Both the position numbers and the translations under genes were made by a program. From positions 1-64,000 of the IMG/VR virus record IMGVR_UViG_3300028591_000168: DNA of 64,000 bases. One strand, 5' to 3'. The notes beneath the pieces were generated by a model, which worked only from the letters and a program-made list of their open reading frames with translations, was not told the origin of the DNA and searched no databases. This stretch comes from a virus. Its lineage: Duplodnaviria; Caudoviricetes. Positions within the stretch are counted from its first letter, which is position 1. Each line of letters starts with the position of its first letter. Shown here piece after piece: positions 1 through 64,000 of this stretch.

Positions 1-42
1 GGACTCCTGGGAAGTGATATCAGGATATCACAAGATGGATCC

Positions 43-126
43 ACAGGTGCGCTCGGTCGTAAAGTCGGGGCTTAACAGGTGCGCTCGGTCGTAAAGTCGG
101 GGCTTAACAGGTGCGCTCGGTCGTAA
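43..126. repeat. 32-bp tandem repeat, 2 full copies plus a 20-bp partial copy
   Basis: ACAGGTGCGCTCGGTCGTAAAGTCGGGGCTTA starts at 43, 75 and 107 (partial); no spacers. Confidence 0.95.
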
Positions 127-293
127 GGCGGCCGGCAAAAACTTGGCCACTCCCGTGTTCTACCGATCGCACAGGTTGCGCGCAGATCGTACAGGTGGCA
201 CAGGCGGCAAGACAGCCTTAATCCCGTAACCAGGGTATCGTCATACAAACGATGACTTTTTGTTGGTTACAAGGAAAGGTTGTTGATGCCTGT

Positions 294-311
294 CAGGAAA
301 GAGTTTTGATC
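294..311 (-). promoter_or_regulatory. Class I upstream motif (GATCAAAACTCTTTCCTG on -), copy 1 of 7
   Basis: CAGGAAAGAGTTTTGATC on +; recurs at 766, 1163, 1577, 2184, 3253, 3531. Promoter function is inferred. Confidence 0.55.
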
Positions 312-420
312 AAAAGAAACAAGGATATAGGAAAGAAAAAAGAAAAGGAAAGAAAAAAAAAGAAGAAGAGAGAGACGAGGATAGCTCCGTCAAGGTGCGA
401 AGCTTTCTGTGATATCACGA

Positions 421-714
421 TTACTGGTAGAGCCAGATCTCCTCCAGTGTTGCGATACGGTTTTCTTTGTTGTCGTAAGCAACCCACGCGTCAGCTTCCT
501 TGCGGAAGTTAACGACGTGGAAAATCTCGTTGTTGTCAGTCCAAACCACGACTCTGTGGTTATCGTAGCTGCTGACAACCTGATCGAGCAATGCCAAGGT
601 GGCTGCTTTCATAGCCACGCAGGGCAACTGTGCAATGGCGTCAACGCAATGGCCGTACTTCTCTCCGAAGTCGGTCATAACTTTAACGTAAAGGGCTTTG
701 AAAACTTTCAACAT
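421..714 (-). CDS. hypothetical protein (97 aa)
   Basis: ATG with GAAAGGT RBS, downstream of the class I motif at 766-778. Confidence 0.75.
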   Translation of the reverse strand: MLKVFKALYVKVMTDFGEKYGHCVDAIAQLPCVAMKAATLALLDQVVSSYDNHRVVVWTDNNEIFHVVNFRKEADAWVAYDNKENRIATLEEIWLYQ

Positions 715-829
715 AAGATATCAACAACCTTTCGATTTTTTAGCGGCCTACTGGCCCTGTTGGTGAAGAGTTTTGATCAAAGCAAAAGGCTGAGAACAGC
801 GACGATTGCCCCTGCTCTCAGCCTGAAAC

Positions 830-1126
830 CTACCGAGTTGTTGCGTGCCACACCAGCTCTGTCGAACTGGTCACGTAGTCATTCCAGCCGTCATTCGGCG
901 TGTAAATGACGTAAGCGCCGTCCGACAACTGCTTTACTTTCACGACTTTGTTGTCCACGATAATGCTGCCGTCGAGGAACACTGCCTCGATAGCCTGGCA
1001 GATATCGTCGACAACAATCTGATCGACTTCGTCGTCGCCAACGAACCGCACTGCCTCGTAGTAGGCCTCGGTCCCGACGAACTTTGTGTTGCTCAAGATC
1101 AGATCGGTAACTTTTTCCTTAGTCAC
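830..1126 (-). CDS. hypothetical protein (98 aa, GTG start)
   Basis: GAGGTG RBS before GTG at 1126; the track start at 1186 runs through the upstream motif. Confidence 0.7.
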   Translation of the reverse strand: MTKEKVTDLILSNTKFVGTEAYYEAVRFVGDDEVDQIVVDDICQAIEAVFLDGSIIVDNKVVKVKQLSDGAYVIYTPNDGWNDYVTSSTELVWHATTR

Positions 1127-1162
1127 GGATATCACCTCGTAAGAATATTTTTGAAGCCTTCT

Positions 1163-1201
1163 AGGAAAGAGTTTTGATCCTGCCAAAGGCAGGGTTTGAT
1201 C
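1163..1201 (-). promoter_or_regulatory. Class I motif with GATC-flanked hairpin
   Basis: AGGAAAGAGTTTTGATC-CTGCC AAA GGCAG-GGTTTGATC. Confidence 0.6.
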
Positions 1202-1265
1202 AAAAAAAAGAAAAAGTAATGTGATATCATAGCACTGTCATAACGCAGGCTTTCTGTTGTAGAAG

Positions 1266-1532
1266 TTAGCGGCGGAAACGGCGCAACGCCTTCTGAACCG
1301 ACTCGATAACGATTGCGGAGTAGAACATAGCCTTATAGCCGACTCCGCAGATGTTTATGAGCCAGTTAATGACGTCGACCGGAATTTCTCCGTCGACTTC
1401 GGCGAGCTTTTTGACTTCGTGCTCGCCGTTGACGAGCATATAACCGAAGACCTCGTGTTTCTCTTCGGTGGTGACGTTCTCGATACCGAGTACGAAATCG
1501 TCACCTATTTTAAGTTCTTGGGTTGTTGCCAT
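1266..1532 (-). CDS. hypothetical protein (88 aa)
   Basis: GGAGG RBS, ATG, class I motif 45 nt upstream. Confidence 0.8.
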   Translation of the reverse strand: MATTQELKIGDDFVLGIENVTTEEKHEVFGYMLVNGEHEVKKLAEVDGEIPVDVINWLINICGVGYKAMFYSAIVIESVQKALRRFRR

Positions 1533-1576
1533 TGATATCAGCCTCCAAAAGAAAGTTTTTGACCTTGTTGGCCTTC

Positions 1577-1614
1577 CAGGAAAGAGTTTTGATCCGCCGC
1601 AGGCGGTTTTGATC
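1577..1614 (-). promoter_or_regulatory. Class I motif with GATC-flanked hairpin (GCA loop)
   Basis: CAGGAAAGAGTTTTGAT-CCGCC GCA GGCGG-TTTTGATC. Confidence 0.6.
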
Positions 1615-1625
1615 TCTTACCCCGG

Positions 1626-1664
1626 ATAGCGGACCAGTTTAAAGTCGTAACCGCTATGGGACTA
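1626..1664 (-). ncRNA. H-type pseudoknot motif, copy 1 (long S2)
   Basis: AGUC/GACU plus AUAGCGG/CCGCUAU, loop UUAAAC; about 8 nt after the stop at 1672. Confidence 0.6.
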
Positions 1665-1671
1665 TGGGTGA

Positions 1672-2148
1672 TTACTCGGCAATACTCATAGTGAGTACTG
1701 CCAGTTCCTCAGCAGTCATTTGTTGCTGCTGGGGTGGTTGCCGCTGTTGCTGGGGCTGCTGCTGTTGCGTTTGCGGCGGCTGTTGTTGCTGCTGAGGCGG
1801 TTGCTGTTGGGACTGCTGTTGCGGCTGGGGCTGCTTGACTGCTTGCCAGCTGCCATTGCTTTGCAGCTGGAAGAATTCGGGCTCGATGCCCGCGCTGGCC
1901 AGCAACCTGAGCTGGTCCGCAAGGACACCGGCGTTCATAATGAACTGGCCGTCGGGGCCTTTGACCGAGATTGCCTGCGCGAGCAGTTGGTGTGCAACAC
2001 CGTAGGCGTGAAGGCTGTAACCTGCGTTCTTGATCAGGCCGAACAGCCATTCGCCGCCCTCTCCAAATTTTGCTACGCCGTACCCGGTGCCGCGCATTGC
2101 GCCGCCACCGAGATATCTCGCGCCATTTATGGGATTCAACAATGACAT
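1672..2148 (-). CDS. hypothetical protein with Gln/Pro-rich C-terminal tract (158 aa)
   Basis: ATG at 2148 after AGGT RBS; QPQPQQQSQQQPPQQQQQ tract. Confidence 0.8.
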   Translation of the reverse strand: MSLLNPINGARYLGGGAMRGTGYGVAKFGEGGEWLFGLIKNAGYSLHAYGVAHQLLAQAISVKGPDGQFIMNAGVLADQLRLLASAGIEPEFFQLQSNGSWQAVKQPQPQQQSQQQPPQQQQQPPQTQQQQPQQQRQPPQQQQMTAEELAVLTMSIAE

Positions 2149-2251
2149 AGTTTTATACCTCCCGTGAAGTTTGTTGTGCCTTTCAGGCAAGAGTTTTGAT
2201 ATCAAAGAGCGACCGACGATAGCTGCGTGCCGGTCGCTCTGATATCAGGAT

Positions 2252-3202
2252 TCAGAATGTTACACTAACGTGCGTGGTCTTCGTGACGTCGAGCAACTTG
2301 TACTCGGGCGTGAAGTCATCACGCTTCAGTGTGCAAATTGTTTCGGCATTAAGCTGCAAACGAATCAGCAACTTAGTCGCTGTGCCGTTCGCGGGCTTGA
2401 ACTGTGCTTCTTCGGGCACGGGTTGTCCGTTCATTACGGCTACCCGCTGCACTGCCCAAAGTTTGTTCAGTTCTTCAGCCGTAACGGTGACTTCGGTTCC
2501 GCCTTTCACGATTTTGCACGTGCGCGGCGTGAAAACCGAAGTCTTTTCGCCAACGGTTTTGACGTGCACTACGACTTCTCCGGTCATTGCCGGATATTCG
2601 TAGCACTTAAGATTCCGGTTCGGAATCTCACCGCTGACAACATTAACCTTGTCGCCGTCTTTCGGCGCCCGAACTGGTTTTTGTTTTTCGACAGCATTGA
2701 AAAACCAGTTAAAGATGTTACGCGTCTGTGAAAACGTGACGCGTTTAAACATTTCATTCCTGCGCAGCGCGTCGAACAATGCGACGTACGCTGCCTTAAA
2801 TTCGTCGCTGTTGTCGTACGCAAGGAACTTGCGTTTGTCCAGCTCGGCAACGACGTCGCTGACGTCGGGATTGCGAGCGGCGAACCAAATCGCCTTCGCC
2901 TTAATTGCGACGTCGGTGGACACTGCGATATCAGCGCCCGGCAGATCTTCGCCTGCGTCGACGCGATCAGCAAGTTTGTTGACGAAGAACGTAAGCCCTT
3001 TCAGGCTGCGCAACGTCTTAACTTTTGCCGCCGTGCCTTCGTCGTTAGCGAAGACAACGGGTTCACCGTTCAGAACGGTGATCGGGTCGCTACCTTCGTC
3101 GCTGACGGTAGCGAAGGGGATTTGCGTTACGCACGCGTGATTCCCCTTGTCGTCCACTCCGGTGAACGACGTGATTTGTGCGAAAATCTTGCTGTTTGCC
3201 AT
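2252..3202 (-). CDS. hypothetical protein (316 aa)
   Basis: Long ORF, GAAAGGAG RBS, class I motif upstream. Confidence 0.85.
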   Translation of the reverse strand: MANSKIFAQITSFTGVDDKGNHACVTQIPFATVSDEGSDPITVLNGEPVVFANDEGTAAKVKTLRSLKGLTFFVNKLADRVDAGEDLPGADIAVSTDVAIKAKAIWFAARNPDVSDVVAELDKRKFLAYDNSDEFKAAYVALFDALRRNEMFKRVTFSQTRNIFNWFFNAVEKQKPVRAPKDGDKVNVVSGEIPNRNLKCYEYPAMTGEVVVHVKTVGEKTSVFTPRTCKIVKGGTEVTVTAEELNKLWAVQRVAVMNGQPVPEEAQFKPANGTATKLLIRLQLNAETICTLKRDDFTPEYKLLDVTKTTHVSVTF

Positions 3203-3252
3203 TTTGGTTGGCTCCTTTCGGTTTTTGGTTTATTTTTTTGGCTTATGCCTTC

Positions 3253-3292
3253 CAGGAAAGAGCTTTGATCCTGCTGAAGGCAGGGTTTGATC
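3253..3292 (-). promoter_or_regulatory. Class I motif with GATC-flanked hairpin (GAA loop)
   Basis: CAGGAAAGAGCTTTGAT-CCTGCT GAA GGCAGG-GTTTGATC. Confidence 0.6.
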
Positions 3293-3304
3293 TCTTACCC
3301 CAGA

Positions 3305-3344
3305 AATGGCGAAACAGTTTAAAGTCGTAATCGCCATTGGACTA
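3305..3344 (-). ncRNA. H-type pseudoknot motif, copy 2 (long S2)
   Basis: AGUC/GACU plus AUGGCGA/UCGCCAU, compensatory to copy 1; loop UUAAAC. Confidence 0.6.
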
Positions 3345-3356
3345 TTGCTGCTGATA

Positions 3357-3485
3357 TCAGGGCATGGGAATAACTGCTGCGGCAGCGTTAACTGCTGCAA
3401 CTGCTTGCCCGATCGCAGTTGCAATGTTGTGAAATGCTATGTAACCGCCGATCGCGCCCAGTATCATACCAAGCAAAGACCTCAT
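3357..3485 (-). CDS. small hydrophobic protein (42 aa), not in the ORF track
   Basis: GAAAGGTGG RBS; MRSLLGMILGAIGGYIAFHNIATAIGQAVAAVNAAAAVIPMP*. Confidence 0.7.
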   Translation of the reverse strand: MRSLLGMILGAIGGYIAFHNIATAIGQAVAAVNAAAAVIPMP

Positions 3486-3530
3486 GTGGATTTCACCACC
3501 TTTCAGTGTTATCAGCCTGTTGTGGCCTTT

Positions 3531-3568
3531 CAGGAAAGAGTTTTGATCCGCCGAAGGCGGGTTTGATC
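3531..3568 (-). promoter_or_regulatory. Class I motif with GATC-flanked hairpin (GAA loop)
   Basis: CAGGAAAGAGTTTTGAT-CCGCC GAA GGCGG-GTTTGATC. Confidence 0.6.
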
Positions 3569-3689
3569 ATTATTGCAAGTACGGTATGATCTAAGGAAAG
3601 GTATCCCTACTGCTGAAGCCCCTTGTGTCTACCGTAGGGTAAAAGGGACAGCAGGCATTGCCGTCCCCTTTCACCGTAGGTGTCACAAT

Positions 3690-3712
3690 AAAAAAATCCC
3701 CGTAGGGGGAAG
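3690..3712 (-). terminator. intrinsic terminator after the 1190-aa gene
   Basis: On -: TTCCCCC TAC GGGGAT followed by a T run. Confidence 0.6.
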
Positions 3713-3729
3713 TTATGAGCGACCGTTGA

Positions 3730-6700
3730 TTATTCCTGAAAAGATACCAACTTGTCGTCGTGTTTTTCGAGACGGACCGTAACAGTATCGCTGCCCATGC
3801 TGACAGGCAACGTAACGAACACGTTACCGTCATTGTCAACTATGACGTCCTTAATGTACACGTCGCAACCGAGATTGTCGCAAATTTCGTTCAGGCCTTT
3901 GACAAACGCATCCTTGTCGGTATCGAAGAAAAAGCCTGCCAAGCAGCAGAGATTGGTTTGCGCCTGTTCGAAGATCTCTTTGTTGATCTCGTTGACTTCT
4001 TGTTCGCTTTGGAGAGCGTTGGGTCTCTTCACTTCAACTTCGTAGTATTTTTTGACAAATTTCTCGCTGCCGTACACCTTGTACCATTTTTCCCACGTTT
4101 CGTCGTCAGGATCTTCGTAAACGGCAAGTACGACTTTGGGCGTTGTGGAAACGATATCCCCCTTGTCTTGAACGTCAGGCGTCTTCTCTTCTTCGGGGAT
4201 AAGTTCTTCCTGTTCTTCTTCTTGATCGCCTTGATCTTCTTGTTCTTCTTCTTGATCGTCTTCGTCGTCTGCCTTGTCGTTCTGTTTGCCATTGACTATC
4301 TCAACAGCTTCCTTGCCGCTTGCGAAGCAGAATCCCTTGGCGCTGAACTTGGGCTTGTTGTCCTTTTTAGGAGCAGTGTCGTCGTCGGGAGTGTTATCGT
4401 CCTGCGGATCTTCGGGATCTTCGGGATCGTCATTGTCTTTGTTGTCTTTGTTGATATCAGATTGCGGATCGTCGGTAGCTTCAACAGCAGGTTCTTCACC
4501 GCCGTCTTCTACTTCGGTATCAGCAGTGATATCACCAGGCACAGTCGGTTTGTCCTGCTCATTCTGTTCACCCTGTTCGTCCTGCTGATCCTGTTCACCA
4601 AGGTAGAAAGCCTTGACTTCTTCGATAAAGGCAGCGAAGGACAAGCCGCGTTTGATAGCCGACGTAACGCTGCAGCCCAAGAAAGATCTGGGGATACCCG
4701 CCTTTTTAGCCTTGGTGCCGTCAGCAGCAGCGATAAGATCGTAGCGTGCTTGTTTGATCTCGACAACCATAGCAGCCACGTCAGCTACAGACAGGTTCTT
4801 GTCGATCAAGGCCTGGATATTGAGGCCGTTGAAGACACTCGGCATACGACGTGCCTTCTTGCTTTGCTTAACACCAGTGGTCGTGTTCTGTGCTGCCGCA
4901 AGCTCTGCTCTCAGCGCAACGATTTCTGCGTCTTTTGCCTTGATATCGGCTTTGAGTTGCTCAAGCTCTTCGCTGCGGCTCATCGTGCCAAGGTGATATA
5001 CAGTGGCGTGCTCTTCGCAAAACTCTCTGTACATCTTCTTGACCTGGTTCTGAGTTTCTGCGCAGAAAGTGGTAACGTAGAAGTAAGATCCTTCTTTGTT
5101 ACCTTCGATATGGCGCTTGTCCCAATGCCCCATGTCGCAAATCCAGCATTTAATGTCGTCTTGTTCTTCAATCTTCTTCTCTTGGAGAAGAATCTTTTTG
5201 ACGATCTTTGCTACTACCACTTTCGGGTGCTTCAGCGTTCTGAAGCTGAAGTTCGGAATGATATCACGTGCCGTAGCGTCGTCGACAACAACAGAGAACA
5301 CACCTACGTGTTCCCCGTTAATGGCGAATGCGCCGCAGCAACGGACAGCGCCGTTGATCTTGTTGAGATCCCAGGTTTCGCACCCGGTCAGAGCGCTTTC
5401 GCAAACGGGCGTGACCGGAGTTATTACCAACAACGGTTTAACCATAACGAAACCGTCGCCTTTCTCCACGACACCGAGGCTATACTTATTAACTACAGCC
5501 GCGCGCTGAATAGTGTGAGTGCCGAATGTTCTGCTGAAGATATCCGGCTCTTTTTTCGTCTCGTCCTTCTTTTCGGCAGCAGTTCCCTTGGACGACGGAA
5601 CGTTGACTTCGAAGCCAGCTGTCAACAACGCGCAGGAAAGTGCCGCAACGTTGTCGGGGTTAACACGGACGGTAACGACCTGTCCGTTGTTTTTGATCGC
5701 GTTCATAACGTTTGTGACGCTATACGCGACAATAATGACGCCTGTGTTCGGCATTTTGATATCCGGATCTGCGTTAATGTACGTGTTCCGGAAGTTCCGG
5801 TTCGTGTCGAGCGGGTTCAGGGCGCCGCTGATAATGGTGATTCTTCTCATTGCTTTCTCCTCCTCTTTGTTGCTGTTGCCGTTGTTGTTGAGATCCTGAT
5901 TTTTGTCCATATTGTTTTCCTCCTTATTGTTCTTCTGCCATTCGCCGTCGACCCACACTTTTGTCGTAGTGGGCCAATCTTTGATAGCGCTAAGAATGAT
6001 CGGGTGTACGATTTTCCAGTCAAGGTGCCCTTTGCCTGTTCCCAATCGCGGAATCGCTACCGAATCGGGTTTGTTTTTGCAAATCCAGGCAGTCAGCAGT
6101 TTGAGAGAACTTTCGATCAGCGGATAATAGCTGTCTCTTTTGAAGTGAACCTTCGTTGCTAAGTTAGCAACAGTCACGTCACCTTTTTGCCAAACGTTCA
6201 GCCATCCGTCTTTGCAGAATATGTCGGTAGCGATATCAAGATCTTCGTCAGAGATATCTTTGTTGATACCGCTATTTTCGCATTCGGCTTTATAGTCTAC
6301 GAGCATAGCGGGGAAATTGTCGGCGAACTGTTTTGCCAAACCTGCTCCCATTACGCCGCAAACGTTGACGGGGTTAACCAGCACTTGCGCGTTGGTTTCA
6401 AATATGTTTTTAGTGTCTACCAATTGTCTTATTTCGTTGCTGCAGTGACTTTTGCAGTTAGCGCAGTCACCTTGACACTCGTTGCCTTCGTGTCTTGCTG
6501 CTTGATAGCAGTAAAGGCACGCGTGCGGGCACTGCTGCCCCTTGTGTTCCAACAGCTCGAATTTGTTGGCAGGGCACATGCACCGCTTCCGCTGAGGGTT
6601 GGATCCGGGCGGCATCATTTCTGAAACGGGTATCCCGAACAGAATGAAGTCGTCCTCACTGATACACCCTTTTTTGTGGTGACGGGGCACGTCACTTTCT

Positions 6701-7302
6701 GCGCAAGCACCGAAAACGCACCCCTTTTTTTCCATATCCAGCGTAAACTGGACGAACTCTGCTACCAGCGGGTTGTGCATCGAGCAGTCACCCGCTTGTT
6801 GCGTGTTCATTTTGGTGCCCAACTTCTCTGACGCTTCTTGCATTTTTCCCCCTATGAGAGAGTAAACGTCGGCGAAGCTGTAACGAAACCGACGGAACCC
6901 TGCGTTAAAGGCAGTCGTCACGATTTCTTTTGCAACGTCGATTGATTGCTCTTTCAGCACAAAAATGTGCGCCGGCACAATGGGGTCTACCCTGATCACA
7001 ACGTGATCCTTCGGGAAACCCTGGTTGCAGAACTCTACGAGTTTTTGGAAGCGTTCTCTCCATTCCAGAACTCCACGTTCCAGGAAGGTGTTGCCCAGTC
7101 CCGTTATAGTAGCGTGCAGGACGTACTTTTCCGGGTGAGCCAGCAGCTCAGCTTGCCCTTTGCTCGACAGGCATCCTTTCGTAACGATTACGGCTGCGGG
7201 GCAGATACCTGCCTGCATTTTGGGGATCCACTCTTCGTGCCAGGTGGGATCGCCGTCCTCGGTAATACCGATTTTTACTATTTCTTTCATTTCTTTTTCC
7301 AT
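3730..7302 (-). CDS. multidomain protein: DUF1848/radical-SAM-like N-terminus, DarG-like macrodomain, unknown domain, acidic region (1190 aa)
   Basis: IVTK, LHATITGLG, VIRVDPI and CPHACLYCY motifs; NPVNVCGVMGAGLAKQF...ATK...SVAIPRLGTGKGHLDW macro motifs; AAGGAGG RBS. Confidence 0.75.
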   Translation of the reverse strand: MEKEMKEIVKIGITEDGDPTWHEEWIPKMQAGICPAAVIVTKGCLSSKGQAELLAHPEKYVLHATITGLGNTFLERGVLEWRERFQKLVEFCNQGFPKDHVVIRVDPIVPAHIFVLKEQSIDVAKEIVTTAFNAGFRRFRYSFADVYSLIGGKMQEASEKLGTKMNTQQAGDCSMHNPLVAEFVQFTLDMEKKGCVFGACAESDVPRHHKKGCISEDDFILFGIPVSEMMPPGSNPQRKRCMCPANKFELLEHKGQQCPHACLYCYQAARHEGNECQGDCANCKSHCSNEIRQLVDTKNIFETNAQVLVNPVNVCGVMGAGLAKQFADNFPAMLVDYKAECENSGINKDISDEDLDIATDIFCKDGWLNVWQKGDVTVANLATKVHFKRDSYYPLIESSLKLLTAWICKNKPDSVAIPRLGTGKGHLDWKIVHPIILSAIKDWPTTTKVWVDGEWQKNNKEENNMDKNQDLNNNGNSNKEEEKAMRRITIISGALNPLDTNRNFRNTYINADPDIKMPNTGVIIVAYSVTNVMNAIKNNGQVVTVRVNPDNVAALSCALLTAGFEVNVPSSKGTAAEKKDETKKEPDIFSRTFGTHTIQRAAVVNKYSLGVVEKGDGFVMVKPLLVITPVTPVCESALTGCETWDLNKINGAVRCCGAFAINGEHVGVFSVVVDDATARDIIPNFSFRTLKHPKVVVAKIVKKILLQEKKIEEQDDIKCWICDMGHWDKRHIEGNKEGSYFYVTTFCAETQNQVKKMYREFCEEHATVYHLGTMSRSEELEQLKADIKAKDAEIVALRAELAAAQNTTTGVKQSKKARRMPSVFNGLNIQALIDKNLSVADVAAMVVEIKQARYDLIAAADGTKAKKAGIPRSFLGCSVTSAIKRGLSFAAFIEEVKAFYLGEQDQQDEQGEQNEQDKPTVPGDITADTEVEDGGEEPAVEATDDPQSDINKDNKDNDDPEDPEDPQDDNTPDDDTAPKKDNKPKFSAKGFCFASGKEAVEIVNGKQNDKADDEDDQEEEQEDQGDQEEEQEELIPEEEKTPDVQDKGDIVSTTPKVVLAVYEDPDDETWEKWYKVYGSEKFVKKYYEVEVKRPNALQSEQEVNEINKEIFEQAQTNLCCLAGFFFDTDKDAFVKGLNEICDNLGCDVYIKDVIVDNDGNVFVTLPVSMGSDTVTVRLEKHDDKLVSFQE

Positions 7303-7331
7303 TGTGAAAACCTCCTTATAAAGTAACAGTT

Positions 7332-7488
7332 TTGATATCAACACAAAAAGACAGAACAATCATAACAGTTACACAGAAGATAACTTCCAATAGTTTGGGA
7401 CCTTAGCTGACGGCCACTCAAACTCTTTGCTATAACTGATATCTGCGTAACTGTTACTCTTGTTCTGTCTTTGTTGTGTTGATATCAA
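7332..7488. other. 157-nt long imperfect inverted repeat (rod-like hairpin)
   Basis: TTGATATCAACACAA-AAAGACAGAACAA ... TTGTTCTGTCTTT-G-TTGTGTTGATATCAA; inner TAACAGTTAC/GTAACTGTTA. Confidence 0.85.
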
Positions 7489-7491
7489 GGA

Positions 7492-9927
7492 TTAACGGGT
7501 GGTAGCAGGCCAGTTGCTCACGTTGTCCAGAACGACGATAATTTGCTGCTTGCAGTTCTCGTCGTTGCTTTGAGTCTCGATCGTCTTGATAAACGAGATC
7601 TTGCCAACGATCCCGCCGTCTCCTGACGTGTTAGTGACAGCTTTTGCCACCTTCCCGAACATACAAATTTTATTTTGCAGCCCGTGGATTTCTTCAGGAA
7701 CCTGAGCGAAGTCGTTAACGCCGCAGATCACCCCGTTTTGCCTGATAACGATATTGTCGAACTTTTGCAGTTGTCTCTGTTGCCAGAGTGCAAACTCCTT
7801 AGGATTTTTAGCTTCCTTGGGAAGTTCGACTTCGATGCGGGCGACGAACTGCCGCTTGAGGTCAGCTGTCTTTTGGACAGAGACCTGTTTTCTGATATCA
7901 CCCTTAGCGAAGAAGCAGCCGTCTTGAACGGTGATATCAAACCAACCGTTCAGATTTTCGCTGCCTGTCAAAGCCAGGTAGGTGTTGCCTTCTTCGTCTT
8001 GTTGCCAGCAACGCCCTTCTTCAAAGAAGAGCTTTTTGCCTTCGAAGAAGCTTGCAACCTCCTCAGGGTAGTACTCGTTCGCCTCCTCGAGCTCTTGCGT
8101 CCCGAGATGTACCCTGTCTTTGGTAACAGGTTCGACCCCGTCATACTTCTCTGCGATATCAACGCACCACAGGAAGTATTCTACAGGCAGCAGATAACCT
8201 GCGCAGTTGGACAGGTTTTCCCAGGTCACACTTGTCCACGCAGGGAACCAGTGTTTGTCGTAGTTCTCGCTCCACGACAAGAACGTCATACCGAGAACCA
8301 GCATGGCCCTCTGCTCGAAGGCGAGCGCTTTTCCTGTGTTGTGCAGGAATATAGTTTCTACCTTTTCGAGATACGCTCTCAAGGTGAAGGACAATGATTC
8401 GAACACTTGTTGCTTGTCCCGCTTCAGAGCTTTTTCTGCGCGTTGTTTGTCTTCGCCGGAAAGCCGCTGCTCCTTGTCAGCGGGCAGCACAAAGGTGTTG
8501 ATAACTTGCTGCCAGGTTAGTTTGATATCCTTCAACGTGTTGGCGAAGTATTTGTCACCTACTTTCTCTTCGACCTCGCAAAAGGTATCTACTATTTTGT
8601 AGTAGACGTCTTCGGGGAGACCCCACTGAGTTACGCACCCTTCTTCGTCGACAGGCGTATACGCTGCCAACTGCTGGGCAAACGCGTACAGTCTGCGGAA
8701 CAACGGTTCACGCAGATATTGCCCAAGATCGTACAGGATAACGTTAGTAACTTCACCTTTCCGATTCACCCTTACTTCGGTTTCCCAAAGCTCAGGTGCG
8801 TCGATCTTGTCGTACACGCTATCCTTGATCTTCCCTTCGAATACAGGGAGTAGCTCGCCCGTTGCCGTCTTGATCATCGAAACTTCGATATCTTGACGGC
8901 TGAGAGCCGTTGTCAGCTTGAACGCTTCAAGCTCAGGTTTTGTCACCATTGAAAGAATGGTAAACTTTTTGTCAGAGTCGATTATCGGCTCACCGTGTGC
9001 GCCTTTCATCGACTCTATCGTCATAAAGACCTCATACAATGTTTCGAGTGGCATACTGCTATGGCACCACATCGCCACCTTCATAGCAAAAGGTACGCGT
9101 TTAGCTTCAACCTTAACTGCTCCTTGTATATTTTTCTCTTCGCAGTATTTTTCCAGCTCAGCAAACGAGCCGAACTTGCGAGATTCGTAGTCGACAAACT
9201 TGTCGGGATTGCCGTCCCAAGTGCCCAAGGTAAAAATGGGCTCTTCCAAAATGCCGACTTTGAGAACGCTTGAAACTGCCTCAGCGTCCTCACTCGTATT
9301 CGTCTTGGAGCGGTAGGCATGCATAGCCTTCAGTGCGCCATCGACGGAAGTCGCAAGCTTGTAAACGTCGCGACCTTCTTCGTCGTCTCGGCCCATACCG
9401 AATTCAAGAGCTTCATCCAAGGTTTTGAAACCTTTTTTGATCAGCTGCTTGACGAAAGCGCAGCTTGTGTTCGCCGCGTTAACTTTTGAAATAAAAATGC
9501 TGATACTGATATCAGCGAGATGCGAGTGACGGCAGAAAATAACCGCCCCGTTTTGTGCGAACGCTTCGCGCGGCTTTTCGAAGTCTATCTGCACTTGGCA
9601 GTCGGCTTCGGTTAGGCCTTTTTCGCCCGTAACAAACGCGTCTGCGTTGTTTACGAGAAGGTCGTGCATAGCCTTAACGTCCATCGCGTTTTTGTAAATC
9701 TGTTTGGCCATGTTAAAGCTGGCCTGTACAAACTCGTCCCTTTCTATCGGGACGATAATGTCGATATATTGTTTGAGTCTTTTGTTCCACTGCAACTGCA
9801 GTTTCGGCTCGATTCGTCCCAATGCAGTGGGGGGCTGAATGGCCCGCAGAACGCGTCTTACTTTCTTTTTGGTTTCCCTTCTGATTTCCTTTTCTTCCTT
9901 GTGGGTCATTTTTCTTGTGATCGTCAT
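7492..9927 (-). CDS. 811-aa protein, possible C-terminal half or second subunit of a YonO/cRdRP-like RNA polymerase
   Basis: AGGAGG RBS; directly follows the DFDGD ORF; ISKVNAAN and DIEVSMIKTATG weakly resemble the cRdRP post-catalytic motifs (lG.I.N, VDfpKTG). Confidence 0.45.
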   Translation of the reverse strand: MTITRKMTHKEEKEIRRETKKKVRRVLRAIQPPTALGRIEPKLQLQWNKRLKQYIDIIVPIERDEFVQASFNMAKQIYKNAMDVKAMHDLLVNNADAFVTGEKGLTEADCQVQIDFEKPREAFAQNGAVIFCRHSHLADISISIFISKVNAANTSCAFVKQLIKKGFKTLDEALEFGMGRDDEEGRDVYKLATSVDGALKAMHAYRSKTNTSEDAEAVSSVLKVGILEEPIFTLGTWDGNPDKFVDYESRKFGSFAELEKYCEEKNIQGAVKVEAKRVPFAMKVAMWCHSSMPLETLYEVFMTIESMKGAHGEPIIDSDKKFTILSMVTKPELEAFKLTTALSRQDIEVSMIKTATGELLPVFEGKIKDSVYDKIDAPELWETEVRVNRKGEVTNVILYDLGQYLREPLFRRLYAFAQQLAAYTPVDEEGCVTQWGLPEDVYYKIVDTFCEVEEKVGDKYFANTLKDIKLTWQQVINTFVLPADKEQRLSGEDKQRAEKALKRDKQQVFESLSFTLRAYLEKVETIFLHNTGKALAFEQRAMLVLGMTFLSWSENYDKHWFPAWTSVTWENLSNCAGYLLPVEYFLWCVDIAEKYDGVEPVTKDRVHLGTQELEEANEYYPEEVASFFEGKKLFFEEGRCWQQDEEGNTYLALTGSENLNGWFDITVQDGCFFAKGDIRKQVSVQKTADLKRQFVARIEVELPKEAKNPKEFALWQQRQLQKFDNIVIRQNGVICGVNDFAQVPEEIHGLQNKICMFGKVAKAVTNTSGDGGIVGKISFIKTIETQSNDENCKQQIIVVLDNVSNWPATTR

Positions 9928-10024
9928 TTTATTTTCCTCCTAAAATAGTGTAAAAGAAACAATAAAGGGAAGAACAGCGTACGCTTTCAGCTGCCCTTCC
10001 CTTTCAGCGGCTAACTGAGTGGAG

Positions 10025-13000
10025 TTACCCTTCTACCACTTCAACCTGGAGCGACGGATCCGCCATTGCCCCAGTCCCCATGTGGTTTACTCCGTTGTCA
10101 ACGTTTTTGGGATATCTCATTGAGAACTTCAGGGTGACGCTATGTTCACCCTCAGGATCCCACGCGTATTGCTTAATTCCGTACTCGTCGACGAACTCCG
10201 TTGCCTTTTTGTCCATAAACAAGAGATACAAGGAGTCTCCGTCAAAGTCACAGCCTTCATTCAGGCGCATTACGAAGTGATTTGCCGGAATAACGACTAT
10301 GCCCTTAGACAGACTCTTGATTGTTCTGACTGTCGTGTCGATCAGGTCTTGGCTGATCTCTCCTTGATCTTTCAGCTCTTGGCCTTTCGCTACAACTCTG
10401 GCTATATACTCTTCTCTCGATATGGTTCTTGCACAGGGATCAGAAGAGTACATATCTGTCACCAAGCCGTTTGCACCAAGCACGCAGAACCCTGCTACCA
10501 TGCTTGCGATATCAGGCAGGATCATACAGTGAGTGCCGTCGATCGGCAGGTTAAGCTTGCCAAAGTTTTTGTTCAACTTCTTCAAGCTTTGTTTGACTAC
10601 ACGCAGGTAATCGTGCTTGAAGTAGTTGAGTGCGAATTTGGGGTCAAGCTTGTGCGTGACGTCGACAAGGTTAGGATCCTTTTGAACAATCCTTTCCTCA
10701 CCGGTGTCTTCGTCGATCTCTGTTGTGTAACGGGTAACGAAGTCGTCAACAGAAACCGTACGATCTTCTCTGCCAAAGATTTTTGCTTCTTCTTCTTGGA
10801 TCATAATAGACCCTAAGATCTCGCACATAAGCATTGTCTTTGACAAGTCACGCTTTGCAGTTGAGCACAGCATTTGGGTGCTGGTAACTGCACGGTGGTT
10901 ATCACCGTGAGCGATAGACAAGACTTTCAGTCCGCTCTTGTATTTCCAAGGCATATGAGCTGTCTTCTGCCCGTTAGCGTCAGTCAGGTACTCAACAGGT
11001 GCACCGTCGTCTTCACGAGTAGCGTAGAAGTAGATAACCTTGTTGACAATAGTCTTGTGTTCTACGCCACGACTGTCAACAAGAACGGTACCTTCGTTGA
11101 TATCAGCTTTGAACTTCCTGACACCAAGTTTCATCCAAACGTTCTGTTGCTCTTCTGTCATCTCGTTAACGTAGAAGACAATCGGAGTGCCTGTCTGCTC
11201 TATAAGCGTATGAATCTTTGCGTCGATAGTTTCCTGATCAACGATCAATCCTGTACGCTTGTTGACGTTATAGGCACGTTCTTGCAAAAGCAGTCCGACC
11301 AACAGAGCAGCTTCAAAGACAGTTTTGCCTCCTGTTTCTTCCGTAAAGCTTGCGGCGGCAAACAAAGCACTGATAAATCCTGTGCCGTCCATTCCTTCGA
11401 AGCCCTTACGGTCTTTGAACTTGCCAGAAAATACAACGTAAGATCTGAACGCTTTCTTGAAGTGATGGGCAAACGCGTTAGGCAGAACCATACGCTGCAT
11501 AAACTCTGCGTTGGCCTTGAAGTCATAGTCACCGAACAACGAGAATGCCTCAACGGCTCCGCACGTCATAGCGTTATACACCTGATCCCAGTTAACGCCA
11601 CGAGTAGCGTCAGGACCGGTATACGTGCCGCACATCCTAATTTTGAAGTTCTTCAGTTCGCCGGTAGACGAAGAACAATAGGCAGGTGTGTACGTATAAA
11701 ACCCGTTCTGATTAGCATACTCTCGCCATTCTTTAGCCGTGCAAAGGTTGCCGTTGACGATATTGAGCATAAACGAACTGTCTGCGGTTTTTACCACTCT
11801 CCAGAACGTGTCATTTCCGTCCTTAGAGATAACCTTGAACAAGGTCATTAACTCCGCTTTGACTTTGTTGCCTTTGATCTGTTTAATGTCAAATATCTGG
11901 CAGATATCCTCCCAGCTGTTGACAGACAAGATCAGACAGTCGTCCGAGTAGTTCTCCTTGTAACGTTCGCTGTTGTTGCTTTCTTTGCAGAAACGCCCCT
12001 CCTTTTGAACAAACAAGGAGAATACAGAAGAGTGATCGTCCAACAGATCGATAAAGACCTTGTAGCTGATCTCTTTGACCTTGTCCGAAACCTTTCTGCT
12101 CTGTTTCTCAAAAGACAGAATCGAGAACGTTACGTTACGATCTTTACGATCCATAAATTGTTTCCTGAATGCCTCTATGCAGTCTTGCTGCGTTTTCAAG
12201 AAATACTGCGCAGGCCTGTTAAACCTAACGCCGCCCTTGAGATTGCGCAGCATTGCAAGACCCTTCTGAGCTTCAGGTTCTTTTACTGCTCTCTTTACCG
12301 CTGAAATTACCTCCTCTCTGTTTTCAAGGTCAGCGAACCCCTGGTGTTTCTTGAGAATACCGATATCTTTCTTCAAGAGTTCACCGACAACGGCGTCAGC
12401 TTTTTTGCCGACAAGCCCGTTAACGAACTTGACGTAAGCAGCGATGCCTGCACTGCGCTGTTCTTTGAGAATGTTAATCGCCTCCTCTTTAGTAACAGTA
12501 GCCCTGTCGTCTCCGATAACTTGGTAAGTTCTGTACTTAACGTAAAGTGCATACCAAGGATCTTCACTGCTGATATCAGCAGCTTTAATCTTTTCGAAGA
12601 CATTAAGAGCCGTTTGTTCTATTCTGGAGTATTGCTCCAGCTTCTGATAACGGCAGAGTACCCATGCCGCCTTTTTAACAGCTCTAATCTCACGAAGATA
12701 CTGGATAAGGTTATTAAAGACAGTGTAGTAACTGCCGTTGACCTCATTGCTTGACAACACTTTGTTGATATCTGCGATTTTGGATACAAACTTAACGTTG
12801 TCCGCAATCGAGATAGCTTTCCTGTAGTGCCAAGCCAAGTTATCCAAAGCTTGATCAAGCTGTTCTTCAAGGCGCTTAGCACTGCCGCCTCTTTTAATAG
12901 CTTCGTAAACAGCTGCTAAAATTCTGGCGGTTTTGTCCTGCTGCGCTGCCTTGTCAGTCACTTTGTCGTCCTGTTGCGGCAACCTGTCAACCACAGCTTC

Positions 13001-14305
13001 GATATCAACGTCGCTGAACAAAGCTCTCGCAACTTCTTCCGTCACGTTCTGCAGCGGATTTTCTTCGTTAGCGTTTTGGAAGAAGTCATATACGACATCG
13101 TTTGCACTTTGTTGTTCTTCGATAAATATCCCCTCCTTAAAGTTAAAACGAATCCCTGCTGTTTGCAAGATAGCAAGAGTCATAGCAGTTCTTTTATCTA
13201 AGTCATAGACGTCGATAACATTGCTGCCCGGTTTCTGCAATACAAAGTTCATAAACTTGTTGGCAGATACGAACTCAACGTCTACTTTGTGATCCAGACG
13301 TTTAATTGTGAAGTTATCGTTGTAACCGCTGTGGCAGCATGCAACCTTGATCGTCTTAACAAGATCTGGCCTGAAGTCAGACCAAGCTGCTGTTTCATTG
13401 GTAAGATACAACATCCACTCCATCTTGACTCGGGTAGCCAAAGCGTCAGGTCTGGCGACACCGTCAATTGCACAAATGCCGCCTTTTTTGCCGCCATGGC
13501 AGATTAACAACAATGTTTCTTCGTCAACGGAGTACATAGTCCAACTTGCGTTAACGTTGGGTTGCAATCCCCAAGTGTCGTTGTCGTTGCCAGACATTGC
13601 GACTACTCTGTTAACAGCAACGCTATGTTTGTTGCAACGGTTGAGCAGTGTAGAAAACAGAGTCTTGCTGGCAGTTTTAGTCGCGTCAGGGGCGTATTTG
13701 TTTACAACTTTGAGACCGTCAGCAATTTTTCTGGCAGCAACTTTAATAATAGACTTGACAGTCTTCTTAATTGCTTGATTGCCACCAAGAACTGTTGCTG
13801 TACCGTTAGCCCAAGCTTCCCAACGGTATCCGTCTTGTACGTCTGCTGTGACGGCAGCTCCGGTTTCTGTTTGGCTCTCCCGCGTCAGCTGTTTGTAAAG
13901 CTGTTTGGTCAGGCCCCACGTGTTAGCGTAGATTCTGCCGAAGCATTGCGGTCTGGACAAGAAAAGCTTCAGGTCAGACCAAAAATGCGCCTGCTTGCTT
14001 TGTCTGACGACAATGCAGGCCGCCATTACGACAGCGGTCTTGCGTGCCCACATGGGGAATACCGCTTTTTGCCGTGCAGTGCGTTCAGCCTCAGCCTTAG
14101 CTTTAGCCTCAGCCTCAGCCGCGTGAGCCTTCATTGCTGCGAGCGCGTTTTTCAGCGCCCTTTTTTCGTCGCGGTGAACTTCTGCCCACGCTGCCTGGAT
14201 ATCAGCGCAGACAAGCTCGTTCTTTGTAGTTGAGATAATGAGATTGGCGACGGAGCCGCCCTTTGCCGCAATAGCAGCGGTGATCATTTTTTCTTTCAAC
14301 AACAT
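10025..14305 (-). CDS. YonO-like / cellular-RdRP-family (double-psi beta-barrel) RNA polymerase (1426 aa)
   Basis: MDGTGFIS (DGxGxIS), LQERAYNVNK (QxR..K) and GIVVIP...GCDFDGDSLYLLFMD (catalytic DxDGD at ~10235-10249); AAGGAGG RBS. Confidence 0.7.
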   Translation of the reverse strand: MLLKEKMITAAIAAKGGSVANLIISTTKNELVCADIQAAWAEVHRDEKRALKNALAAMKAHAAEAEAKAKAEAERTARQKAVFPMWARKTAVVMAACIVVRQSKQAHFWSDLKLFLSRPQCFGRIYANTWGLTKQLYKQLTRESQTETGAAVTADVQDGYRWEAWANGTATVLGGNQAIKKTVKSIIKVAARKIADGLKVVNKYAPDATKTASKTLFSTLLNRCNKHSVAVNRVVAMSGNDNDTWGLQPNVNASWTMYSVDEETLLLICHGGKKGGICAIDGVARPDALATRVKMEWMLYLTNETAAWSDFRPDLVKTIKVACCHSGYNDNFTIKRLDHKVDVEFVSANKFMNFVLQKPGSNVIDVYDLDKRTAMTLAILQTAGIRFNFKEGIFIEEQQSANDVVYDFFQNANEENPLQNVTEEVARALFSDVDIEAVVDRLPQQDDKVTDKAAQQDKTARILAAVYEAIKRGGSAKRLEEQLDQALDNLAWHYRKAISIADNVKFVSKIADINKVLSSNEVNGSYYTVFNNLIQYLREIRAVKKAAWVLCRYQKLEQYSRIEQTALNVFEKIKAADISSEDPWYALYVKYRTYQVIGDDRATVTKEEAINILKEQRSAGIAAYVKFVNGLVGKKADAVVGELLKKDIGILKKHQGFADLENREEVISAVKRAVKEPEAQKGLAMLRNLKGGVRFNRPAQYFLKTQQDCIEAFRKQFMDRKDRNVTFSILSFEKQSRKVSDKVKEISYKVFIDLLDDHSSVFSLFVQKEGRFCKESNNSERYKENYSDDCLILSVNSWEDICQIFDIKQIKGNKVKAELMTLFKVISKDGNDTFWRVVKTADSSFMLNIVNGNLCTAKEWREYANQNGFYTYTPAYCSSSTGELKNFKIRMCGTYTGPDATRGVNWDQVYNAMTCGAVEAFSLFGDYDFKANAEFMQRMVLPNAFAHHFKKAFRSYVVFSGKFKDRKGFEGMDGTGFISALFAAASFTEETGGKTVFEAALLVGLLLQERAYNVNKRTGLIVDQETIDAKIHTLIEQTGTPIVFYVNEMTEEQQNVWMKLGVRKFKADINEGTVLVDSRGVEHKTIVNKVIYFYATREDDGAPVEYLTDANGQKTAHMPWKYKSGLKVLSIAHGDNHRAVTSTQMLCSTAKRDLSKTMLMCEILGSIMIQEEEAKIFGREDRTVSVDDFVTRYTTEIDEDTGEERIVQKDPNLVDVTHKLDPKFALNYFKHDYLRVVKQSLKKLNKNFGKLNLPIDGTHCMILPDIASMVAGFCVLGANGLVTDMYSSDPCARTISREEYIARVVAKGQELKDQGEISQDLIDTTVRTIKSLSKGIVVIPANHFVMRLNEGCDFDGDSLYLLFMDKKATEFVDEYGIKQYAWDPEGEHSVTLKFSMRYPKNVDNGVNHMGTGAMADPSLQVEVVEG

Positions 14306-14342
14306 TTTTAACGCCCTCCTTAAGGGTAAACAGAATATTAAC

Positions 14343-14361
14343 AACGGCTTTATATAAACAC
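14343..14361 (-). promoter_or_regulatory. Class II upstream motif GTGTTTAYATA(A/GAT)AGCCGTT, copy 1 of 6
   Basis: Also at 15859, 16686, 20121, 22824 and partially 28719; 31-39 nt before the start codon in 5 copies. Confidence 0.65.
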
Positions 14362-14403
14362 ACCACAACAACAATGCTGTGCGGCGTGATTGTTGGTAAA
14401 ACA

Positions 14404-14434
14404 AAAAGCCCCTCAGGTCAGAAACCCAAGGGGC
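14404..14434 (-). terminator. intrinsic terminator
   Basis: GCCCCT...AGGGGC stem with a T run on -. Confidence 0.6.
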
Positions 14435-14450
14435 CTTAACGTTAAGGTGT

Positions 14451-15824
14451 TTAGATTATGGTCACCTCCTTGTTGAAGAGAGCCGCTATCTTTTTTGCCT
14501 CGGTGAGATACCGAGACTCTTGTCCTTTTTTGAGCCACACGCCTGCTATCGAGCTGGGTCGCAGTATGGCCTCGTGATATTTTTCGGGTGTGTAAAAATC
14601 GAGCTGCTCCTTTGTTCTCACAAAGTTAGTTTTAACAAGCCAGTCATACCTCAGGCGGCAGTGTCTTTCGTTGTGCTTGACAAAGGACTTTACGTCTCTG
14701 TCTGCTACGCAATACACCAGCCCCCTTATCCAAAGTCCGACGGGGCCGACTTCCTCTCCCTGCAAAGAGCAGCATATCTGGAACGGACTGTAGTTTTCTA
14801 TGCTGTCCTTTATCTTTTGTGCATTTGTGTACGCGCCCCTCATTGAGTAAGCCGCAAGGCCGTGAGAAAATACCATTCTTTGAATAGCGTCTTCAGGCCT
14901 TATTGAGAATGACGTTAAGTCCTGGTCTTCTCCTTCCAGTGTGTCGGGCTCTGCATCGGCTATTGCCTCTGCGAAGGCCACCCCGTCAAATATGGGGGCT
15001 TGCTTTTCAAGCCCCCATATGATATCAAGGAGCTTTTGTGTCTCGTCATATTCTAAGCACGTGTGATACCTGGACATGAAGCACGTCAGTGCCGCTTTCA
15101 GTGCCTCTTGCGGCAAGCCGAGACCCTTTATGAAATCCTCCGGCACAGCCTTAGCGTGACGAACGGTATAGGGCCATTCAATGTAGATCTTCGGCTTCAC
15201 GAACGCGGTTCTTTTTTCGGTAACCTTGAAGCCTTTTACGGCCAATTCATACGGAAGACGGTGTTCTACTACTTCCGACCCGAAGTCGGCCCAGTCTTCT
15301 TTATTGTTTTCTTCCTTGCACCAGACTATTGCTCCCCACGGCAACGCCATTAGTTTGTCAATGGCGTACCCTACGTTCGAGAAGTACGCCCGTGTGTGGC
15401 AGAAAGAATCGTGCCAGTCCTCTTCGTCCTTTTCTTCCTCGTTAAGAGAGTCAGCAAGACCAGCCATTGCGATATCGTTGCCGTCGTCATCGCTGCTGTC
15501 GTCGTCGTTACTGTCGCTGTCGTTGCTGCCGAAGATCTTCAACAACATTTGTCTCTGCTCTTCAGCGTCTTTTTTCACGATCCACTCGTTTCTGAAAGCC
15601 GCTTCGCTCAGAACTTGGCAAACCTCGTTGATAACGAAATTGTCTTTTTTGCCGACAATCGCTGTTACGAGATCCGTGATCTGGAACGGTGCCAATACAG
15701 TGAGATCGACGTCATAGGCGACGACTTTGACGCTGCCGTCGTTGACGACTACATTGCCGTAGCGGGAGATAACTTTCAAGACTCCCGCAATTCTTTTCGC
15801 ATTGTTCAAATCGTACATCTTCAT
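14451..15824 (-). CDS. 457-aa protein with C-terminal predicted ART-like domain
   Basis: SHGLAAY...ICCS...GPVGL...DVKS...YHE...GVW motif shared with four paralogues; acidic linker. Confidence 0.7.
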   Translation of the reverse strand: MKMYDLNNAKRIAGVLKVISRYGNVVVNDGSVKVVAYDVDLTVLAPFQITDLVTAIVGKKDNFVINEVCQVLSEAAFRNEWIVKKDAEEQRQMLLKIFGSNDSDSNDDDSSDDDGNDIAMAGLADSLNEEEKDEEDWHDSFCHTRAYFSNVGYAIDKLMALPWGAIVWCKEENNKEDWADFGSEVVEHRLPYELAVKGFKVTEKRTAFVKPKIYIEWPYTVRHAKAVPEDFIKGLGLPQEALKAALTCFMSRYHTCLEYDETQKLLDIIWGLEKQAPIFDGVAFAEAIADAEPDTLEGEDQDLTSFSIRPEDAIQRMVFSHGLAAYSMRGAYTNAQKIKDSIENYSPFQICCSLQGEEVGPVGLWIRGLVYCVADRDVKSFVKHNERHCRLRYDWLVKTNFVRTKEQLDFYTPEKYHEAILRPSSIAGVWLKKGQESRYLTEAKKIAALFNKEVTII

Positions 15825-15900
15825 TTTTAATATCCCCTTTTTAGTTAAACTTGTTGATAACGGCATCTATGTAAACACGACAAGGCGTGATAAAACAGTA

Positions 15901-15974
15901 TTTTGTTCCTTCTGCTGTTTATGGGGGCTTAGGACCCTTTCTTCTGATATCAAAAGAAGCCGCATTAAACAAAA
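15901..15974 (-). ncRNA. twister ribozyme A
   Basis: UUUUGUU-UAA-UGC-GGC-[P3]-AGGGUCCUAAGCCCCC-AUAAACA-GCA-GAAGG-AACAAAA; P1, P2, P4 and both pseudoknots intact; predicted cleavage 15967/15966. Confidence 0.88.
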
Positions 15975-15997
15975 AAGGGGGAAAGAATCCCCCCTTA
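15971..15997 (-). terminator. intrinsic terminator abutting twister A
   Basis: AAGGGGGG ATTCTTT CCCCCTT TTTT on -. Confidence 0.7.
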
Positions 15998-16007
15998 TCT
16001 TGTTTTG

Positions 16008-16652
16008 TTATCTTGTCCTGTAGAACAATTCCACAAGGTTGTCAGCCTCGTAGAACGTCCAAGACAAGTTGTGATAGTCTATGTCTGCAATTGCTACGGT
16101 CTTGCTGCGGTTCATAAAGTGGACCTTAATGTTAAAACCGTAGCTGTTCTCGAAAGAGAAGTCGGCGAGCATACCGCCGTAGCAGCACATCACGTTAACT
16201 GTGATATCACTGTTGACTTCGACGTAAGCCCACGACAAGATATTGTCAATGAGTACCCCTATGTCGTATTCGTCGCACGATACTTCGGGGTCTGTCTCGA
16301 ATACCTTTGCGTACAAACCACCCTGGCGTGCACCGTGGCAAAAGAGAAAATACTCGTTGTCAGCAGTAACGCCGAGCAGCCAGCCGCTGCCTTGGGGCAC
16401 GCCGCCGTAGCATTGTTCTTCGTACACAACGCGTTTCAGCTGCACGTTATGAACTGCGAAGTTACCGCCGTGGCGCAAGTACCACGATATGAAATCGCAG
16501 ACGCTTTGTTTCTGTTCGCTATCCGATTTCCACCAAGCGTCAAGGCTGAACGCAAGGTGGTCTTTGATATCGATCGTGCACGGGTTCAGAACCGGTGTAT
16601 AGGTGTTAGCCTGCTCGATAGTGCCTTCTACTTCTGTGATTTCCCATTTCAT
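16008..16652 (-). CDS. hypothetical protein (214 aa)
   Basis: GGGAGG RBS; class II motif 34 nt upstream. Confidence 0.8.
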   Translation of the reverse strand: MKWEITEVEGTIEQANTYTPVLNPCTIDIKDHLAFSLDAWWKSDSEQKQSVCDFISWYLRHGGNFAVHNVQLKRVVYEEQCYGGVPQGSGWLLGVTADNEYFLFCHGARQGGLYAKVFETDPEVSCDEYDIGVLIDNILSWAYVEVNSDITVNVMCCYGGMLADFSFENSYGFNIKVHFMNRSKTVAIADIDYHNLSWTFYEADNLVELFYRTR

Positions 16653-16743
16653 AGTAAAAACCTCCCAAAATAATAAAGTGTTAGTAACGGCATCTATGTA
16701 AACACACCATAACAGCACCAACGGCTTTGGCGGTGTCATAGTG

Positions 16744-16772
16744 TTGACAAAGAAAAAACCCTATGATATCAT
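16744..16772 (+). promoter_or_regulatory. sigmaA-type promoter, antisense to the HExxH gene array
   Basis: TTGACA-17-TATCAT. Confidence 0.6.
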
Positions 16773-16814
16773 AAAGATACTATTCTTAATAGCATTCCTC
16801 ATAAAAAGATAGGG

Positions 16815-16841
16815 GAGCAGTTTAACGTCATGCTCAGGACG
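16815..16841 (-). ncRNA. H-type pseudoknot motif, copy 3
   Basis: CGUC-CU-GAGCA-U-GACG-UUAAAC-UGCUC. Confidence 0.6.
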
Positions 16842-16860
16842 GATATCAACATTTTGTGGG

Positions 16861-17385
16861 CTAAAACACGGCAGTTAATCCAAGCACCTGTATTGCCTCA
16901 GGATGTTCGGATGATTTCAACTCTTGAATTGCAAGAGCAACAAATGATCTTATCGCAAATTGAGTTTTTACGTTATAGATCATGTTTTCCTCTACTTTCT
17001 GCAAAAGAGCGGGAGGTCGTGTACGATATAGTTCGAAGTATCGTGCTTCAATCTCATGCGGAGCAAAGAGGTCAAAGCTGGCTTGCAAACCATATCGCAC
17101 AAATTGTTTTCTTACGGAAGACAAAAGTTGTAGCTGCCATAAAGTCTCTTTTTGTTGAACTACGTGCCAAAATTCGTGGGCTATTACGGCTTCTATACCG
17201 TTTAACGCAACATTTGCAAGGTTAACAACAATAGTTGTTCCTATAAAACGTCCACGATATTTTTTATCTGGCAAGCTCTCACAAGAAAGAGAAATATTAG
17301 GAACATGATATTTCTGTTGTAATTGTAACAGGTATATCCTTCCTAACGTTTGGCAATACAGCCACTTAAGTATGATCACAGGCAT
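16861..17385 (-). CDS. HExxH zincin-like metallopeptidase paralogue 1 (174 aa)
   Basis: HEFWHVVQ...PHEIEAR; AGGAGG RBS. Confidence 0.7.
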   Translation of the reverse strand: MPVIILKWLYCQTLGRIYLLQLQQKYHVPNISLSCESLPDKKYRGRFIGTTIVVNLANVALNGIEAVIAHEFWHVVQQKETLWQLQLLSSVRKQFVRYGLQASFDLFAPHEIEARYFELYRTRPPALLQKVEENMIYNVKTQFAIRSFVALAIQELKSSEHPEAIQVLGLTAVF

Positions 17386-17406
17386 TCCTCCTAAAAAAAG
17401 ATAAAA

Positions 17407-17434
17407 GAGCAGTTTAACGTCATACTCAGGACGT
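17407..17434 (-). ncRNA. H-type pseudoknot motif, copy 4
   Basis: ACGUC/GACGU, GAGUA/UGCUC, loop UAAAC. Confidence 0.6.
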
Positions 17435-17543
17435 GAGACAATAATGTTTGAATATGACATACCACTATCAGAACCGGAACGTTGCAGTATTGCGAGAATT
17501 CCTAAGAATCTTTCTATTCGCACAGCGTTTTATGGTCCTGATA

Positions 17544-18047
17544 TCAGCAGTCATACATTTGACGGACAAGAGACACCAAACCTTCAGTGCCCTTTTTTGC
17601 GTATTCCCTCCGAAGATCAGACGCAGATAGCCTTGAGAAGTAATGGTCCGTGTATACGGTGCCATAACTTTCTCCGAAAGCTCGTGCATCTAGCTCGAGA
17701 AGAGAATACCGGTATACAAGGTATCCTTGAGTTGTCGGCTCGTGGTCACAGTATTCACGACATTGGCTCAAGTAGAAGTCGTGAATTGCTTGGAGCCGAC
17801 TGTCAGACTTTGCTTCTTTCTCTCTTAGCAAGTGACAGTACTCATGGCACAACGCTTGAATACCGTAAGCCATGTCAGGAATGTTGTTCAAATCCATTAT
17901 GATCAAGTTAGGACTCTGAACTGCTGACACAGCTTTTGCAAAGTCGCCGTCAAAAAACACTCTAACTTTGAGAAGATATCTGTTCTCAAGCTCTTGTTGG
18001 GCCATCTTACAGATATCTTTAAAGTTGGAATGTAAAGTTTTTACCAT
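17544..18047 (-). CDS. HExxH zincin-like metallopeptidase paralogue 2 (167 aa)
   Basis: HEYCHLLR...LLELDARAF; GGAGGTG RBS. Confidence 0.7.
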   Translation of the reverse strand: MVKTLHSNFKDICKMAQQELENRYLLKVRVFFDGDFAKAVSAVQSPNLIIMDLNNIPDMAYGIQALCHEYCHLLREKEAKSDSRLQAIHDFYLSQCREYCDHEPTTQGYLVYRYSLLELDARAFGESYGTVYTDHYFSRLSASDLRREYAKKGTEGLVSLVRQMYDC

Positions 18048-18073
18048 AGGCAACACCTCCACAAAAGATAAAG

Positions 18074-18100
18074 GAGCAGTTTATTGTCATGCTCAGGACA
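18074..18100 (-). ncRNA. H-type pseudoknot motif, copy 5
   Basis: UGUC/GACA (compensatory), GAGCA/UGCUC. Confidence 0.6.
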
Positions 18101-18110
18101 CGTCAAGAAG

Positions 18111-18728
18111 TTACCAGTGTAATCCAAGCCTATCTATCTGAGATTGAGAAATCTCGTCATGGTAGTCTTGGTTTATCTTCTTCCGAATATCTTCCAGTTC
18201 ATCCGGTGCTAGCGGTTCTTCGGCCAGCCACGACAGAAGAACTGAAAAGCATGTGCATATCCCTTGAGTCTGAAGAAGGTGCTTGTACTCTTGTACCCGT
18301 TCTTCGACCGATAGGGGTTTCGGAAGATTTGTGGCCATATCCCGTGTTTCAGATTCGAAGTGACGAGCTCCGATTTCTACAGGATTTAGCCAGTAAAGGA
18401 GATAGGCGATACCTTCAGTATGGTCACCGAGATAAGACATAAATTCTTGTGACCTTTGCATAGCTTCAGGTATTGTTTTCCATTGTACAGCGTGCCAGAA
18501 TTCATGACGTGCTTTGCTGATTACCTGTTCCTTACTAACAAAGTTTTTGTAGTAAAGAACTATAGTGTTATCATCATGTCTGTAAAGTCCACGTCTAAAA
18601 CTTGCAAGATAGTTTAGCTCCAACTTAACGTCATAGCTATATCGTGAGTTTAACATGGTTACAGTTTTTGTCGCTGCATTTTTGAAAACAGATTGTTCTA
18701 TTCCCCTTACTTTCGGCATTAACGCCAT
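18111..18728 (-). CDS. HExxH zincin-like metallopeptidase paralogue 3 (205 aa)
   Basis: HEFWHAVQ...NPVEIGAR; GAGGTG RBS. Confidence 0.7.
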   Translation of the reverse strand: MALMPKVRGIEQSVFKNAATKTVTMLNSRYSYDVKLELNYLASFRRGLYRHDDNTIVLYYKNFVSKEQVISKARHEFWHAVQWKTIPEAMQRSQEFMSYLGDHTEGIAYLLYWLNPVEIGARHFESETRDMATNLPKPLSVEERVQEYKHLLQTQGICTCFSVLLSWLAEEPLAPDELEDIRKKINQDYHDEISQSQIDRLGLHW

Positions 18729-18756
18729 AGGCATCACCTCTGATAAAAAGATAAAG

Positions 18757-18784
18757 GAGTAGTTTAACGTCATGCTCAGGACGC
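18757..18784 (-). ncRNA. H-type pseudoknot motif, copy 6
   Basis: GCGUC/GACGU; S2 has one mismatch. Confidence 0.55.
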
Positions 18785-18790
18785 AAGAAG

Positions 18791-19540
18791 TTATCGTGAA
18801 TGACGCTGAACGAATAGCGACAGAAACAGAGAGATATCGTCGATACCGTTACTGCGCAATGTTTCCTGCAGTGCCGATACCGACGCTTTCAGTGTTTCAG
18901 AAAGTTTATCTCTTGTCTGTCCCGACGTCTTGGTGGTTGCACCTGTCGGGCTGCAGAGTCGCTGATACTCTGCTAACAGACTTTCCTGTCGATTGTTCAG
19001 CTCGTAACCGGGATATTGCTGCAGTAGAGCAACAGCTAGAAGAGGATGTGATATCAACTCTTCAAGTGGACACGGACTTCCTGTTAACCAAGGATCAACA
19101 GCGGCATCTGTTAGAATCCCTGTCAGTTCAAAGACACGCGCTTCAATCTCTAGTGGATTCAACAGCGTGTTATGAACTGCCAATAGGAAGCGTCCAGCTC
19201 CCGGTTTTTGACGTATTCGCCGATATAACACCTTGTTTAGCAAGAAACGACGAACGTGCACTGCCTCGTGACGAATATCGTTTTTGGCAGTTAGTCTCTT
19301 GCCAGGTGTATACCGACGAATTAGGACACGAAATTGTTCGTAGTCAAACGCAGCCAGAAGCTGCAGTTCGTCCTGATCTTCAAGAATGTCTTCGATATCT
19401 GGTAGTTGAGCAAACTCTACCTTCGTTGATATCAAAGCCTCCTGAAGCCAAGCTTGACATTGAACAATGTACGCGTTACGCTTGTCTTCGTCTAGAAAAC
19501 GACGAAGACTACGATAAACTTCTTGATCGGTTAGTGCCAT
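18791..19540 (-). CDS. HExxH zincin-like metallopeptidase paralogue 4 (249 aa)
   Basis: HEAVHVRR...NPLEIEARVF; GGAAAGGA RBS. Confidence 0.7.
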   Translation of the reverse strand: MALTDQEVYRSLRRFLDEDKRNAYIVQCQAWLQEALISTKVEFAQLPDIEDILEDQDELQLLAAFDYEQFRVLIRRYTPGKRLTAKNDIRHEAVHVRRFLLNKVLYRRIRQKPGAGRFLLAVHNTLLNPLEIEARVFELTGILTDAAVDPWLTGSPCPLEELISHPLLAVALLQQYPGYELNNRQESLLAEYQRLCSPTGATTKTSGQTRDKLSETLKASVSALQETLRSNGIDDISLFLSLFVQRHSR

Positions 19541-19568
19541 AGGCATCATCCTTTCCTTGTAAAGGAGA

Positions 19569-20090
19569 TTAGTAGACCGGAGACTCGACCTCCTTGTAAG
19601 GAACGCCGAGTTTGTCGGCAATAGCCTTGACATACCTCCTTTCTGTTGTCGTTGCGCTGGCGTTGCACCAGCAACCGACTATTTTGAAGTCACGGCACCA
19701 CGCTTCATGATACCGACCGTCGTCGTACGGCGCGACGCTGGTTTTGTCGACGATCAAGCTGCTGCGCAGCCAACTGTTCGTATAGTCGAACAGTCGACCG
19801 CCGACAGCTGACGCTGCGTCCACGTAGCTCTCGATATCTTCGTTTGCGATTAGGGTGATATCTCCCTTGACGAAGACACCGAAGCTGCCGATCTCCTCAC
19901 CGGGCAAGGAGCAGCAGATATCCCTGCCGGCTTTGGCAACTTTGAGCAACCTTGAGAACGTGTCGACTATGCTGGCGCCCAGCGCCTTAGCACTGAACGC
20001 CTTCAAGCCATGCGCAAGCGTGATACCCTGCAGTGCTGTGCAAGGTTTGACACTTGTCAGAAATGTTTCGAACTTCTTGTTAATCTTCAT
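19569..20090 (-). CDS. stand-alone predicted ART-like domain protein (173 aa)
   Basis: AHGLKAF...ICCS...GSFGV...DIES...YHEAW...GCW; AGGAGG RBS. Confidence 0.7.
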   Translation of the reverse strand: MKINKKFETFLTSVKPCTALQGITLAHGLKAFSAKALGASIVDTFSRLLKVAKAGRDICCSLPGEEIGSFGVFVKGDITLIANEDIESYVDAASAVGGRLFDYTNSWLRSSLIVDKTSVAPYDDGRYHEAWCRDFKIVGCWCNASATTTERRYVKAIADKLGVPYKEVESPVY

Positions 20091-20181
20091 AGTGAATTCC
20101 TCCTAAAACAAAGTGTTAATAACGGCTTTATGTAAACACTGTGATATCAACAACGGCTTTGAAGATATCTCAGTGGAATTG

Positions 20182-20210
20182 TTGACAAAGAAAAAGCCTT
20201 ATGGTATAAT
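20182..20210 (+). promoter_or_regulatory. consensus extended sigmaA promoter, antisense to the 36-aa peptide genes
   Basis: TTGACA-17-TATAAT with TG at -15/-14. Confidence 0.8.
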
Positions 20211-20315
20211 AAGGCTAAAGTTGAACAGCAAGATTCTCTCTAGTCTTATCTTGCTACAGCTGTTGTACTCTTAGGTAGCTGAAAGTATAGGCAAAAATAT
20301 CGTATGTATGGTAAG

Positions 20316-20426
20316 TTAACTGCCAAGCAACATTTTGGTAAGACAATCTGCGAAGTAGTACAGAATGTCAAACCAGACATCGATGGCGTTGATAACTGTG
20401 GCAATGTCTACCATTAACTTCCACAC
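20316..20426 (-). CDS. small hydrophobic peptide, family W, copy 1 (36 aa)
   Basis: AAGGAGG RBS, GTG; MWKLMVDIATVINAIDVWFDILYYFADCLTKMLLGS*. Confidence 0.8.
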   Translation of the reverse strand: MWKLMVDIATVINAIDVWFDILYYFADCLTKMLLGS

Positions 20427-20705
20427 AACGAACAGCCTCCTTTCTGACAAGCTAAGAGAACAATCTCTCTTGTTACAGCAAGAGACCCTGCACAAAGCAT
20501 TAGTAAGCATCTTAGCAATAAGGTGCTTACTATCGCTTTGTACAAAGGAATGTTTGCTAATGTCTTGTGCAAAAAGGTTTAACGGGGCTTCAGAGTGTTC
20601 CGAAGCCCCGAACAGCAAGCAGGATTATCTGTATCTTATCCTGCCAAACCAAGGTACTCTTAAAAAGCTCAAGGTATAGTAAGATTATCTGACGTATAAT
20701 GAAAG

Positions 20706-20816
20706 TTAATTGCCAAGTAACATTTTGGTAAGACAATCTGCAATGGCATACAGAATGTCAAACCAAGTCGTAATGGCGTTGGTAAGAGTTGCTGCTTCGA
20801 TTATCAACTTCCACAT
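20706..20816 (-). CDS. small hydrophobic peptide, family W, copy 2 (36 aa)
   Basis: AAGGAGGT RBS; MWKLIIEAATLTNAITTWFDILYAIADCLTKMLLGN*. Confidence 0.8.
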   Translation of the reverse strand: MWKLIIEAATLTNAITTWFDILYAIADCLTKMLLGN

Positions 20817-20950
20817 ACGAAAGAACCTCCTTCCCCTTACTTTTGTTAAGAGTATCAATCTCTCACACTGTCACTGTGAGACCCTGCACAAGGCATTAGC
20901 AAACATTCTGCCAAGAAAGTGCTTGATAGCGGTTTGTACAAAAAAAACAC

Positions 20951-20978
20951 AAAAGCCCTCCAAAACAGAGGGCTTTTA
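20951..20978. terminator. bidirectional terminator-like hairpin
   Basis: AAAAGCCCTC CAAAACA GAGGGCTTTT. Confidence 0.7.
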
Positions 20979-20996
20979 GTGTCTGAAAAGGAGGAG

Positions 20997-21025
20997 GAGC
21001 AGTTTAACGTCATGTGTTCAGGACA
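20997..21025 (-). ncRNA. H-type pseudoknot motif, copy 7 (degenerate S2)
   Basis: UGUC/GACG-UUAAAC-UGCUC, 3 nt after the stop at 21028. Confidence 0.45.
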
Positions 21026-21027
21026 AA

Positions 21028-22785
21028 TCAGAATGGCACATCGTCGAGGTCAATAGGCTCGCCACCCCAATCGTCGTCGTCTGTGTCATAGGAGGATATA
21101 TCGTCCTTTTCGCCACTGTTCTCGCCACTGTAATGTTGTTGCCTGTTCTTGTGCCACACCTGTCTTTCTTGTGACTTGGCTTGTTGCATCCAAATACCCA
21201 AAGGCGTGTACCAGCACAAGGACGCCTCCTCGTCTTCAGGACTAAGAGGTATCTCAATGCCGAACATATCAAGCATCGAGTCGTAGTCAAACTTAATACT
21301 GCAGCGAAGTTTGTCGAAGAATTGCTTGACGTCTTCCCCCTGTTGCTCCCTGCAGAATCCTGCGGCGTACAGATACCACAGGAATTCGTAAGTGTCACTG
21401 CAGCAAAAATATCCTTTGTCCACAATGTCACTTACGAATTTATTAACGGGGGTCCACCTATTTTTCTCGGCGTCAACAACGTAGCATTGCTTGTCAAGAA
21501 ATTCAGCGAACTCCCATATGTTTATAACAAAATGGGGGTGCTCTACTGCAAACTGTCTTTCGATCCAAAATGCAGTAATTTTATGTTTGTCAAAGCAAAC
21601 GAATGACTCCGTGTACTTGTCGTCGTCTGCTTTATTTCTTTTGACAGCCTTTTTGAAGGCTTTTAAGGTTTTGCACCCTGAGCTTTCGTCAAAGGCGTGT
21701 GCTACCCTGTCTTCAAATTGAACTGAAGAACTGACGTCGTGTGAGAATGACGCCTTAATAACAGGGTATTTTAACACAATGCCGAAGCCGCCTAAAAACT
21801 TATTGCGCTCTGTTGCACAAATTTGGGCGTTTGTCGGCAGATTGTTCAGCTCTTCTAACCGAGTATACAATCCGCCCAACGACCTGTCGCACTGGTTAAA
21901 TGCCCACAGCCCGTGATTAACAATAATTCTGTCACGACGCCCGTCAAGGCCGGAACCTATTTCTTCCGTCCTGCAGAGCTCACACTTCTCGTCCCTGATT
22001 ATGCTCTTGGTGACGTAGAAGCGGTCTTCTGTCGTGGTTAACGTATACACCGTCTTAACAGGCCTTGTTAAAGACGGTGTCTCCGCATTCCACGGAGCTT
22101 TGGTTTTGCGACCGCAAATGGGACATACAACTTCTTCTTTTAAGAAGCCGTAATCTTCTAAGTCTTGATCGTCGCAGGTGCACTTCCATTGCCACTTATA
22201 ATAACCATTGGAGACGTTGCTTATTGCACGCAACAGTTCTTCTTGGGTGAACCGTATATCGTGTGTTTCCATAACTGGCAGTGACACGCCGTAGTTTAGC
22301 GCGATTTCGCACTGCCACGCTGACGTCACCCCGTTAACCGTTTCAGGAGGATAGCTTTTTACCAGGGTGGCGTTCTTTGTTAACCACTCAAGATCCTCCG
22401 CCGTCTTGACATAAAAATGCCACGGCGTGGTGCCTTTTGCGGTATAGCAATACACCACAGCCGGCAGATCGTCTGCCATTGCCATGAACCTGTTGTCCCT
22501 TTCAGGCACAGGCCATTTATCGTGCTTACTGCACACGGCAAGCTCTTCGTTGAGAGCAGTTTCGTATGCCGCCAGCGCGGCCTTGACAGCTTTGCGCGCC
22601 TTTCTTGCAAGGCGAGCTGCGGCGCGAGCCTTTTCTGCGGCACGACGAGCCGCCTTTTTAGCTTCGACAGCACGACGTTTTTCAGCCTTTTTGGCCTCAG
22701 CGGCGCACATTGTCACAAACTCGTCGATAGTGACTTTCTTAGCTGCCAGCGCAGCTTGAATTTTGGACTTCAGATTAATCAACAT
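21028..22785 (-). CDS. 585-aa protein: Ala/Lys-rich N-terminus, Cys zinc-ribbon, predicted ART-like domain
   Basis: KCTC/CPICGR/CELC; NHGLWAF...ICAT...GGFGI...DVSS...YTE...FW. Confidence 0.75.
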   Translation of the reverse strand: MLINLKSKIQAALAAKKVTIDEFVTMCAAEAKKAEKRRAVEAKKAARRAAEKARAAARLARKARKAVKAALAAYETALNEELAVCSKHDKWPVPERDNRFMAMADDLPAVVYCYTAKGTTPWHFYVKTAEDLEWLTKNATLVKSYPPETVNGVTSAWQCEIALNYGVSLPVMETHDIRFTQEELLRAISNVSNGYYKWQWKCTCDDQDLEDYGFLKEEVVCPICGRKTKAPWNAETPSLTRPVKTVYTLTTTEDRFYVTKSIIRDEKCELCRTEEIGSGLDGRRDRIIVNHGLWAFNQCDRSLGGLYTRLEELNNLPTNAQICATERNKFLGGFGIVLKYPVIKASFSHDVSSSVQFEDRVAHAFDESSGCKTLKAFKKAVKRNKADDDKYTESFVCFDKHKITAFWIERQFAVEHPHFVINIWEFAEFLDKQCYVVDAEKNRWTPVNKFVSDIVDKGYFCCSDTYEFLWYLYAAGFCREQQGEDVKQFFDKLRCSIKFDYDSMLDMFGIEIPLSPEDEEASLCWYTPLGIWMQQAKSQERQVWHKNRQQHYSGENSGEKDDISSYDTDDDDWGGEPIDLDDVPF

Positions 22786-22879
22786 GATAAGCCCTCCTTA
22801 GAGCTATGGACAAAAAAGTTAACAACGGCTTTATGTAAACACAACTGTCGTTATTAACGCGACAGTGTGGTTGAACAGT

Positions 22880-22942
22880 TTTTCCCGTCTGCGTTTACAG
22901 AGGCTTCGGACTCTTAACCGTTAGGTTAGCCGCATTAGAAAA
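22880..22942 (-). ncRNA. twister ribozyme B
   Basis: UUUUC-UAA-UGC-GGC-UAACC/GGUUA-AGAGUCCGAAGCCUCU-GUAAAC-GCA-GACGG-GAAAA; predicted cleavage 22937/22936. Confidence 0.88.
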
Positions 22943-22948
22943 TAGATC

Positions 22949-22977
22949 TTGACATTTGTGATATCAAGATCTATAAT
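22949..22977 (+). promoter_or_regulatory. consensus sigmaA promoter, antisense to the 41-aa peptide gene
   Basis: TTGACA-17-TATAAT. Confidence 0.8.
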
Positions 22978-23051
22978 GTCAGATAAGTTCTGACAAACTT
23001 CTGCGATTATTACGTTCTCGAGAAAGAAACAGAAAGGCATGCTAGCCAGAA

Positions 23052-23177
23052 TTAACCGAAAACTGCGTGAGCTATTGCGTAAGCAATAACACTTTCGACA
23101 ATTCTAGATATCTTAACCTCAGACAAAGTTTTTTGCACAAACTTGCCTAAAGTTTTAAGAATCTTTTTAGCTTTCAT
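23052..23177 (-). CDS. small cationic/hydrophobic peptide, family K, copy 1 (41 aa)
   Basis: GAAAGGA RBS; MKAKKILKTLGKFVQKTLSEVKISRIVESVIAYAIAHAVFG*. Confidence 0.75.
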   Translation of the reverse strand: MKAKKILKTLGKFVQKTLSEVKISRIVESVIAYAIAHAVFG

Positions 23178-23201
23178 GCCGTTTTTCCACTTCCTTTCAT
23201 T

Positions 23202-23244
23202 AAACAATGTCAGTTATTGTCGTGAGGAATAACTGACATTGTTT
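23202..23244. terminator. 17-bp perfect-stem hairpin, likely terminator of the + antisense RNA
   Basis: AAACAATGTCAGTTATT GTCGTGAGG AATAACTGACATTGTTT. Confidence 0.65.
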
Positions 23245-23247
23245 CTT

Positions 23248-23308
23248 GTTTTCTCTCTGCGTTAGGGGCTTGAGACCCTCTGCTCTAAGAGTAGGCCGCA
23301 TTAGAAGA
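23248..23308 (-). ncRNA. twister ribozyme C (weak P1)
   Basis: UAA-UGC-GGC-[P3]-AGGGUCUCAAGCCCC-UAAC-GCA-GAGAG; T1 CU/AG compensatory; predicted cleavage 23303/23302. Confidence 0.78.
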
Positions 23309-23314
23309 TAAGCC

Positions 23315-23343
23315 TTGACATAAAAGACGTCAAAGCTTATAAT
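23315..23343 (+). promoter_or_regulatory. consensus sigmaA promoter, antisense to the 35-aa peptide gene
   Basis: TTGACA-17-TATAAT. Confidence 0.8.
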
Positions 23344-23414
23344 GTCACGTAAGTCCTGACATTTCAGACTTCAAAGATTGGTTTCGCTTTCTTTGATAAG
23401 CGTTTTACTGTTGA

Positions 23415-23476
23415 GTCACATTGACAGTAACGAAACAACGCCGTTTCCGTACCCTTGACCCTGGGCACTCTTATCA
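23415..23476 (-). ncRNA. unidentified conserved structured RNA motif, copy 1
   Basis: Paralogue at 24021-24083 with compensatory stem changes around a conserved AAACAACG (+) loop. Confidence 0.45.
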
Positions 23477-23543
23477 ATTGTTTGTGCTGTAATCACAAAC
23501 TTACCAAGAGAGAAACGGAACAGGTATGACTAAGATAAGTTCA

Positions 23544-23651
23544 TTAACCGATGATATAGTGCAAGATAAGACCTGCAATTACCATTTCGGCAATGTTCTT
23601 AACGCTAAGGCTTTTAATGTGGTTAACCAAAGCGTTTACGATCTTTTTCAT
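23544..23651 (-). CDS. small peptide, family K, copy 2 (35 aa)
   Basis: GGGAGGT RBS; MKKIVNALVNHIKSLSVKNIAEMVIAGLILHYIIG*; shares I.E.VIA..I.H...G* with the 41-aa peptide. Confidence 0.75.
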   Translation of the reverse strand: MKKIVNALVNHIKSLSVKNIAEMVIAGLILHYIIG

Positions 23652-23726
23652 ACCTTGTGCACCTCCCTACAAAAAAGAGATATCTTTTATTGTTGTTACA
23701 GTCAACAGAAGATATCTCTTTTTGTC

Positions 23727-23793
23727 TCTTCCCTTCCACAGTTTATAGAGGCTTAGGACTCTCAACTACGCTATAGTTGGCCGTGTTAGAAGA
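23727..23793 (-). ncRNA. twister ribozyme D
   Basis: UCUUC-UAA-CAC-GGC-CAACUA/UAGUUG-AGAGUCCUAAGCCUCU-AUAAACU-GUG-GAAGG-GAAGA; predicted cleavage 23788/23787. Confidence 0.9.
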
Positions 23794-23799
23794 TAAGCC

Positions 23800-23828
23800 T
23801 TGACAAACGCTTCTATAAACCGTATAAT
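23800..23828 (+). promoter_or_regulatory. consensus sigmaA promoter, antisense to the 38-aa peptide gene
   Basis: TTGACA-17-TATAAT. Confidence 0.8.
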
Positions 23829-24020
23829 GTGCAAGAATCGTGGATGCCACGAGGATAGCTCGGTAATAAAGCATATAGAACATGTTAATCCCGAGAATCT
23901 TGCAATTAAAGTTGTAAGAAGCATAGAAACAAGATATCAAGGCTTATAATGTCACATAAGTCCTGACATTACAGACTCCTGCAACAGTTATGTTCTTGCA
24001 GGTAAACAAACATAGTTGCA

Positions 24021-24083
24021 GTCACGTTGGCTATGTTAGAAACAACGCTACTTCCGTACCCTTAAGGCGGGGCATCCTTATCA
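24021..24083 (-). ncRNA. unidentified conserved structured RNA motif, copy 2
   Basis: See 23415-23476. Confidence 0.45.
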
Positions 24084-24134
24084 CTGCTGTCACAAAGGCA
24101 GCCACCAAGGAAGAAGTAGAAGCCGTAAAGAAGG

Positions 24135-24251
24135 TTAGAAGTTGTTCATAAAGAAGTTAACAATTTGCCATATCCACCTAATGACGGTTAAGGGATTTTT
24201 CTTGGCAAAAGTTATAGCTTTACGAAGATACTTTTTAAGCTTCTTCTTCAC
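24135..24251 (-). CDS. small cationic amphipathic peptide (38 aa, GTG start)
   Basis: AGGAGGTG RBS; MKKKLKKYLRKAITFAKKNPLTVIRWIWQIVNFFMNNF*. Confidence 0.75.
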   Translation of the reverse strand: MKKKLKKYLRKAITFAKKNPLTVIRWIWQIVNFFMNNF

Positions 24252-24382
24252 GGTATGTTCACCTCCTAGAGAGTGTGACAGTGATAATAACGGTTGTATA
24301 GCACAAAAAGGCCTTAGCATTCCTCGACTTGATCAGTTCACAGTACTGACAGAATGCTAAGGTTCTTTTTGTTTGTTGGGTC

Positions 24383-24455
24383 TTTTTCCCTCTGCGTTAG
24401 TGGCTTGGGACACTCTACCCTTGACGATAACAACAGGGCAGGCCGCATTAAAAAA
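24383..24455 (-). ncRNA. twister ribozyme E
   Basis: UUUUU-UAA-UGC-GGC-[P3]-AGUGUCCCAAGCCACU-AAC-GCA-GAGGG-AAAAA; predicted cleavage 24450/24449. Confidence 0.88.
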
Positions 24456-24477
24456 GGGCCTCAAATGAGGCCCAAAA
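24451..24477. terminator. terminator hairpin whose U-tract doubles as the P1 strand of twister E
   Basis: GGGCCTC AAAT GAGGCCC flanked by A/T runs. Confidence 0.7.
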
Positions 24478-27172
24478 GTTTCATATTTTCTATTATCTGC
24501 TGCCGCTGCTGTTGCAGCTTTTCGACACTCACGGACATAGTCCGCTTGCGCTGTGTGCAGCGGCGTGCGCATTCTTCGGGATCGGTGTCCACGAAATGCG
24601 CGTTAATTTCGTAGCCGCACTCCCTGAGGACGTGTGCCACGATTTTAAGCGAGCCGTTGTCCCCAACCATGGGGATAGCGACGTTGTACCCTTTCACCGC
24701 GAGATACTGCAGGACCCAGCTAGCAATCTTGCTGGACTCTCTGCAGACATTAGTGGCGTCGCCGCCGTTGTACTCGGGCAGCAACCACTTAACAACGTCG
24801 GGATCGACAGTATAGTAGCCGTCAAGACCTCTAACGTATGTCGACTTACCAGAGCCCGGAAGACCGCAAACGATCGTAGCCTTACGGTCTCTTTTAGCTA
24901 CCTGGTCCGCTCTTCTAGTGAGAAGATTGAACAGATATGCCCTCAGCCACGGGCGACTTTCTTCAAGGCCGAAATGACCCCAGGTGTCTCCTTCGACCTT
25001 GATAGAGTTGACTGCGCTGTCAATACCGTGTTGCCAATAGGCAGCGCAGTACTCTGAGGCTTCCATGCTGCCCTGCAGCTCACTATCGGTGAACTTCAGA
25101 ACATACATTTGTACACCTGTATCTTGCGCAATGTCTGTTAGCGCTTTAAAGAAGTGGGGGTGTCCCACCGCAAAATCTTCCTTGATCCACATTGCAAGGA
25201 GTGAAGCATTCTTGCCCATTCGTACGATAAGCTCAACGTACTGACAGGCATTGTTGCCGTACGCCAAGTGATCTTTGACGGCGTCGTTATACGCCTTTCT
25301 ATTCTTAAGTCCAGCGTGGAAATTACGGGTGGCGTAGCGTTTGTCGCTATCCTCCTCGTCCCGTTCGGACCAAGCATCGGAGCAGGTGTAGTCAAACGCC
25401 GCTTTGATATCAGGGTGTTCAATTGTTACCCCAAAATCTCCGCAGAACTGCTCCTGCTCCGTGGTGCAAAATTCCACGGTTTCAGAGAGAGAAAGGAACT
25501 CCCTGAAACGCTGCAAAGCGCCGTGGACGTTGTTCTCTCCCTTTCTGAAAGCCCACAGACCGTGGTTGACGGTAATGTTATCCTTGACACCGTCAAGACC
25601 GCCACCGTAATAGACAGTTTGGCAGTCGTTGCACATTTCATCGCTGTCAAGGTTGGCAATCGCTATGCTGCCTTCCACAAGTCTAACTTCGTATCTTATA
25701 GAAGACAAGTAGAAGTTGCTATGCCGGCAATAGCTGTGTATGCTCTCCTTTCCGCACTTCGGGCAGCGTTTACTTTCGTTAACGCCTCCGTTTTGCGTTT
25801 TCGCAGCGACGAAAATTAGCTCCTCCGCTGAATTAACCTTCGCGACTTCTTCTTTTTGAAGGGCCTTTTTGCAATCGGGGCAAATCAGTCCATTTTCAAG
25901 CCGGCCTTTTATTACGCCAACATGTTCTCCTTTCTCGTTGACGTAATATTGCCCGAAGGAATCCAGGGTTTCGTAGTAATTGTTTTCGTCACCTCCGTCC
26001 TCTTCCTCCGAGAGCTTGCCGCAGATTGGGCAAAGTACTGCTACCCGTTCTGCAACGATATTGTCGTTGTCGTCGAGCTCGTTTGTGGAAAGAAGATCAA
26101 CGGTGCACTCCCGCCAAGAATTGACAGGTCTGCTCTCGACTTGCAAAAGCAGTGCCTGCTTGCACTCTTCGAACGACGTATCGACGAAGGTGTAAGCGTC
26201 CTCTTCCTTAATGGAAGTGTCGTTTGCGTCAAGGAAGACACCTTCTATTTCAAGCCGCCCTTCCTGGTAATTTCTATGGGCGTACGTTATTACGCTCTTT
26301 TTCAAGAGCAGTTTGAAGTCACGCACCGTGTCTATTTCGTAACAACGGCTGTCGTGCTTCTCAACCGGATTCTGTACCTCAGCGTAAATGGTGTACCCTT
26401 GCTGGAGAAGCTTATCGATAGCCTTCGCATACTCACAGCACCTTTCTGCGCTGGGCAGATACTTGAGCGCGTCCATAAGAAGCTGGTGTTTCTCCTTAAC
26501 AGCTTCAAACGCGTTTTCTATTGCGGCCGACTTGGATTTGAATTCTGCCTCGGCCTCTTCATTATTTTTCTTGTCCTCTTCTGTGAGGCCCCAGCCGAAG
26601 AAGCCGGTTTTTACTCGAGCGCTATATGCACTATACGCTTCGGTTCTGTTCTTTTCGTACTCCTCCTCTGCCTGCAACAAGTCTGCCTTAGACTTCTGGA
26701 GCAAGTCCAGTGCCTCTTGCAGGCCGTTCAACATTAGAGACTTGATAGCCTCCACCGGCTTGACCGGCTTGACCGATTCTTCCCAAGCCTTACCGGCCTT
26801 GATGTCGGCAGCAATGGCTGCCTTTTTATCGGCCATTGTGCTGGCCTTCCAGCTGTCCAAGGCCGCTTTCTCGGCCTTACGGGCGCGGCGGGCAGCAGCT
26901 TTCGCCCTGCGCGCCGCATCTTTTGCGAGGCGTTCTTCCTCGCGTGCTTTCTTGGCCGCGATAGCTGCGGCTTTTCTTGCGGCCTTGGCAGCCGCTTGGC
27001 GGCGTGCCTCGGCTTCCTCAGCGCACGCCAGCACGAACGTGCTGGTCGTGTAGCCAGCTGCTTTCAACGCAGCGGACAATTTCTTGCTGATCGTGTTGTT
27101 TTTCATTTTGAACATCTCCCTATTTTTGCTTTCGTTTTTGTTGCTGTTGTTGGTGTTGTTCATTTTCGTCAT
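24461..27172 (-). CDS. 903-aa polyvalent protein: Ala/Lys-rich N-terminus, zinc ribbons, predicted ART-like domain, C-terminal zeta-toxin-like/AAA_33 P-loop kinase
   Basis: CPICGK, CPDC, CPKCGK, CNDC; NHGLWAF...FCTT...YVE...MW; GLPGSGKSTY...VDPDVVKWLLPEY; AAGGAGG RBS. Confidence 0.75.
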   Translation of the reverse strand: MTKMNNTNNSNKNESKNREMFKMKNNTISKKLSAALKAAGYTTSTFVLACAEEAEARRQAAAKAARKAAAIAAKKAREEERLAKDAARRAKAAARRARKAEKAALDSWKASTMADKKAAIAADIKAGKAWEESVKPVKPVEAIKSLMLNGLQEALDLLQKSKADLLQAEEEYEKNRTEAYSAYSARVKTGFFGWGLTEEDKKNNEEAEAEFKSKSAAIENAFEAVKEKHQLLMDALKYLPSAERCCEYAKAIDKLLQQGYTIYAEVQNPVEKHDSRCYEIDTVRDFKLLLKKSVITYAHRNYQEGRLEIEGVFLDANDTSIKEEDAYTFVDTSFEECKQALLLQVESRPVNSWRECTVDLLSTNELDDNDNIVAERVAVLCPICGKLSEEEDGGDENNYYETLDSFGQYYVNEKGEHVGVIKGRLENGLICPDCKKALQKEEVAKVNSAEELIFVAAKTQNGGVNESKRCPKCGKESIHSYCRHSNFYLSSIRYEVRLVEGSIAIANLDSDEMCNDCQTVYYGGGLDGVKDNITVNHGLWAFRKGENNVHGALQRFREFLSLSETVEFCTTEQEQFCGDFGVTIEHPDIKAAFDYTCSDAWSERDEEDSDKRYATRNFHAGLKNRKAYNDAVKDHLAYGNNACQYVELIVRMGKNASLLAMWIKEDFAVGHPHFFKALTDIAQDTGVQMYVLKFTDSELQGSMEASEYCAAYWQHGIDSAVNSIKVEGDTWGHFGLEESRPWLRAYLFNLLTRRADQVAKRDRKATIVCGLPGSGKSTYVRGLDGYYTVDPDVVKWLLPEYNGGDATNVCRESSKIASWVLQYLAVKGYNVAIPMVGDNGSLKIVAHVLRECGYEINAHFVDTDPEECARRCTQRKRTMSVSVEKLQQQRQQIIENMKLLGLI

Positions 27173-27436
27173 GATAATCAACCTCCTTTGGTTGCACACT
27201 CTGTCTGATATCTTCAGCTCAGAGTCGAGACCCATGACGTGGTCTCTTTACAGGTTTACCCACCCTTGATTATAGTGAGATGATCCTCACTCGAGATTAT
27301 ATTGCCTGTACAACGCTGTCAGAAAAAGCTAACGTTGAAGGCGAGTCTCGGTTGCCCATTCAAACCTGTTAGAAAGCATGGGATATATGTTAACGTAAAC
27401 TCATATATCGGATATAAGCTTACGGTTGATCAGTAT

Positions 27437-27514
27437 TCTTCCCTTCCACTGTTTATAGGGGCTTAGGACCCTTTCCTTTGATCTTTTGATATCAAAGGAA
27501 GCCGTGTTAGAAGA
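27437..27514 (-). ncRNA. twister ribozyme F
   Basis: UCUUC-UAA-CAC-GGC-UUCCUUUGAU/AUCAAAGGAA-AGGGUCCUAAGCCCCU-AUAAACA-GUG-GAAGG-GAAGA; predicted cleavage 27509/27508. Confidence 0.9.
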
Positions 27515-27589
27515 TAAGTCTTGACACAAAAGATAAAGAGATATCTTTTATTGTTGTTACAGTCAACAGAAGATATCTCTTTTTGTTTT

Positions 27590-27647
27590 CTTCCTCTCTG
27601 TGTTAGGGGCTTGAGACCCGCTGTCTTACGACAGGCCACATTAGAAG
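27590..27647 (-). ncRNA. twister ribozyme G
   Basis: CUUC-UAA-UGU-GGC-CUGUC/GACAG-CGGGUCUCAAGCCCC-UAAC-ACA-GAGAG-GAAG; predicted cleavage 27643/27642. Confidence 0.88.
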
Positions 27648-27705
27648 CGCCCCTGAAAAGGGGCGAGAAGCTGCGCGCACCCCTGAAGAGGGGCATTTAC
27701 TGTAA

Positions 27706-28566
27706 CTATTCTGTTATAAAGACGTTGACTCCCTTGGGAATCTCGTCTTTTACCAGATAATACATTGCAGGGGTCATCCAAACCCCCAATACGGCAGGAT
27801 TTTCCTGCCATACTTCTGCGCAATTATCGATATCTACATGTGAGTAGATATCGATAATTGACCGCTTGTATTTTTTCTTGTCACATTCTCGGCCGCCATC
27901 AGGCATCTTCCACGAGAAGACGTCTTCTGTAGCGGCGAATTTGACGTTACCACGAAGCAACACGCCAATGTTGCCCATGGGTTTGCCGCTGGTGCACAGC
28001 ACCATTTTATGCGTTTCCATTTTGGCGTACAGAGCCAATGCCCTGGCCAAAAGTCCCGAATAAAACTTACGCCGCAACTTTTTCGTCATAATGGCTACTC
28101 GTTGAGGCGAAGCCTCACCACCAAAAGACTCCATTGTCTTCTTTACGTCTTCCTCATTCGGAGGAAAAGACATAAAGTCAACAGCGTGATAAAACGCTAC
28201 GCTGTCGAGCATGGTGACGGGCACCTGCGCTTCTTCTGCTTGTGTTATCACAGGCACAAGAGCGCGGCAGGGCAGTACCGTGAGAGCGCGGCAGGGCACC
28301 ACGACAAGAGCACGGGTCTGTACCGGCACCAACGCGCGGCACTCGGCCGGTACGAGAGTGCGGCAGGGCAGCACCGTAATGGCACGGCAGGGCAGCACCG
28401 TGAGAGCGCGGGGTTGTGCCTGCACGAGAGCGCAGCAAACAGTGGTTGCCGAGCTGTTGATGTCGTCGACGTTAACGCTGGTGTTGCTGCTAGTGGTGTT
28501 GTCGCTTGCAACGAGTGCTGCGACGAGCATGAGAACAACAATGATAACGATAATGATAATAGTCAT
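27706..28566 (-). CDS. membrane-anchored protein with 8-aa tandem repeats and a C-terminal predicted ART-like domain (286 aa)
   Basis: N-terminal IIIIVIIVVLMLVAALVA; RALTVLPC-type repeats; YHAV...LCTS...GNIGV...DVFS...AEVW...GVW. Confidence 0.7.
   Translation of the reverse strand: MTIIIIVIIVVLMLVAALVASDNTTSSNTSVNVDDINSSATTVCCALVQAQPRALTVLPCRAITVLPCRTLVPAECRALVPVQTRALVVVPCRALTVLPCRALVPVITQAEEAQVPVTMLDSVAFYHAVDFMSFPPNEEDVKKTMESFGGEASPQRVAIMTKKLRRKFYSGLLARALALYAKMETHKMVLCTSGKPMGNIGVLLRGNVKFAATEDVFSWKMPDGGRECDKKKYKRSIIDIYSHVDIDNCAEVWQENPAVLGVWMTPAMYYLVKDEIPKGVNVFITE
28250..28410 (-). repeat. about 7 imperfect 24-bp (8-aa) coding repeats
   Basis: RALTVLPC RAITVLPC RTLVPAEC RALVPVQT RALVVVPC RALTVLPC RALVPV. 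Confidence 0.85.
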
Positions 28567-28781
28567 GATTATTACCTCCTTAGGGTAACCCGTGCATGCC
28601 TTGTTGCAAGTCACGGTCGGAAGACATGACGACTTCCTGGATCTTCTGGCTTAGTTTATAGTGAGGTGCGACTCACTCGGTTACAGCAACCAGTTCCCAC
28701 TCGATCCTAAAACATGGGTTTATGTAAACACGGCAAGAACGAAGCGTATAGCTATGTTGTTGCAAGCCGTAGTTGAACAGT

Positions 28782-28850
28782 GCTAGCCATCTGCGTTTAC
28801 GGAGGCTTTGGACTCCTAGCTTTGATATCAAAGCTAGCCGCATTACGAGC
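28782..28850 (-). ncRNA. twister ribozyme H
   Basis: GCUCG-UAA-UGC-GGC-UAGCUUUG/CAAAGCUA-GGAGUCCAAAGCCUCC-GUAAAC-GCA-GAUGG-CUAGC; predicted cleavage 28845/28844. Confidence 0.85.
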
Positions 28851-28920
28851 AATTCTCACGAAATTGACCCCGGGGGCTAAAAATCCCAAAATGACCAAGA
28901 TCATAATAAAAACAGGTTCC

Positions 28921-29030
28921 TCCGGAAATTTTTTATTTTTTGAGATCCTAATAGGTTTTTAGACTTTTTGAGATCCTAATAGGTTTTTTAGACTTTATCT
29001 TTTTTAGCGAGTTTCCGGAAATTTTTCCTT
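28921..29030. repeat. tandem ~28-bp repeat flanked by TCCGGAAATTTTT direct repeats at the strand switch
   Basis: TTTTGAGATCCTAATAGGTTTTT(T)AGACT x2. Confidence 0.8.
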
Positions 29031-29100
29031 GAAACTCTGAGGATCTTTGTTATAACCGGTAATAGCAAGAATAGGAGGGAAAAAGAAAGGATGGTAGAAA

Positions 29101-29394
29101 ATGGGTATCGGATGTGGTGCTGCTAACCTTAACAGGATAGTCAGCAACAGAAGTCTTAACGACATTGCAGGTATCTTCAAGAGTGGTATGGTAGGACAAG
29201 GGAGATATCACCTTAACTATGGTGACGCTCTTAACACCGGTCTTGACCAGATTAATCCCCTTGCCTTTTTGGGAGCCGGAGGAGGAAGACAAGGTACGGG
29301 CTTGATGAGTAATCTTACAGCTGCTACTGGAGCACCCGGACAACAGAGTTTTGGACGCTTGTTTAACACTCTTCCCAAGGCGTTCAAGTTTTAG
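29101..29394 (+). CDS. Gly-rich hypothetical protein (97 aa)
   Basis: GAAAGGA RBS; first gene of the + arm. Confidence 0.65.
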   Translation: MGIGCGAANLNRIVSNRSLNDIAGIFKSGMVGQGRYHLNYGDALNTGLDQINPLAFLGAGGGRQGTGLMSNLTAATGAPGQQSFGRLFNTLPKAFKF

Positions 29395-29427
29395 AAATTA
29401 GTTCTTGTGAGGAGGACAAAAGAAGAG

Positions 29428-29697
29428 ATGACTGTTACCAAAGGTAAGATAAAGATAGAAGACGTTGAGATTGCAGGAAAGTTTTCCTTTATCGGGGAGG
29501 TTGACCGTACAAAAAAACCGCCGATCTTGACGATCAGCGGTGTTGTTGAGACTGCGGCAAGATTACCTGACAGTTTTAAAAGTATGGCAGGTGGCAGAGT
29601 TGTTCTCTTTGACGTTTTGATCAACAGTGAGAGTGCAGGCAGCGAAGATAACAAGATCGTTTACGGTTTTTCTGCTAAGCGTTACGAGATAAGGTAA
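29428..29697 (+). CDS. hypothetical protein (89 aa)
   Basis: GAGGAGG RBS. Confidence 0.7.
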   Translation: MTVTKGKIKIEDVEIAGKFSFIGEVDRTKKPPILTISGVVETAARLPDSFKSMAGGRVVLFDVLINSESAGSEDNKIVYGFSAKRYEIR

Positions 29698-29732
29698 CAG
29701 CAGCAGAAAAACCTTACAAAGGAGTGTTAACA

Positions 29733-30371
29733 ATGTCTGATAACGGTTGTGACGACAAGCTTTCAACCTTTTTGGCTGCTCTTCCTGAAAATCCGTGGGG
29801 GTTGTCAAAAAAAGGTTTGTCTGCAAAGAGGGCTGCTACTGCCCTTAACGCGGTTAAGACAGGCATGTACTCTTCGATACCGATAATCTGTAAGGGCGCT
29901 GCCTGCCCTTACGCTGAAACTTGCGCACTGTTACCGTATGACTTGGCACCTGAAGGTGACCTGTGTCCCGTTGAGATATCAAAGATAGAAGCTTTAATCC
30001 AAGGTTACGTCTCTGACTTTGACCTTGACGATATGAGCTTTACCGACAGAGCCTTGGTTAGTGAGGTAGTCAGTCTTGATATTATGCTTGACAGGTGTAA
30101 GGCTTTGATGGCTAAGGAAGGGACGCCCGTCCTTGACGTGGTTATCGGGATATCAGAACACGGTGAAGAGATACGGCAACCTGCAGTATCAAAGAGTATA
30201 GAGGCTTACGAAAAGCTGACGAAGAGAAAAGATAACAAGCTTATGATGTTAGCTAAGACTAACAGAGATCGTCAACGTTTTGCGCCGGAAACAGATAAGC
30301 AAAGCTGGATCCAAAGTGTAGCTGACGTTATAACGATTGACGACCTTGAGGAGAGCAACAAGATATCGTAA
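29733..30371 (+). CDS. Cys-containing protein, possible terminase small subunit (212 aa)
   Basis: AAAGGAG RBS; KTGMYS, CKGAACPYAETC...CP; helical C-terminus; position in the late operon upstream of TerL. The TerS call is an inference. Confidence 0.4.
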   Translation: MSDNGCDDKLSTFLAALPENPWGLSKKGLSAKRAATALNAVKTGMYSSIPIICKGAACPYAETCALLPYDLAPEGDLCPVEISKIEALIQGYVSDFDLDDMSFTDRALVSEVVSLDIMLDRCKALMAKEGTPVLDVVIGISEHGEEIRQPAVSKSIEAYEKLTKRKDNKLMMLAKTNRDRQRFAPETDKQSWIQSVADVITIDDLEESNKIS

Positions 30372-30390
30372 AGAAAGGAGAAAGAGAAAA

Positions 30391-30792
30391 ATGGGCATAC
30401 CGTTTTCTGGAACAGCTAGTTTTCTAAAGAGATGGACTGACGCTTACGGTAAAGGCATAAGTAGAGATGACCTGCTCAGCTTTGGTCAAAAGATCTACAG
30501 CAATGACGCTATCGAAAAGATAGGAGAGAACGGGTTACCTGCCGGTAACTTGTTTCAGAGTACGTTCCTTGAGCTTGACAGAAGAATAGCTAACAGTCCT
30601 AAACTGTTGGCAAAATTGGGTACTGAGGTAACAAATGCTGAAGGTAAAAAATACACCCAGCTTGGAGGTATGGCAAGGGCCAAAAGCTTGTTCTATAACG
30701 CTTACGGTTCTGACGCCGGTGAGCTGTCTTACGCAAGGGTAGGGGTAGCAGGCATAGCAGGATCTTACCTGGCTTATAAGGTATTGTCATAA
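30391..30792 (+). CDS. hypothetical protein with C-terminal Gly/Ala hydrophobic segment (133 aa)
   Basis: AAGGAG RBS; LSYARVGVAGIAGSYLAYK. Confidence 0.75.
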   Translation: MGIPFSGTASFLKRWTDAYGKGISRDDLLSFGQKIYSNDAIEKIGENGLPAGNLFQSTFLELDRRIANSPKLLAKLGTEVTNAEGKKYTQLGGMARAKSLFYNAYGSDAGELSYARVGVAGIAGSYLAYKVLS

Positions 30793-30824
30793 AATGTAGC
30801 GATATCGAAAGGAGGCGACACCTT

Positions 30825-31322
30825 GTGGGAACAGTTAAAGACTTTATGACTACGGTCAATCACTTTGCTACGGCTTACCTTGACGGTACTAAAGATTTTC
30901 AAATGCAACGGGGAAAGCCCATAATCCTTCTTGAAGGCAACAAGGCAATTAACGCGTTTAGTGCCGGTAACCTTTTTGACAGTGTGCGTTTTGCTCTTGA
31001 CCAAAGATTCTATAACACGGCAAAGGATAAGGGAGGAAAGATCTCTTATCGAGACAATTACTCTTTGTTGGAAAAAGCAGGAGCACAAAGAATAGTACAA
31101 GAAGGCGGCAAACAGACTGACGGCACTGTTAAGAACAATAAACCCTTAAGCCAGTGGAATATTAGTGACAAGGAAAGGTTACAGTCTCTAATGTATGATC
31201 GTGACGGTAACTTTGCTTACGCAAGAATGGCTACGGCAGGCGTAGTATCAGGCGCGCTTGGTTTACACTTCTTGTCTGACTTTACAACTATGCGACACGC
31301 TGTAGGAGTACCTTATATCTGA
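30825..31322 (+). CDS. paralogue of the preceding protein (165 aa)
   Basis: AAGGAGG RBS; FAYARMATAGVVSGALGLHF. Confidence 0.75.
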   Translation: MGTVKDFMTTVNHFATAYLDGTKDFQMQRGKPIILLEGNKAINAFSAGNLFDSVRFALDQRFYNTAKDKGGKISYRDNYSLLEKAGAQRIVQEGGKQTDGTVKNNKPLSQWNISDKERLQSLMYDRDGNFAYARMATAGVVSGALGLHFLSDFTTMRHAVGVPYI

Positions 31323-31363
31323 GAACAAAAGTGTGTAAAACAAGAAAGGGTGGTGATATCGTT

Positions 31364-31804
31364 ATGTTTCAGACAGCGTGGAATTTTGTCAAACACGGAG
31401 GAAAGACTGTCAGCCAGCTTACCAGAAGTGCAGTTAGCGGTCGTACACACACGTTGATATCAGACAAGGTAGGAGAAGATTACGCTAAGGATCTTGTTGC
31501 GTCAGGAGTGCCCCAGTATCAGGTTGCTGACGCTATTAACGCACAAGAAGGATTGTTGGCTCTTTACAAGAAGGCAGGTACGCCTGTTAACGCCGGTGAC
31601 AACATAGGAGCTACCGGTCTTGACGCGATAAAGAGCCATTACTACAAACTACAAAGCGGTACTACCAAGGATAACGCTGTCTTTACCTTCGACGACAGCA
31701 AAGCATTTTATGACGGGACTGCGGTAGCTGCCGCTACAGCTGCTGCTATTGTAGGTTTTAAGGCTGTTCAAACAGGAGTTTCGTTATTAACGGGTGACTA
31801 CTAA
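31364..31804 (+). CDS. hypothetical protein with C-terminal Ala-rich segment (146 aa)
   Basis: GGGTGGTG RBS. Confidence 0.7.
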   Translation: MFQTAWNFVKHGGKTVSQLTRSAVSGRTHTLISDKVGEDYAKDLVASGVPQYQVADAINAQEGLLALYKKAGTPVNAGDNIGATGLDAIKSHYYKLQSGTTKDNAVFTFDDSKAFYDGTAVAAATAAAIVGFKAVQTGVSLLTGDY

Positions 31805-31871
31805 CAGTGGTTACCAACAATAACCGGTAAAAATGTTGATATCAGCTGATATCACAAGGAGGTGATCGACA

Positions 31872-32420
31872 ATGCCTGTTTGGTCACAGGTTATAGGAAA
31901 AGGTTTAACGGGAGCTTTAAAGGTAGGATTAGGTTTTGGAATACAAGCAGGTAAGATGGGATGGAAGAGTGCCGCTGCTGTAGGAGAAGGCATTATGGGC
32001 ACCAGCAAAAGGATAGGAGAAGGTTTTGTCGATGCCAGCAAAAAGGTAGGTGGCGTCTTAGCAGAACCCTTTGCGACACCTGAAGCCAGAAGACAAACAG
32101 GTATTAACGCTGCCGAGACTATCCGTGACGTAGGTAACGCTTTTGTTCGAGAAAATGCCAAAGGCCATATGGAGCTGACCGGCAGAGGCCTTGGTATTAT
32201 CGGAGCTATAACGGTAGCCGACAAGCTTCGAGATTCTTACTATGACACGAAGACAGAGAACCTTGGTATTGTTGATCGGCAACCGGTTAGAGCTACACCT
32301 GACTATCGACCCCGACAGTACGAGATGCATCCGCCAAAGAGGATAACTGCTGACAGTGGCGGTGCTACCGGCGACCTTGTGTTTGCACTGCACAACCTTA
32401 GGAACCAAGGTCTTTACTAA
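31872..32420 (+). CDS. Gly/Ala-rich hypothetical protein (182 aa)
   Basis: AAGGAGGTG RBS. Confidence 0.8.
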   Translation: MPVWSQVIGKGLTGALKVGLGFGIQAGKMGWKSAAAVGEGIMGTSKRIGEGFVDASKKVGGVLAEPFATPEARRQTGINAAETIRDVGNAFVRENAKGHMELTGRGLGIIGAITVADKLRDSYYDTKTENLGIVDRQPVRATPDYRPRQYEMHPPKRITADSGGATGDLVFALHNLRNQGLY

Positions 32421-32460
32421 CGGTTGATATCAGCTGATATCACGAGGAGGTGATCTTACT

Positions 32461-32901
32461 ATGTCAACCAGTAGTAGTTTAGGAAAGGTAATCTGGAACG
32501 CGGTTTCTAATCACGGTGTTAATATCGGGTTGACAACTTACTTTGGTATCGACGCTTATCAGGAAGCCAGAAGAGAAGGATCGGGTTTCTTGGGCAGTGC
32601 TGCTGCAGCAGCTGAAAATATGGCTTTACCTATGGTTATGCCTGGTGGCTTACCCGGTTACTTTGCCTTTGAGCTTGCTACCAGTATGCCGAGTTTAGCT
32701 ATCGACTTTTACAAGGCACAACGAGATTACCGAAGGAAGCTTGGTGTAGAACAACGACACAAGGCTTTTCAAAGCGCAAGCTTTCAAGATACCCAAATGA
32801 CTTACACTATGCGACAGGCTGCTATGGCTATAGCACAGCGCAGTCGTTACAATACCCAAGCAGCAATGTTAGGACAAGAAGCACAGTATATGTTAAAGTA
32901 A
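32461..32901 (+). CDS. hypothetical protein (146 aa)
   Basis: GAGGAGGTG RBS. Confidence 0.8.
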   Translation: MSTSSSLGKVIWNAVSNHGVNIGLTTYFGIDAYQEARREGSGFLGSAAAAAENMALPMVMPGGLPGYFAFELATSMPSLAIDFYKAQRDYRRKLGVEQRHKAFQSASFQDTQMTYTMRQAAMAIAQRSRYNTQAAMLGQEAQYMLK

Positions 32902-32914
32902 GGTGATATCAAAG

Positions 32915-34582
32915 ATGGCAGGTAGACTATCTACAGCAAAAAAGCTTATGAACTTTTTAACTAAAGATTTGCAAATGGATACCAAAGAAGCAAAAAATAT
33001 TCTTGGACAATTAGGACAAAAAGATAAATTTTATGAAGGAGATAATGCGGAACGCTTTTTAAGTCACATAGAGGAAAAATTTAAAATAGCAAGAGACAAC
33101 CCACAATTGGGTCATACTGATACTGATCCCATAATAAAGGACTTTTTGTCGGTAAATAATATTGGACAAACGACTTGGGACAGAGGATACCGTACGGGAA
33201 CTTTTACAGAGAACTGGAAGGATATGGGATTTGACCGGTATGATTATCATGATAGATATAATCAAATTTATAATGATAATTTACGACAAGCAGTGAGAGG
33301 TAATTTTAATTACAGTAAATTAAACGATATTGAAAAACAGATGTCTACAGTAAGTCCAGAAAGTCTTGCTGAAAAAAATGGTTTTTCAATAAGTAAAGAT
33401 GGCAAGTTAATACCAAAATCAGAAGAATTAAAAATAGAAAAACCAGAGGGAGCACTAACTCAAGAAGACATTGATCGTGTAAATAAAGAATTTCACCAGC
33501 GTAAAACACCAATAATGGCTTTTCAAAGAGAATATGAAAGACTGCGATTTGCTAAAGACATGGGCATGGACCCTAAATATCTCAGTCTTGAAAGTATGGA
33601 CAGAGTTAAGGCAAACATACGAGAGAACTTGGATAAAGCATCTCAAGGTGGATCGGTTAACCAGATATTTCTTAATCAACTGGATAAAGATGGGGCGATA
33701 CGGGCACGCCAAGCAGCTATAGACAATGCTAATAAAAATATTGCTGACAGTCAGAAGATTCTTGATGAGTATGAAAACCGTCTAAAAGAACAAGGTGCAA
33801 ATTCTGATGTTATTCAAGAGTCCTTTGATACTTTTAATTATTTGGATCAACTAGCAAAGGTCACAGATGAACAAATAGCAGCGCAGGCAGGTCAGACAGG
33901 TTCTGACGTAAAGAACGTGATAGAAACAATGAAAGCAGCCCGTACTTTTGCACAAAATCCAACTGACGAAAAAGTAATAGCTGATTACGTAAAAACAATG
34001 CAAGATAAAGGATTAAAGGGTTATGATATAGAAAATCAGACACATATTGGGAAAGCTTACGCAGCACACGTACGTCTAAAGCAGGCTCAGGAAGATCTAG
34101 AAAAGATAGGATCAGGCAAAACCTTGCAAGAGACAGCGGCAGGATCTGCACAAGAAGCAGCCGTAGCTGACGCTGCTGCTGACTTCTCAGGCGTTTTGCC
34201 TACTTACGAACAAGCTATGGCTGGTAACGGAAAGGTTTCTCTTGATCGTGCTATGTTACGAGAAAGAATGAAAGGCGATCCGTCAAGCTGGGGCTTTGAC
34301 GCTGCGGCTGAGCATCTTGCGAAAGAACAAGATACGTACCTTGGTAAAAGAATTGAAGAGATTAAAAAGAGCAAGGCTTCTGACGCCGAAAAGAGAAAGA
34401 TGTTTGATGACGCTATTGCTACCGTGCAAAAAAACGTAGCTGAAGGTCCCGGTATGTCTAACTACTTCTTTGGTAATCAACTTCATACGGGGGCTGTAGG
34501 AGCGGCAGCTATCGTAGGAACCATGGGCGTAGCCTTTGGTGGCCGCAAGAGTAACGCTGAGCTTTACTCGTCACCATTCTAA
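32915..34582 (+). CDS. helical hypothetical protein with C-terminal Gly/Ala segment (555 aa)
   Basis: AAGGTG RBS; ends GAVGAAAIVGTMGVAFGG. Confidence 0.8.
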   Translation: MAGRLSTAKKLMNFLTKDLQMDTKEAKNILGQLGQKDKFYEGDNAERFLSHIEEKFKIARDNPQLGHTDTDPIIKDFLSVNNIGQTTWDRGYRTGTFTENWKDMGFDRYDYHDRYNQIYNDNLRQAVRGNFNYSKLNDIEKQMSTVSPESLAEKNGFSISKDGKLIPKSEELKIEKPEGALTQEDIDRVNKEFHQRKTPIMAFQREYERLRFAKDMGMDPKYLSLESMDRVKANIRENLDKASQGGSVNQIFLNQLDKDGAIRARQAAIDNANKNIADSQKILDEYENRLKEQGANSDVIQESFDTFNYLDQLAKVTDEQIAAQAGQTGSDVKNVIETMKAARTFAQNPTDEKVIADYVKTMQDKGLKGYDIENQTHIGKAYAAHVRLKQAQEDLEKIGSGKTLQETAAGSAQEAAVADAAADFSGVLPTYEQAMAGNGKVSLDRAMLRERMKGDPSSWGFDAAAEHLAKEQDTYLGKRIEEIKKSKASDAEKRKMFDDAIATVQKNVAEGPGMSNYFFGNQLHTGAVGAAAIVGTMGVAFGGRKSNAELYSSPF

Positions 34583-34597
34583 GGTGGTGTAAACATT

Positions 34598-37500
34598 ATG
34601 GCGTTACCTTTAATAGAAAGATTGCTTAATGCCAGAGGAATTTCTGACACTACCGCTATCAAGAACTTTCTAAACCCCCATACCGCTTTCGAAAACCCCT
34701 TTATGATGAAAGATATGTACAGCGCAGTCAGCAGAATCGAAAGAGCTATCAAAAGTGGTGAGCGGATAACTGTTTTTGGTGATTACGACGTTGACGGGGT
34801 ATCAGCTACTGCGATAATGTATCGTACCCTGTCAGATCTTGGAGCTGCTGTTGATACCTACATTCCTAAGAGATCTGAAGGATACGGTCTTAACAGTAAC
34901 GCTCTCAAAAGTCTTGCTGAAAAAGGTACTAACCTGTTAATAACGGTTGACACGGGTATCGGTAACGAGAAAGAGATCTCTGAGATCGCTGACAAGTTTG
35001 ACGTTATCGTTACCGATCACCACCTGGTACCTGAGGGTGGTGTGCCGTCAGCCGTTGCTGTCCTTAATCCGCACCAAGCAAAAGATTACTATCCTAACAA
35101 AAATCTTAGTGGTGCAGGCGTTGCCTTCAAGCTTAGCCAAGCCTTGAGAAACAAGATAACAGGTGCTGATATCCAAAAGTCAGTTGAAAATCTTGAACTT
35201 GCAGCGTTAGCTACCGTTGCTGACGTTGTGCCTATGACAGGAGAGAACCGAAAGATCGTAGCTGACGGCTTAAAGGCTATCCAAGCGTCGCAAGATAAGG
35301 CAATCCAAGCACTGTTAAAAACGACAGATCTTGCACAAAAAAAACACCTTACTGCTGAAGATATCGGTTTTAAAATAGCACCCCGTATTAACGCTGCAGG
35401 CAGGGTAGAAGATCCCGGCATAGCGCTGTCCTTGTTCACTCTTGATCAACAAGAGAACAAAGCTGTCTTTCAAAAAATAGCTGATTCTTTGTCCGAGCTT
35501 AACAAGAAGAGAAAAGCTATAGAAGCTGATATCGTTCAAAGTGCAGAAAAACAGCTGTTACAACTGCGACAACAAACAGGCGGTTATATCAGTTCCGTCA
35601 TTGTTGAAAACAAAGGGTGGCACGAGGGCGTTGTAGGTCTTGCGGCAGCAAGGTTATCTGAAAGACACAAACTGCCGTCGATAGTGCTAACCAGCGAAGA
35701 CGGCAAGATCTATCACGGATCTGCCCGCAGTGTACCGGGCTTTAACGTTATGGATGCGCTTAGGGAAACTGACAAGTTCTTGCTAAGGTATGGCGGTCAC
35801 GAACAAGCAGCAGGTTTAGTCATAAAAGCAGAGAACCTTTCTGCCTTCAAGGCTGCGTTTGATAACTTTGCAAGGGATAACTTTCCGTCTCTTGCTGCTC
35901 TTGAACTTGTAGACGCAGATCTGGATCCTGCAGAAATAACCTTAGCTGACGCTAAAGAACTTGAAAAGATGGGGCCTTTTGGTGTTAACAACGAAAGACC
36001 AATTTTTGGAGTCTCTGACGTTAGGGCCAGTGACGTTAGAACAAGCAGTGACGGTAAACACTTGTTTTTTAATATTGGCGATAAACGTGCTGTAGCTTTT
36101 GGTGCAGGTAACCTGGAAGACTTAGTTAGGGACAGCAACGTCGACGTTACCTTCTCTCTTGATATCAACGAGTTTAGAGGAACAGAAAACGTTCAGCTTA
36201 ACGTTAAAAGTGTAAGGCCTGTTGCCGGTAACTCTGTTAAGGCCTTGTCTGACACTGTTATCCAAGATATCTACAAGTTCTTGCAGACAAGAAGCAATGA
36301 ACCTTTTAACGTTAGTACCTTGGCTGCTGACTTCAGTAAAAAAACAGGTGTGCAGATATCCGGGTATGACTTTGGTACAGCTACTAAGATCTTGGAAGAG
36401 TTAGGACTTTTTTCTGCTGTAGTTAATGACGGATCTGTTTTTACTGCAAGTCATAATGGTAATATCAACTTTACCGGCTCACAAACTTACCGTAACCTTA
36501 AAGGTATCACCTTATCAGGGGCACCTGTTCGAGTTATTCCTGTCTCTGATCCTGTTGAAAATGTAACACCTGTTACTCCTGCCCCTTCTGTATCACCTTC
36601 TTCCGGTACACCTACCGTTGCAGCGTCAGTAACACAAGATATCGTCGTATCACCACCACCTGTGGCAGAAGAAACGGCAGCAGCAGTTATTACAGAAAAT
36701 GTAGCTGCGCCGGTAGATCTTGTAACGTTGCCTGAAGAAAACATTTCTGCTGAGACAGTTGTTAAGGAAACAGAAAAAGCCGGTATTGTCGTTGATACGC
36801 CAGATGCTCCACCTGTACCGGTACAAGAAGAGATATCTGCAGCAGTACAAAAGGATCTCAAGATTACTCGTGATATCCCGGAAGTTTGGGACTCCGTTTC
36901 TGTTAACACTGCAGCTGACGTTGCTGCCCCTGTTAAACCTACGCTAGTATCTGTTGACCCTAAAATAGCTGACAGAGTTCGTAATATGAAACAGAAGTTA
37001 GCAGAGAGTAAAAAGCAAAACAGCACAAAGCCTAAACAAGAACGACAAAAAAGACAAACGGATATCAAACCGACAAAGCCTGAAAAAAGAGAGCAGTGGT
37101 TTATTGACAGGATCAATGAACTTATAAAATATTTTCGTTATCCGTTACCCGCTAATGACGCACCATTAGATGAAATTTTATTGAGCAAGATTAGAGACGA
37201 AAGTTTAAGAACACAGATAAGCTATCCTGATCCTGATCTTGTTGACGAGAAGACTTACATACAAGAACTTATACGTCTTAAGGAAGAACAAGCCAGCAGA
37301 GATCTTGACGCCTTAAAAAAAATTATTAACGTTAAGACCGACGAACTTGGTAAAAAACTTGTTGATATCAGGCTTAACGAAATAGGAAGCGCTGCAGAAG
37401 AAGCTCTCAGAGAAAGTTACGAGAGTGGCAATATTGAGGCAGCAACTACGTTCTATGACGAAGATCTCGCAAAAGTCAGAATAAGAAAGAAATACGTAAA

Positions 37501-40500
37501 AGGTAAAGACGGACAAGAGTATCTGAGAGATACTTCAGCTGAAACTACTCTTAATGAGTGGTTACGGCAACTTTCTGACACAAAGTATCCCGGAGTAACG
37601 AAACAAGCTAAAGAACTGAGAGAACGTTATATCGCGCTTTCCGGAAAACAGGATTACAAACAACCGGGATCTACTCTTCACAGAGAAACGATAGTCTTGC
37701 GAGAGAAGATAGGCAAAGAGATAGCAAAAAGAGCAGGCAAAGATATTGAAGACAAGGTCAAAGATCTGGCTTCCAAGGGCGGCTCTCTTCTTTATCGCAG
37801 AATAGCTGACAGGATTACAGCTTTAGATAATGACGTATTAACAGCAGAACAGCAAGGCATTATCAACAGGTTAATGTTTAACTTTGAGACTGACGTAGAC
37901 ATTTTTGAGTCTTACCAACAGATTGCAAAAACTTTAGGATTAAAGGTTAAGTTTAAGAAAGACCAGTCAGCTGTCGACAAAGTTAAGATTTATCGCAAAG
38001 AGTTAAGCGAAAGACTTGAAGAAATCAAAGGAAGACAAGATATCGACAAGATATCACTTGGTTACCTTGACCTGATATCAGCTAACAAAGATAAAGACGA
38101 CGAAGGTTATAAGGCTGCCAAAAAGCAACTGATAGAAGCCAGGACAGACGGACTTTGGAATTCCAGGGTTAGAAACCTTGAAAATCCCAGCCAAGGTAAG
38201 CCTACCGAAAATCTTGCACTATGGTTAAGATATGCTGACGTTGCTATTGCAGATCAACAACAGAGACGAGCTGAGCTTTTAGATCCTAACATAAGCTTGG
38301 AACGTTTTAACGAGCTGTTAGAAGATCCCAAGTATAGACACGTAATGCCCAGGGTATCCTACACTAAAGACGGTAAACAAGCTACAAGAATGGCAGGTAC
38401 GAGATTTAACAATAAGTTATATCGTGTTGGCATATCGGGATTAGCTGATATCGACCTTGATCGTCTTAAGACTGACGTTGCAGAAGTATTGGCTCCGTTC
38501 TACGACAGTATCAGAGAGAGTCATAACCGTATTATTGCAGCAAGAAGCTTAACCGAAAAAGGTTTGTCTGATCAGATTATATCGCTTCAAAATTCTTTAA
38601 CTGTTACCCCTCCCAAGGAAGGCGACTACAGGCTTAAAAGACTTAAGGGAGTACAAAAACTTTATGATTACGTAACAAATGATCCTACCAAGGTAATCCA
38701 AGATAAAATTGAAGAAAAAGGCTATACCGCAGGTCTGCGTAAGGCCATTTACCTTGAAGAAAAACTAAAAATAGAAGCTGACATTTACGAAACTGATCCT
38801 AACGCAAAAATATTGCTTAGCAGAGATCTTAAGGGTGACGAAAGATTATCTGCACTCCGTGATATCAGAACTCAAAAACAATGGGCTGCTGCTGATATCC
38901 CTATATTGTCTGAGGGACTTTCTGCTCCTAACTTTGTTGGTAAACAATCTCTTGAGAAACAATGGCGTTGGTGGCAAACTGCTATTAATAACGTAAGACA
39001 ACTTTCAAGCGAATCTTTTGAGGACGTTCAAGAACGTCTTCGTAATTTAGAATCTTCTGAAAGAAAAAACTACCTTAAGTCACTTCCAAAAGATTATATT
39101 GTTGAGGTTAAAGGCGCTGCTGCAGGAGACTCTTCTATCTTTTATAGGACTATCGCTGACAAGGAAATATTAGATGAGTTTGAAGAGAAACTAAATACTA
39201 CAATAAAAACTTTATTTGAACAAGATCGACAGGGACTAATAGAACATTATAATAAAAGACTAGAAGATCTTGATACCAGACGTAAGATGCTTGAAGAAAA
39301 AGATGCCGCAGAAAAAACTAAGGAAGACACAGAAGAATTAGAGAAGATACTCACTACAGAACAAAAACTACAGAAGAAACAAACTGCTCTGAGTGAAGCA
39401 GTTGATCCCGTTACCAGGATTGACGAAAAAGCTGCAATACAAGGTCAACGTATTTCTTGGAAACAACAAAGTGCAGAAATTTTACAGTTACAACGTGATA
39501 TCAGAGATATCATTCCGTCAATAAGCTTTAAGGATATCTTTGACGAAAGAGAAAAAGACACTAAAGTTGACAAAAAGACTAAGTATTCTAACAGAGTTAT
39601 AGCGTTAAGAGAAATTCATGATGAGTTAAAAGCAGTACAACAAGAATCGTTTGATGATTTCCAAAAAAGAGTAGCAGACTTAGGATCTCTTCCTGCGTGG
39701 TTACCAAAACATAGTCTTATCAAGATAGGTAAAGAAGAAGGACAAAATGTTCGTTATTATCGTACTTTCGTTGACGAAGATACTCAACAGCTTGATAAAG
39801 AAATACAAGAGAATCTTAATACCATTAGAGAAACAGACGAACAAATACAAAAAATCTTTAAAGAACAAGCTAATAAGAAGTTAGAGTATCTGCAAAAACA
39901 GGAACAGCAATATCCTACACCTGACGGATCACAAAGAAAACAAGCTATAGAGAGATTAACTGACAGATTAGAAAAACTTAAAGATCAATCTAATGCTGCT
40001 GACCAGATAGAAAAAATTGGTGGTTATAACGCAAGATATCAGGTAGCACAAAGAGAAGCTACCAACTTGCCCACAAAGCTAAAAATTTTACAAGCAGATC
40101 CTAACTATCACTTTGACGAAGATTTTAAGTATGACACAGCTAATGAGGTTATTACTAACATTCAAAATGATACTAAGGCCCTTGCTGATATCAAAGGAAA
40201 ATATGAAGGTTACGATAACGAATACTTGTCAAGGTTTAAGCCTATAAAAGAACAACTTGATTGGTGGCAAACCTTTGATCAAGAGTATCAATGGTTAACT
40301 ACAGCTACACAAAAACAAGTTAGTGATAAACTCAACAGTTTTGACAGTGAAGAATTCAGAAACTACAGAAGGTCACTTCCTGATAACTTTTTTGATACTT
40401 TCTTTGTTAAACAAGATAAAATATGGTACAGGATAGGCACTGACGTAAGTGAACAAGAAGCTGACGTCATGAGGAAACGACAAGAAGAATACAACAAAGA

Positions 40501-41236
40501 TAAAAAGGAACGCGAGAAAGTTATTCTTAATACAGGGCAAAAACCTGTGCCTTCTGTTACTGCTCCTAACGTCTTTGGAATTGCTAACAGCAGCAGAATG
40601 GCTGACTCTTCCGTTATCGACAAAGTAACAGAAATGTCGAAGCTTACCGGACAAGCTTTTTCTGACAGTTATGATCAACTGCTGGTGACAGAACGAGAAG
40701 TATATGATCGTAACTTTGGTAAACCGATAAAAAGCAACGGTGTTTGGTACCAAAACATTTTTGTAATGCCAAATGACGCGTGGAAAGACTTTGAGGAACA
40801 AAACGGTCGTGCCATTCCGAGAGTAAGACCCGGTGTAGACAAACAAGAGTCTTATGACGTTGTTGCCGAACAGGAACTACAACAAAAGATAACTGCTGAT
40901 ATCAGAGAAAGATCTTGGAACTTTGTACCAAAAACCAGACCTGCGCTACCTGCACAGCAAACGCCGTCTTCACCTTCTGTTACACCGGAGACAAAAGAGA
41001 CAGCAGCTAAAACTGTAAGGCCAAAACCAGTTGCAGTAATCAAGGAACAGAAGAGTGCTATCGAGAAGGTATTACAAGAACTGAGATCACCTACTACTAT
41101 GAAGTCGATGGGTATGATGGGATTAGCAGGCGCCTTTGCTCTTTGGAATATGGCAATGACAGGACCGTCAAGAGAAGCACAAGAACACAGAAGAAGAGTA
41201 GAAGAAGAGAGAAGAATGAGACAGTATGGTTATTAA
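34598..41236 (+). CDS. recJ: RecJ (DHH) ssDNA exonuclease fused to a ~1500-aa linker, coiled-coil region and hydrophobic tail (2212 aa)
   Basis: GDYDVDG, ITVDTG, TDHH, LATVADVVP, PRINAAGR, GSARS, YGGHEQAAG, PFGVNNERP in the first ~600 aa. Confidence 0.9.
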   Translation: MALPLIERLLNARGISDTTAIKNFLNPHTAFENPFMMKDMYSAVSRIERAIKSGERITVFGDYDVDGVSATAIMYRTLSDLGAAVDTYIPKRSEGYGLNSNALKSLAEKGTNLLITVDTGIGNEKEISEIADKFDVIVTDHHLVPEGGVPSAVAVLNPHQAKDYYPNKNLSGAGVAFKLSQALRNKITGADIQKSVENLELAALATVADVVPMTGENRKIVADGLKAIQASQDKAIQALLKTTDLAQKKHLTAEDIGFKIAPRINAAGRVEDPGIALSLFTLDQQENKAVFQKIADSLSELNKKRKAIEADIVQSAEKQLLQLRQQTGGYISSVIVENKGWHEGVVGLAAARLSERHKLPSIVLTSEDGKIYHGSARSVPGFNVMDALRETDKFLLRYGGHEQAAGLVIKAENLSAFKAAFDNFARDNFPSLAALELVDADLDPAEITLADAKELEKMGPFGVNNERPIFGVSDVRASDVRTSSDGKHLFFNIGDKRAVAFGAGNLEDLVRDSNVDVTFSLDINEFRGTENVQLNVKSVRPVAGNSVKALSDTVIQDIYKFLQTRSNEPFNVSTLAADFSKKTGVQISGYDFGTATKILEELGLFSAVVNDGSVFTASHNGNINFTGSQTYRNLKGITLSGAPVRVIPVSDPVENVTPVTPAPSVSPSSGTPTVAASVTQDIVVSPPPVAEETAAAVITENVAAPVDLVTLPEENISAETVVKETEKAGIVVDTPDAPPVPVQEEISAAVQKDLKITRDIPEVWDSVSVNTAADVAAPVKPTLVSVDPKIADRVRNMKQKLAESKKQNSTKPKQERQKRQTDIKPTKPEKREQWFIDRINELIKYFRYPLPANDAPLDEILLSKIRDESLRTQISYPDPDLVDEKTYIQELIRLKEEQASRDLDALKKIINVKTDELGKKLVDIRLNEIGSAAEEALRESYESGNIEAATTFYDEDLAKVRIRKKYVKGKDGQEYLRDTSAETTLNEWLRQLSDTKYPGVTKQAKELRERYIALSGKQDYKQPGSTLHRETIVLREKIGKEIAKRAGKDIEDKVKDLASKGGSLLYRRIADRITALDNDVLTAEQQGIINRLMFNFETDVDIFESYQQIAKTLGLKVKFKKDQSAVDKVKIYRKELSERLEEIKGRQDIDKISLGYLDLISANKDKDDEGYKAAKKQLIEARTDGLWNSRVRNLENPSQGKPTENLALWLRYADVAIADQQQRRAELLDPNISLERFNELLEDPKYRHVMPRVSYTKDGKQATRMAGTRFNNKLYRVGISGLADIDLDRLKTDVAEVLAPFYDSIRESHNRIIAARSLTEKGLSDQIISLQNSLTVTPPKEGDYRLKRLKGVQKLYDYVTNDPTKVIQDKIEEKGYTAGLRKAIYLEEKLKIEADIYETDPNAKILLSRDLKGDERLSALRDIRTQKQWAAADIPILSEGLSAPNFVGKQSLEKQWRWWQTAINNVRQLSSESFEDVQERLRNLESSERKNYLKSLPKDYIVEVKGAAAGDSSIFYRTIADKEILDEFEEKLNTTIKTLFEQDRQGLIEHYNKRLEDLDTRRKMLEEKDAAEKTKEDTEELEKILTTEQKLQKKQTALSEAVDPVTRIDEKAAIQGQRISWKQQSAEILQLQRDIRDIIPSISFKDIFDEREKDTKVDKKTKYSNRVIALREIHDELKAVQQESFDDFQKRVADLGSLPAWLPKHSLIKIGKEEGQNVRYYRTFVDEDTQQLDKEIQENLNTIRETDEQIQKIFKEQANKKLEYLQKQEQQYPTPDGSQRKQAIERLTDRLEKLKDQSNAADQIEKIGGYNARYQVAQREATNLPTKLKILQADPNYHFDEDFKYDTANEVITNIQNDTKALADIKGKYEGYDNEYLSRFKPIKEQLDWWQTFDQEYQWLTTATQKQVSDKLNSFDSEEFRNYRRSLPDNFFDTFFVKQDKIWYRIGTDVSEQEADVMRKRQEEYNKDKKEREKVILNTGQKPVPSVTAPNVFGIANSSRMADSSVIDKVTEMSKLTGQAFSDSYDQLLVTEREVYDRNFGKPIKSNGVWYQNIFVMPNDAWKDFEEQNGRAIPRVRPGVDKQESYDVVAEQELQQKITADIRERSWNFVPKTRPALPAQQTPSSPSVTPETKETAAKTVRPKPVAVIKEQKSAIEKVLQELRSPTTMKSMGMMGLAGAFALWNMAMTGPSREAQEHRRRVEEERRMRQYGY

Positions 41237-41266
41237 CAAACAGTTACAAGGAGGAAATTATCGTGT

Positions 41267-43627
41267 ATGGCAACAAAAATGTCACCAGTAGAAGTTGAGA
41301 AAGTTAAGGCTATTTTAAAAGATCCCGTTCTTTGGGCTAAAGCTTTTGTTGTAGCCTTGAATCCTGAAACCAAAAAGTACGGACCTTGGATAGCTCGTGA
41401 CTACCAAGCAGAACTTCTCAGAAATCGTGATATCAGGAAAGCTTATCGTATGGGACGCAGGTTAGGAAAAACCGAAATAATGTGCATAGACGGTTTGTGG
41501 CAATGTTTTACCCATAAGAACTACCGTGTACTGTATGTTACCCCTTACGAAAACCAAGTTAACTTGATCTTTATGAGAATGAGAGAGATCATTCACGAAA
41601 GTCCTATGATAAAAGCTGAAGTCGTTAAAATGAAGAACTCACCTTACACTATCGAGTTTGCTAACGGGTCTACGATTCTGGGCTTGACTACGGGCGCAAG
41701 CACAGGTCAGGCCGCAGCGTCAATTCGCGGCCAGCGAGCTGACTGGATTTTTTTGGACGAATTGGATAAAAATTAAGAAAACTTTATAGTTCAAGTAAAA
41801 CTCCGTTAAACGGTGAAAGACCCAAGGGGTTAACGCCGTACCAAGCTGTAGCGGTAACGTTATAGTAGTGTCTAACGACTAGAAGTGAGACCTACGGGTC
41901 AATAAAATCTTCCACGAAAGCGGGGCAACTCTCTGATATCATATCGTCAAGAAGTTTTTATCAGAGCAGAAGAAATAGTCTGAACTCATAGGTAACTATG
42001 AGATAACGGAATAAAAAGTCCGTTGATAACAAAGTGTATATGAACAGTGGTGATTACGGTACAGTGTCAGCAATAGCTAACGAGCGTCCTGATATTGGCA
42101 TCACTGTATCATCAACACCTACAGGACGTCGCGAAATATTTTGGCGTGCTTGTACTGATTCTAGTTTTGGTTACACAGCTTGGCACATTGCAAGTCAACG
42201 ATCTCCTTTGTGGACCGAGGACATGGATACACGAGCGCGTGCTGAGCTGACTCAACAAGAGTACGAACACGAAGTTCTTGCAGAGTTTGGTACAGAAGAG
42301 TTAGGTGTCTTCAACAAGGAAGATATCGACAAGGCTGCAAGGCAGTTATGGTACACTTACGAACTATTAAACAAAATGCAAGAGAGATCTATAGAAGGGC
42401 AACAACCGCCCTTATCTTTTGTATTTACAAGAGAAAACCCTGCACCGCAAAGCTTGCTTCGAACTGTTGGGGTCGATTTTGACAAGTTTCAAGCAGGTTC
42501 TTCTATTATAGTTCTTGATTATGATATAAAAGTTAAGAAGTTTATAGTAATGAAGCGAATAGAGATACCACGTAGTGAGTATACTCTTGATAACGCTGTT
42601 AAGGCGATTATCAGTGTTAACGAAATTTATAATCCCCGTTGGATCTTTCTTGATCGTGGTTACGGTGAAAAAGTTTTGATATCAAGAATACGTCTGTGAT
42701 ATCAAAGTACGCCGCCTTACAAGACAGATATCTTACAGTAATAGTTTTGTAAGAGTATAACCGGACAAAAACGGTAAAAGCTGTGACGTGCTGATACCGT
42801 GGTAACTCATAAGTGAGTACCGTAACGCGTAGAAGGTGCAATAATCTTTCCAAGAGTGTCCGGCACAGCAGATATCTCTGTGAAAATGTACGCTGACCCT
42901 GTACGAAAGTGCAGGAAGCAAGGGATAAAAAGCCTTTGCGATAACACAAGTGGATTATCAACTTGAAAGGTTACAAATTTACGGGGAACAACACCCTAAC
43001 ACGGGTTTAAAAAATAAGGTAATGGGTTTTCAACTTAGCCAGGTTATTAACGTACCTAATCCGGTTAAGAAAACTTTTTCTAAGGAACCGCTAAAACCTT
43101 TTATGGTTAATTCCTTAGTTAAGGCCTTTGAAGACGGCAAAATGATACTTTCACCATTTGACGAAGTGTTGTCAAAGCAACTTATTGACTATTCTGTTGA
43201 AAGAGTAACTCAAAGTGGTAAACCTGTTTACACCAGTAAAAACGAACATTTTGTTGACGCACTGGGGTTAGCTTACCTTGCTATGGTACTTAAGTTTCCT
43301 GAGGTAACCCAGTACATTAAGGAAATACAAAACACAAGTGTAATATCTACTGCTGTGTCACCTTTCTATGACAGAGTAGATCGTGATATCAGAAGCATTG
43401 AAACAGTTAGAGATCCTTGGGGTTCTAAAAATCGTCCTGTATCTCAGATAGGAAAAGGCCCCGGTGAAAGAGCAGGAGAATATCAACAGTGGGTTAAGGC
43501 GCCTGAAAGAATAACCGGAAAAGGTTATAATCTTAGAGTGTCTGCACCAAGGTCTTCTAGTAATGGCAATTACGGCAGTGCGTTTTCAAGAAGTCCAAGG
43601 GGTACAGGTGGTCGCAGTTTATGGTAA
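41267..43627 (+). CDS. terL: terminase large subunit, join(41267..41767,42037..42666,42953..43627), 601 aa
   Basis: GRRLGKT Walker A; IFLDELD|YM Walker B restored by splicing; SSTPTG; GVDFD and DRGYG|DYQ nuclease motifs; HFVDAL. Confidence 0.9.
41768..42036 (+). mobile_element. group I intron 1 in terL (269 nt, no ORF)
   Basis: 5' exon ends in U (UUGGAU pairs with GUUCAA); intron ends in G; P/Q/R/S elements AAACGGUGAA, ACGCCGUACC, ACGACUAG, AAUAGUCUG; frame restored. Confidence 0.88.
42667..42952 (+). mobile_element. group I intron 2 in terL (286 nt, no ORF)
   Basis: Exon ends GGU, intron ends G; P7 variant ACGCGUAG/GUACGCUG; frame restored. Confidence 0.85.
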
Positions 43628-43646
43628 GGAGGACTTAAAAGGTATT

Positions 43647-46334
43647 ATGGCAATAGACAAGAACCGATATAATCTTTTATACAAGCCTGACCTTAGTCCT
43701 ATTCGTGACTGGAGATCTGAGGCTGTTTTTGAACACCCTGATATCCCAATAGCTGAAACACCACCTGAAACCGTTGATGACGTATTGCAAGATCTTAAGG
43801 ATTTAGAAGAAGTAGCGGCAGGGTTGCCTGAAGGACTTGATCCGATATTAGAGATAACCCGAAAGCTTAGACAAAGAGCAGAGATCTTAAAAATAGAAGA
43901 AGAATTAGAGAAGCTTGTGGGTATTCCGGGTACGTTACCAAGCACCGGTTCTACCTTGTCTTCTCCTGGCACTTTACCGCCCTACTCAGGATCAGGAACT
44001 TCTGTTCCGGGCGGCGGTTTTATTCCTACAGGAGTAACTATTGTACCTGCAACACTACCCGGTATTGATACTCTCCCCGGTACTACCAGTACTCTTCCAG
44101 GTAGTACGGCCACTGTCCCCGGAATACCGGGCAGTCTGCCGGGAGGAAGTACAATTCCGGGATATCCCGGTACACTTCCTGGCTCTGAGACTATCCCTGG
44201 TTATCCAGGCACTATACCCGGAAGTCCGGGTACGATACCGGGCTCACCAGGATCGTTACCCGGATCAAGTACAATTCCTGGATATCCAGGATCAGTTACA
44301 GGGGGCGGTACTTTACCCGGTGGTACAACAGATACTCTAACAGGAGTATCAACTACAGGAGGTTCTATTCCCGGTTTTACACCTGGATCTGATATCGGAA
44401 TAAGTGTGATATCAGGCAGTGTTACAGGAGGCGGTACAGGTATACCGGGTGGCGGTAATCCTACTATTATTCCTGTGCTGACTGATACTATACCGGATAT
44501 TCCAGGAACAACAGGTTCAATACCGGGAGGCATTCCCGGAATATCGGGTGGTCTTGACTCCGTTAGCGTTATTATTCCTTCTGTTACGATAAGACCTGGT
44601 ACTGTTGACGAAGAAGGATACGGTACAACACCTTACGTTACTATTAGAAGTGGTGATATCAACAATTTTGACAAGGACACAATTCCGGCACCGGGTACCA
44701 TTATTATTCCTGACGTTGAACAACAAGTGTTGTTAGATAACAGCAGTGAACCTGATACGTCGTGGATAAAAGATATGTCTTCAGTCTTTGTGCCAAAAAC
44801 TGATATCACTATATCAGTACAAACACCAAAGAGTCTTGTTCAGGTAGCACACGAGTCATACAAGAGTGACCAACTTGATCTTCAAAAATTTTATCTTCAA
44901 AAAATGAGAATGGCATTGCAGAGATATTTTCACCATATTTTAGGATTAACTGTTGAACTTGGACTTTCAGATCCTGATATGTTAACAAAAAAATATGACG
45001 GTAATAACGTAGTAGGAATCGGCATTAACAGTAATCACCTTCACGATACCATTATCAGGTCACAGATTCAACGCTTACAAAAAGCAAGACTCTTCAAAAA
45101 GGTCGCTAACGCCGATCTAACGGTAACTCATATGCGTGCCTGGAATGTCGCTGCTAAGGCAAGAGAAAGATACTACACCGAAGCTTACGGTGACTCTGCT
45201 GAGTTTGTTGACTCTGAAGCCAATATGTTGTTACGACAAGCACGTGCTGACTATGACGCTGCCTACAAGTTATCACTGTACAATATGTACAAATACCTTG
45301 ACGCGTCGGTTAAGCTGACAGAAGATATCTTGGATCATACTCTTGTTGAGGCTAAAGCTAAAGCTAAGCTTGTTAAAGAAGGCGTTGATATCTTCAAGAC
45401 TGAAGAAGTAGAAACAAGCAGCAGCACTAACGCTGTTACCCGTATGCAACCCAAAACCAAGGAACAACAAGAAGCAGAAAATCAAGTTAGTAAGCAAGGT
45501 GACAGTAAGACTAACGTTAATCTCACACCTGACGAGATTGATAAAGCAAGAGGTATTGAAGATCCTGACGAAGACTTCGATCTTGCACCAAGTGGCGGTC
45601 ATTACTCTAAGAACGATATCCTTTACTTGTGTAATCTCGACGCCGGTATTTATAACAAAGAGACACCTGTCGGCAGACAAGCTATCAAGAATGTTCTTAA
45701 CCAGAGTGATAAGTATATGAAGGGTACTGACACGGCAACTAATAATGCTGCAACAACCGGTAATACCACAGCAACCGGTAGTAGTATTACACCGTCACCC
45801 GTAACAGCGTCAACAGGAGCTATGCCTAACAGTGACATAGGTCTTAGTACTTCGCCCGTATCAACAACTGCTGCTGACACTATACCGTCGTCTACTGTAG
45901 GGCCAGAGTCACAAAAGAAAGTTGAGCAAGCTACTGGTACAGGTAACGGTGCTACAAGTGAAACACCGCCAACAACCACTAGTAAAACTTCGCCTTATAA
46001 AAAGTTTCCCGCTAACTTTACACCTGATCTTTACGTCTTAAATACTGATTATGAAGACAAGAGTGCTCCTAAGAGTAATCTTTTAGCTAATACCGGTGGC
46101 TATTACGCATCAATTACTGCAACAGGTAATACTGTGAGTGCAAGAATTATTTCACCTTATGGCTTTGCAATATTATGGGCAAACCGTAAGGATATTAATA
46201 AAAAGAAACCTGAAATGTCTTTCGAAGATGGATGGAATTTAATTGAACGTAGTGAACATAAAGGTCACATTACTAAGGATATGTATAAAAAGGTGTATGA
46301 TTACTTCGTAAGTTATAAACCTGATATCAAGTAG
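43647..46334 (+). CDS. 895-aa protein with Gly-Pro-Thr-rich (T/S-I/L-P-G) repeat region, probably structural
   Basis: AAGGAGG RBS; more than 20 xPG motifs at ~43920-44700; lies between terL and portal. Confidence 0.75.
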   Translation: MAIDKNRYNLLYKPDLSPIRDWRSEAVFEHPDIPIAETPPETVDDVLQDLKDLEEVAAGLPEGLDPILEITRKLRQRAEILKIEEELEKLVGIPGTLPSTGSTLSSPGTLPPYSGSGTSVPGGGFIPTGVTIVPATLPGIDTLPGTTSTLPGSTATVPGIPGSLPGGSTIPGYPGTLPGSETIPGYPGTIPGSPGTIPGSPGSLPGSSTIPGYPGSVTGGGTLPGGTTDTLTGVSTTGGSIPGFTPGSDIGISVISGSVTGGGTGIPGGGNPTIIPVLTDTIPDIPGTTGSIPGGIPGISGGLDSVSVIIPSVTIRPGTVDEEGYGTTPYVTIRSGDINNFDKDTIPAPGTIIIPDVEQQVLLDNSSEPDTSWIKDMSSVFVPKTDITISVQTPKSLVQVAHESYKSDQLDLQKFYLQKMRMALQRYFHHILGLTVELGLSDPDMLTKKYDGNNVVGIGINSNHLHDTIIRSQIQRLQKARLFKKVANADLTVTHMRAWNVAAKARERYYTEAYGDSAEFVDSEANMLLRQARADYDAAYKLSLYNMYKYLDASVKLTEDILDHTLVEAKAKAKLVKEGVDIFKTEEVETSSSTNAVTRMQPKTKEQQEAENQVSKQGDSKTNVNLTPDEIDKARGIEDPDEDFDLAPSGGHYSKNDILYLCNLDAGIYNKETPVGRQAIKNVLNQSDKYMKGTDTATNNAATTGNTTATGSSITPSPVTASTGAMPNSDIGLSTSPVSTTAADTIPSSTVGPESQKKVEQATGTGNGATSETPPTTTSKTSPYKKFPANFTPDLYVLNTDYEDKSAPKSNLLANTGGYYASITATGNTVSARIISPYGFAILWANRKDINKKKPEMSFEDGWNLIERSEHKGHITKDMYKKVYDYFVSYKPDIK

Positions 46335-46347
46335 GGAGGAATTCCTT

Positions 46348-48447
46348 GTGGGTTTGTTAAGTTTCCTGTTAGGAAGAAAGACAGAGGAATCCTTGCAAAT
46401 TCGCGAGGTTCCCGGCGGTAGCGGAAGCAGTGGCGGCAGCTCTAAGAGTGCCAGTATCCAGGTTAATCCCGGTAACCTTAAGCAGTTTTGGATAAAACCG
46501 GTAGGATTTTCAGGCGAAAATGACTCTAACGATTTTCAAGAACCTGAGTATGATCTTGCTGAGATCAAGGAAGCGTGCACTGCCGACTCTTACATAGCCA
46601 TTATGATACAAAAGTACTCACAACTTATCTTTAAAGCGGGCTACTCTATAGTGTCAAACAATCAAAATGCTGCAGAGTATGTCAGACAACGCTTACGCTT
46701 TATGTCTTTTGCAACCAAGGTACCCTTTGATATTTTAGTACAAGGGATAGCAGAAGATCTTGTTCGTTACTCTAACGCTTTCTTGGTTAAAAGTAGAGTT
46801 GAACAGTCACAACTTGGAGGTATCCAAGCTGTAGGTGTTTGGGATACTAAACCTGTAGGGGGTTACTTTAGAATCGATCCTACTACTATAAAGATCAAGA
46901 GAGATAAAAACGGTACCGTTAAGAACTATCAACAAGAAGTAGGCAGTAATACCAAGAATTTTAAGGATCTTGACGTTATCCACTTTTATATAGATAAGGA
47001 TGGTAACGCAGCTTTTGGTTTACCAAGACTGGTACCCGTTTTAGAAGACGTTAAAATGCTTCGTAAGATAGAAGGCAGTTCTTTGTCACAGATCTACCGT
47101 TACGCCAATCCCATAACCCAAGTTAAGATAGGCCTTGAGCAGCCTGAAGGATGGGCTACCGAACAAGAGATAAAAGATGCACAAAAAGAGATAGAGAAAT
47201 ACAACAATGACGGCGTCTTGATAACTAACGAACGTACTCAAATTATTTCTGTAGGCGCTGATGGTGAAGCCCTTGATATTACGAAGTATATGGAATACTT
47301 CGAGAAAAGAGTATTCTCTGTCCTTAACGTTAGTGCAAGTATGATGGGGCGTGGCGGTGCCAAGCAAGACGCTGACTCGATGGAAGAACAAGAACACGAC
47401 ACTGTTAAGTTCTTTCAAAGACAAATTGCTACCTTTATTGAACAACAAATGTTCGTTGAAATGTTACAAGAAGGCGGCTTTGATCCGATAGGCAACGCTG
47501 ACGACATTGTACGCTTTAAGTTTGAAGAAGTTAACCTTGAAACAAGGATTAAGAAAGAAACTCACGCCCTTAATCTCTTCCAAGGTAACCTTATACCGTT
47601 TGACGAGGCACGCTTCAGAATAGGTAAGGACGCAGAAATAGATACAAATATGTTGCACATGAGTATGATAGTGACGCCGCATGATCTTGCTGTAGCACAA
47701 GCTAAAGGAGCTGCTACAGGTAGCAGCAGTTCAGGTACTACAAGCCAAAGAACTACAGCTGCTAAGGTACAACCTTCTAATCAACACGGTACTACGAGTA
47801 TGAAGGTCAAAGAATCTCTTGATATCACAGAAAATATGTCAGATAAAACCAAGAAAAATCGTGCTGACTTTAGACAATCTTTTGAAAAGGTTTATAAAAC
47901 TTGGCAAGCAGCGCGTAATGATATAGTCGAGAACAATGAAAGACCAAGTATTATCTTACCTATAGCAAGAGATTCTATCATAAAAGAGTTTAAAAACAAA
48001 GCTGCTGTAGAAATGTCTTTAGGTATACAGCGTGCACTTCGTGATATCAAACAACCTGTAGACAGTTTGAGACAAATACCTTCTACTCTTATCGATGACA
48101 AAATTACAAGGGTAGTAACAGGCGTCTTTAAGGATATCAGCAAAAGGTTAAAACGTCTTGGTAACGATGCTACCATGGCAGATAAACGTGCAATTTTTGA
48201 CGTTTGTGATTACCGTGTAAGGTTCTTGTCTGTTCACGTTATACCCAAGGCTTACTGGTATGGTTACGTTAAGACTTGTCAACAGTTAAAGATACCTGAA
48301 GTATTTGTGCACTTTAACGGATCCAAGGATCAAGAAGAGTACAAAGATATCATAAAGACTAACAAGTTTAGCCTTGACGATATTCCTGCTTTTCACGCTT
48401 ACTGTTCATGCAAGATAGGATTAGAACAAGAAAAGGGGGTGACATAG
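46348..48447 (+). CDS. portal protein with C-terminal MuF-like motif (699 aa)
   Basis: Synteny (after TerL, before protease); LVRYSNAF, HFYIDK, AFGLPRL, KIGLE motifs; C-terminal PAFHAYCSC. Confidence 0.7.
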   Translation: MGLLSFLLGRKTEESLQIREVPGGSGSSGGSSKSASIQVNPGNLKQFWIKPVGFSGENDSNDFQEPEYDLAEIKEACTADSYIAIMIQKYSQLIFKAGYSIVSNNQNAAEYVRQRLRFMSFATKVPFDILVQGIAEDLVRYSNAFLVKSRVEQSQLGGIQAVGVWDTKPVGGYFRIDPTTIKIKRDKNGTVKNYQQEVGSNTKNFKDLDVIHFYIDKDGNAAFGLPRLVPVLEDVKMLRKIEGSSLSQIYRYANPITQVKIGLEQPEGWATEQEIKDAQKEIEKYNNDGVLITNERTQIISVGADGEALDITKYMEYFEKRVFSVLNVSASMMGRGGAKQDADSMEEQEHDTVKFFQRQIATFIEQQMFVEMLQEGGFDPIGNADDIVRFKFEEVNLETRIKKETHALNLFQGNLIPFDEARFRIGKDAEIDTNMLHMSMIVTPHDLAVAQAKGAATGSSSSGTTSQRTTAAKVQPSNQHGTTSMKVKESLDITENMSDKTKKNRADFRQSFEKVYKTWQAARNDIVENNERPSIILPIARDSIIKEFKNKAAVEMSLGIQRALRDIKQPVDSLRQIPSTLIDDKITRVVTGVFKDISKRLKRLGNDATMADKRAIFDVCDYRVRFLSVHVIPKAYWYGYVKTCQQLKIPEVFVHFNGSKDQEEYKDIIKTNKFSLDDIPAFHAYCSCKIGLEQEKGVT

Positions 48448-48448
48448 C

Positions 48449-49789
48449 TTGGCTATAATCTTGTACGAGACTTTAGATGGTAACTTTCAGTTTTCCAACA
48501 CAGATGACTCTGTTTCTGATATCAACATTTCTGAAGCTGCAGTAGAACAAAACATAGATCCTAACTCTCTTATGGTTGACGTTGAAGCCATTCACGCAAT
48601 GCCACATTATACTCGTAACTATACCCGTTACACAGAAAAATGTCTCAAGAACAGTATTCCGGGATGGACAAAGCCTTACAATAAACCGCTTATAACGCAC
48701 CATAACGAGAAAAACGGTGATATCATAGGAAGAGTTATAGGCGCAAGTTATAAAACTAACGATACTTTTTCCAAAACACCTGCTCTTGTTCTGACAGTTA
48801 ATATACCCGGTGAAAAGGATAAGGCTGATATCAAAAACGGTATTAACCAAACTGTGTCAATAGGTGTTATCGCTGACGACGTTCGTTGTTCTATCTGCGG
48901 TAAACCTGTTGAACTCGACAGTGATGGTTCTGTAATATCTTGTGAGCACCAAAAAGGACATATTTACGGTAAAGAAACTGCTTTTTGGGATATCCACTCA
49001 ATGCAGCCCAAAGAAGTTTCTTACGTTATAGTACCAAGTGATATCTTTGCAGGTAATGTCAGAAGCTATCCTGCTACAAAGAGTAAGCCTTCTGTTAGTG
49101 AAAGTTACGAAAAAGAAGGGATGATAGAAAGTATGGATATCAAAGAAATGGAAGAAAAGCTTAAGACTGCGGAAGAAAAAGCCGTTAACTTTGAAACAAG
49201 CTTTAAAGCTGTTTCTGCTACCAAAGATAACCTTGAACAACAGGTTAAAGAAGCTGCAGATAAAAACAACAGCTTACAAGAACAGGTTAACAAGTTGATA
49301 TCAGAAAAAGACGATCTTAAAAAGAAGGTAGAACTTCTTGAGGCAGACAAAATCTCGTTACAAACGAAGGTATCAGATTTTGATATCAGCAAGAAAGACC
49401 TTGAAGAAAAATTGTCTGAAGAACAGAAAATGAGAGAAGAACTTGAAACAGAACTTGCCAGCGTAAAGATATCTCTTAAGGAAAGCTTGATCGATAACCT
49501 TCAAGTATTAAGAAGTGTAGGCGGCAAGGTTGCTCTTGACGAGTCATTGCTTCGTAACAGAGAAGAGTCGTCTATCCGTGACTCTATAGCTGATCTTAAG
49601 CTTGAACTTAAGGAAAAAACTAACGAAGCTCCTAAGACTCCAGGTACCGTTGAAAATCCCGGTCTTGTAGAAGAAGCAAAGGATTCTACAAGCATTTCTC
49701 TTAAGGAACAAAAAGGAGACGGCGGTATATCTGATCTTAGGGCAGGCCTTGAAACTATCTTCATGGCAGTGGCCGGTTCTCGTAAGTAA
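48449..49789 (+). CDS. prohead protease with C-terminal coiled-coil scaffold (446 aa)
   Basis: PLITHHN, GRV, TVSIG, CSICG..CEH, EVSYVIVPSD; heptad-rich C-terminal half. Confidence 0.8.
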   Translation: MAIILYETLDGNFQFSNTDDSVSDINISEAAVEQNIDPNSLMVDVEAIHAMPHYTRNYTRYTEKCLKNSIPGWTKPYNKPLITHHNEKNGDIIGRVIGASYKTNDTFSKTPALVLTVNIPGEKDKADIKNGINQTVSIGVIADDVRCSICGKPVELDSDGSVISCEHQKGHIYGKETAFWDIHSMQPKEVSYVIVPSDIFAGNVRSYPATKSKPSVSESYEKEGMIESMDIKEMEEKLKTAEEKAVNFETSFKAVSATKDNLEQQVKEAADKNNSLQEQVNKLISEKDDLKKKVELLEADKISLQTKVSDFDISKKDLEEKLSEEQKMREELETELASVKISLKESLIDNLQVLRSVGGKVALDESLLRNREESSIRDSIADLKLELKEKTNEAPKTPGTVENPGLVEEAKDSTSISLKEQKGDGGISDLRAGLETIFMAVAGSRK

Positions 49790-49806
49790 AAGGAGTTGAA
49801 ACTAGA

Positions 49807-52800
49807 ATGGCTTTATATCCTAACGAGTTTAACACTCAGGAGACGTTACAACCCGGTGCACGAGGTGAGGTATTTCGCAATACCGGCATTCCGGGGCACC
49901 GCAGAGACGAAGATAGAGTTAACCGTACTCAAATTCGTTTAAACATATCAGCTCATGACGTTCCTAACGTTAAGTATGAATTTGATTACAGACTGCCTGT
50001 ACTCTTCAGATACGGTTGGGCCGTAGGTTTTAACCGTGCGGCGTGAAAATTGTAATGTCAAGTAAGGACTGTGAACCCCTAATAATCACAGAATTTCCTG
50101 CTAATGAGACTGCGGCAGGCTAAGGAAGTAATTCCATAGTCTGAAGCCCGCTAAAGTCGTGCAAAAACTTCTTCCCGATTACAGAAGTGAGTTAGTGCGG
50201 TTAGGGAACGTTATATGGCTACGATAAGAAATGTATGGTCTTAAGCGTCGAAGCCTGAGTCAAGGAAATCGGATTCTAAAATGCCTTGATATCGCAAATG
50301 TTTTGCACAGAAGGTTCCAAATGATATGGTTGAGTCAAATGGAATAGCAACAGTGAGAAATCACGGGGTTGTTGCTTACGAAAGTTCTTCTACGGCGCAT
50401 AGTACAAGCCTAAGTAACGTTATATACCTAGACATTATAAAACACGCGAGGCCCAAGCACTCTTAATGAGTGACTGAACTGGTAAAGTTCTTAAGTACCA
50501 AGAACCTAAGGGGAAGTTGAAATTCTTGGGCGTCAGAGCTGCCATAGTAGCTGTGATACTGTAGAAATACAGTGGAGCCAAGGGCAGCAGTCGACTAGAA
50601 AATTTATGCCAGATAAGTTCCTGAAATGGGGGCAGTAAGTATGGCAAGTTTATATAGTAAGTGCTTAGCTGAAGATAATATACGGCAAGCTATTAAGACG
50701 GTGTTAAGTCACGAAGGCAGCAAAACACCTGGACCAGACGGTATCAATAAGGATAACATTGGGAACAATGTTATTAAAGAAATTAAGTTAAGGCTTCGGA
50801 GATATAAAAAGGTCAGCAGCAAACAAGTGCAAATTCCTAAAAAGAGTGGAAAAACAAGAACACTTACAGTCTGCAATCTGTATGATAGGATAGCACAGCA
50901 AGCTGTATACCAGATTATTGAACCGATAGTTGATACCAAAATGTCTAAGAACAGCTATGGATTTCGCAAAGGTTTACAAGCAAAAATGGCTGTTGCAAAG
51001 GTAGCTAACGTATTTCATGCAAGTAAGCATAATTATACTATAGAACTTGATTTCAAAAGTTGTTTTGACAATATTCCACTTGAAAAAGCAATAGGAGAAC
51101 TTGCTAAACTTGGAGTTAAAGATCCTAAGTTGTTAGCAACGATAAAACACTTAATGTATATTTCAAGGGAATATAAAGGGATAGGACTTGGACAGGGAAC
51201 TATCCTTGGCCCAATACTTGCGAATTGTTTCTTAAACAAGTTAGATCTTTGGATAGAAGAAAATATGGACTTAGGGGTAATAACCCACAGAAAAAGAGAT
51301 TTTGAGCTTCATAAAGAAAATTACACTGAATGGCTAAAATCACGCGGTAGAAAACCCCAAGGTAAATATTTAAGGTATGCAGACGATACGTTAATTATTG
51401 TTCACAGTAGAAATGAACAATTAGCCGTATCAGAGGCAGTAAGCCGTTTCATTGAAAAAGAACTAAAAATCGGCATTAATCAAGAAAAGAGCAAGCTTGG
51501 GTACAACACGGTAAACTTCTTAGGGTTCACCATTAAAAAGAATATAAGAGAAAAAGAGTATATAGGGTTATACATAGACGAAGCCAATGAAAAAGAAATA
51601 AAAGAAGTAGTTAAGAGTCACAACTTTGTAAGCTTTGAAGAAGTTTGGAGATTCAAGAAATGGCTTGTAGGTATCCTTAACTATTACGATATTGCAAACA
51701 ATATCGGAAGTATTTTGCGATATATAACAAAAAGGTTACTTAACCGAGCTAGGAAGATAGGAAACCTTCAAAGAGAAGAAGGTACGACAAAGTATACCTG
51801 GACTCATAAAGAACGTAGCATAGTGTTGGACATCTATGAAATCAGAAAAAACACTAAGCTTTCCTATAAGGAATATATCTATGAATCAAAATGGTTAAAT
51901 ACCAGGGAACTACTTCAAGTTTGGGAGTATAGTGACTCAAAGCTTTGGCACATATATGCTTATCCGTTGTTTACTAAACAACGAGGCAAGGATCCTATAA
52001 CAGGCAAAGACCTTAAGCTGGGCGACATTGATATCCATCATATAAAACCTAGAAGACAACAAGGTCAGAATGCATTAGACAATCTTATAATGGTGAGTAC
52101 AGCAACACACAAGTTAATTCACAACAGTGAAGAAACGCAATCTAAGAAGTTACAATGGTACAGAAAACAACTTGATAGAAAGTACTAGTCGATAGAGAGC
52201 CGGGTGCGGTGAAAGCTGCACGCCCGGTTCGGAGGAGGGGAAAAGGTAGAGATTGTATCAAAACCTTACCTATTCCTATAAATTGTTATCCCTAAAGGCC
52301 GCATTGTTGCTTGTGATCCTTATATGGATATCGTTAACTTTGAAAGCAAAAAGTTGTTCAATACAATGACTCTCGCCAACGGTGGTGTGCCTGTACGTCT
52401 TCGTGAGGTATCTGACGTTTATCCTACTTGGGGCAAAGAAGCTACTGATATCGTTAAGCCTACGTCACAAGGTAACGCAGTGCAAAATGCACAAAAAGAA
52501 TGGACGCCGCTTGCGGGAATGGCTGCTGCTTACGAAAAAGATGTTTACCGTCCTTTTAAGAGTAAAACCAGTGCAGAAGAACAACTTGACGCAGCAGGTT
52601 ATGAAGTTAACAAAGAAAATGGTCGTATTCAAGACAAGACTACGAAGACTGAAGTAGTTAATGTGCGTCCCGGTAATATCCCACTCGGTATGCTTGAACG
52701 TAATGAATATACCCGTGACGAAGATGCTTTTAACGGTATTATGCCCGGACCTATCCTTACTGATCCTATAGTTGAGCTTCCTTGGTTCGCGTATAAGGAT

Positions 52801-53730
52801 AAAGCTGAAGAAAACTTCTGGGGTTCTGCTTACGGTAATCTCTTTATTGGTGCACAAGTTAAGAGTGACGAAAACGGTCGCGTAACTGTGTCGCCGTTAT
52901 CTTTCCCTGACAAAGTTAAGGAAATGGAAGTTTTTGAATACGAAATGGAACGCCAGCAAGTTATCGGACAGGTTTACGGTGTTAATCACGAAATCGTTCC
53001 TGAAGGCGCTGCACGTTGGGCAATGTGGGCACTCGAAGATCGTCTTAACTATGAAGGCTTTAATCCTGCTCTTTACTCTAAGAATAATCGCCGTGGTGAA
53101 GACAGTGTTAACAGTACTGCTTACTTCTCAACAGGGCGTTATCCCGGATATCCTTACGACAAGAATTACCTTAATCACGATCTTCATATGTTGGCTTCTA
53201 CAGGGCGTGGTGACGTCTTTGATCCGCGTATGAACTTTGAGTATCGTTATTCTGATATGGGTATCCCCGGCTTAACTGACGGCTTTAACGCTGTAGAACG
53301 TGACGTTACGGATCAACTTGCCGGCCGTATTCATTGGGCAGGAGAAGGCAAAGAATATGTACCCATGTACTTCCGTACTATCGATATGGGACAGTTTATC
53401 ACGCCCGGAAGCCTTGAAATTTCTATTGACGGCGCAGCATGGGCACCCCTTAAACCCGGTGCCAAGATCGCTGTTAATAACACTAATGACATTCTTGAAG
53501 CTAAATATGTTTCTGAACTTCAAGGTATTTTTGTTCTTGAAGTTATTGCTGATCTTGACACCGCAAAGAGTGTCTTTACAACGAAAAAAACTATAGACGG
53601 CAAAGAAGTTGACGTTGATAAAGCTGTTGAAGTTAAGGTTCAGTATAAACGTCGTGGTGAAGCCGGCGTTCCTACCTTTATGGATTGGGACGGAATTTGC
53701 GGCTCAGTCTTTATTCTGTTCCAGAAATAA
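49807..53730 (+). CDS. head structural (decoration-like) protein, join(49807..50035,52280..53730), 559 aa
   Basis: Removing the group II intron gives ...GWAVGFN-Q-IVIPKGRIVA...; lies between protease and MCP. Confidence 0.7.
50036..52279 (+). mobile_element. group II intron (2244 nt) with intron-encoded protein
   Basis: 5' GUGCG; domain V GAGAGCCGGGUGCGGUGAAAGCUGCACGCCCGGUUCGGAGGAG at ~52194-52238; 3' end AU; phase-1 frame restored. Confidence 0.92.
50641..52188 (+). CDS. group II intron reverse transcriptase/maturase with HNH endonuclease
   Basis: KTPGPDG, YGFRKG, LDFKSCFDNI, GLGQGTILGPILAN, RYADD, FLGF; C-terminal IHHIKP...DNLIMVSTATHKLIH. Confidence 0.92.
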   Translation: MASLYSKCLAEDNIRQAIKTVLSHEGSKTPGPDGINKDNIGNNVIKEIKLRLRRYKKVSSKQVQIPKKSGKTRTLTVCNLYDRIAQQAVYQIIEPIVDTKMSKNSYGFRKGLQAKMAVAKVANVFHASKHNYTIELDFKSCFDNIPLEKAIGELAKLGVKDPKLLATIKHLMYISREYKGIGLGQGTILGPILANCFLNKLDLWIEENMDLGVITHRKRDFELHKENYTEWLKSRGRKPQGKYLRYADDTLIIVHSRNEQLAVSEAVSRFIEKELKIGINQEKSKLGYNTVNFLGFTIKKNIREKEYIGLYIDEANEKEIKEVVKSHNFVSFEEVWRFKKWLVGILNYYDIANNIGSILRYITKRLLNRARKIGNLQREEGTTKYTWTHKERSIVLDIYEIRKNTKLSYKEYIYESKWLNTRELLQVWEYSDSKLWHIYAYPLFTKQRGKDPITGKDLKLGDIDIHHIKPRRQQGQNALDNLIMVSTATHKLIHNSEETQSKKLQWYRKQLDRKY

Positions 53731-53750
53731 GGTAAAGGAGGACTTTGATA

Positions 53751-55028
53751 ATGGGAATCTATACAGCAGAAGCTTTAAAGCAAGTCATAAGTTTACGAGA
53801 ACAAGCTGAAGAACAGCAAAGAGCTTATGACAAAGGTGAAAGTAAAACAAAGCCGTCCGTACAGCCTAAAACTTTTGATATGATGGAAAAGATGGTTCGT
53901 AACGTTAACGGCGACTTTTCTAAAGGACGTGTCAGTGTTAAAGAAACTATTATGTCTACAGACACCGTCACTCTTATTCCGCGTGTTATCGAAGGACAAC
54001 TTCGTGAGGCTGCAGAACCCGAGTATCTTGCTACTCGTTTTATGAACGTTATTAACGTTGAGGGCGGTAACGGATCAACAGTTTACGTTGTTCCTATTGT
54101 TGGTGAAGTCACAGCACACGAAGTTGCTGAAGATGGACGTTATCAAGAGGACAGCGTTGAGTTCTCGACTCTTGAAAACGCACAACTCGAAGTGCGAGTT
54201 AAAAAGATTGGTCTTAAGATCCGCATTACGGAAGAAGCGATATCGGACAGCTCTTGGGATGTTCTCGGTATTAATATCCGCAAAATGGGGACAGCAATGG
54301 CTCGCTATAAGGAAGAGTGGTGTTTTAACAGCTTTTCCGATCATGGTACCGTTATCTTTGATAACGATCTTCGTGCACAAATGCCTGAAGTAGGTACTAC
54401 AGGTCGTGCACAAGACGGTTCTTATAATGATACAATGACCATTGAAGACTTTTTGGATCTTGTTCTTGCTATGATGGCCAATGATATGAATCCTACTGAT
54501 ATCATAATGCATCCGCTTGCATGGGTTATTTTTGCACGCAACAGTATGATCGGTAATGGTCTTACCTACGGTGCTTTTGGTGCACAGCAAGTTCACCCTT
54601 GGGGTGCAACACAAGGTACACCAGGATTTGCGGGATTGCAAGCTGACATGGGCCCACAGAAACTTATTATGAGTCCCGATCAAGTACAAGGGCGTCTTCC
54701 TGTTCCTATCAGTGTCAGCTTTAGTCCTTTTGTTCGTTTTGATAAAGTTGCCAAGAAGTTTGATATGTACTGCCTTGATCGTTCTTCTGTCGGTGTTATT
54801 ATCCAGAAAGAAGCGTTAACTACAGATAACTGGTCCGATCCTGAACGTGATATCAGAATGTTAAAAGTTAAAGAACGCTATGGTGTAGGTATCTTAAATA
54901 ACGGACGCGGTATTACCGTTGCTCGCAATATCGCTGTTGCACCTACTTATCCTGTACCTCCTACGGTTAAGATTGATACCGGTTTGGTAGTTCAAGATGT
55001 AGGACAAGGTAACGTTGCTACACCCTGA
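53751..55028 (+). CDS. major capsid protein (HK97-fold, 425 aa)
   Basis: AAAGGAGG RBS; KIGLKIRITEEAISDS, AMARYKE, ERYGVGIL; synteny. Confidence 0.85.
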   Translation: MGIYTAEALKQVISLREQAEEQQRAYDKGESKTKPSVQPKTFDMMEKMVRNVNGDFSKGRVSVKETIMSTDTVTLIPRVIEGQLREAAEPEYLATRFMNVINVEGGNGSTVYVVPIVGEVTAHEVAEDGRYQEDSVEFSTLENAQLEVRVKKIGLKIRITEEAISDSSWDVLGINIRKMGTAMARYKEEWCFNSFSDHGTVIFDNDLRAQMPEVGTTGRAQDGSYNDTMTIEDFLDLVLAMMANDMNPTDIIMHPLAWVIFARNSMIGNGLTYGAFGAQQVHPWGATQGTPGFAGLQADMGPQKLIMSPDQVQGRLPVPISVSFSPFVRFDKVAKKFDMYCLDRSSVGVIIQKEALTTDNWSDPERDIRMLKVKERYGVGILNNGRGITVARNIAVAPTYPVPPTVKIDTGLVVQDVGQGNVATP

Positions 55029-55043
55029 TTGTGATACTTAGCT

Positions 55044-55084
55044 GATAAGCGTAAATATGATATCAACAATATTTACGCTTATCG
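55044..55084. terminator. 15-bp stem hairpin after MCP
   Basis: GATAAGCGTAAATAT GATATCAACA ATATTTACGCTTATC. Confidence 0.55.
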
Positions 55085-55105
55085 TTAAAAGGAGGATTAA
55101 CTTTT

Positions 55106-55840
55106 GTGAAACAACCTATAGCGAGAATTAGGCTTAATCCGGGGCAAGGCGGTTTCTTTGATCCTGTTACTCGTATTCACCTGACTCATGGTGATCCGGT
55201 TAAGGATATTTACGCAGGTATGAATACCGAAGGATTAAAGGCCGCTATTCGCAGCAAAAGAATATCCTTGATATCAGGATCTCTTGGAGCCAGCGTAGCA
55301 CCTTTTAAACTTATAAGACGACAAGACGGCAAAGTTGTAATAGTACCTAACAAAAGCATACCAGAACCTGTACAAGATACCGGAAACAAGAAGATCCAGC
55401 CTAAAAAGCAAAAGTCTGCTGCAGTTCAGTCAGTAACAGCAAAAAAGGCTGATCTTGCTACGACCCCTAACGTTCTTCCACAACAAGAAGAACCTGTTGA
55501 ACAGGAACTGTCTGTTGTACAAGAACCACCTACAGTTCAGAAACCTGTAGTATTGAAAATGTCAGAAACAACTAAAGAACAAGAGACAATAACAGTTCCT
55601 GAACCTGTTATTGTTGAGAAGCCTAAAGTTGATACCCCTGTAGCTGATAGCAAGCCTGTTGATATCACAGTGACTGACAGCATATCTGTTAATGCCTTGC
55701 CGGAAACTTCTGACATAGCAGACAATGTTACTACCGATATCATTGAACAGGAAGAACCTGTAGTTACAGGTAATGACAGCCAAAGTAATAGTCCTTTTAG
55801 GCGCAACAAGAAGAACAAAAAAAGATATAACGATAACTAA
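55106..55840 (+). CDS. hypothetical protein with Pro/Glu/Val/Thr-rich C-terminus (244 aa)
   Basis: AAAGGAGG RBS, GTG. Confidence 0.75.
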   Translation: MKQPIARIRLNPGQGGFFDPVTRIHLTHGDPVKDIYAGMNTEGLKAAIRSKRISLISGSLGASVAPFKLIRRQDGKVVIVPNKSIPEPVQDTGNKKIQPKKQKSAAVQSVTAKKADLATTPNVLPQQEEPVEQELSVVQEPPTVQKPVVLKMSETTKEQETITVPEPVIVEKPKVDTPVADSKPVDITVTDSISVNALPETSDIADNVTTDIIEQEEPVVTGNDSQSNSPFRRNKKNKKRYNDN

Positions 55841-55860
55841 GAGTAAGGCGGTGACCTTCT

Positions 55861-56691
55861 GTGGCTTATATCAAGTTTTGTATTATCGCCGTAGAAACCA
55901 GCCTTAAAGATCAAAGTATTTACGTTACCTTTAATAAAGAAATAGATACTGACACGATATCGTTACAAAATGTAATCTTAGCTGTTAACGACACGGTAAC
56001 GGCGCCTGTAGCTAACTTTCAGATTGTTGTAAACGATGATCTTAAAACAGTTAAGCTTCTTTTAACAGATACGCCTGTTGTTAATCTGCCTTACATACTT
56101 GTTATAAGAGACACAGTTAAAGATCTTGAGGGCAATAATCTTGACAAAAGCTTGTTTAGAAACGTTACCTTTAAAAGTAACGTTACAAGTGATATCACGG
56201 TTAACAATCCTGCCAACTTTGAGATTATAACCGATCAAACATTTTCCTGGGAAGAGACAGGAGATAACCCTGTTAACAGCTATAGATTACAAGTAAGTTC
56301 CGATACCGGATTTCATAACGTACAAGTAGATACTCTTATAAAAGATAAGCAGTCGATTACTCTCGGTGCTATGCTAAAACCGGGACAATACTTTTTTAGA
56401 ATACGTGCTGAACAAGGTGAAGAATTTGGCTTGTGGAGTCAAACAAGGACTTTTCTTGTACAGCAAGCTGATGAGTATGAAGAGGAAGGTATCAACGATG
56501 AACAACAAGAGTTGAACAATAACGAAGAAACTGTTGTTGAAGATCTTGTTGGCGATATCAAAGACGATCGTATTGTTGTAGAAGAAAGACCTGTTAACGG
56601 TGTAACACCGTCGACGTCTTTTATGTTTTTACTATCAGAAGACATTAGCGATGAAGGCATAACTGTATCAGTTATAAGGAGTGATTTCTAG
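55861..56691 (+). CDS. Ig-like/FN3-like structural protein (276 aa)
   Basis: VTFNKEID, YILVI..VKDLEGN, YRLQVS, YFFRIRA...GLWS. Confidence 0.6.
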   Translation: MAYIKFCIIAVETSLKDQSIYVTFNKEIDTDTISLQNVILAVNDTVTAPVANFQIVVNDDLKTVKLLLTDTPVVNLPYILVIRDTVKDLEGNNLDKSLFRNVTFKSNVTSDITVNNPANFEIITDQTFSWEETGDNPVNSYRLQVSSDTGFHNVQVDTLIKDKQSITLGAMLKPGQYFFRIRAEQGEEFGLWSQTRTFLVQQADEYEEEGINDEQQELNNNEETVVEDLVGDIKDDRIVVEERPVNGVTPSTSFMFLLSEDISDEGITVSVIRSDF

Positions 56692-57344
56692 TGGAAAGAG
56701 TTAACGCTACTTTCAGTGTTGACGGCAATATCTTAGAGATCATTCCTGACGAGATCAAGGACAGTTCCAAGTATCTTATCAAGATATCAGGAGTTAAGAG
56801 TGTCGATGGTACAAAAACTTTATCTGTGCAAACTTTTACAGTTATAACAGCAGTCACACCCTATTACTGTACTCTTGAAAGTCTTAAAGCCGTTACAGAA
56901 GGCTTTGGTGTGTCAGACGAACAGATGCTGCACTATATCAGAGCAGCAGGAGAATTTGCTGACTTCATAGCGTCGTCCAGCAAAGTAACAGGCGCTACCT
57001 TGTTATTTTCTAAAGGTGAACTGACGAAGGTTAAAGCTACTCTTGACTGCCTTACTGCAAGTTTTGTAGGAGGCACCTTTGCAAGTACAGGAAAGCGCTG
57101 GAAGCTTGGTGAAGACGAACTTGAAGAAGCAGACAAAGCTTCTGCCTTTAAAAACTTGCTTGACTGGTTAAGATGGCTGCTTCTTTACTGGATTGACGCT
57201 GTCAGAGGCTATATCAACCCCGGCAGAACACCGCCTAAGGCTACGCGTGCAGGTATTAACGCCGCAGATAACAGTGACGTTCAGCATATAACTGTTGACT
57301 CACTTATAGGTGACTTTACCCGTAACTTACCGCAATGGTCATAA
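56691..57344 (+). CDS. putative head-tail adaptor (217 aa)
   Basis: Synteny; YYCTLESLK N-terminal adaptor-like motif. Confidence 0.5.
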   Translation: MERVNATFSVDGNILEIIPDEIKDSSKYLIKISGVKSVDGTKTLSVQTFTVITAVTPYYCTLESLKAVTEGFGVSDEQMLHYIRAAGEFADFIASSSKVTGATLLFSKGELTKVKATLDCLTASFVGGTFASTGKRWKLGEDELEEADKASAFKNLLDWLRWLLLYWIDAVRGYINPGRTPPKATRAGINAADNSDVQHITVDSLIGDFTRNLPQWS

Positions 57345-57363
57345 CAGAAGGCGGTGATATCAA

Positions 57364-57828
57364 GTGCAGCCTATGGATCTTAAAATCCAGAGTGTTATCA
57401 AGATGTTCCATTATCCAATGTGGTTTATTCGTCTTAACAAAAAGATATCGTGCCCTTGTGTTAATCATACTACAAAACAAGCAAAACCAGGGTGTTCCAT
57501 ATGCTTGGGTACCGGTTATAAGATACGAGTTATTAGGGCTAACGGTGCAAGACAGTCTACAGAGACTATAGCAATGCGCGGTGAAGGCATAGGATTTTCT
57601 GAAAAAACTGGTGCAGATCGATTCTTTACGCTTGACAATCTTGAGCTTAAAGAAGGAGATATCATAGTAGACGAAGACAGAGTAAGTATAGTGCAGTATT
57701 ACCTTCCGGGTCGTACTAACGCAAGCCACCCTGTCTATTATCGTGCTATAGCGTCACCTATGAAGATGAACCTTGTCGCATTTAAAACTGCGTTTGCTGA
57801 TCTGTTGAGGAGAAAAGGTTATGGCTAA
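57364..57828 (+). CDS. putative head-closure protein with Cys zinc finger (154 aa)
   Basis: CPC...CSICLGTGY; synteny. Confidence 0.55.
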   Translation: MQPMDLKIQSVIKMFHYPMWFIRLNKKISCPCVNHTTKQAKPGCSICLGTGYKIRVIRANGARQSTETIAMRGEGIGFSEKTGADRFFTLDNLELKEGDIIVDEDRVSIVQYYLPGRTNASHPVYYRAIASPMKMNLVAFKTAFADLLRRKGYG

Positions 57829-58831
57829 CGTTAACGTTAACAAGCACAGCAATATGTTGATCATAGGCAAGGGTGCTACTAATAAAGGTAGAAAACAAGT
57901 TGTTTACGCCGAGAAATACAGCAATGTTTTGAATACTTTTGGTGATTCTGAACTTACCAGAGCATTCTTGTTGGCAAAACAGATGGGCGCACCTTACGTC
58001 TTCCTGATGAACTGCAAACAACACTATGACTACCTTGATATCGTTACTTCTCTCAGATCAAGTGATTTTTCTTACATTGTTCCTACGTCGATCATTATAT
58101 CAGATGAGTTTGATGATCCCGCTACAGAAAGACGAATATCTTACGTTGAATATTTGTTAGAAAAGATAGGCAATGTTAATGATTCTGTCTTTATTGTAAC
58201 AGATCAGCATGCGTCACTTTATGAAGATGTTGACGCCTTTATCGAAGATATGAACAACAAGGCTGAAATCTTTAGAGTCAAGAGAAGATCACCTGCTGTA
58301 AGAGAAAATATCATTTTTGTAGCTAACAACCTTGTAAAACATCGTTTAGCTAACGTAGCTCTTGCAGCAGCATTGTGCAGTACCCCTGTTAATCGTTATC
58401 CTGAAGCTGATTTTGGCGAGGTTCACTTTTTGTTGGATCAATGGGAAGACATCGGTAACTGGGCTTACTTTCAAAGCCATACGTTAAAGAATACAAGTGT
58501 AGAAAATCTCCTTAACTTCGAACTCGCTGGTAATCCGCTCAAGATAGTTTTTATCTCTAGGATAATCAAAATGATTAAACGCGAGCTTGACTTCTCTGAG
58601 TTTATAGGCAAACGTTACTCTGAGTATCAACGGTTAAGCGTAAGAAATAAGCTTGAGAGATATCTTGACAGCCTAATGCAAAGTGTACTTTACGAATATG
58701 AAATCTTGGCGACGAAACCTTATAAGCACAAGGACGAACCATTATCAATAGATATTACTAACGTTTTTGATATCTGGCCTGCTAACTGCTTGGAAAAGGT
58801 TACGATATCAAACAAAATAGAGGTATCTTAA
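57821..58831 (+). CDS. tail sheath-like paralogue (336 aa)
   Basis: LIIGKG...VLNTFGDSELTRAF resembles a sheath N-terminus; IIKMIKREL...FIGK resembles a sheath C-terminus. Confidence 0.45.
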   Translation: MANVNVNKHSNMLIIGKGATNKGRKQVVYAEKYSNVLNTFGDSELTRAFLLAKQMGAPYVFLMNCKQHYDYLDIVTSLRSSDFSYIVPTSIIISDEFDDPATERRISYVEYLLEKIGNVNDSVFIVTDQHASLYEDVDAFIEDMNNKAEIFRVKRRSPAVRENIIFVANNLVKHRLANVALAAALCSTPVNRYPEADFGEVHFLLDQWEDIGNWAYFQSHTLKNTSVENLLNFELAGNPLKIVFISRIIKMIKRELDFSEFIGKRYSEYQRLSVRNKLERYLDSLMQSVLYEYEILATKPYKHKDEPLSIDITNVFDIWPANCLEKVTISNKIEVS

Positions 58832-58833
58832 AA

Positions 58834-59508
58834 ATGGCTAACATTAACTATAACAATCAACCGTTTTCTGTTGATACTTTTGAGACGTTATTGCAACAAA
58901 GAGAGGAACACTCAAAGATTCCTCTTAAAGTAACTGATATCAAACCGCAAGAACGACCAAGACTGCAAGCAACTAAAAACGCTACGCTACATGATCTTAT
59001 AGAAATGATATCAAAGATTATTACAAAAGCTACAAGAGAACGTAATATTATTTTTGAACCTGACGAAGGTGTAAGACCCAAAGTCGATCAAAGCATACCT
59101 TTTAACGAAGCACGTGTTTACTACGAAGTGATATCACGAAGACCATGTCTTGAAATAAAACCAAGAGAAAGAGAAGAAGTTTATGAAGTCGATTCTTTTG
59201 GGAAAACAAGATCAGGAAGAGTATGGGGACAACGTTTTGAGTGCGTTATCCAGCTTCACATCTTCGCGGGTGACTACGAAACAGCGAACAAGACAATGGA
59301 TCTTGTAGAAGATATCATGTTTAACTACGCGTCATACTTTAAGAAGAACGGTGTGGCAGAGATTATCTTTATGGATCAGATTACAGATCATAACTACGAT
59401 ATCTATCGACAAGGATTGTCCATAAGAACGTTACGATATCGGGTATGGATAGAAAAGCTCTACACCGTTTTTGACGCAGCAGAAATAGACGGTATTATTA
59501 CTCTTTGA
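58834..59508 (+). CDS. putative tail completion/terminator protein (224 aa)
   Basis: Synteny immediately before the sheath gene. Confidence 0.45.
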   Translation: MANINYNNQPFSVDTFETLLQQREEHSKIPLKVTDIKPQERPRLQATKNATLHDLIEMISKIITKATRERNIIFEPDEGVRPKVDQSIPFNEARVYYEVISRRPCLEIKPREREEVYEVDSFGKTRSGRVWGQRFECVIQLHIFAGDYETANKTMDLVEDIMFNYASYFKKNGVAEIIFMDQITDHNYDIYRQGLSIRTLRYRVWIEKLYTVFDAAEIDGIITL

Positions 59509-59535
59509 AAATTTTTATAAAAGGAGGAGTAGGCT

Positions 59536-62500
59536 TTGAGTATCTTTGAAAACGAATACGATCTTCCGGGCGTATATATGTACGTGTTGCCTGACTACTC
59601 GTATGGTTATGATACTTCCCTCTTTGGGTCTACGGATCCTGTTTTGATTATTGGTACTGCGTTTAACGGCCCTAATAATGGGCAACCTATCGAAATTTAC
59701 TCTAAAGAACATGCAAGCTATGTTTACGGTAAGGTTTACGATAACGTTAAACAGGTAGAAAGTAATCTGGTAGCAGGTATCCATGACGCTTGGGATCGCG
59801 GATGTCGTACTATTTACGCTTGCCGTGTAGGCGGTATTGACATGTACAAAGATTTTAAGTTTAACATTGATGTACCTTATCGCTTACGAGTTATGTCCAT
59901 GTTCCCCAGTAACGTAGAAAAAGAATGTTTTATGCGTTACGAAAACAAAGAGGGGCAAGAAAAAGTTATTATCTACAAACCTGCAGAACGTGCTACTGTT
60001 CTGCAACGTCGCCAAGGTATTGTCGAAGGTGACAATACAATGATTAAAACTACGATCGAAATTAACGGTGACTATGGTCTTACAAAAGATACCCCCTTAA
60101 TGGACTTCATTAATCTTATTAACGGACATGTTGACAATAACGTTATCAAACTTGGTATTGTTGATCTTAACGGCAAAGACGTAACGAACGATCTTAAAGT
60201 TCGTAGTATTGCTGTCGGCGCTCTTTTCCAAGGTATTTACTTCATTGGCAGAGAGCAGTCCCTTTGTCAAGAAGAAACCGAACTTAAGTTTAATATTATA
60301 GATTCTTACAAGGATTACGACAAAAACGGCAAACTTACTACCGTCGAAGGTAAGAAACCGTTTACGAGATATCAGGGGAATTACTATCGTACTCTCGAGA
60401 TCAATACTGACGTTAGGACCCCGTATCCTATTTACGCTACACCCGGCACCATGCAAAAGATCATGAAGGACGTTGGCATTACTGTTAACGTTAAAATAGG
60501 TCGTGAATGGGATTGGCTTGAAGTATATCGTTCTACCTTTAAGGCTTTTGAACCTGACAATAAAGATTACGAAGAAGTAGAACTTGGCGGCTTTGAACTC
60601 TACCAGCGTCTTGGTATGGGTTTTGCAAAAACCGCACAAGCACTCATTCGTAAAAACAGCAAGGGCGAAATCGTTATTCCGCCTCGTATTAGAGAAACAC
60701 CGCCTGACAACGCCAATAACATTGTTCAGCTTGTCGATGGTTATTACTCTATTTTACAGGATGTTCCTATCAAGTATCGTGTTTTGACCTGCACAACTGC
60801 AGAAGCGTCAACCAAGGGTAAGTTGCCCAAAGCTCAACAGTTTATCAGAACCGCACCTATTTCGCTTGAAGCCCTGCAAAGTATGATTACGATCACACCT
60901 AAGGTTAACGAAGAAGATCGTACAATCGCTCGCAGCTACAAGCTTAGGTTCAGAAATCTGCCCGAAACAAGTACTGCTAACATTAACGAAGTATATCGCT
61001 CTGAAGTTTACGACGTTATGTCTATCGTTGACGAAAGTACTCTTAAGGCTATGAAACCCGGTGACGTTCCTGCTGATACCTACTTCTTAAAGAGAGTTAA
61101 GAAGGAAGGTAAAGGTGAAAATGATATCGATGTCAGCGATTACACATACACCTTAGTAAGGGTCGGTACGACAATCGAAGAAATTGTGTCAGGTGGCATT
61201 CTTGCTCATAAAAAAATTATTGGTGTTACTCCTGCTCTTGATCTTACAAGAAATGCCGATAACATTACTTTTAAAGATCAGGGTAACCAGTATTACTTCT
61301 TTGCTGCGCAAGGTATTCCTGAAACAGAGACCACTATATTCTCTGATCCCAAGTACAGTCTTGGTGACAAGGAAATTGGCGAGACTACTATTATCAAGTA
61401 TACGTTTGTACCTCAGGTAGGTGCAGATCTGCTTGGTGATCCTGACGCTGAAGTTCCGCAATATCCGTTTAGAGTAGTTTACTACAACGACGACGGCGAA
61501 AAAGTTGAAAAGAATGCCAAGTTTATCTTGGGTTCTCAGCTTGATAACGTCTTTGTTTATCAGATAGGCGCAGAACAGACAGAGTATAACGAAGGTACAG
61601 CCAATCCGACAATTGATATGCCGTCTGCTACAAATCAACTGCAGCCTGTAGGTGACTACAACGGTATGATGTCTGACGATCAAAACGTTCCTGTCGTTTA
61701 CGCAGAAGATATGTTCTATCAGATTAATGACATTATTGTCAACAGTTCTACCTTTGTTGATATCACTCTTGATGAATTCGTTGAAACCCTTAATGAACAC
61801 GAAATCTTCAGCAAAATCTTTGAGATTTCGCTGACTAATCGTGGTGAAAGCTACAAGGACGAGCGCCTTATCGCGTCAATCTACTTCTGGCAACGCAGTG
61901 GTGAAGAAGGTACTTACCTTTACGATGAACAAGCTTTTGTTGACGCCCTTGAGGGGTTGCAAGATCCGGTTAACGCCTTTACTCTTGACAACAATCCTGT
62001 TGAGTGGACACAAGATCGTTCTATTGACTATGATTATAATGCTTACATTCCTTACACTACTACTGATAACTTTGCCAGACAGCTTGCACAGCATTGTACT
62101 TACACCGAACTTAAGACAGGTTCTACCTGGGGCTTTATCGGTACAGGTCGTGTAGGTGCCGTTGACGTACAAAGCGTAGGACGTTCCGTTAACGAGATTC
62201 TTGCAAAAGACTTTTCTCTTTACGCTAAGAATGCAAGAGGCCGTAATATGATGGATAAAGAAAATATGCCTTATCCTATCGGACGCAATCTTTCTATTAT
62301 CTTTACTCAGTACGAAGAACCTATTGACACCGAAGATTATACCTTTATCTCTAACGGTGCAGCAGGTTACGCAGGTATGGTTTCTACTTTGCCTTTGGAT
62401 CAAAGTTCTACAAACCAACCATTTAACGTTGAGAAGCTTTCATTCTATCTTGCACGGCACCAGCTTGCTGCCCTTAACGCCAAAGGCGTTGTTGCTCTCA

Positions 62501-62865
62501 AACGCAGCTTTACTCTTGGTACCGTCGTTACAGACGGCACTACCATGGCACCCGTTGAAAGTGTCTTCCGCCGTCTCAGCGCAAGCCGCATAGTCGGTGC
62601 TATCGAAGAACTTATTCGTGCCGTAGCAGAACCTTACATAGGCAAACAAAACCATGACGCTAACCGTAATAGTTTACACACAGCTATTAAAGGACAGCTT
62701 GATAAGCTCGTAGGTACTCTGCTTGAAGATTATCAATTCCAACTTATCGTTGATAGTAGAGCTGAAAGATATAATTACATAGATATAGAGTACGAACTCG
62801 TTCCTATTTACGAAATTCGTCAGATTCGTAACAGAATCTCTGTTAAAGAACGTCTTACTACGTAA
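59536..62865 (+). CDS. contractile tail sheath protein (1109 aa)
   Basis: LPGVY N-terminus, LIIGTAFNGP, YASYVYG-like segment; C-terminal RRLSASRI...EPYIGKQN...IDIEYELVPIYEIRQI. Confidence 0.85.
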   Translation: MSIFENEYDLPGVYMYVLPDYSYGYDTSLFGSTDPVLIIGTAFNGPNNGQPIEIYSKEHASYVYGKVYDNVKQVESNLVAGIHDAWDRGCRTIYACRVGGIDMYKDFKFNIDVPYRLRVMSMFPSNVEKECFMRYENKEGQEKVIIYKPAERATVLQRRQGIVEGDNTMIKTTIEINGDYGLTKDTPLMDFINLINGHVDNNVIKLGIVDLNGKDVTNDLKVRSIAVGALFQGIYFIGREQSLCQEETELKFNIIDSYKDYDKNGKLTTVEGKKPFTRYQGNYYRTLEINTDVRTPYPIYATPGTMQKIMKDVGITVNVKIGREWDWLEVYRSTFKAFEPDNKDYEEVELGGFELYQRLGMGFAKTAQALIRKNSKGEIVIPPRIRETPPDNANNIVQLVDGYYSILQDVPIKYRVLTCTTAEASTKGKLPKAQQFIRTAPISLEALQSMITITPKVNEEDRTIARSYKLRFRNLPETSTANINEVYRSEVYDVMSIVDESTLKAMKPGDVPADTYFLKRVKKEGKGENDIDVSDYTYTLVRVGTTIEEIVSGGILAHKKIIGVTPALDLTRNADNITFKDQGNQYYFFAAQGIPETETTIFSDPKYSLGDKEIGETTIIKYTFVPQVGADLLGDPDAEVPQYPFRVVYYNDDGEKVEKNAKFILGSQLDNVFVYQIGAEQTEYNEGTANPTIDMPSATNQLQPVGDYNGMMSDDQNVPVVYAEDMFYQINDIIVNSSTFVDITLDEFVETLNEHEIFSKIFEISLTNRGESYKDERLIASIYFWQRSGEEGTYLYDEQAFVDALEGLQDPVNAFTLDNNPVEWTQDRSIDYDYNAYIPYTTTDNFARQLAQHCTYTELKTGSTWGFIGTGRVGAVDVQSVGRSVNEILAKDFSLYAKNARGRNMMDKENMPYPIGRNLSIIFTQYEEPIDTEDYTFISNGAAGYAGMVSTLPLDQSSTNQPFNVEKLSFYLARHQLAALNAKGVVALKRSFTLGTVVTDGTTMAPVESVFRRLSASRIVGAIEELIRAVAEPYIGKQNHDANRNSLHTAIKGQLDKLVGTLLEDYQFQLIVDSRAERYNYIDIEYELVPIYEIRQIRNRISVKERLTT

Positions 62866-62948
62866 CGTTACAATAGTGAAGAAGGAGGATAACTTAGCAT
62901 GACATATTTTGCTTGGTTATCCTCCATATCCTTAAAGGAGTGAGAATA

Positions 62949-63703
62949 TTGGCAGGAACAGTTGCAAGTGAGTACACTAAGACTTACACGTCCTTTTCAG
63001 GCTGTGATCGAAACCTGGTATAACTACAACGGAATATACCAAAACTGTGTCACATGATATCTGAACGATCTTTGGTAAGATATCTGGTAAGTGCGGAATT
63101 AAGCGGGAAACTCTCTATGTTTTACCAAATGGACACAAGAGACAACCCGAACCGAAGGCTCAAAGGACTGAGTCAGGGGCAACGCGTAGATCTTGCAATA
63201 ACAGATCCAAGAGTCCGCACCGTGAAAAGATCTGTCAGGCTAAAAGATTGCCTGATATCACGAAGAGGTACGCTGAACTTACAGGTGACTGTAAGAAGAC
63301 AAGGATAAAAAGCCTTGTCGATAACAACGTCGATAGTTTGTACATTTGGCAACGTGGTAATTGGCGAATTACAAGCCATAACGTACCATAGAATTATATG
63401 TGGCATAATAGAGTGATCTATTATGATAAAACAGGGTGAACCTAGAAATCTAGGGTGTCCTTCTGATATCTTAATGATAGCGATATAGTAACTGATATCT
63501 TGCAGAAGGGCTAACAGGGGAAGCACTATGGTGTTATCCTGTGCCAAGCTTTCGTTAGAAAGAAGGTCAATCGACTATCCGTAAGGAGTAGGTGCAAGGT
63601 GAAATTCCTTGTTCCGAAGCGCCCTGCCCTTCTTATGAAGGTGATGATATAGTCAGAAATTCATAATAAAATGAATTTTGGTACAAAGAGAAAAAGCGCC
63701 GGT
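62949..63703 (+). CDS. tail tube protein 5' part, join(62949..63008,63333..63389,63681..63703), continues beyond the window
   Basis: Spliced: MAGTVASEYTKTYTSFSGCD|IVCTFGNVVIGELQAITYH|VQREKAPV; AAGGAG RBS; follows the sheath gene. Confidence 0.8.
63009..63332 (+). mobile_element. group I intron 1 in tail tube gene (324 nt)
   Basis: P AAGCGGGAAA, Q ACCCGAACC, P7 ACGCGUAG/GUACGCUG; ends in G; same subtype as terL intron 2. Confidence 0.85.
63390..63680 (+). mobile_element. group I intron 2 in tail tube gene (291 nt)
   Basis: P1 ACCAU/GUGG; AACAGGGGAA, AUCCUGUGCC, UCGACUAU, GAUAUAGUC; ends in G. Confidence 0.82.
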
Positions 63704-64000
63704 TAACCCATAAAGTATGCCGGCCTAAAATCCTGCTTAAAACGGTGAAGGTTAACACTAACGCCGTGGGTAAGATACAGATTGATCTTTATGAGATTTC
63801 GTGTTATAATCTGTATCAAAGCCTGTAGAGACTTGGCTACACGAAGCCTTAATGGTTTTCCAGATCCCCGTAGGGTTGATCATAAAGGAGAGTTTGAAAA
63901 GTGAATAATGATAATATGACACCAGAGTTCGCATGGTTCTTGGGATATCTTTTTTCTGATGGTTCTGTTAAAGATTCAAGTGGTGATGGTATCTTTAATT
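63704..64000 (+). mobile_element. group I intron 3 in tail tube gene (truncated by window end)
   Basis: P1 GCCGGU/GCCGGC; AAACGGUGAA, ACGCCGUGG, GUAGAGACU. Confidence 0.8.
63901..64000 (+). CDS. intron-encoded LAGLIDADG homing endonuclease (partial)
   Basis: AAAGGAG RBS, GTG; FAWFLGYLFSDGSV. Confidence 0.75.
   Translation, partial: MNNDNMTPEFAWFLGYLFSDGSVKDSSGDGIFN

Follow-up and report, generated by a model that had tools for sequence, protein, structure and literature searches.

A gene lying immediately upstream of terL in a 64,000-nt stretch of the genome of a large uncultured Caudoviricetes phage (IMG/VR record IMGVR_UViG_3300028591_000168, positions 1 to 64,000; hereafter, the window) joins a complete RecJ to a large, predicted helical module from an orphan protein family. 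The fusion is real and conserved and is not an assembly error. Further, its gene neighborhood and its total lack of cysteine suggest, with a probability that we place at about even, that it is a late, virion-associated gene product, namely, an orphan helical carrier with RecJ joined at its N terminus that would be delivered with the DNA.

Results

The fusion gene (34598..41236, + strand, stop included) is a single open frame of 2,212 codons in the window, with its own ribosome-binding site (AAGGTGGTG) approximately 9 nt 5' of its ATG. The gaps to its neighbors are 15 and 30 nt; the terL ATG follows 30 nt past its stop, which agrees with the first-pass annotation of a gene immediately before terL. 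No convincing + strand terminator was found between the gene and these neighbors. The GC3 of the RecJ part (0.39) lies in the late-gene range, against 0.53 to 0.61 for early genes. That annotation had suggested a search for the same fusion in relatives, and some do carry it: three other proteins (P0002, P0003, and P0004, at 98%, 62%, and 69% overall identity, respectively; 2,180 to 2,211 aa) have the identical architecture of RecJ, linker, and orphan-family module, and all contain the same three RecJ Pfam domains, with P0003 encoded on a 238-kb contig and P0004 on a 344-kb contig. There is next to no chance that the joining of two genes here is an artifact of sequencing or assembly or of an overlooked stop codon, a reading for which no support was found even though the low-complexity linker is an error-prone kind of sequence: the alignment of the four fusion orthologs, which come from different assemblies and range down to 62% identity, keeps one intact reading frame across linkers with varied lengths and differing indels, with no missed stop or frameshift, and has neither a conserved internal Met nor a ribosome-binding site where the orphan module begins.

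Residues 1 to 640 form a complete RecJ, consisting of DHH, DHHA1, RecJ-OB, and C-terminal domains with all catalytic motifs, and bear out the full motif set that had been read in the first ~600 aa. Specifically, the DHH catalytic domain (residues 56 to 203; 34763..35206, +; Pfam PF01368, E 1e-21, 77.9 bits, cut-off 28.1), for which a search of the genomes finds the same span, carries the motifs DYDVDG, VDTG, TDHH, and ADVV, which align to 8y30 and 5f54, and its motifs I to IV and catalytic residues are invariant in the four orthologs. The DHHA1 domain (residues 334 to 426; 35597..35875, +; PF02272, E 8e-14, 52.3 bits, cut-off 25.9) has the GGH motif, with GGHEQAAG placed on GGHxMAAG in the RecJ structure alignment, and is followed by the RecJ-specific OB fold (residues 438 to 537; 35909..36208, +; PF17768, E 3e-21, 75.9 bits, cut-off 27). 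The C-terminal domain (residues ~546 to 640; 36233..36517, +) is bounded by free-standing relatives, which stop just past it; the closest of these (660 to 690 aa) are 42 to 47% identical, and free RecJs of this size cover 98% of residues 1 to 640 and have a common ...FEELGL...SRTYRL stretch. PHROG 2484 (RecJ-like ssDNA exonuclease) matches residues 4 to 541 (E 4e-109), the best solved structure match is RecJ 8y30 (E 6e-88), and the motifs DYDxDG, VDxG, DHH, ADxV, PRxNAxGR, GSxRS, and GGH align to solved RecJs. This region matches the full domain order and catalytic motifs of bacterial RecJ (8y30, 5f54, and 2zxo/1ir6), phage PHROG 2484, and gp79 of Bacillus phage 0305phi8-36, and is apparently complete and active as an enzyme. 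Unlike the free RecJs, the fusion adds a 1,570-residue C-terminal extension, and unlike gp79, which is encoded far from terL, it lies in the late virion arm and not in the replication arm.

The extension begins with a linker, first described as rich in Pro, Val, and Thr, which its composition corroborates: residues 641 to 827 (36518..37078, +) are 17% Val, 12% Pro, 11% Ala, and 9% Thr, and both the length and the sequence differ among orthologs. The linker leads into the orphan-family module (residues 828 to 2212; 37079..41233, +), which equals an entire free-standing family protein. The module had been called a giant coiled coil; it is indeed charged (35% of residues) and mostly alpha-helical by prediction, but coiled coil is too strong a term, as few of the predicted helices are long (45 to 51 residues). 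Its first half is a confident predicted helical domain (pLDDT 86.6), and it contains three internal repeat units: A (residues ~1450 to 1525; 38945..39172, +), with the pattern WWQ...SFED...LP...beta-hairpin...YR, and B (residues ~1670 to 1730; 39605..39787, +) and C (residues ~1882 to 1950; 40241..40447, +), both found by local alignment. Relative to shuffled sequences, local alignment gave z scores of 10.3 for A-C and 7.9 for A-B. No Pfam, PHROG, or PDB match and no known fold was found for the module, and fold searches returned nothing like known ejection or internal head proteins, which counts against a place in the virion.

The orphan family is rare, with 14 representatives in 1.84 billion proteins (the members compared include P0006 to P0017, L001, and L002); most are free-standing (650 to 1,290 aa), the length overall is very variable (650 to 1,385 aa), and the module has no match in any GenBank phage. 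The module matches the free-standing members at phmmer E values of 1e-12 to 1e-211, with both halves covered, and P0006, which is 56% identical, begins at its own Met and is without RecJ. Shared features include the N-terminal helical domain (LRQLSD and YLDLV motifs), a pre-tail FGxP...Y...MP..W domain, and, in alignments A2 and A4, a near-invariant tail (41090..41233, +) composed of a Gly/Ala/Met-rich hydrophobic helix (residues 2171 to 2187, in a segment at 2171 to 2189), a GPS turn, and an Arg/Glu-rich helix of the EHRRRVEEERR type ending in YGY. Tail columns are invariant in alignments A1, A2, and A4, and AF2 predicts the tail helices at model residues 671 to 687 and 692 to 710. In L002 and L001, the gene order runs from a homolog of the 559-aa protein through a free-standing family protein to terL, and in the window, the module-bearing fusion likewise lies between a 559-aa-type protein and terL. 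The family is absent from L010, a more distant relative, and is therefore not a core structural part, another point against virion association. As judged from these comparisons of sequence, the module is a helical protein with internal repeats and belongs to an orphan family whose members are normally encoded by genes of their own.

Upstream of the fusion gene are six cysteine-poor proteins (30337..34582, +), a block also found in L002, L001, and L010. It is headed by a Cys-motif protein (29724..30371, +) homologous to 0305phi8-36 ORF112 (BLASTP E 3e-24) and includes ORFs matching 0305phi8-36 ORF114 (31872-32420, +; E 7e-6) and ORF115 (32461-32901, +; E 1e-7). The first-pass annotation likened the C terminus of the fusion to the tails of neighboring proteins, and by C-terminal composition, four block ORFs (30337-30792, 30825-31322, 31331-31804, and 32903-34582, all +) do end in Gly/Ala-rich hydrophobic segments. 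Downstream, terL (41267..43627, +), delineated by PHROG terminase matches and by comparing translations with 0305phi8-36 terL, has three exons (~41267-41767, 42037-42669, and 42956-43627) and an Rfam group I intron (41744-42002). Portal, protease/scaffold, and capsid genes also lie downstream of the fusion gene, and the best matches of the portal are to phages 0305phi8-36, WH1, and MTATph1.

In 0305phi8-36, gp112 to gp116 have the same gene order and strand after a strand switch, and three members are detectably homologous to the window. Both blocks are cysteine-free apart from the ORF112-like protein, and several 0305phi8-36 block proteins have Gly-rich hydrophobic segments, as in the window. 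According to the GenBank record of that phage, gp113, gp114, and gp116 (just before terL) are virion proteins by mass spectrometry (MS). 0305phi8-36 differs in that its pre-terL slot holds only the 181-aa gp116 and no RecJ. No carrier homolog was detectable in it (ORF116 against the tail gave a BLASTP E of 0.72 and an hhalign E of 0.29, neither significant), which also counts against virion association. WH1 gp120 has the same hydrophobic, charged, and YGY layout as the tail, with a weak match (E 0.073).

The fusion has no Cys in 2,212 aa, including the 640-aa RecJ part, and the same holds for all four orthologs. In contrast, none of the 120 nearest free RecJs has fewer than 3 Cys, and their mean content is 1.59%, a rate at which the chance of finding none in 640 aa is P ~3e-5; 0305phi8-36 RecJ gp79 has 7. 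As a calibration, MS-verified virion proteins of 0305phi8-36 have 0.18% Cys versus 1.06% for its other proteins, and early-arm proteins in the window have 1.3 to 3.4%. TerL has 3 Cys over its three pieces in the window, against 4 in its 0305phi8-36 counterpart; for the ORF112-like protein, the counts are 6 and 4, respectively. Depletion is a correlate and not proof, given that 0305phi8-36 ORF115 is also cysteine-depleted yet was undetected in virions.

Discussion

Two lines, synteny and cysteine content, favor virion association; both are independent and indirect. First, the fusion gene ends a block whose 0305phi8-36 counterparts (gp113, gp114, and gp116) are MS-verified. Second, the RecJ-containing fusion has no cysteine, and cysteine depletion marks the MS-verified virion proteins of 0305phi8-36. 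In the scenario that we propose, the carrier would be an elongated, repeat-containing helical protein from the pre-terL cysteine-free block of 0305phi8-36-like large myoviruses. Within a single subclade, the N terminus of this carrier would have been joined, via a flexible linker of ~190 residues, to a complete recJ of the phage type. During assembly, the C-terminal tail, with its Gly-rich hydrophobic segment and basic helix, might dock the protein at the procapsid or portal region, with the RecJ domain traveling as cargo. At infection, RecJ could be carried into the cell on the leading end of the DNA or alongside it and there degrade 5' single strands. This activity could free 3' tails in the terminal repeats, for annealing or for replication primed by recombination; alternatively, it could remove host single-stranded DNA. 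On its own, RecJ attacks duplex ends only if they bear a 5' single-stranded tail or if a helicase assists (as in RecJ/RecQ); its use on a newly injected blunt or packaged end is thus not obvious, and end processing, circularization, and anti-defense, the jobs first suggested for the fusion, are guesses.

One alternative, which we consider unlikely, is that the protein assists assembly or packaging late in infection and is lost before or during maturation, with the module docking at the portal, terminase, or procapsid and RecJ trimming single-stranded flaps or gaps on concatemers being packaged. The gene does sit directly before terL in the same apparent operon. Moreover, the packaging module of this lineage does house nucleases: in Moorella phage MTATph1, which is related by portal similarity, a gene annotated as a "DNA repair exonuclease" lies between terL and the portal gene. 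The variable family length and the absence of the family from L010 would also fit an accessory factor. However, it is not obvious why a cytoplasmic helper would lose every Cys when terL and the ORF112-like protein keep theirs, and the block includes MS-verified virion proteins in 0305phi8-36.

Less probable still, and quite doubtful in our view, is a membrane-anchored late protein, in which the Gly-rich C-terminal helices would be the tail anchors of a membrane complex holding RecJ, for example, at a replication or assembly site or for superinfection exclusion. In five proteins of the consecutive block, the most hydrophobic segment falls within the last ~45 residues, and the tail segments have small-xx-small (GxxGxxG) spacing, which is typical of helix-helix packing in membranes. 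Nevertheless, the Kyte-Doolittle values are low for a membrane-spanning segment (only 1.07 for the 19-mer of the fusion and 1.2 to 1.7 for the neighbors), the strongly charged 22-residue helix that follows the segment in the fusion would be hard to translocate, and homologous block proteins are found in 0305phi8-36 virions.

A further alternative retains the carrier and its location but would have the DHH/DHHA1 enzyme cleave nucleotide signals or short oligonucleotides (cyclic oligoadenylates, cyclic dinucleotides, or pApA), thereby blunting CBASS or type III CRISPR signaling on entry, and not process the DNA ends of phage or host. Phosphodiesterases of the DHH family are known to degrade such signals, and a counter-defense role in jumbo phages has been proposed for them (PMC7824862). 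This activity is very improbable here, as the fusion has the true RecJ domain set, including the RecJ-specific OB fold, and its best matches are RecJ structures and families (E about 1e-88 to 1e-109) and not NrnA, GdpP, or other DHH phosphodiesterases.

If RecJ is instead an exonuclease carried in the virion, it would join the enzymes that phages bring in with their DNA, which include RNA polymerases, ADP-ribosyltransferases, anti-restriction proteins, and toxins. Known virion-carried enzyme fusions (polyvalent proteins, Iyer et al. 2017, PMC5512222; MuF/SPP1 gp7-effector fusions; the coliphage N4 virion RNA polymerase; T4 Alt) are likewise large late proteins encoded next to portal and terminase genes, in which an enzyme is combined with a virion-type portion that is not enzymatic. 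The logic put forward for the fusion, an activity delivered with the DNA, is alike. Like polyvalent proteins, the fusion is encoded among portal/terminase-type virion genes; unlike them, with their several effector or anti-defense domains in one large protein, it has a single enzyme domain and an unrelated orphan family as its carrier. None of their signature domains (e.g., MuF, ArdC-N, metallopeptidase, methylase, helicase, or ART) was found: the three RecJ domains are all that Pfam detects across the 2,212 aa, and the module family gives no Pfam match. RecJ and DHH have no occurrences in the text of the polyvalent-protein paper (PMC5512222), and in the literature searched, no recombination exonuclease is among the described virion cargoes. 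That the fusion adds to the theme of enzymes carried by virion proteins seems to us to be as plausible as the contrary.

A more speculative and rather improbable extension is that the Gly-rich hydrophobic C termini of at least five pre-terminase block proteins are a common cargo-loading signal that docks otherwise unrelated proteins to the HK97-fold procapsid interior or portal, in the manner of encapsulin targeting peptides. The RecJ fusion would then load its enzyme by this signal, and a nuclease that processes DNA ends would reach the cell together with the genome. C-terminal capsid-docking signals include the basic helix-turn-helix of P22 scaffolding protein and the cargo-loading peptides of encapsulins. 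These serve as a lead only: in each case, a short C-terminal Gly-rich hydrophobic and/or basic helical element sits on unrelated proteins inside an HK97-fold shell. Unlike a strict motif, the tails of the block proteins share only their character. Such a cargo signal, if real, would be a transferable tag by which foreign proteins could be loaded into the heads of large phages.

Should RecJ be delivered with the genome, an early step in the infection cycle of large terminally redundant phages would become testable, namely, the resection and recombination, or the protection, of incoming linear DNA. Our results also define an orphan family and a cysteine-free pre-terL block, the latter conserved from 0305phi8-36 to uncultured phages. 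Finally, a domain that is Cys-rich elsewhere and Cys-free here provides a checkable marker that may flag cytoplasmic enzymes recruited into virions.

Architecture of the fusion protein

The fusion gene (window 34598-41236, plus strand) is one open frame of 2,212 codons, with a Shine-Dalgarno-like AAGGTGGTG ~9 nt upstream of its ATG, and it lies 15 nt from the preceding gene and 30 nt from the terL ATG. On every sequence criterion tested, its N-terminal part belongs to the RecJ family. Specifically, the Pfam domains DHH (residues 56-203), DHHA1 (334-426), and RecJ_OB (438-537) all scored far over cut-off, PHROG 2484 (RecJ-like ssDNA exonuclease) matched residues 4-541 (E 4e-109), and the closest solved structures are true RecJs (8y30, E 6e-88; 5f54, 2e-68; 2zxo, 3e-61). 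Alignment to solved RecJs located all of the catalytic motifs, which bears out the complete motif set that the first-pass annotation had read in this part of the protein. The nearest free-standing RecJs (660-690 aa, 42-45% identity) cover 98% of residues 1-640 and stop shortly past the stretch equivalent to fusion residues ~600-633; hence, the N-terminal unit corresponds to a whole recJ gene. A RecJ close to it in sequence carries the label Selenomonadaceae, at most a faint clue to the host.

A low-complexity linker (residues 641-827; 17% Val, 12% Pro, 11% Ala, 9% Thr) joins this unit to a C-terminal module (828-2212). A word-indexed search with residues 860-2212 recovered three long proteins of the same architecture: P0002 (2,211 aa, 98% overall identity), P0003 (2,180 aa, 62%, on a 238-kb contig), and P0004 (2,193 aa, 69%, on a 344-kb contig). 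The catalytic residues are invariant across the alignment of all four proteins. Megablast of GenBank phages with the fusion gene returned no match.

The carrier is a member of an orphan family

The module matched nothing in Pfam, PHROGs, or PDB profiles, and we found no name, structure, or annotated member for its family. With residues 880-2079 as query, phmmer run exhaustively over 1.84 billion representative proteins matched only 14 of them, and the members other than P0004 are 334-1,289 aa long, all without RecJ. The free-standing members have their own Met start and a common N-terminal motif, and one of them, P0006 (56% identity to the fusion protein), starts where the fusion module starts, at ~residue 828. 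The fusion extension is thus an entire protein of the orphan family, with the RecJ fusion confined to one subclade. The family tail is nearly invariant, with a Gly-rich hydrophobic helix leading through Gly-Pro-Ser to an Arg/Glu-rich helix that ends in Tyr-Gly-Tyr. Length differences within the family arise via internal repeats, and the fusion module holds three related repeat units of ~60-85 residues each (z 7.9-10.3 versus shuffles).

In two metagenome loci of related phages (L001 and L002), a homologue of the 559-aa protein is followed by a free-standing family protein and then terL, while a more distant IMG/VR relative (L010) retains the pre-terminase block and terL and has two small unrelated ORFs in the family slot. 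The carrier is thus an accessory, clade-restricted member of the block. The L001 family gene (1407-4374) is split over two overlapping frames (651 and 378 aa), that is, frameshifted, through sequencing error or as a broken gene. Another metagenomic relative, P0005, is near-identical to the fusion protein over its last ~330 residues and only ~50% identical in front, a mosaicism that suggests within-gene recombination between co-occurring phages. In further searches, tblastn of GenBank phages with the module and with the family member P0014 found no match, the IMG/VR and GTDB genomes searched held no family member, a JGI metagenome scan yielded three loci, all from a single sample, and a profile search of a 5.8-billion protein set, swamped by low-complexity words, returned 4 proteins only.

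AlphaFold2 models, built from the small family alignment in two segments, were confident for residues 828-1500 (mean pLDDT 86.6, pTM 0.59) and fair for 1501-2212 (mean pLDDT 74.3). Both are nearly all alpha-helical, with a few small beta-hairpins and longest helices of 45-51 residues, and the tail is modelled as two helices. Foldseek against PDB and BFVD gave nothing at E <= 0.001 for either model (TM <= 0.14), a wide VIA-align search gave best Z values of 8.6 and 8.5 spanning just 60-90 residues, and the ESM Atlas offered a poor model of the family protein P0011 with no usable neighbour; fold searches of the module returned generic helical-hairpin/solenoid matches only. Of the first description of the module as a helical, charged coiled coil, the helical and charged character is borne out; the coiled coil is not.

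The fusion gene lies in a conserved pre-terminase block

The strand switch of the window lies near 28.7-29 kb. The plus arm opens with an ORF112-like Cys-motif protein, followed by six small/medium proteins, the fusion gene, terL (in three exons), a 923-aa Gly/Pro/Thr-rich protein, the portal, the protease/scaffold, a group II intron-interrupted gene, the major capsid protein, and the tail sheath. The 30-nt gap agrees with the earlier placement of the fusion gene immediately before terL. Best matches of the portal are in Bacillus phages 0305phi8-36 and vB_BceM_WH1 and Moorella phage MTATph1, and the 0305phi8-36 order (ORF112-116, terL, gp118/119, portal, protease/scaffold, decoration protein, capsid protein) is as in the window. 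In pairwise BLASTP, 0305phi8-36 ORF112, ORF114, and ORF115 matched window ORFs 29724 (E 3e-24), 31872 (E 7e-6), and 32461 (E 1e-7), respectively; the match of ORF113 to window ORF 30825 was weak (E 0.016).

Just upstream of terL in 0305phi8-36, gp113, gp114, and gp116 are virion proteins by mass spectrometry, according to the GenBank record; the comparative paper on this phage does not discuss gp113-116. The first-pass annotation had likened the C-terminal segment of the fusion protein to the tails of its neighbours, and Gly/Ala-rich hydrophobic ends are indeed present in four of the six block proteins as well as in the fusion protein. The similarity of the fusion tail to 0305phi8-36 gp116 or WH1 gp120 is not significant. 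WH1 gp120 (L005 5855-6937, 360 aa) has a Gly-rich hydrophobic stretch, a Lys/Glu/Gln-rich helix, and AYGY, which is the layout of the family tail, at a nonsignificant profile E of 0.073. MTATph1, related through its portal, has an annotated 'DNA repair exonuclease' between terL and portal (L007 2677-3537), another nuclease within the packaging module. The 923-aa window protein (43563-46334), with its long PG(S/T)xPG-type run of Gly/Pro/Thr/Ser repeats, occupies the slot of 0305phi8-36 gp118/gp119, of which gp119 carries a curly-fibre candidate annotation.

The RecJ domain shares the cysteine depletion of virion proteins

All 2,212 residues of the fusion protein are free of Cys, and P0002-P0004 likewise have none. 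Cys depletion is a mark of virion proteins in the 0305phi8-36/window lineage: across the first 31 kb of 0305phi8-36, Cys accounts for 10 of 5,515 residues (0.18%) in proteins verified in the virion by mass spectrometry, versus 43 of 4,064 (1.06%) in the others. The block proteins of the window (0-1 Cys per protein) and of L002 are almost without Cys, as is the module family (none in 10 of 13 members), and early-arm proteins of the window have 1.3-3.4%. Whereas the 640 residues of the RecJ part are Cys-free, the 120 free-standing RecJs closest to it contain 1.59% Cys on average with a minimum of 3 each, a pooled frequency at which zero in 640 residues has a probability of ~3e-5; the RecJ of 0305phi8-36 itself (gp79, replication arm) has 7. 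The RecJ domain, once joined to the carrier, thus took on a compositional trait of the virion proteins of this lineage. Further, GC3 of the RecJ part (0.39) fits the late, plus-strand genes (0.29-0.47) and not the early, minus-strand genes (0.53-0.61), so the fusion was not newly acquired; a recent arrival of RecJ, whether from the host or from the early arm, is unsupported.

Possible functions and alternatives

The best-supported reading, which we hold with about even confidence, is that of a virion-associated carrier with RecJ as its cargo. The conserved C-terminal tail would load the carrier into the virion, and RecJ would be delivered at infection. There, resection of 5' strands could bare terminal repeats, which might then anneal or take part in replication primed by recombination; such repeats measure 6.5 kb in 0305phi8-36, a figure for that phage and not for the window phage, whose IMG/VR record is a 79.6-kb fragment. 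Alternatively, the target of RecJ might be host single-stranded DNA. We take the Cys loss as the best evidence here that the enzyme shares the fate of virion proteins, as a correlate and not a proof. It is conceivable, if rather unlikely, that the protein is a packaging or maturation helper that is itself not packaged. A late complex anchored in the membrane is less probable again, given that the hydrophobic tail segment has a Kyte-Doolittle value of 1.07, low for a membrane span, and we consider a signal-degrading DHH phosphodiesterase role improbable. Finally, genes wrongly joined by an assembly error or a missed stop, a check that the first-pass annotation had proposed along with a search for the fusion in relatives, are excluded for practical purposes, because P0002-P0004 keep a single frame through linkers that differ by several indels, Met796 is not conserved among them, and the module start offers no convincing internal ribosome-binding site. 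We also rejected Met796 as the start of a shorter, separate product, since it is neither conserved nor preceded by a clear ribosome-binding site.

The fusion protein is alike in kind to polyvalent proteins, MuF fusions, the N4 virion RNA polymerase, and T4 Alt, in which an enzyme is joined to a virion or ejection protein (PMC5512222). However, it has a single enzyme domain, none of the signature domains of the polyvalent class, and an unrelated carrier, and we therefore do not class it as a polyvalent protein; RecJ and DHH are absent from the text of the polyvalent-protein paper (PMC5512222). Our literature search found no paper combining RecJ, virion, ejection, and phage; among the papers listed, a single one, on phage G, had RecJ together with virion proteomics, and it has no bearing on the fusion.

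Introns and other features of the window

The plus-strand terL comprises three exons (~41267-41767, 42037-42669, and 42956-43627). Its first gap contains an Rfam group I intron match (41744-42002), although its boundaries do not fall exactly on the exon ends set by the protein comparison. The other gap, of ~286 nt, has no Rfam match and may be a divergent intron. In a close relative (L003 375-2192), the terL interruptions lie at different positions: one follows just 74 codons, and another is an insert with a 325-aa ORF, a LAGLIDADG-type homing endonuclease as judged by eye only. The intron content of terL thus varies among these phages. A group II intron lies within window 49807-53730 (Rfam matches 50045-50211 and 52195-52279) and contains a reverse-transcriptase/HNH ORF (50626-52188). 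The ORFs on either side of it, of 79 and 468 codons, occupy the position of the 0305phi8-36 head-decoration gene, which the intron therefore probably splits. On the minus strand, the early arm encodes a 1,209-aa protein with DUF1848 and Macro domains (3730-7359) and a 924-aa protein that ends in a Zeta-toxin/AAA_33 kinase domain (24461-27235).
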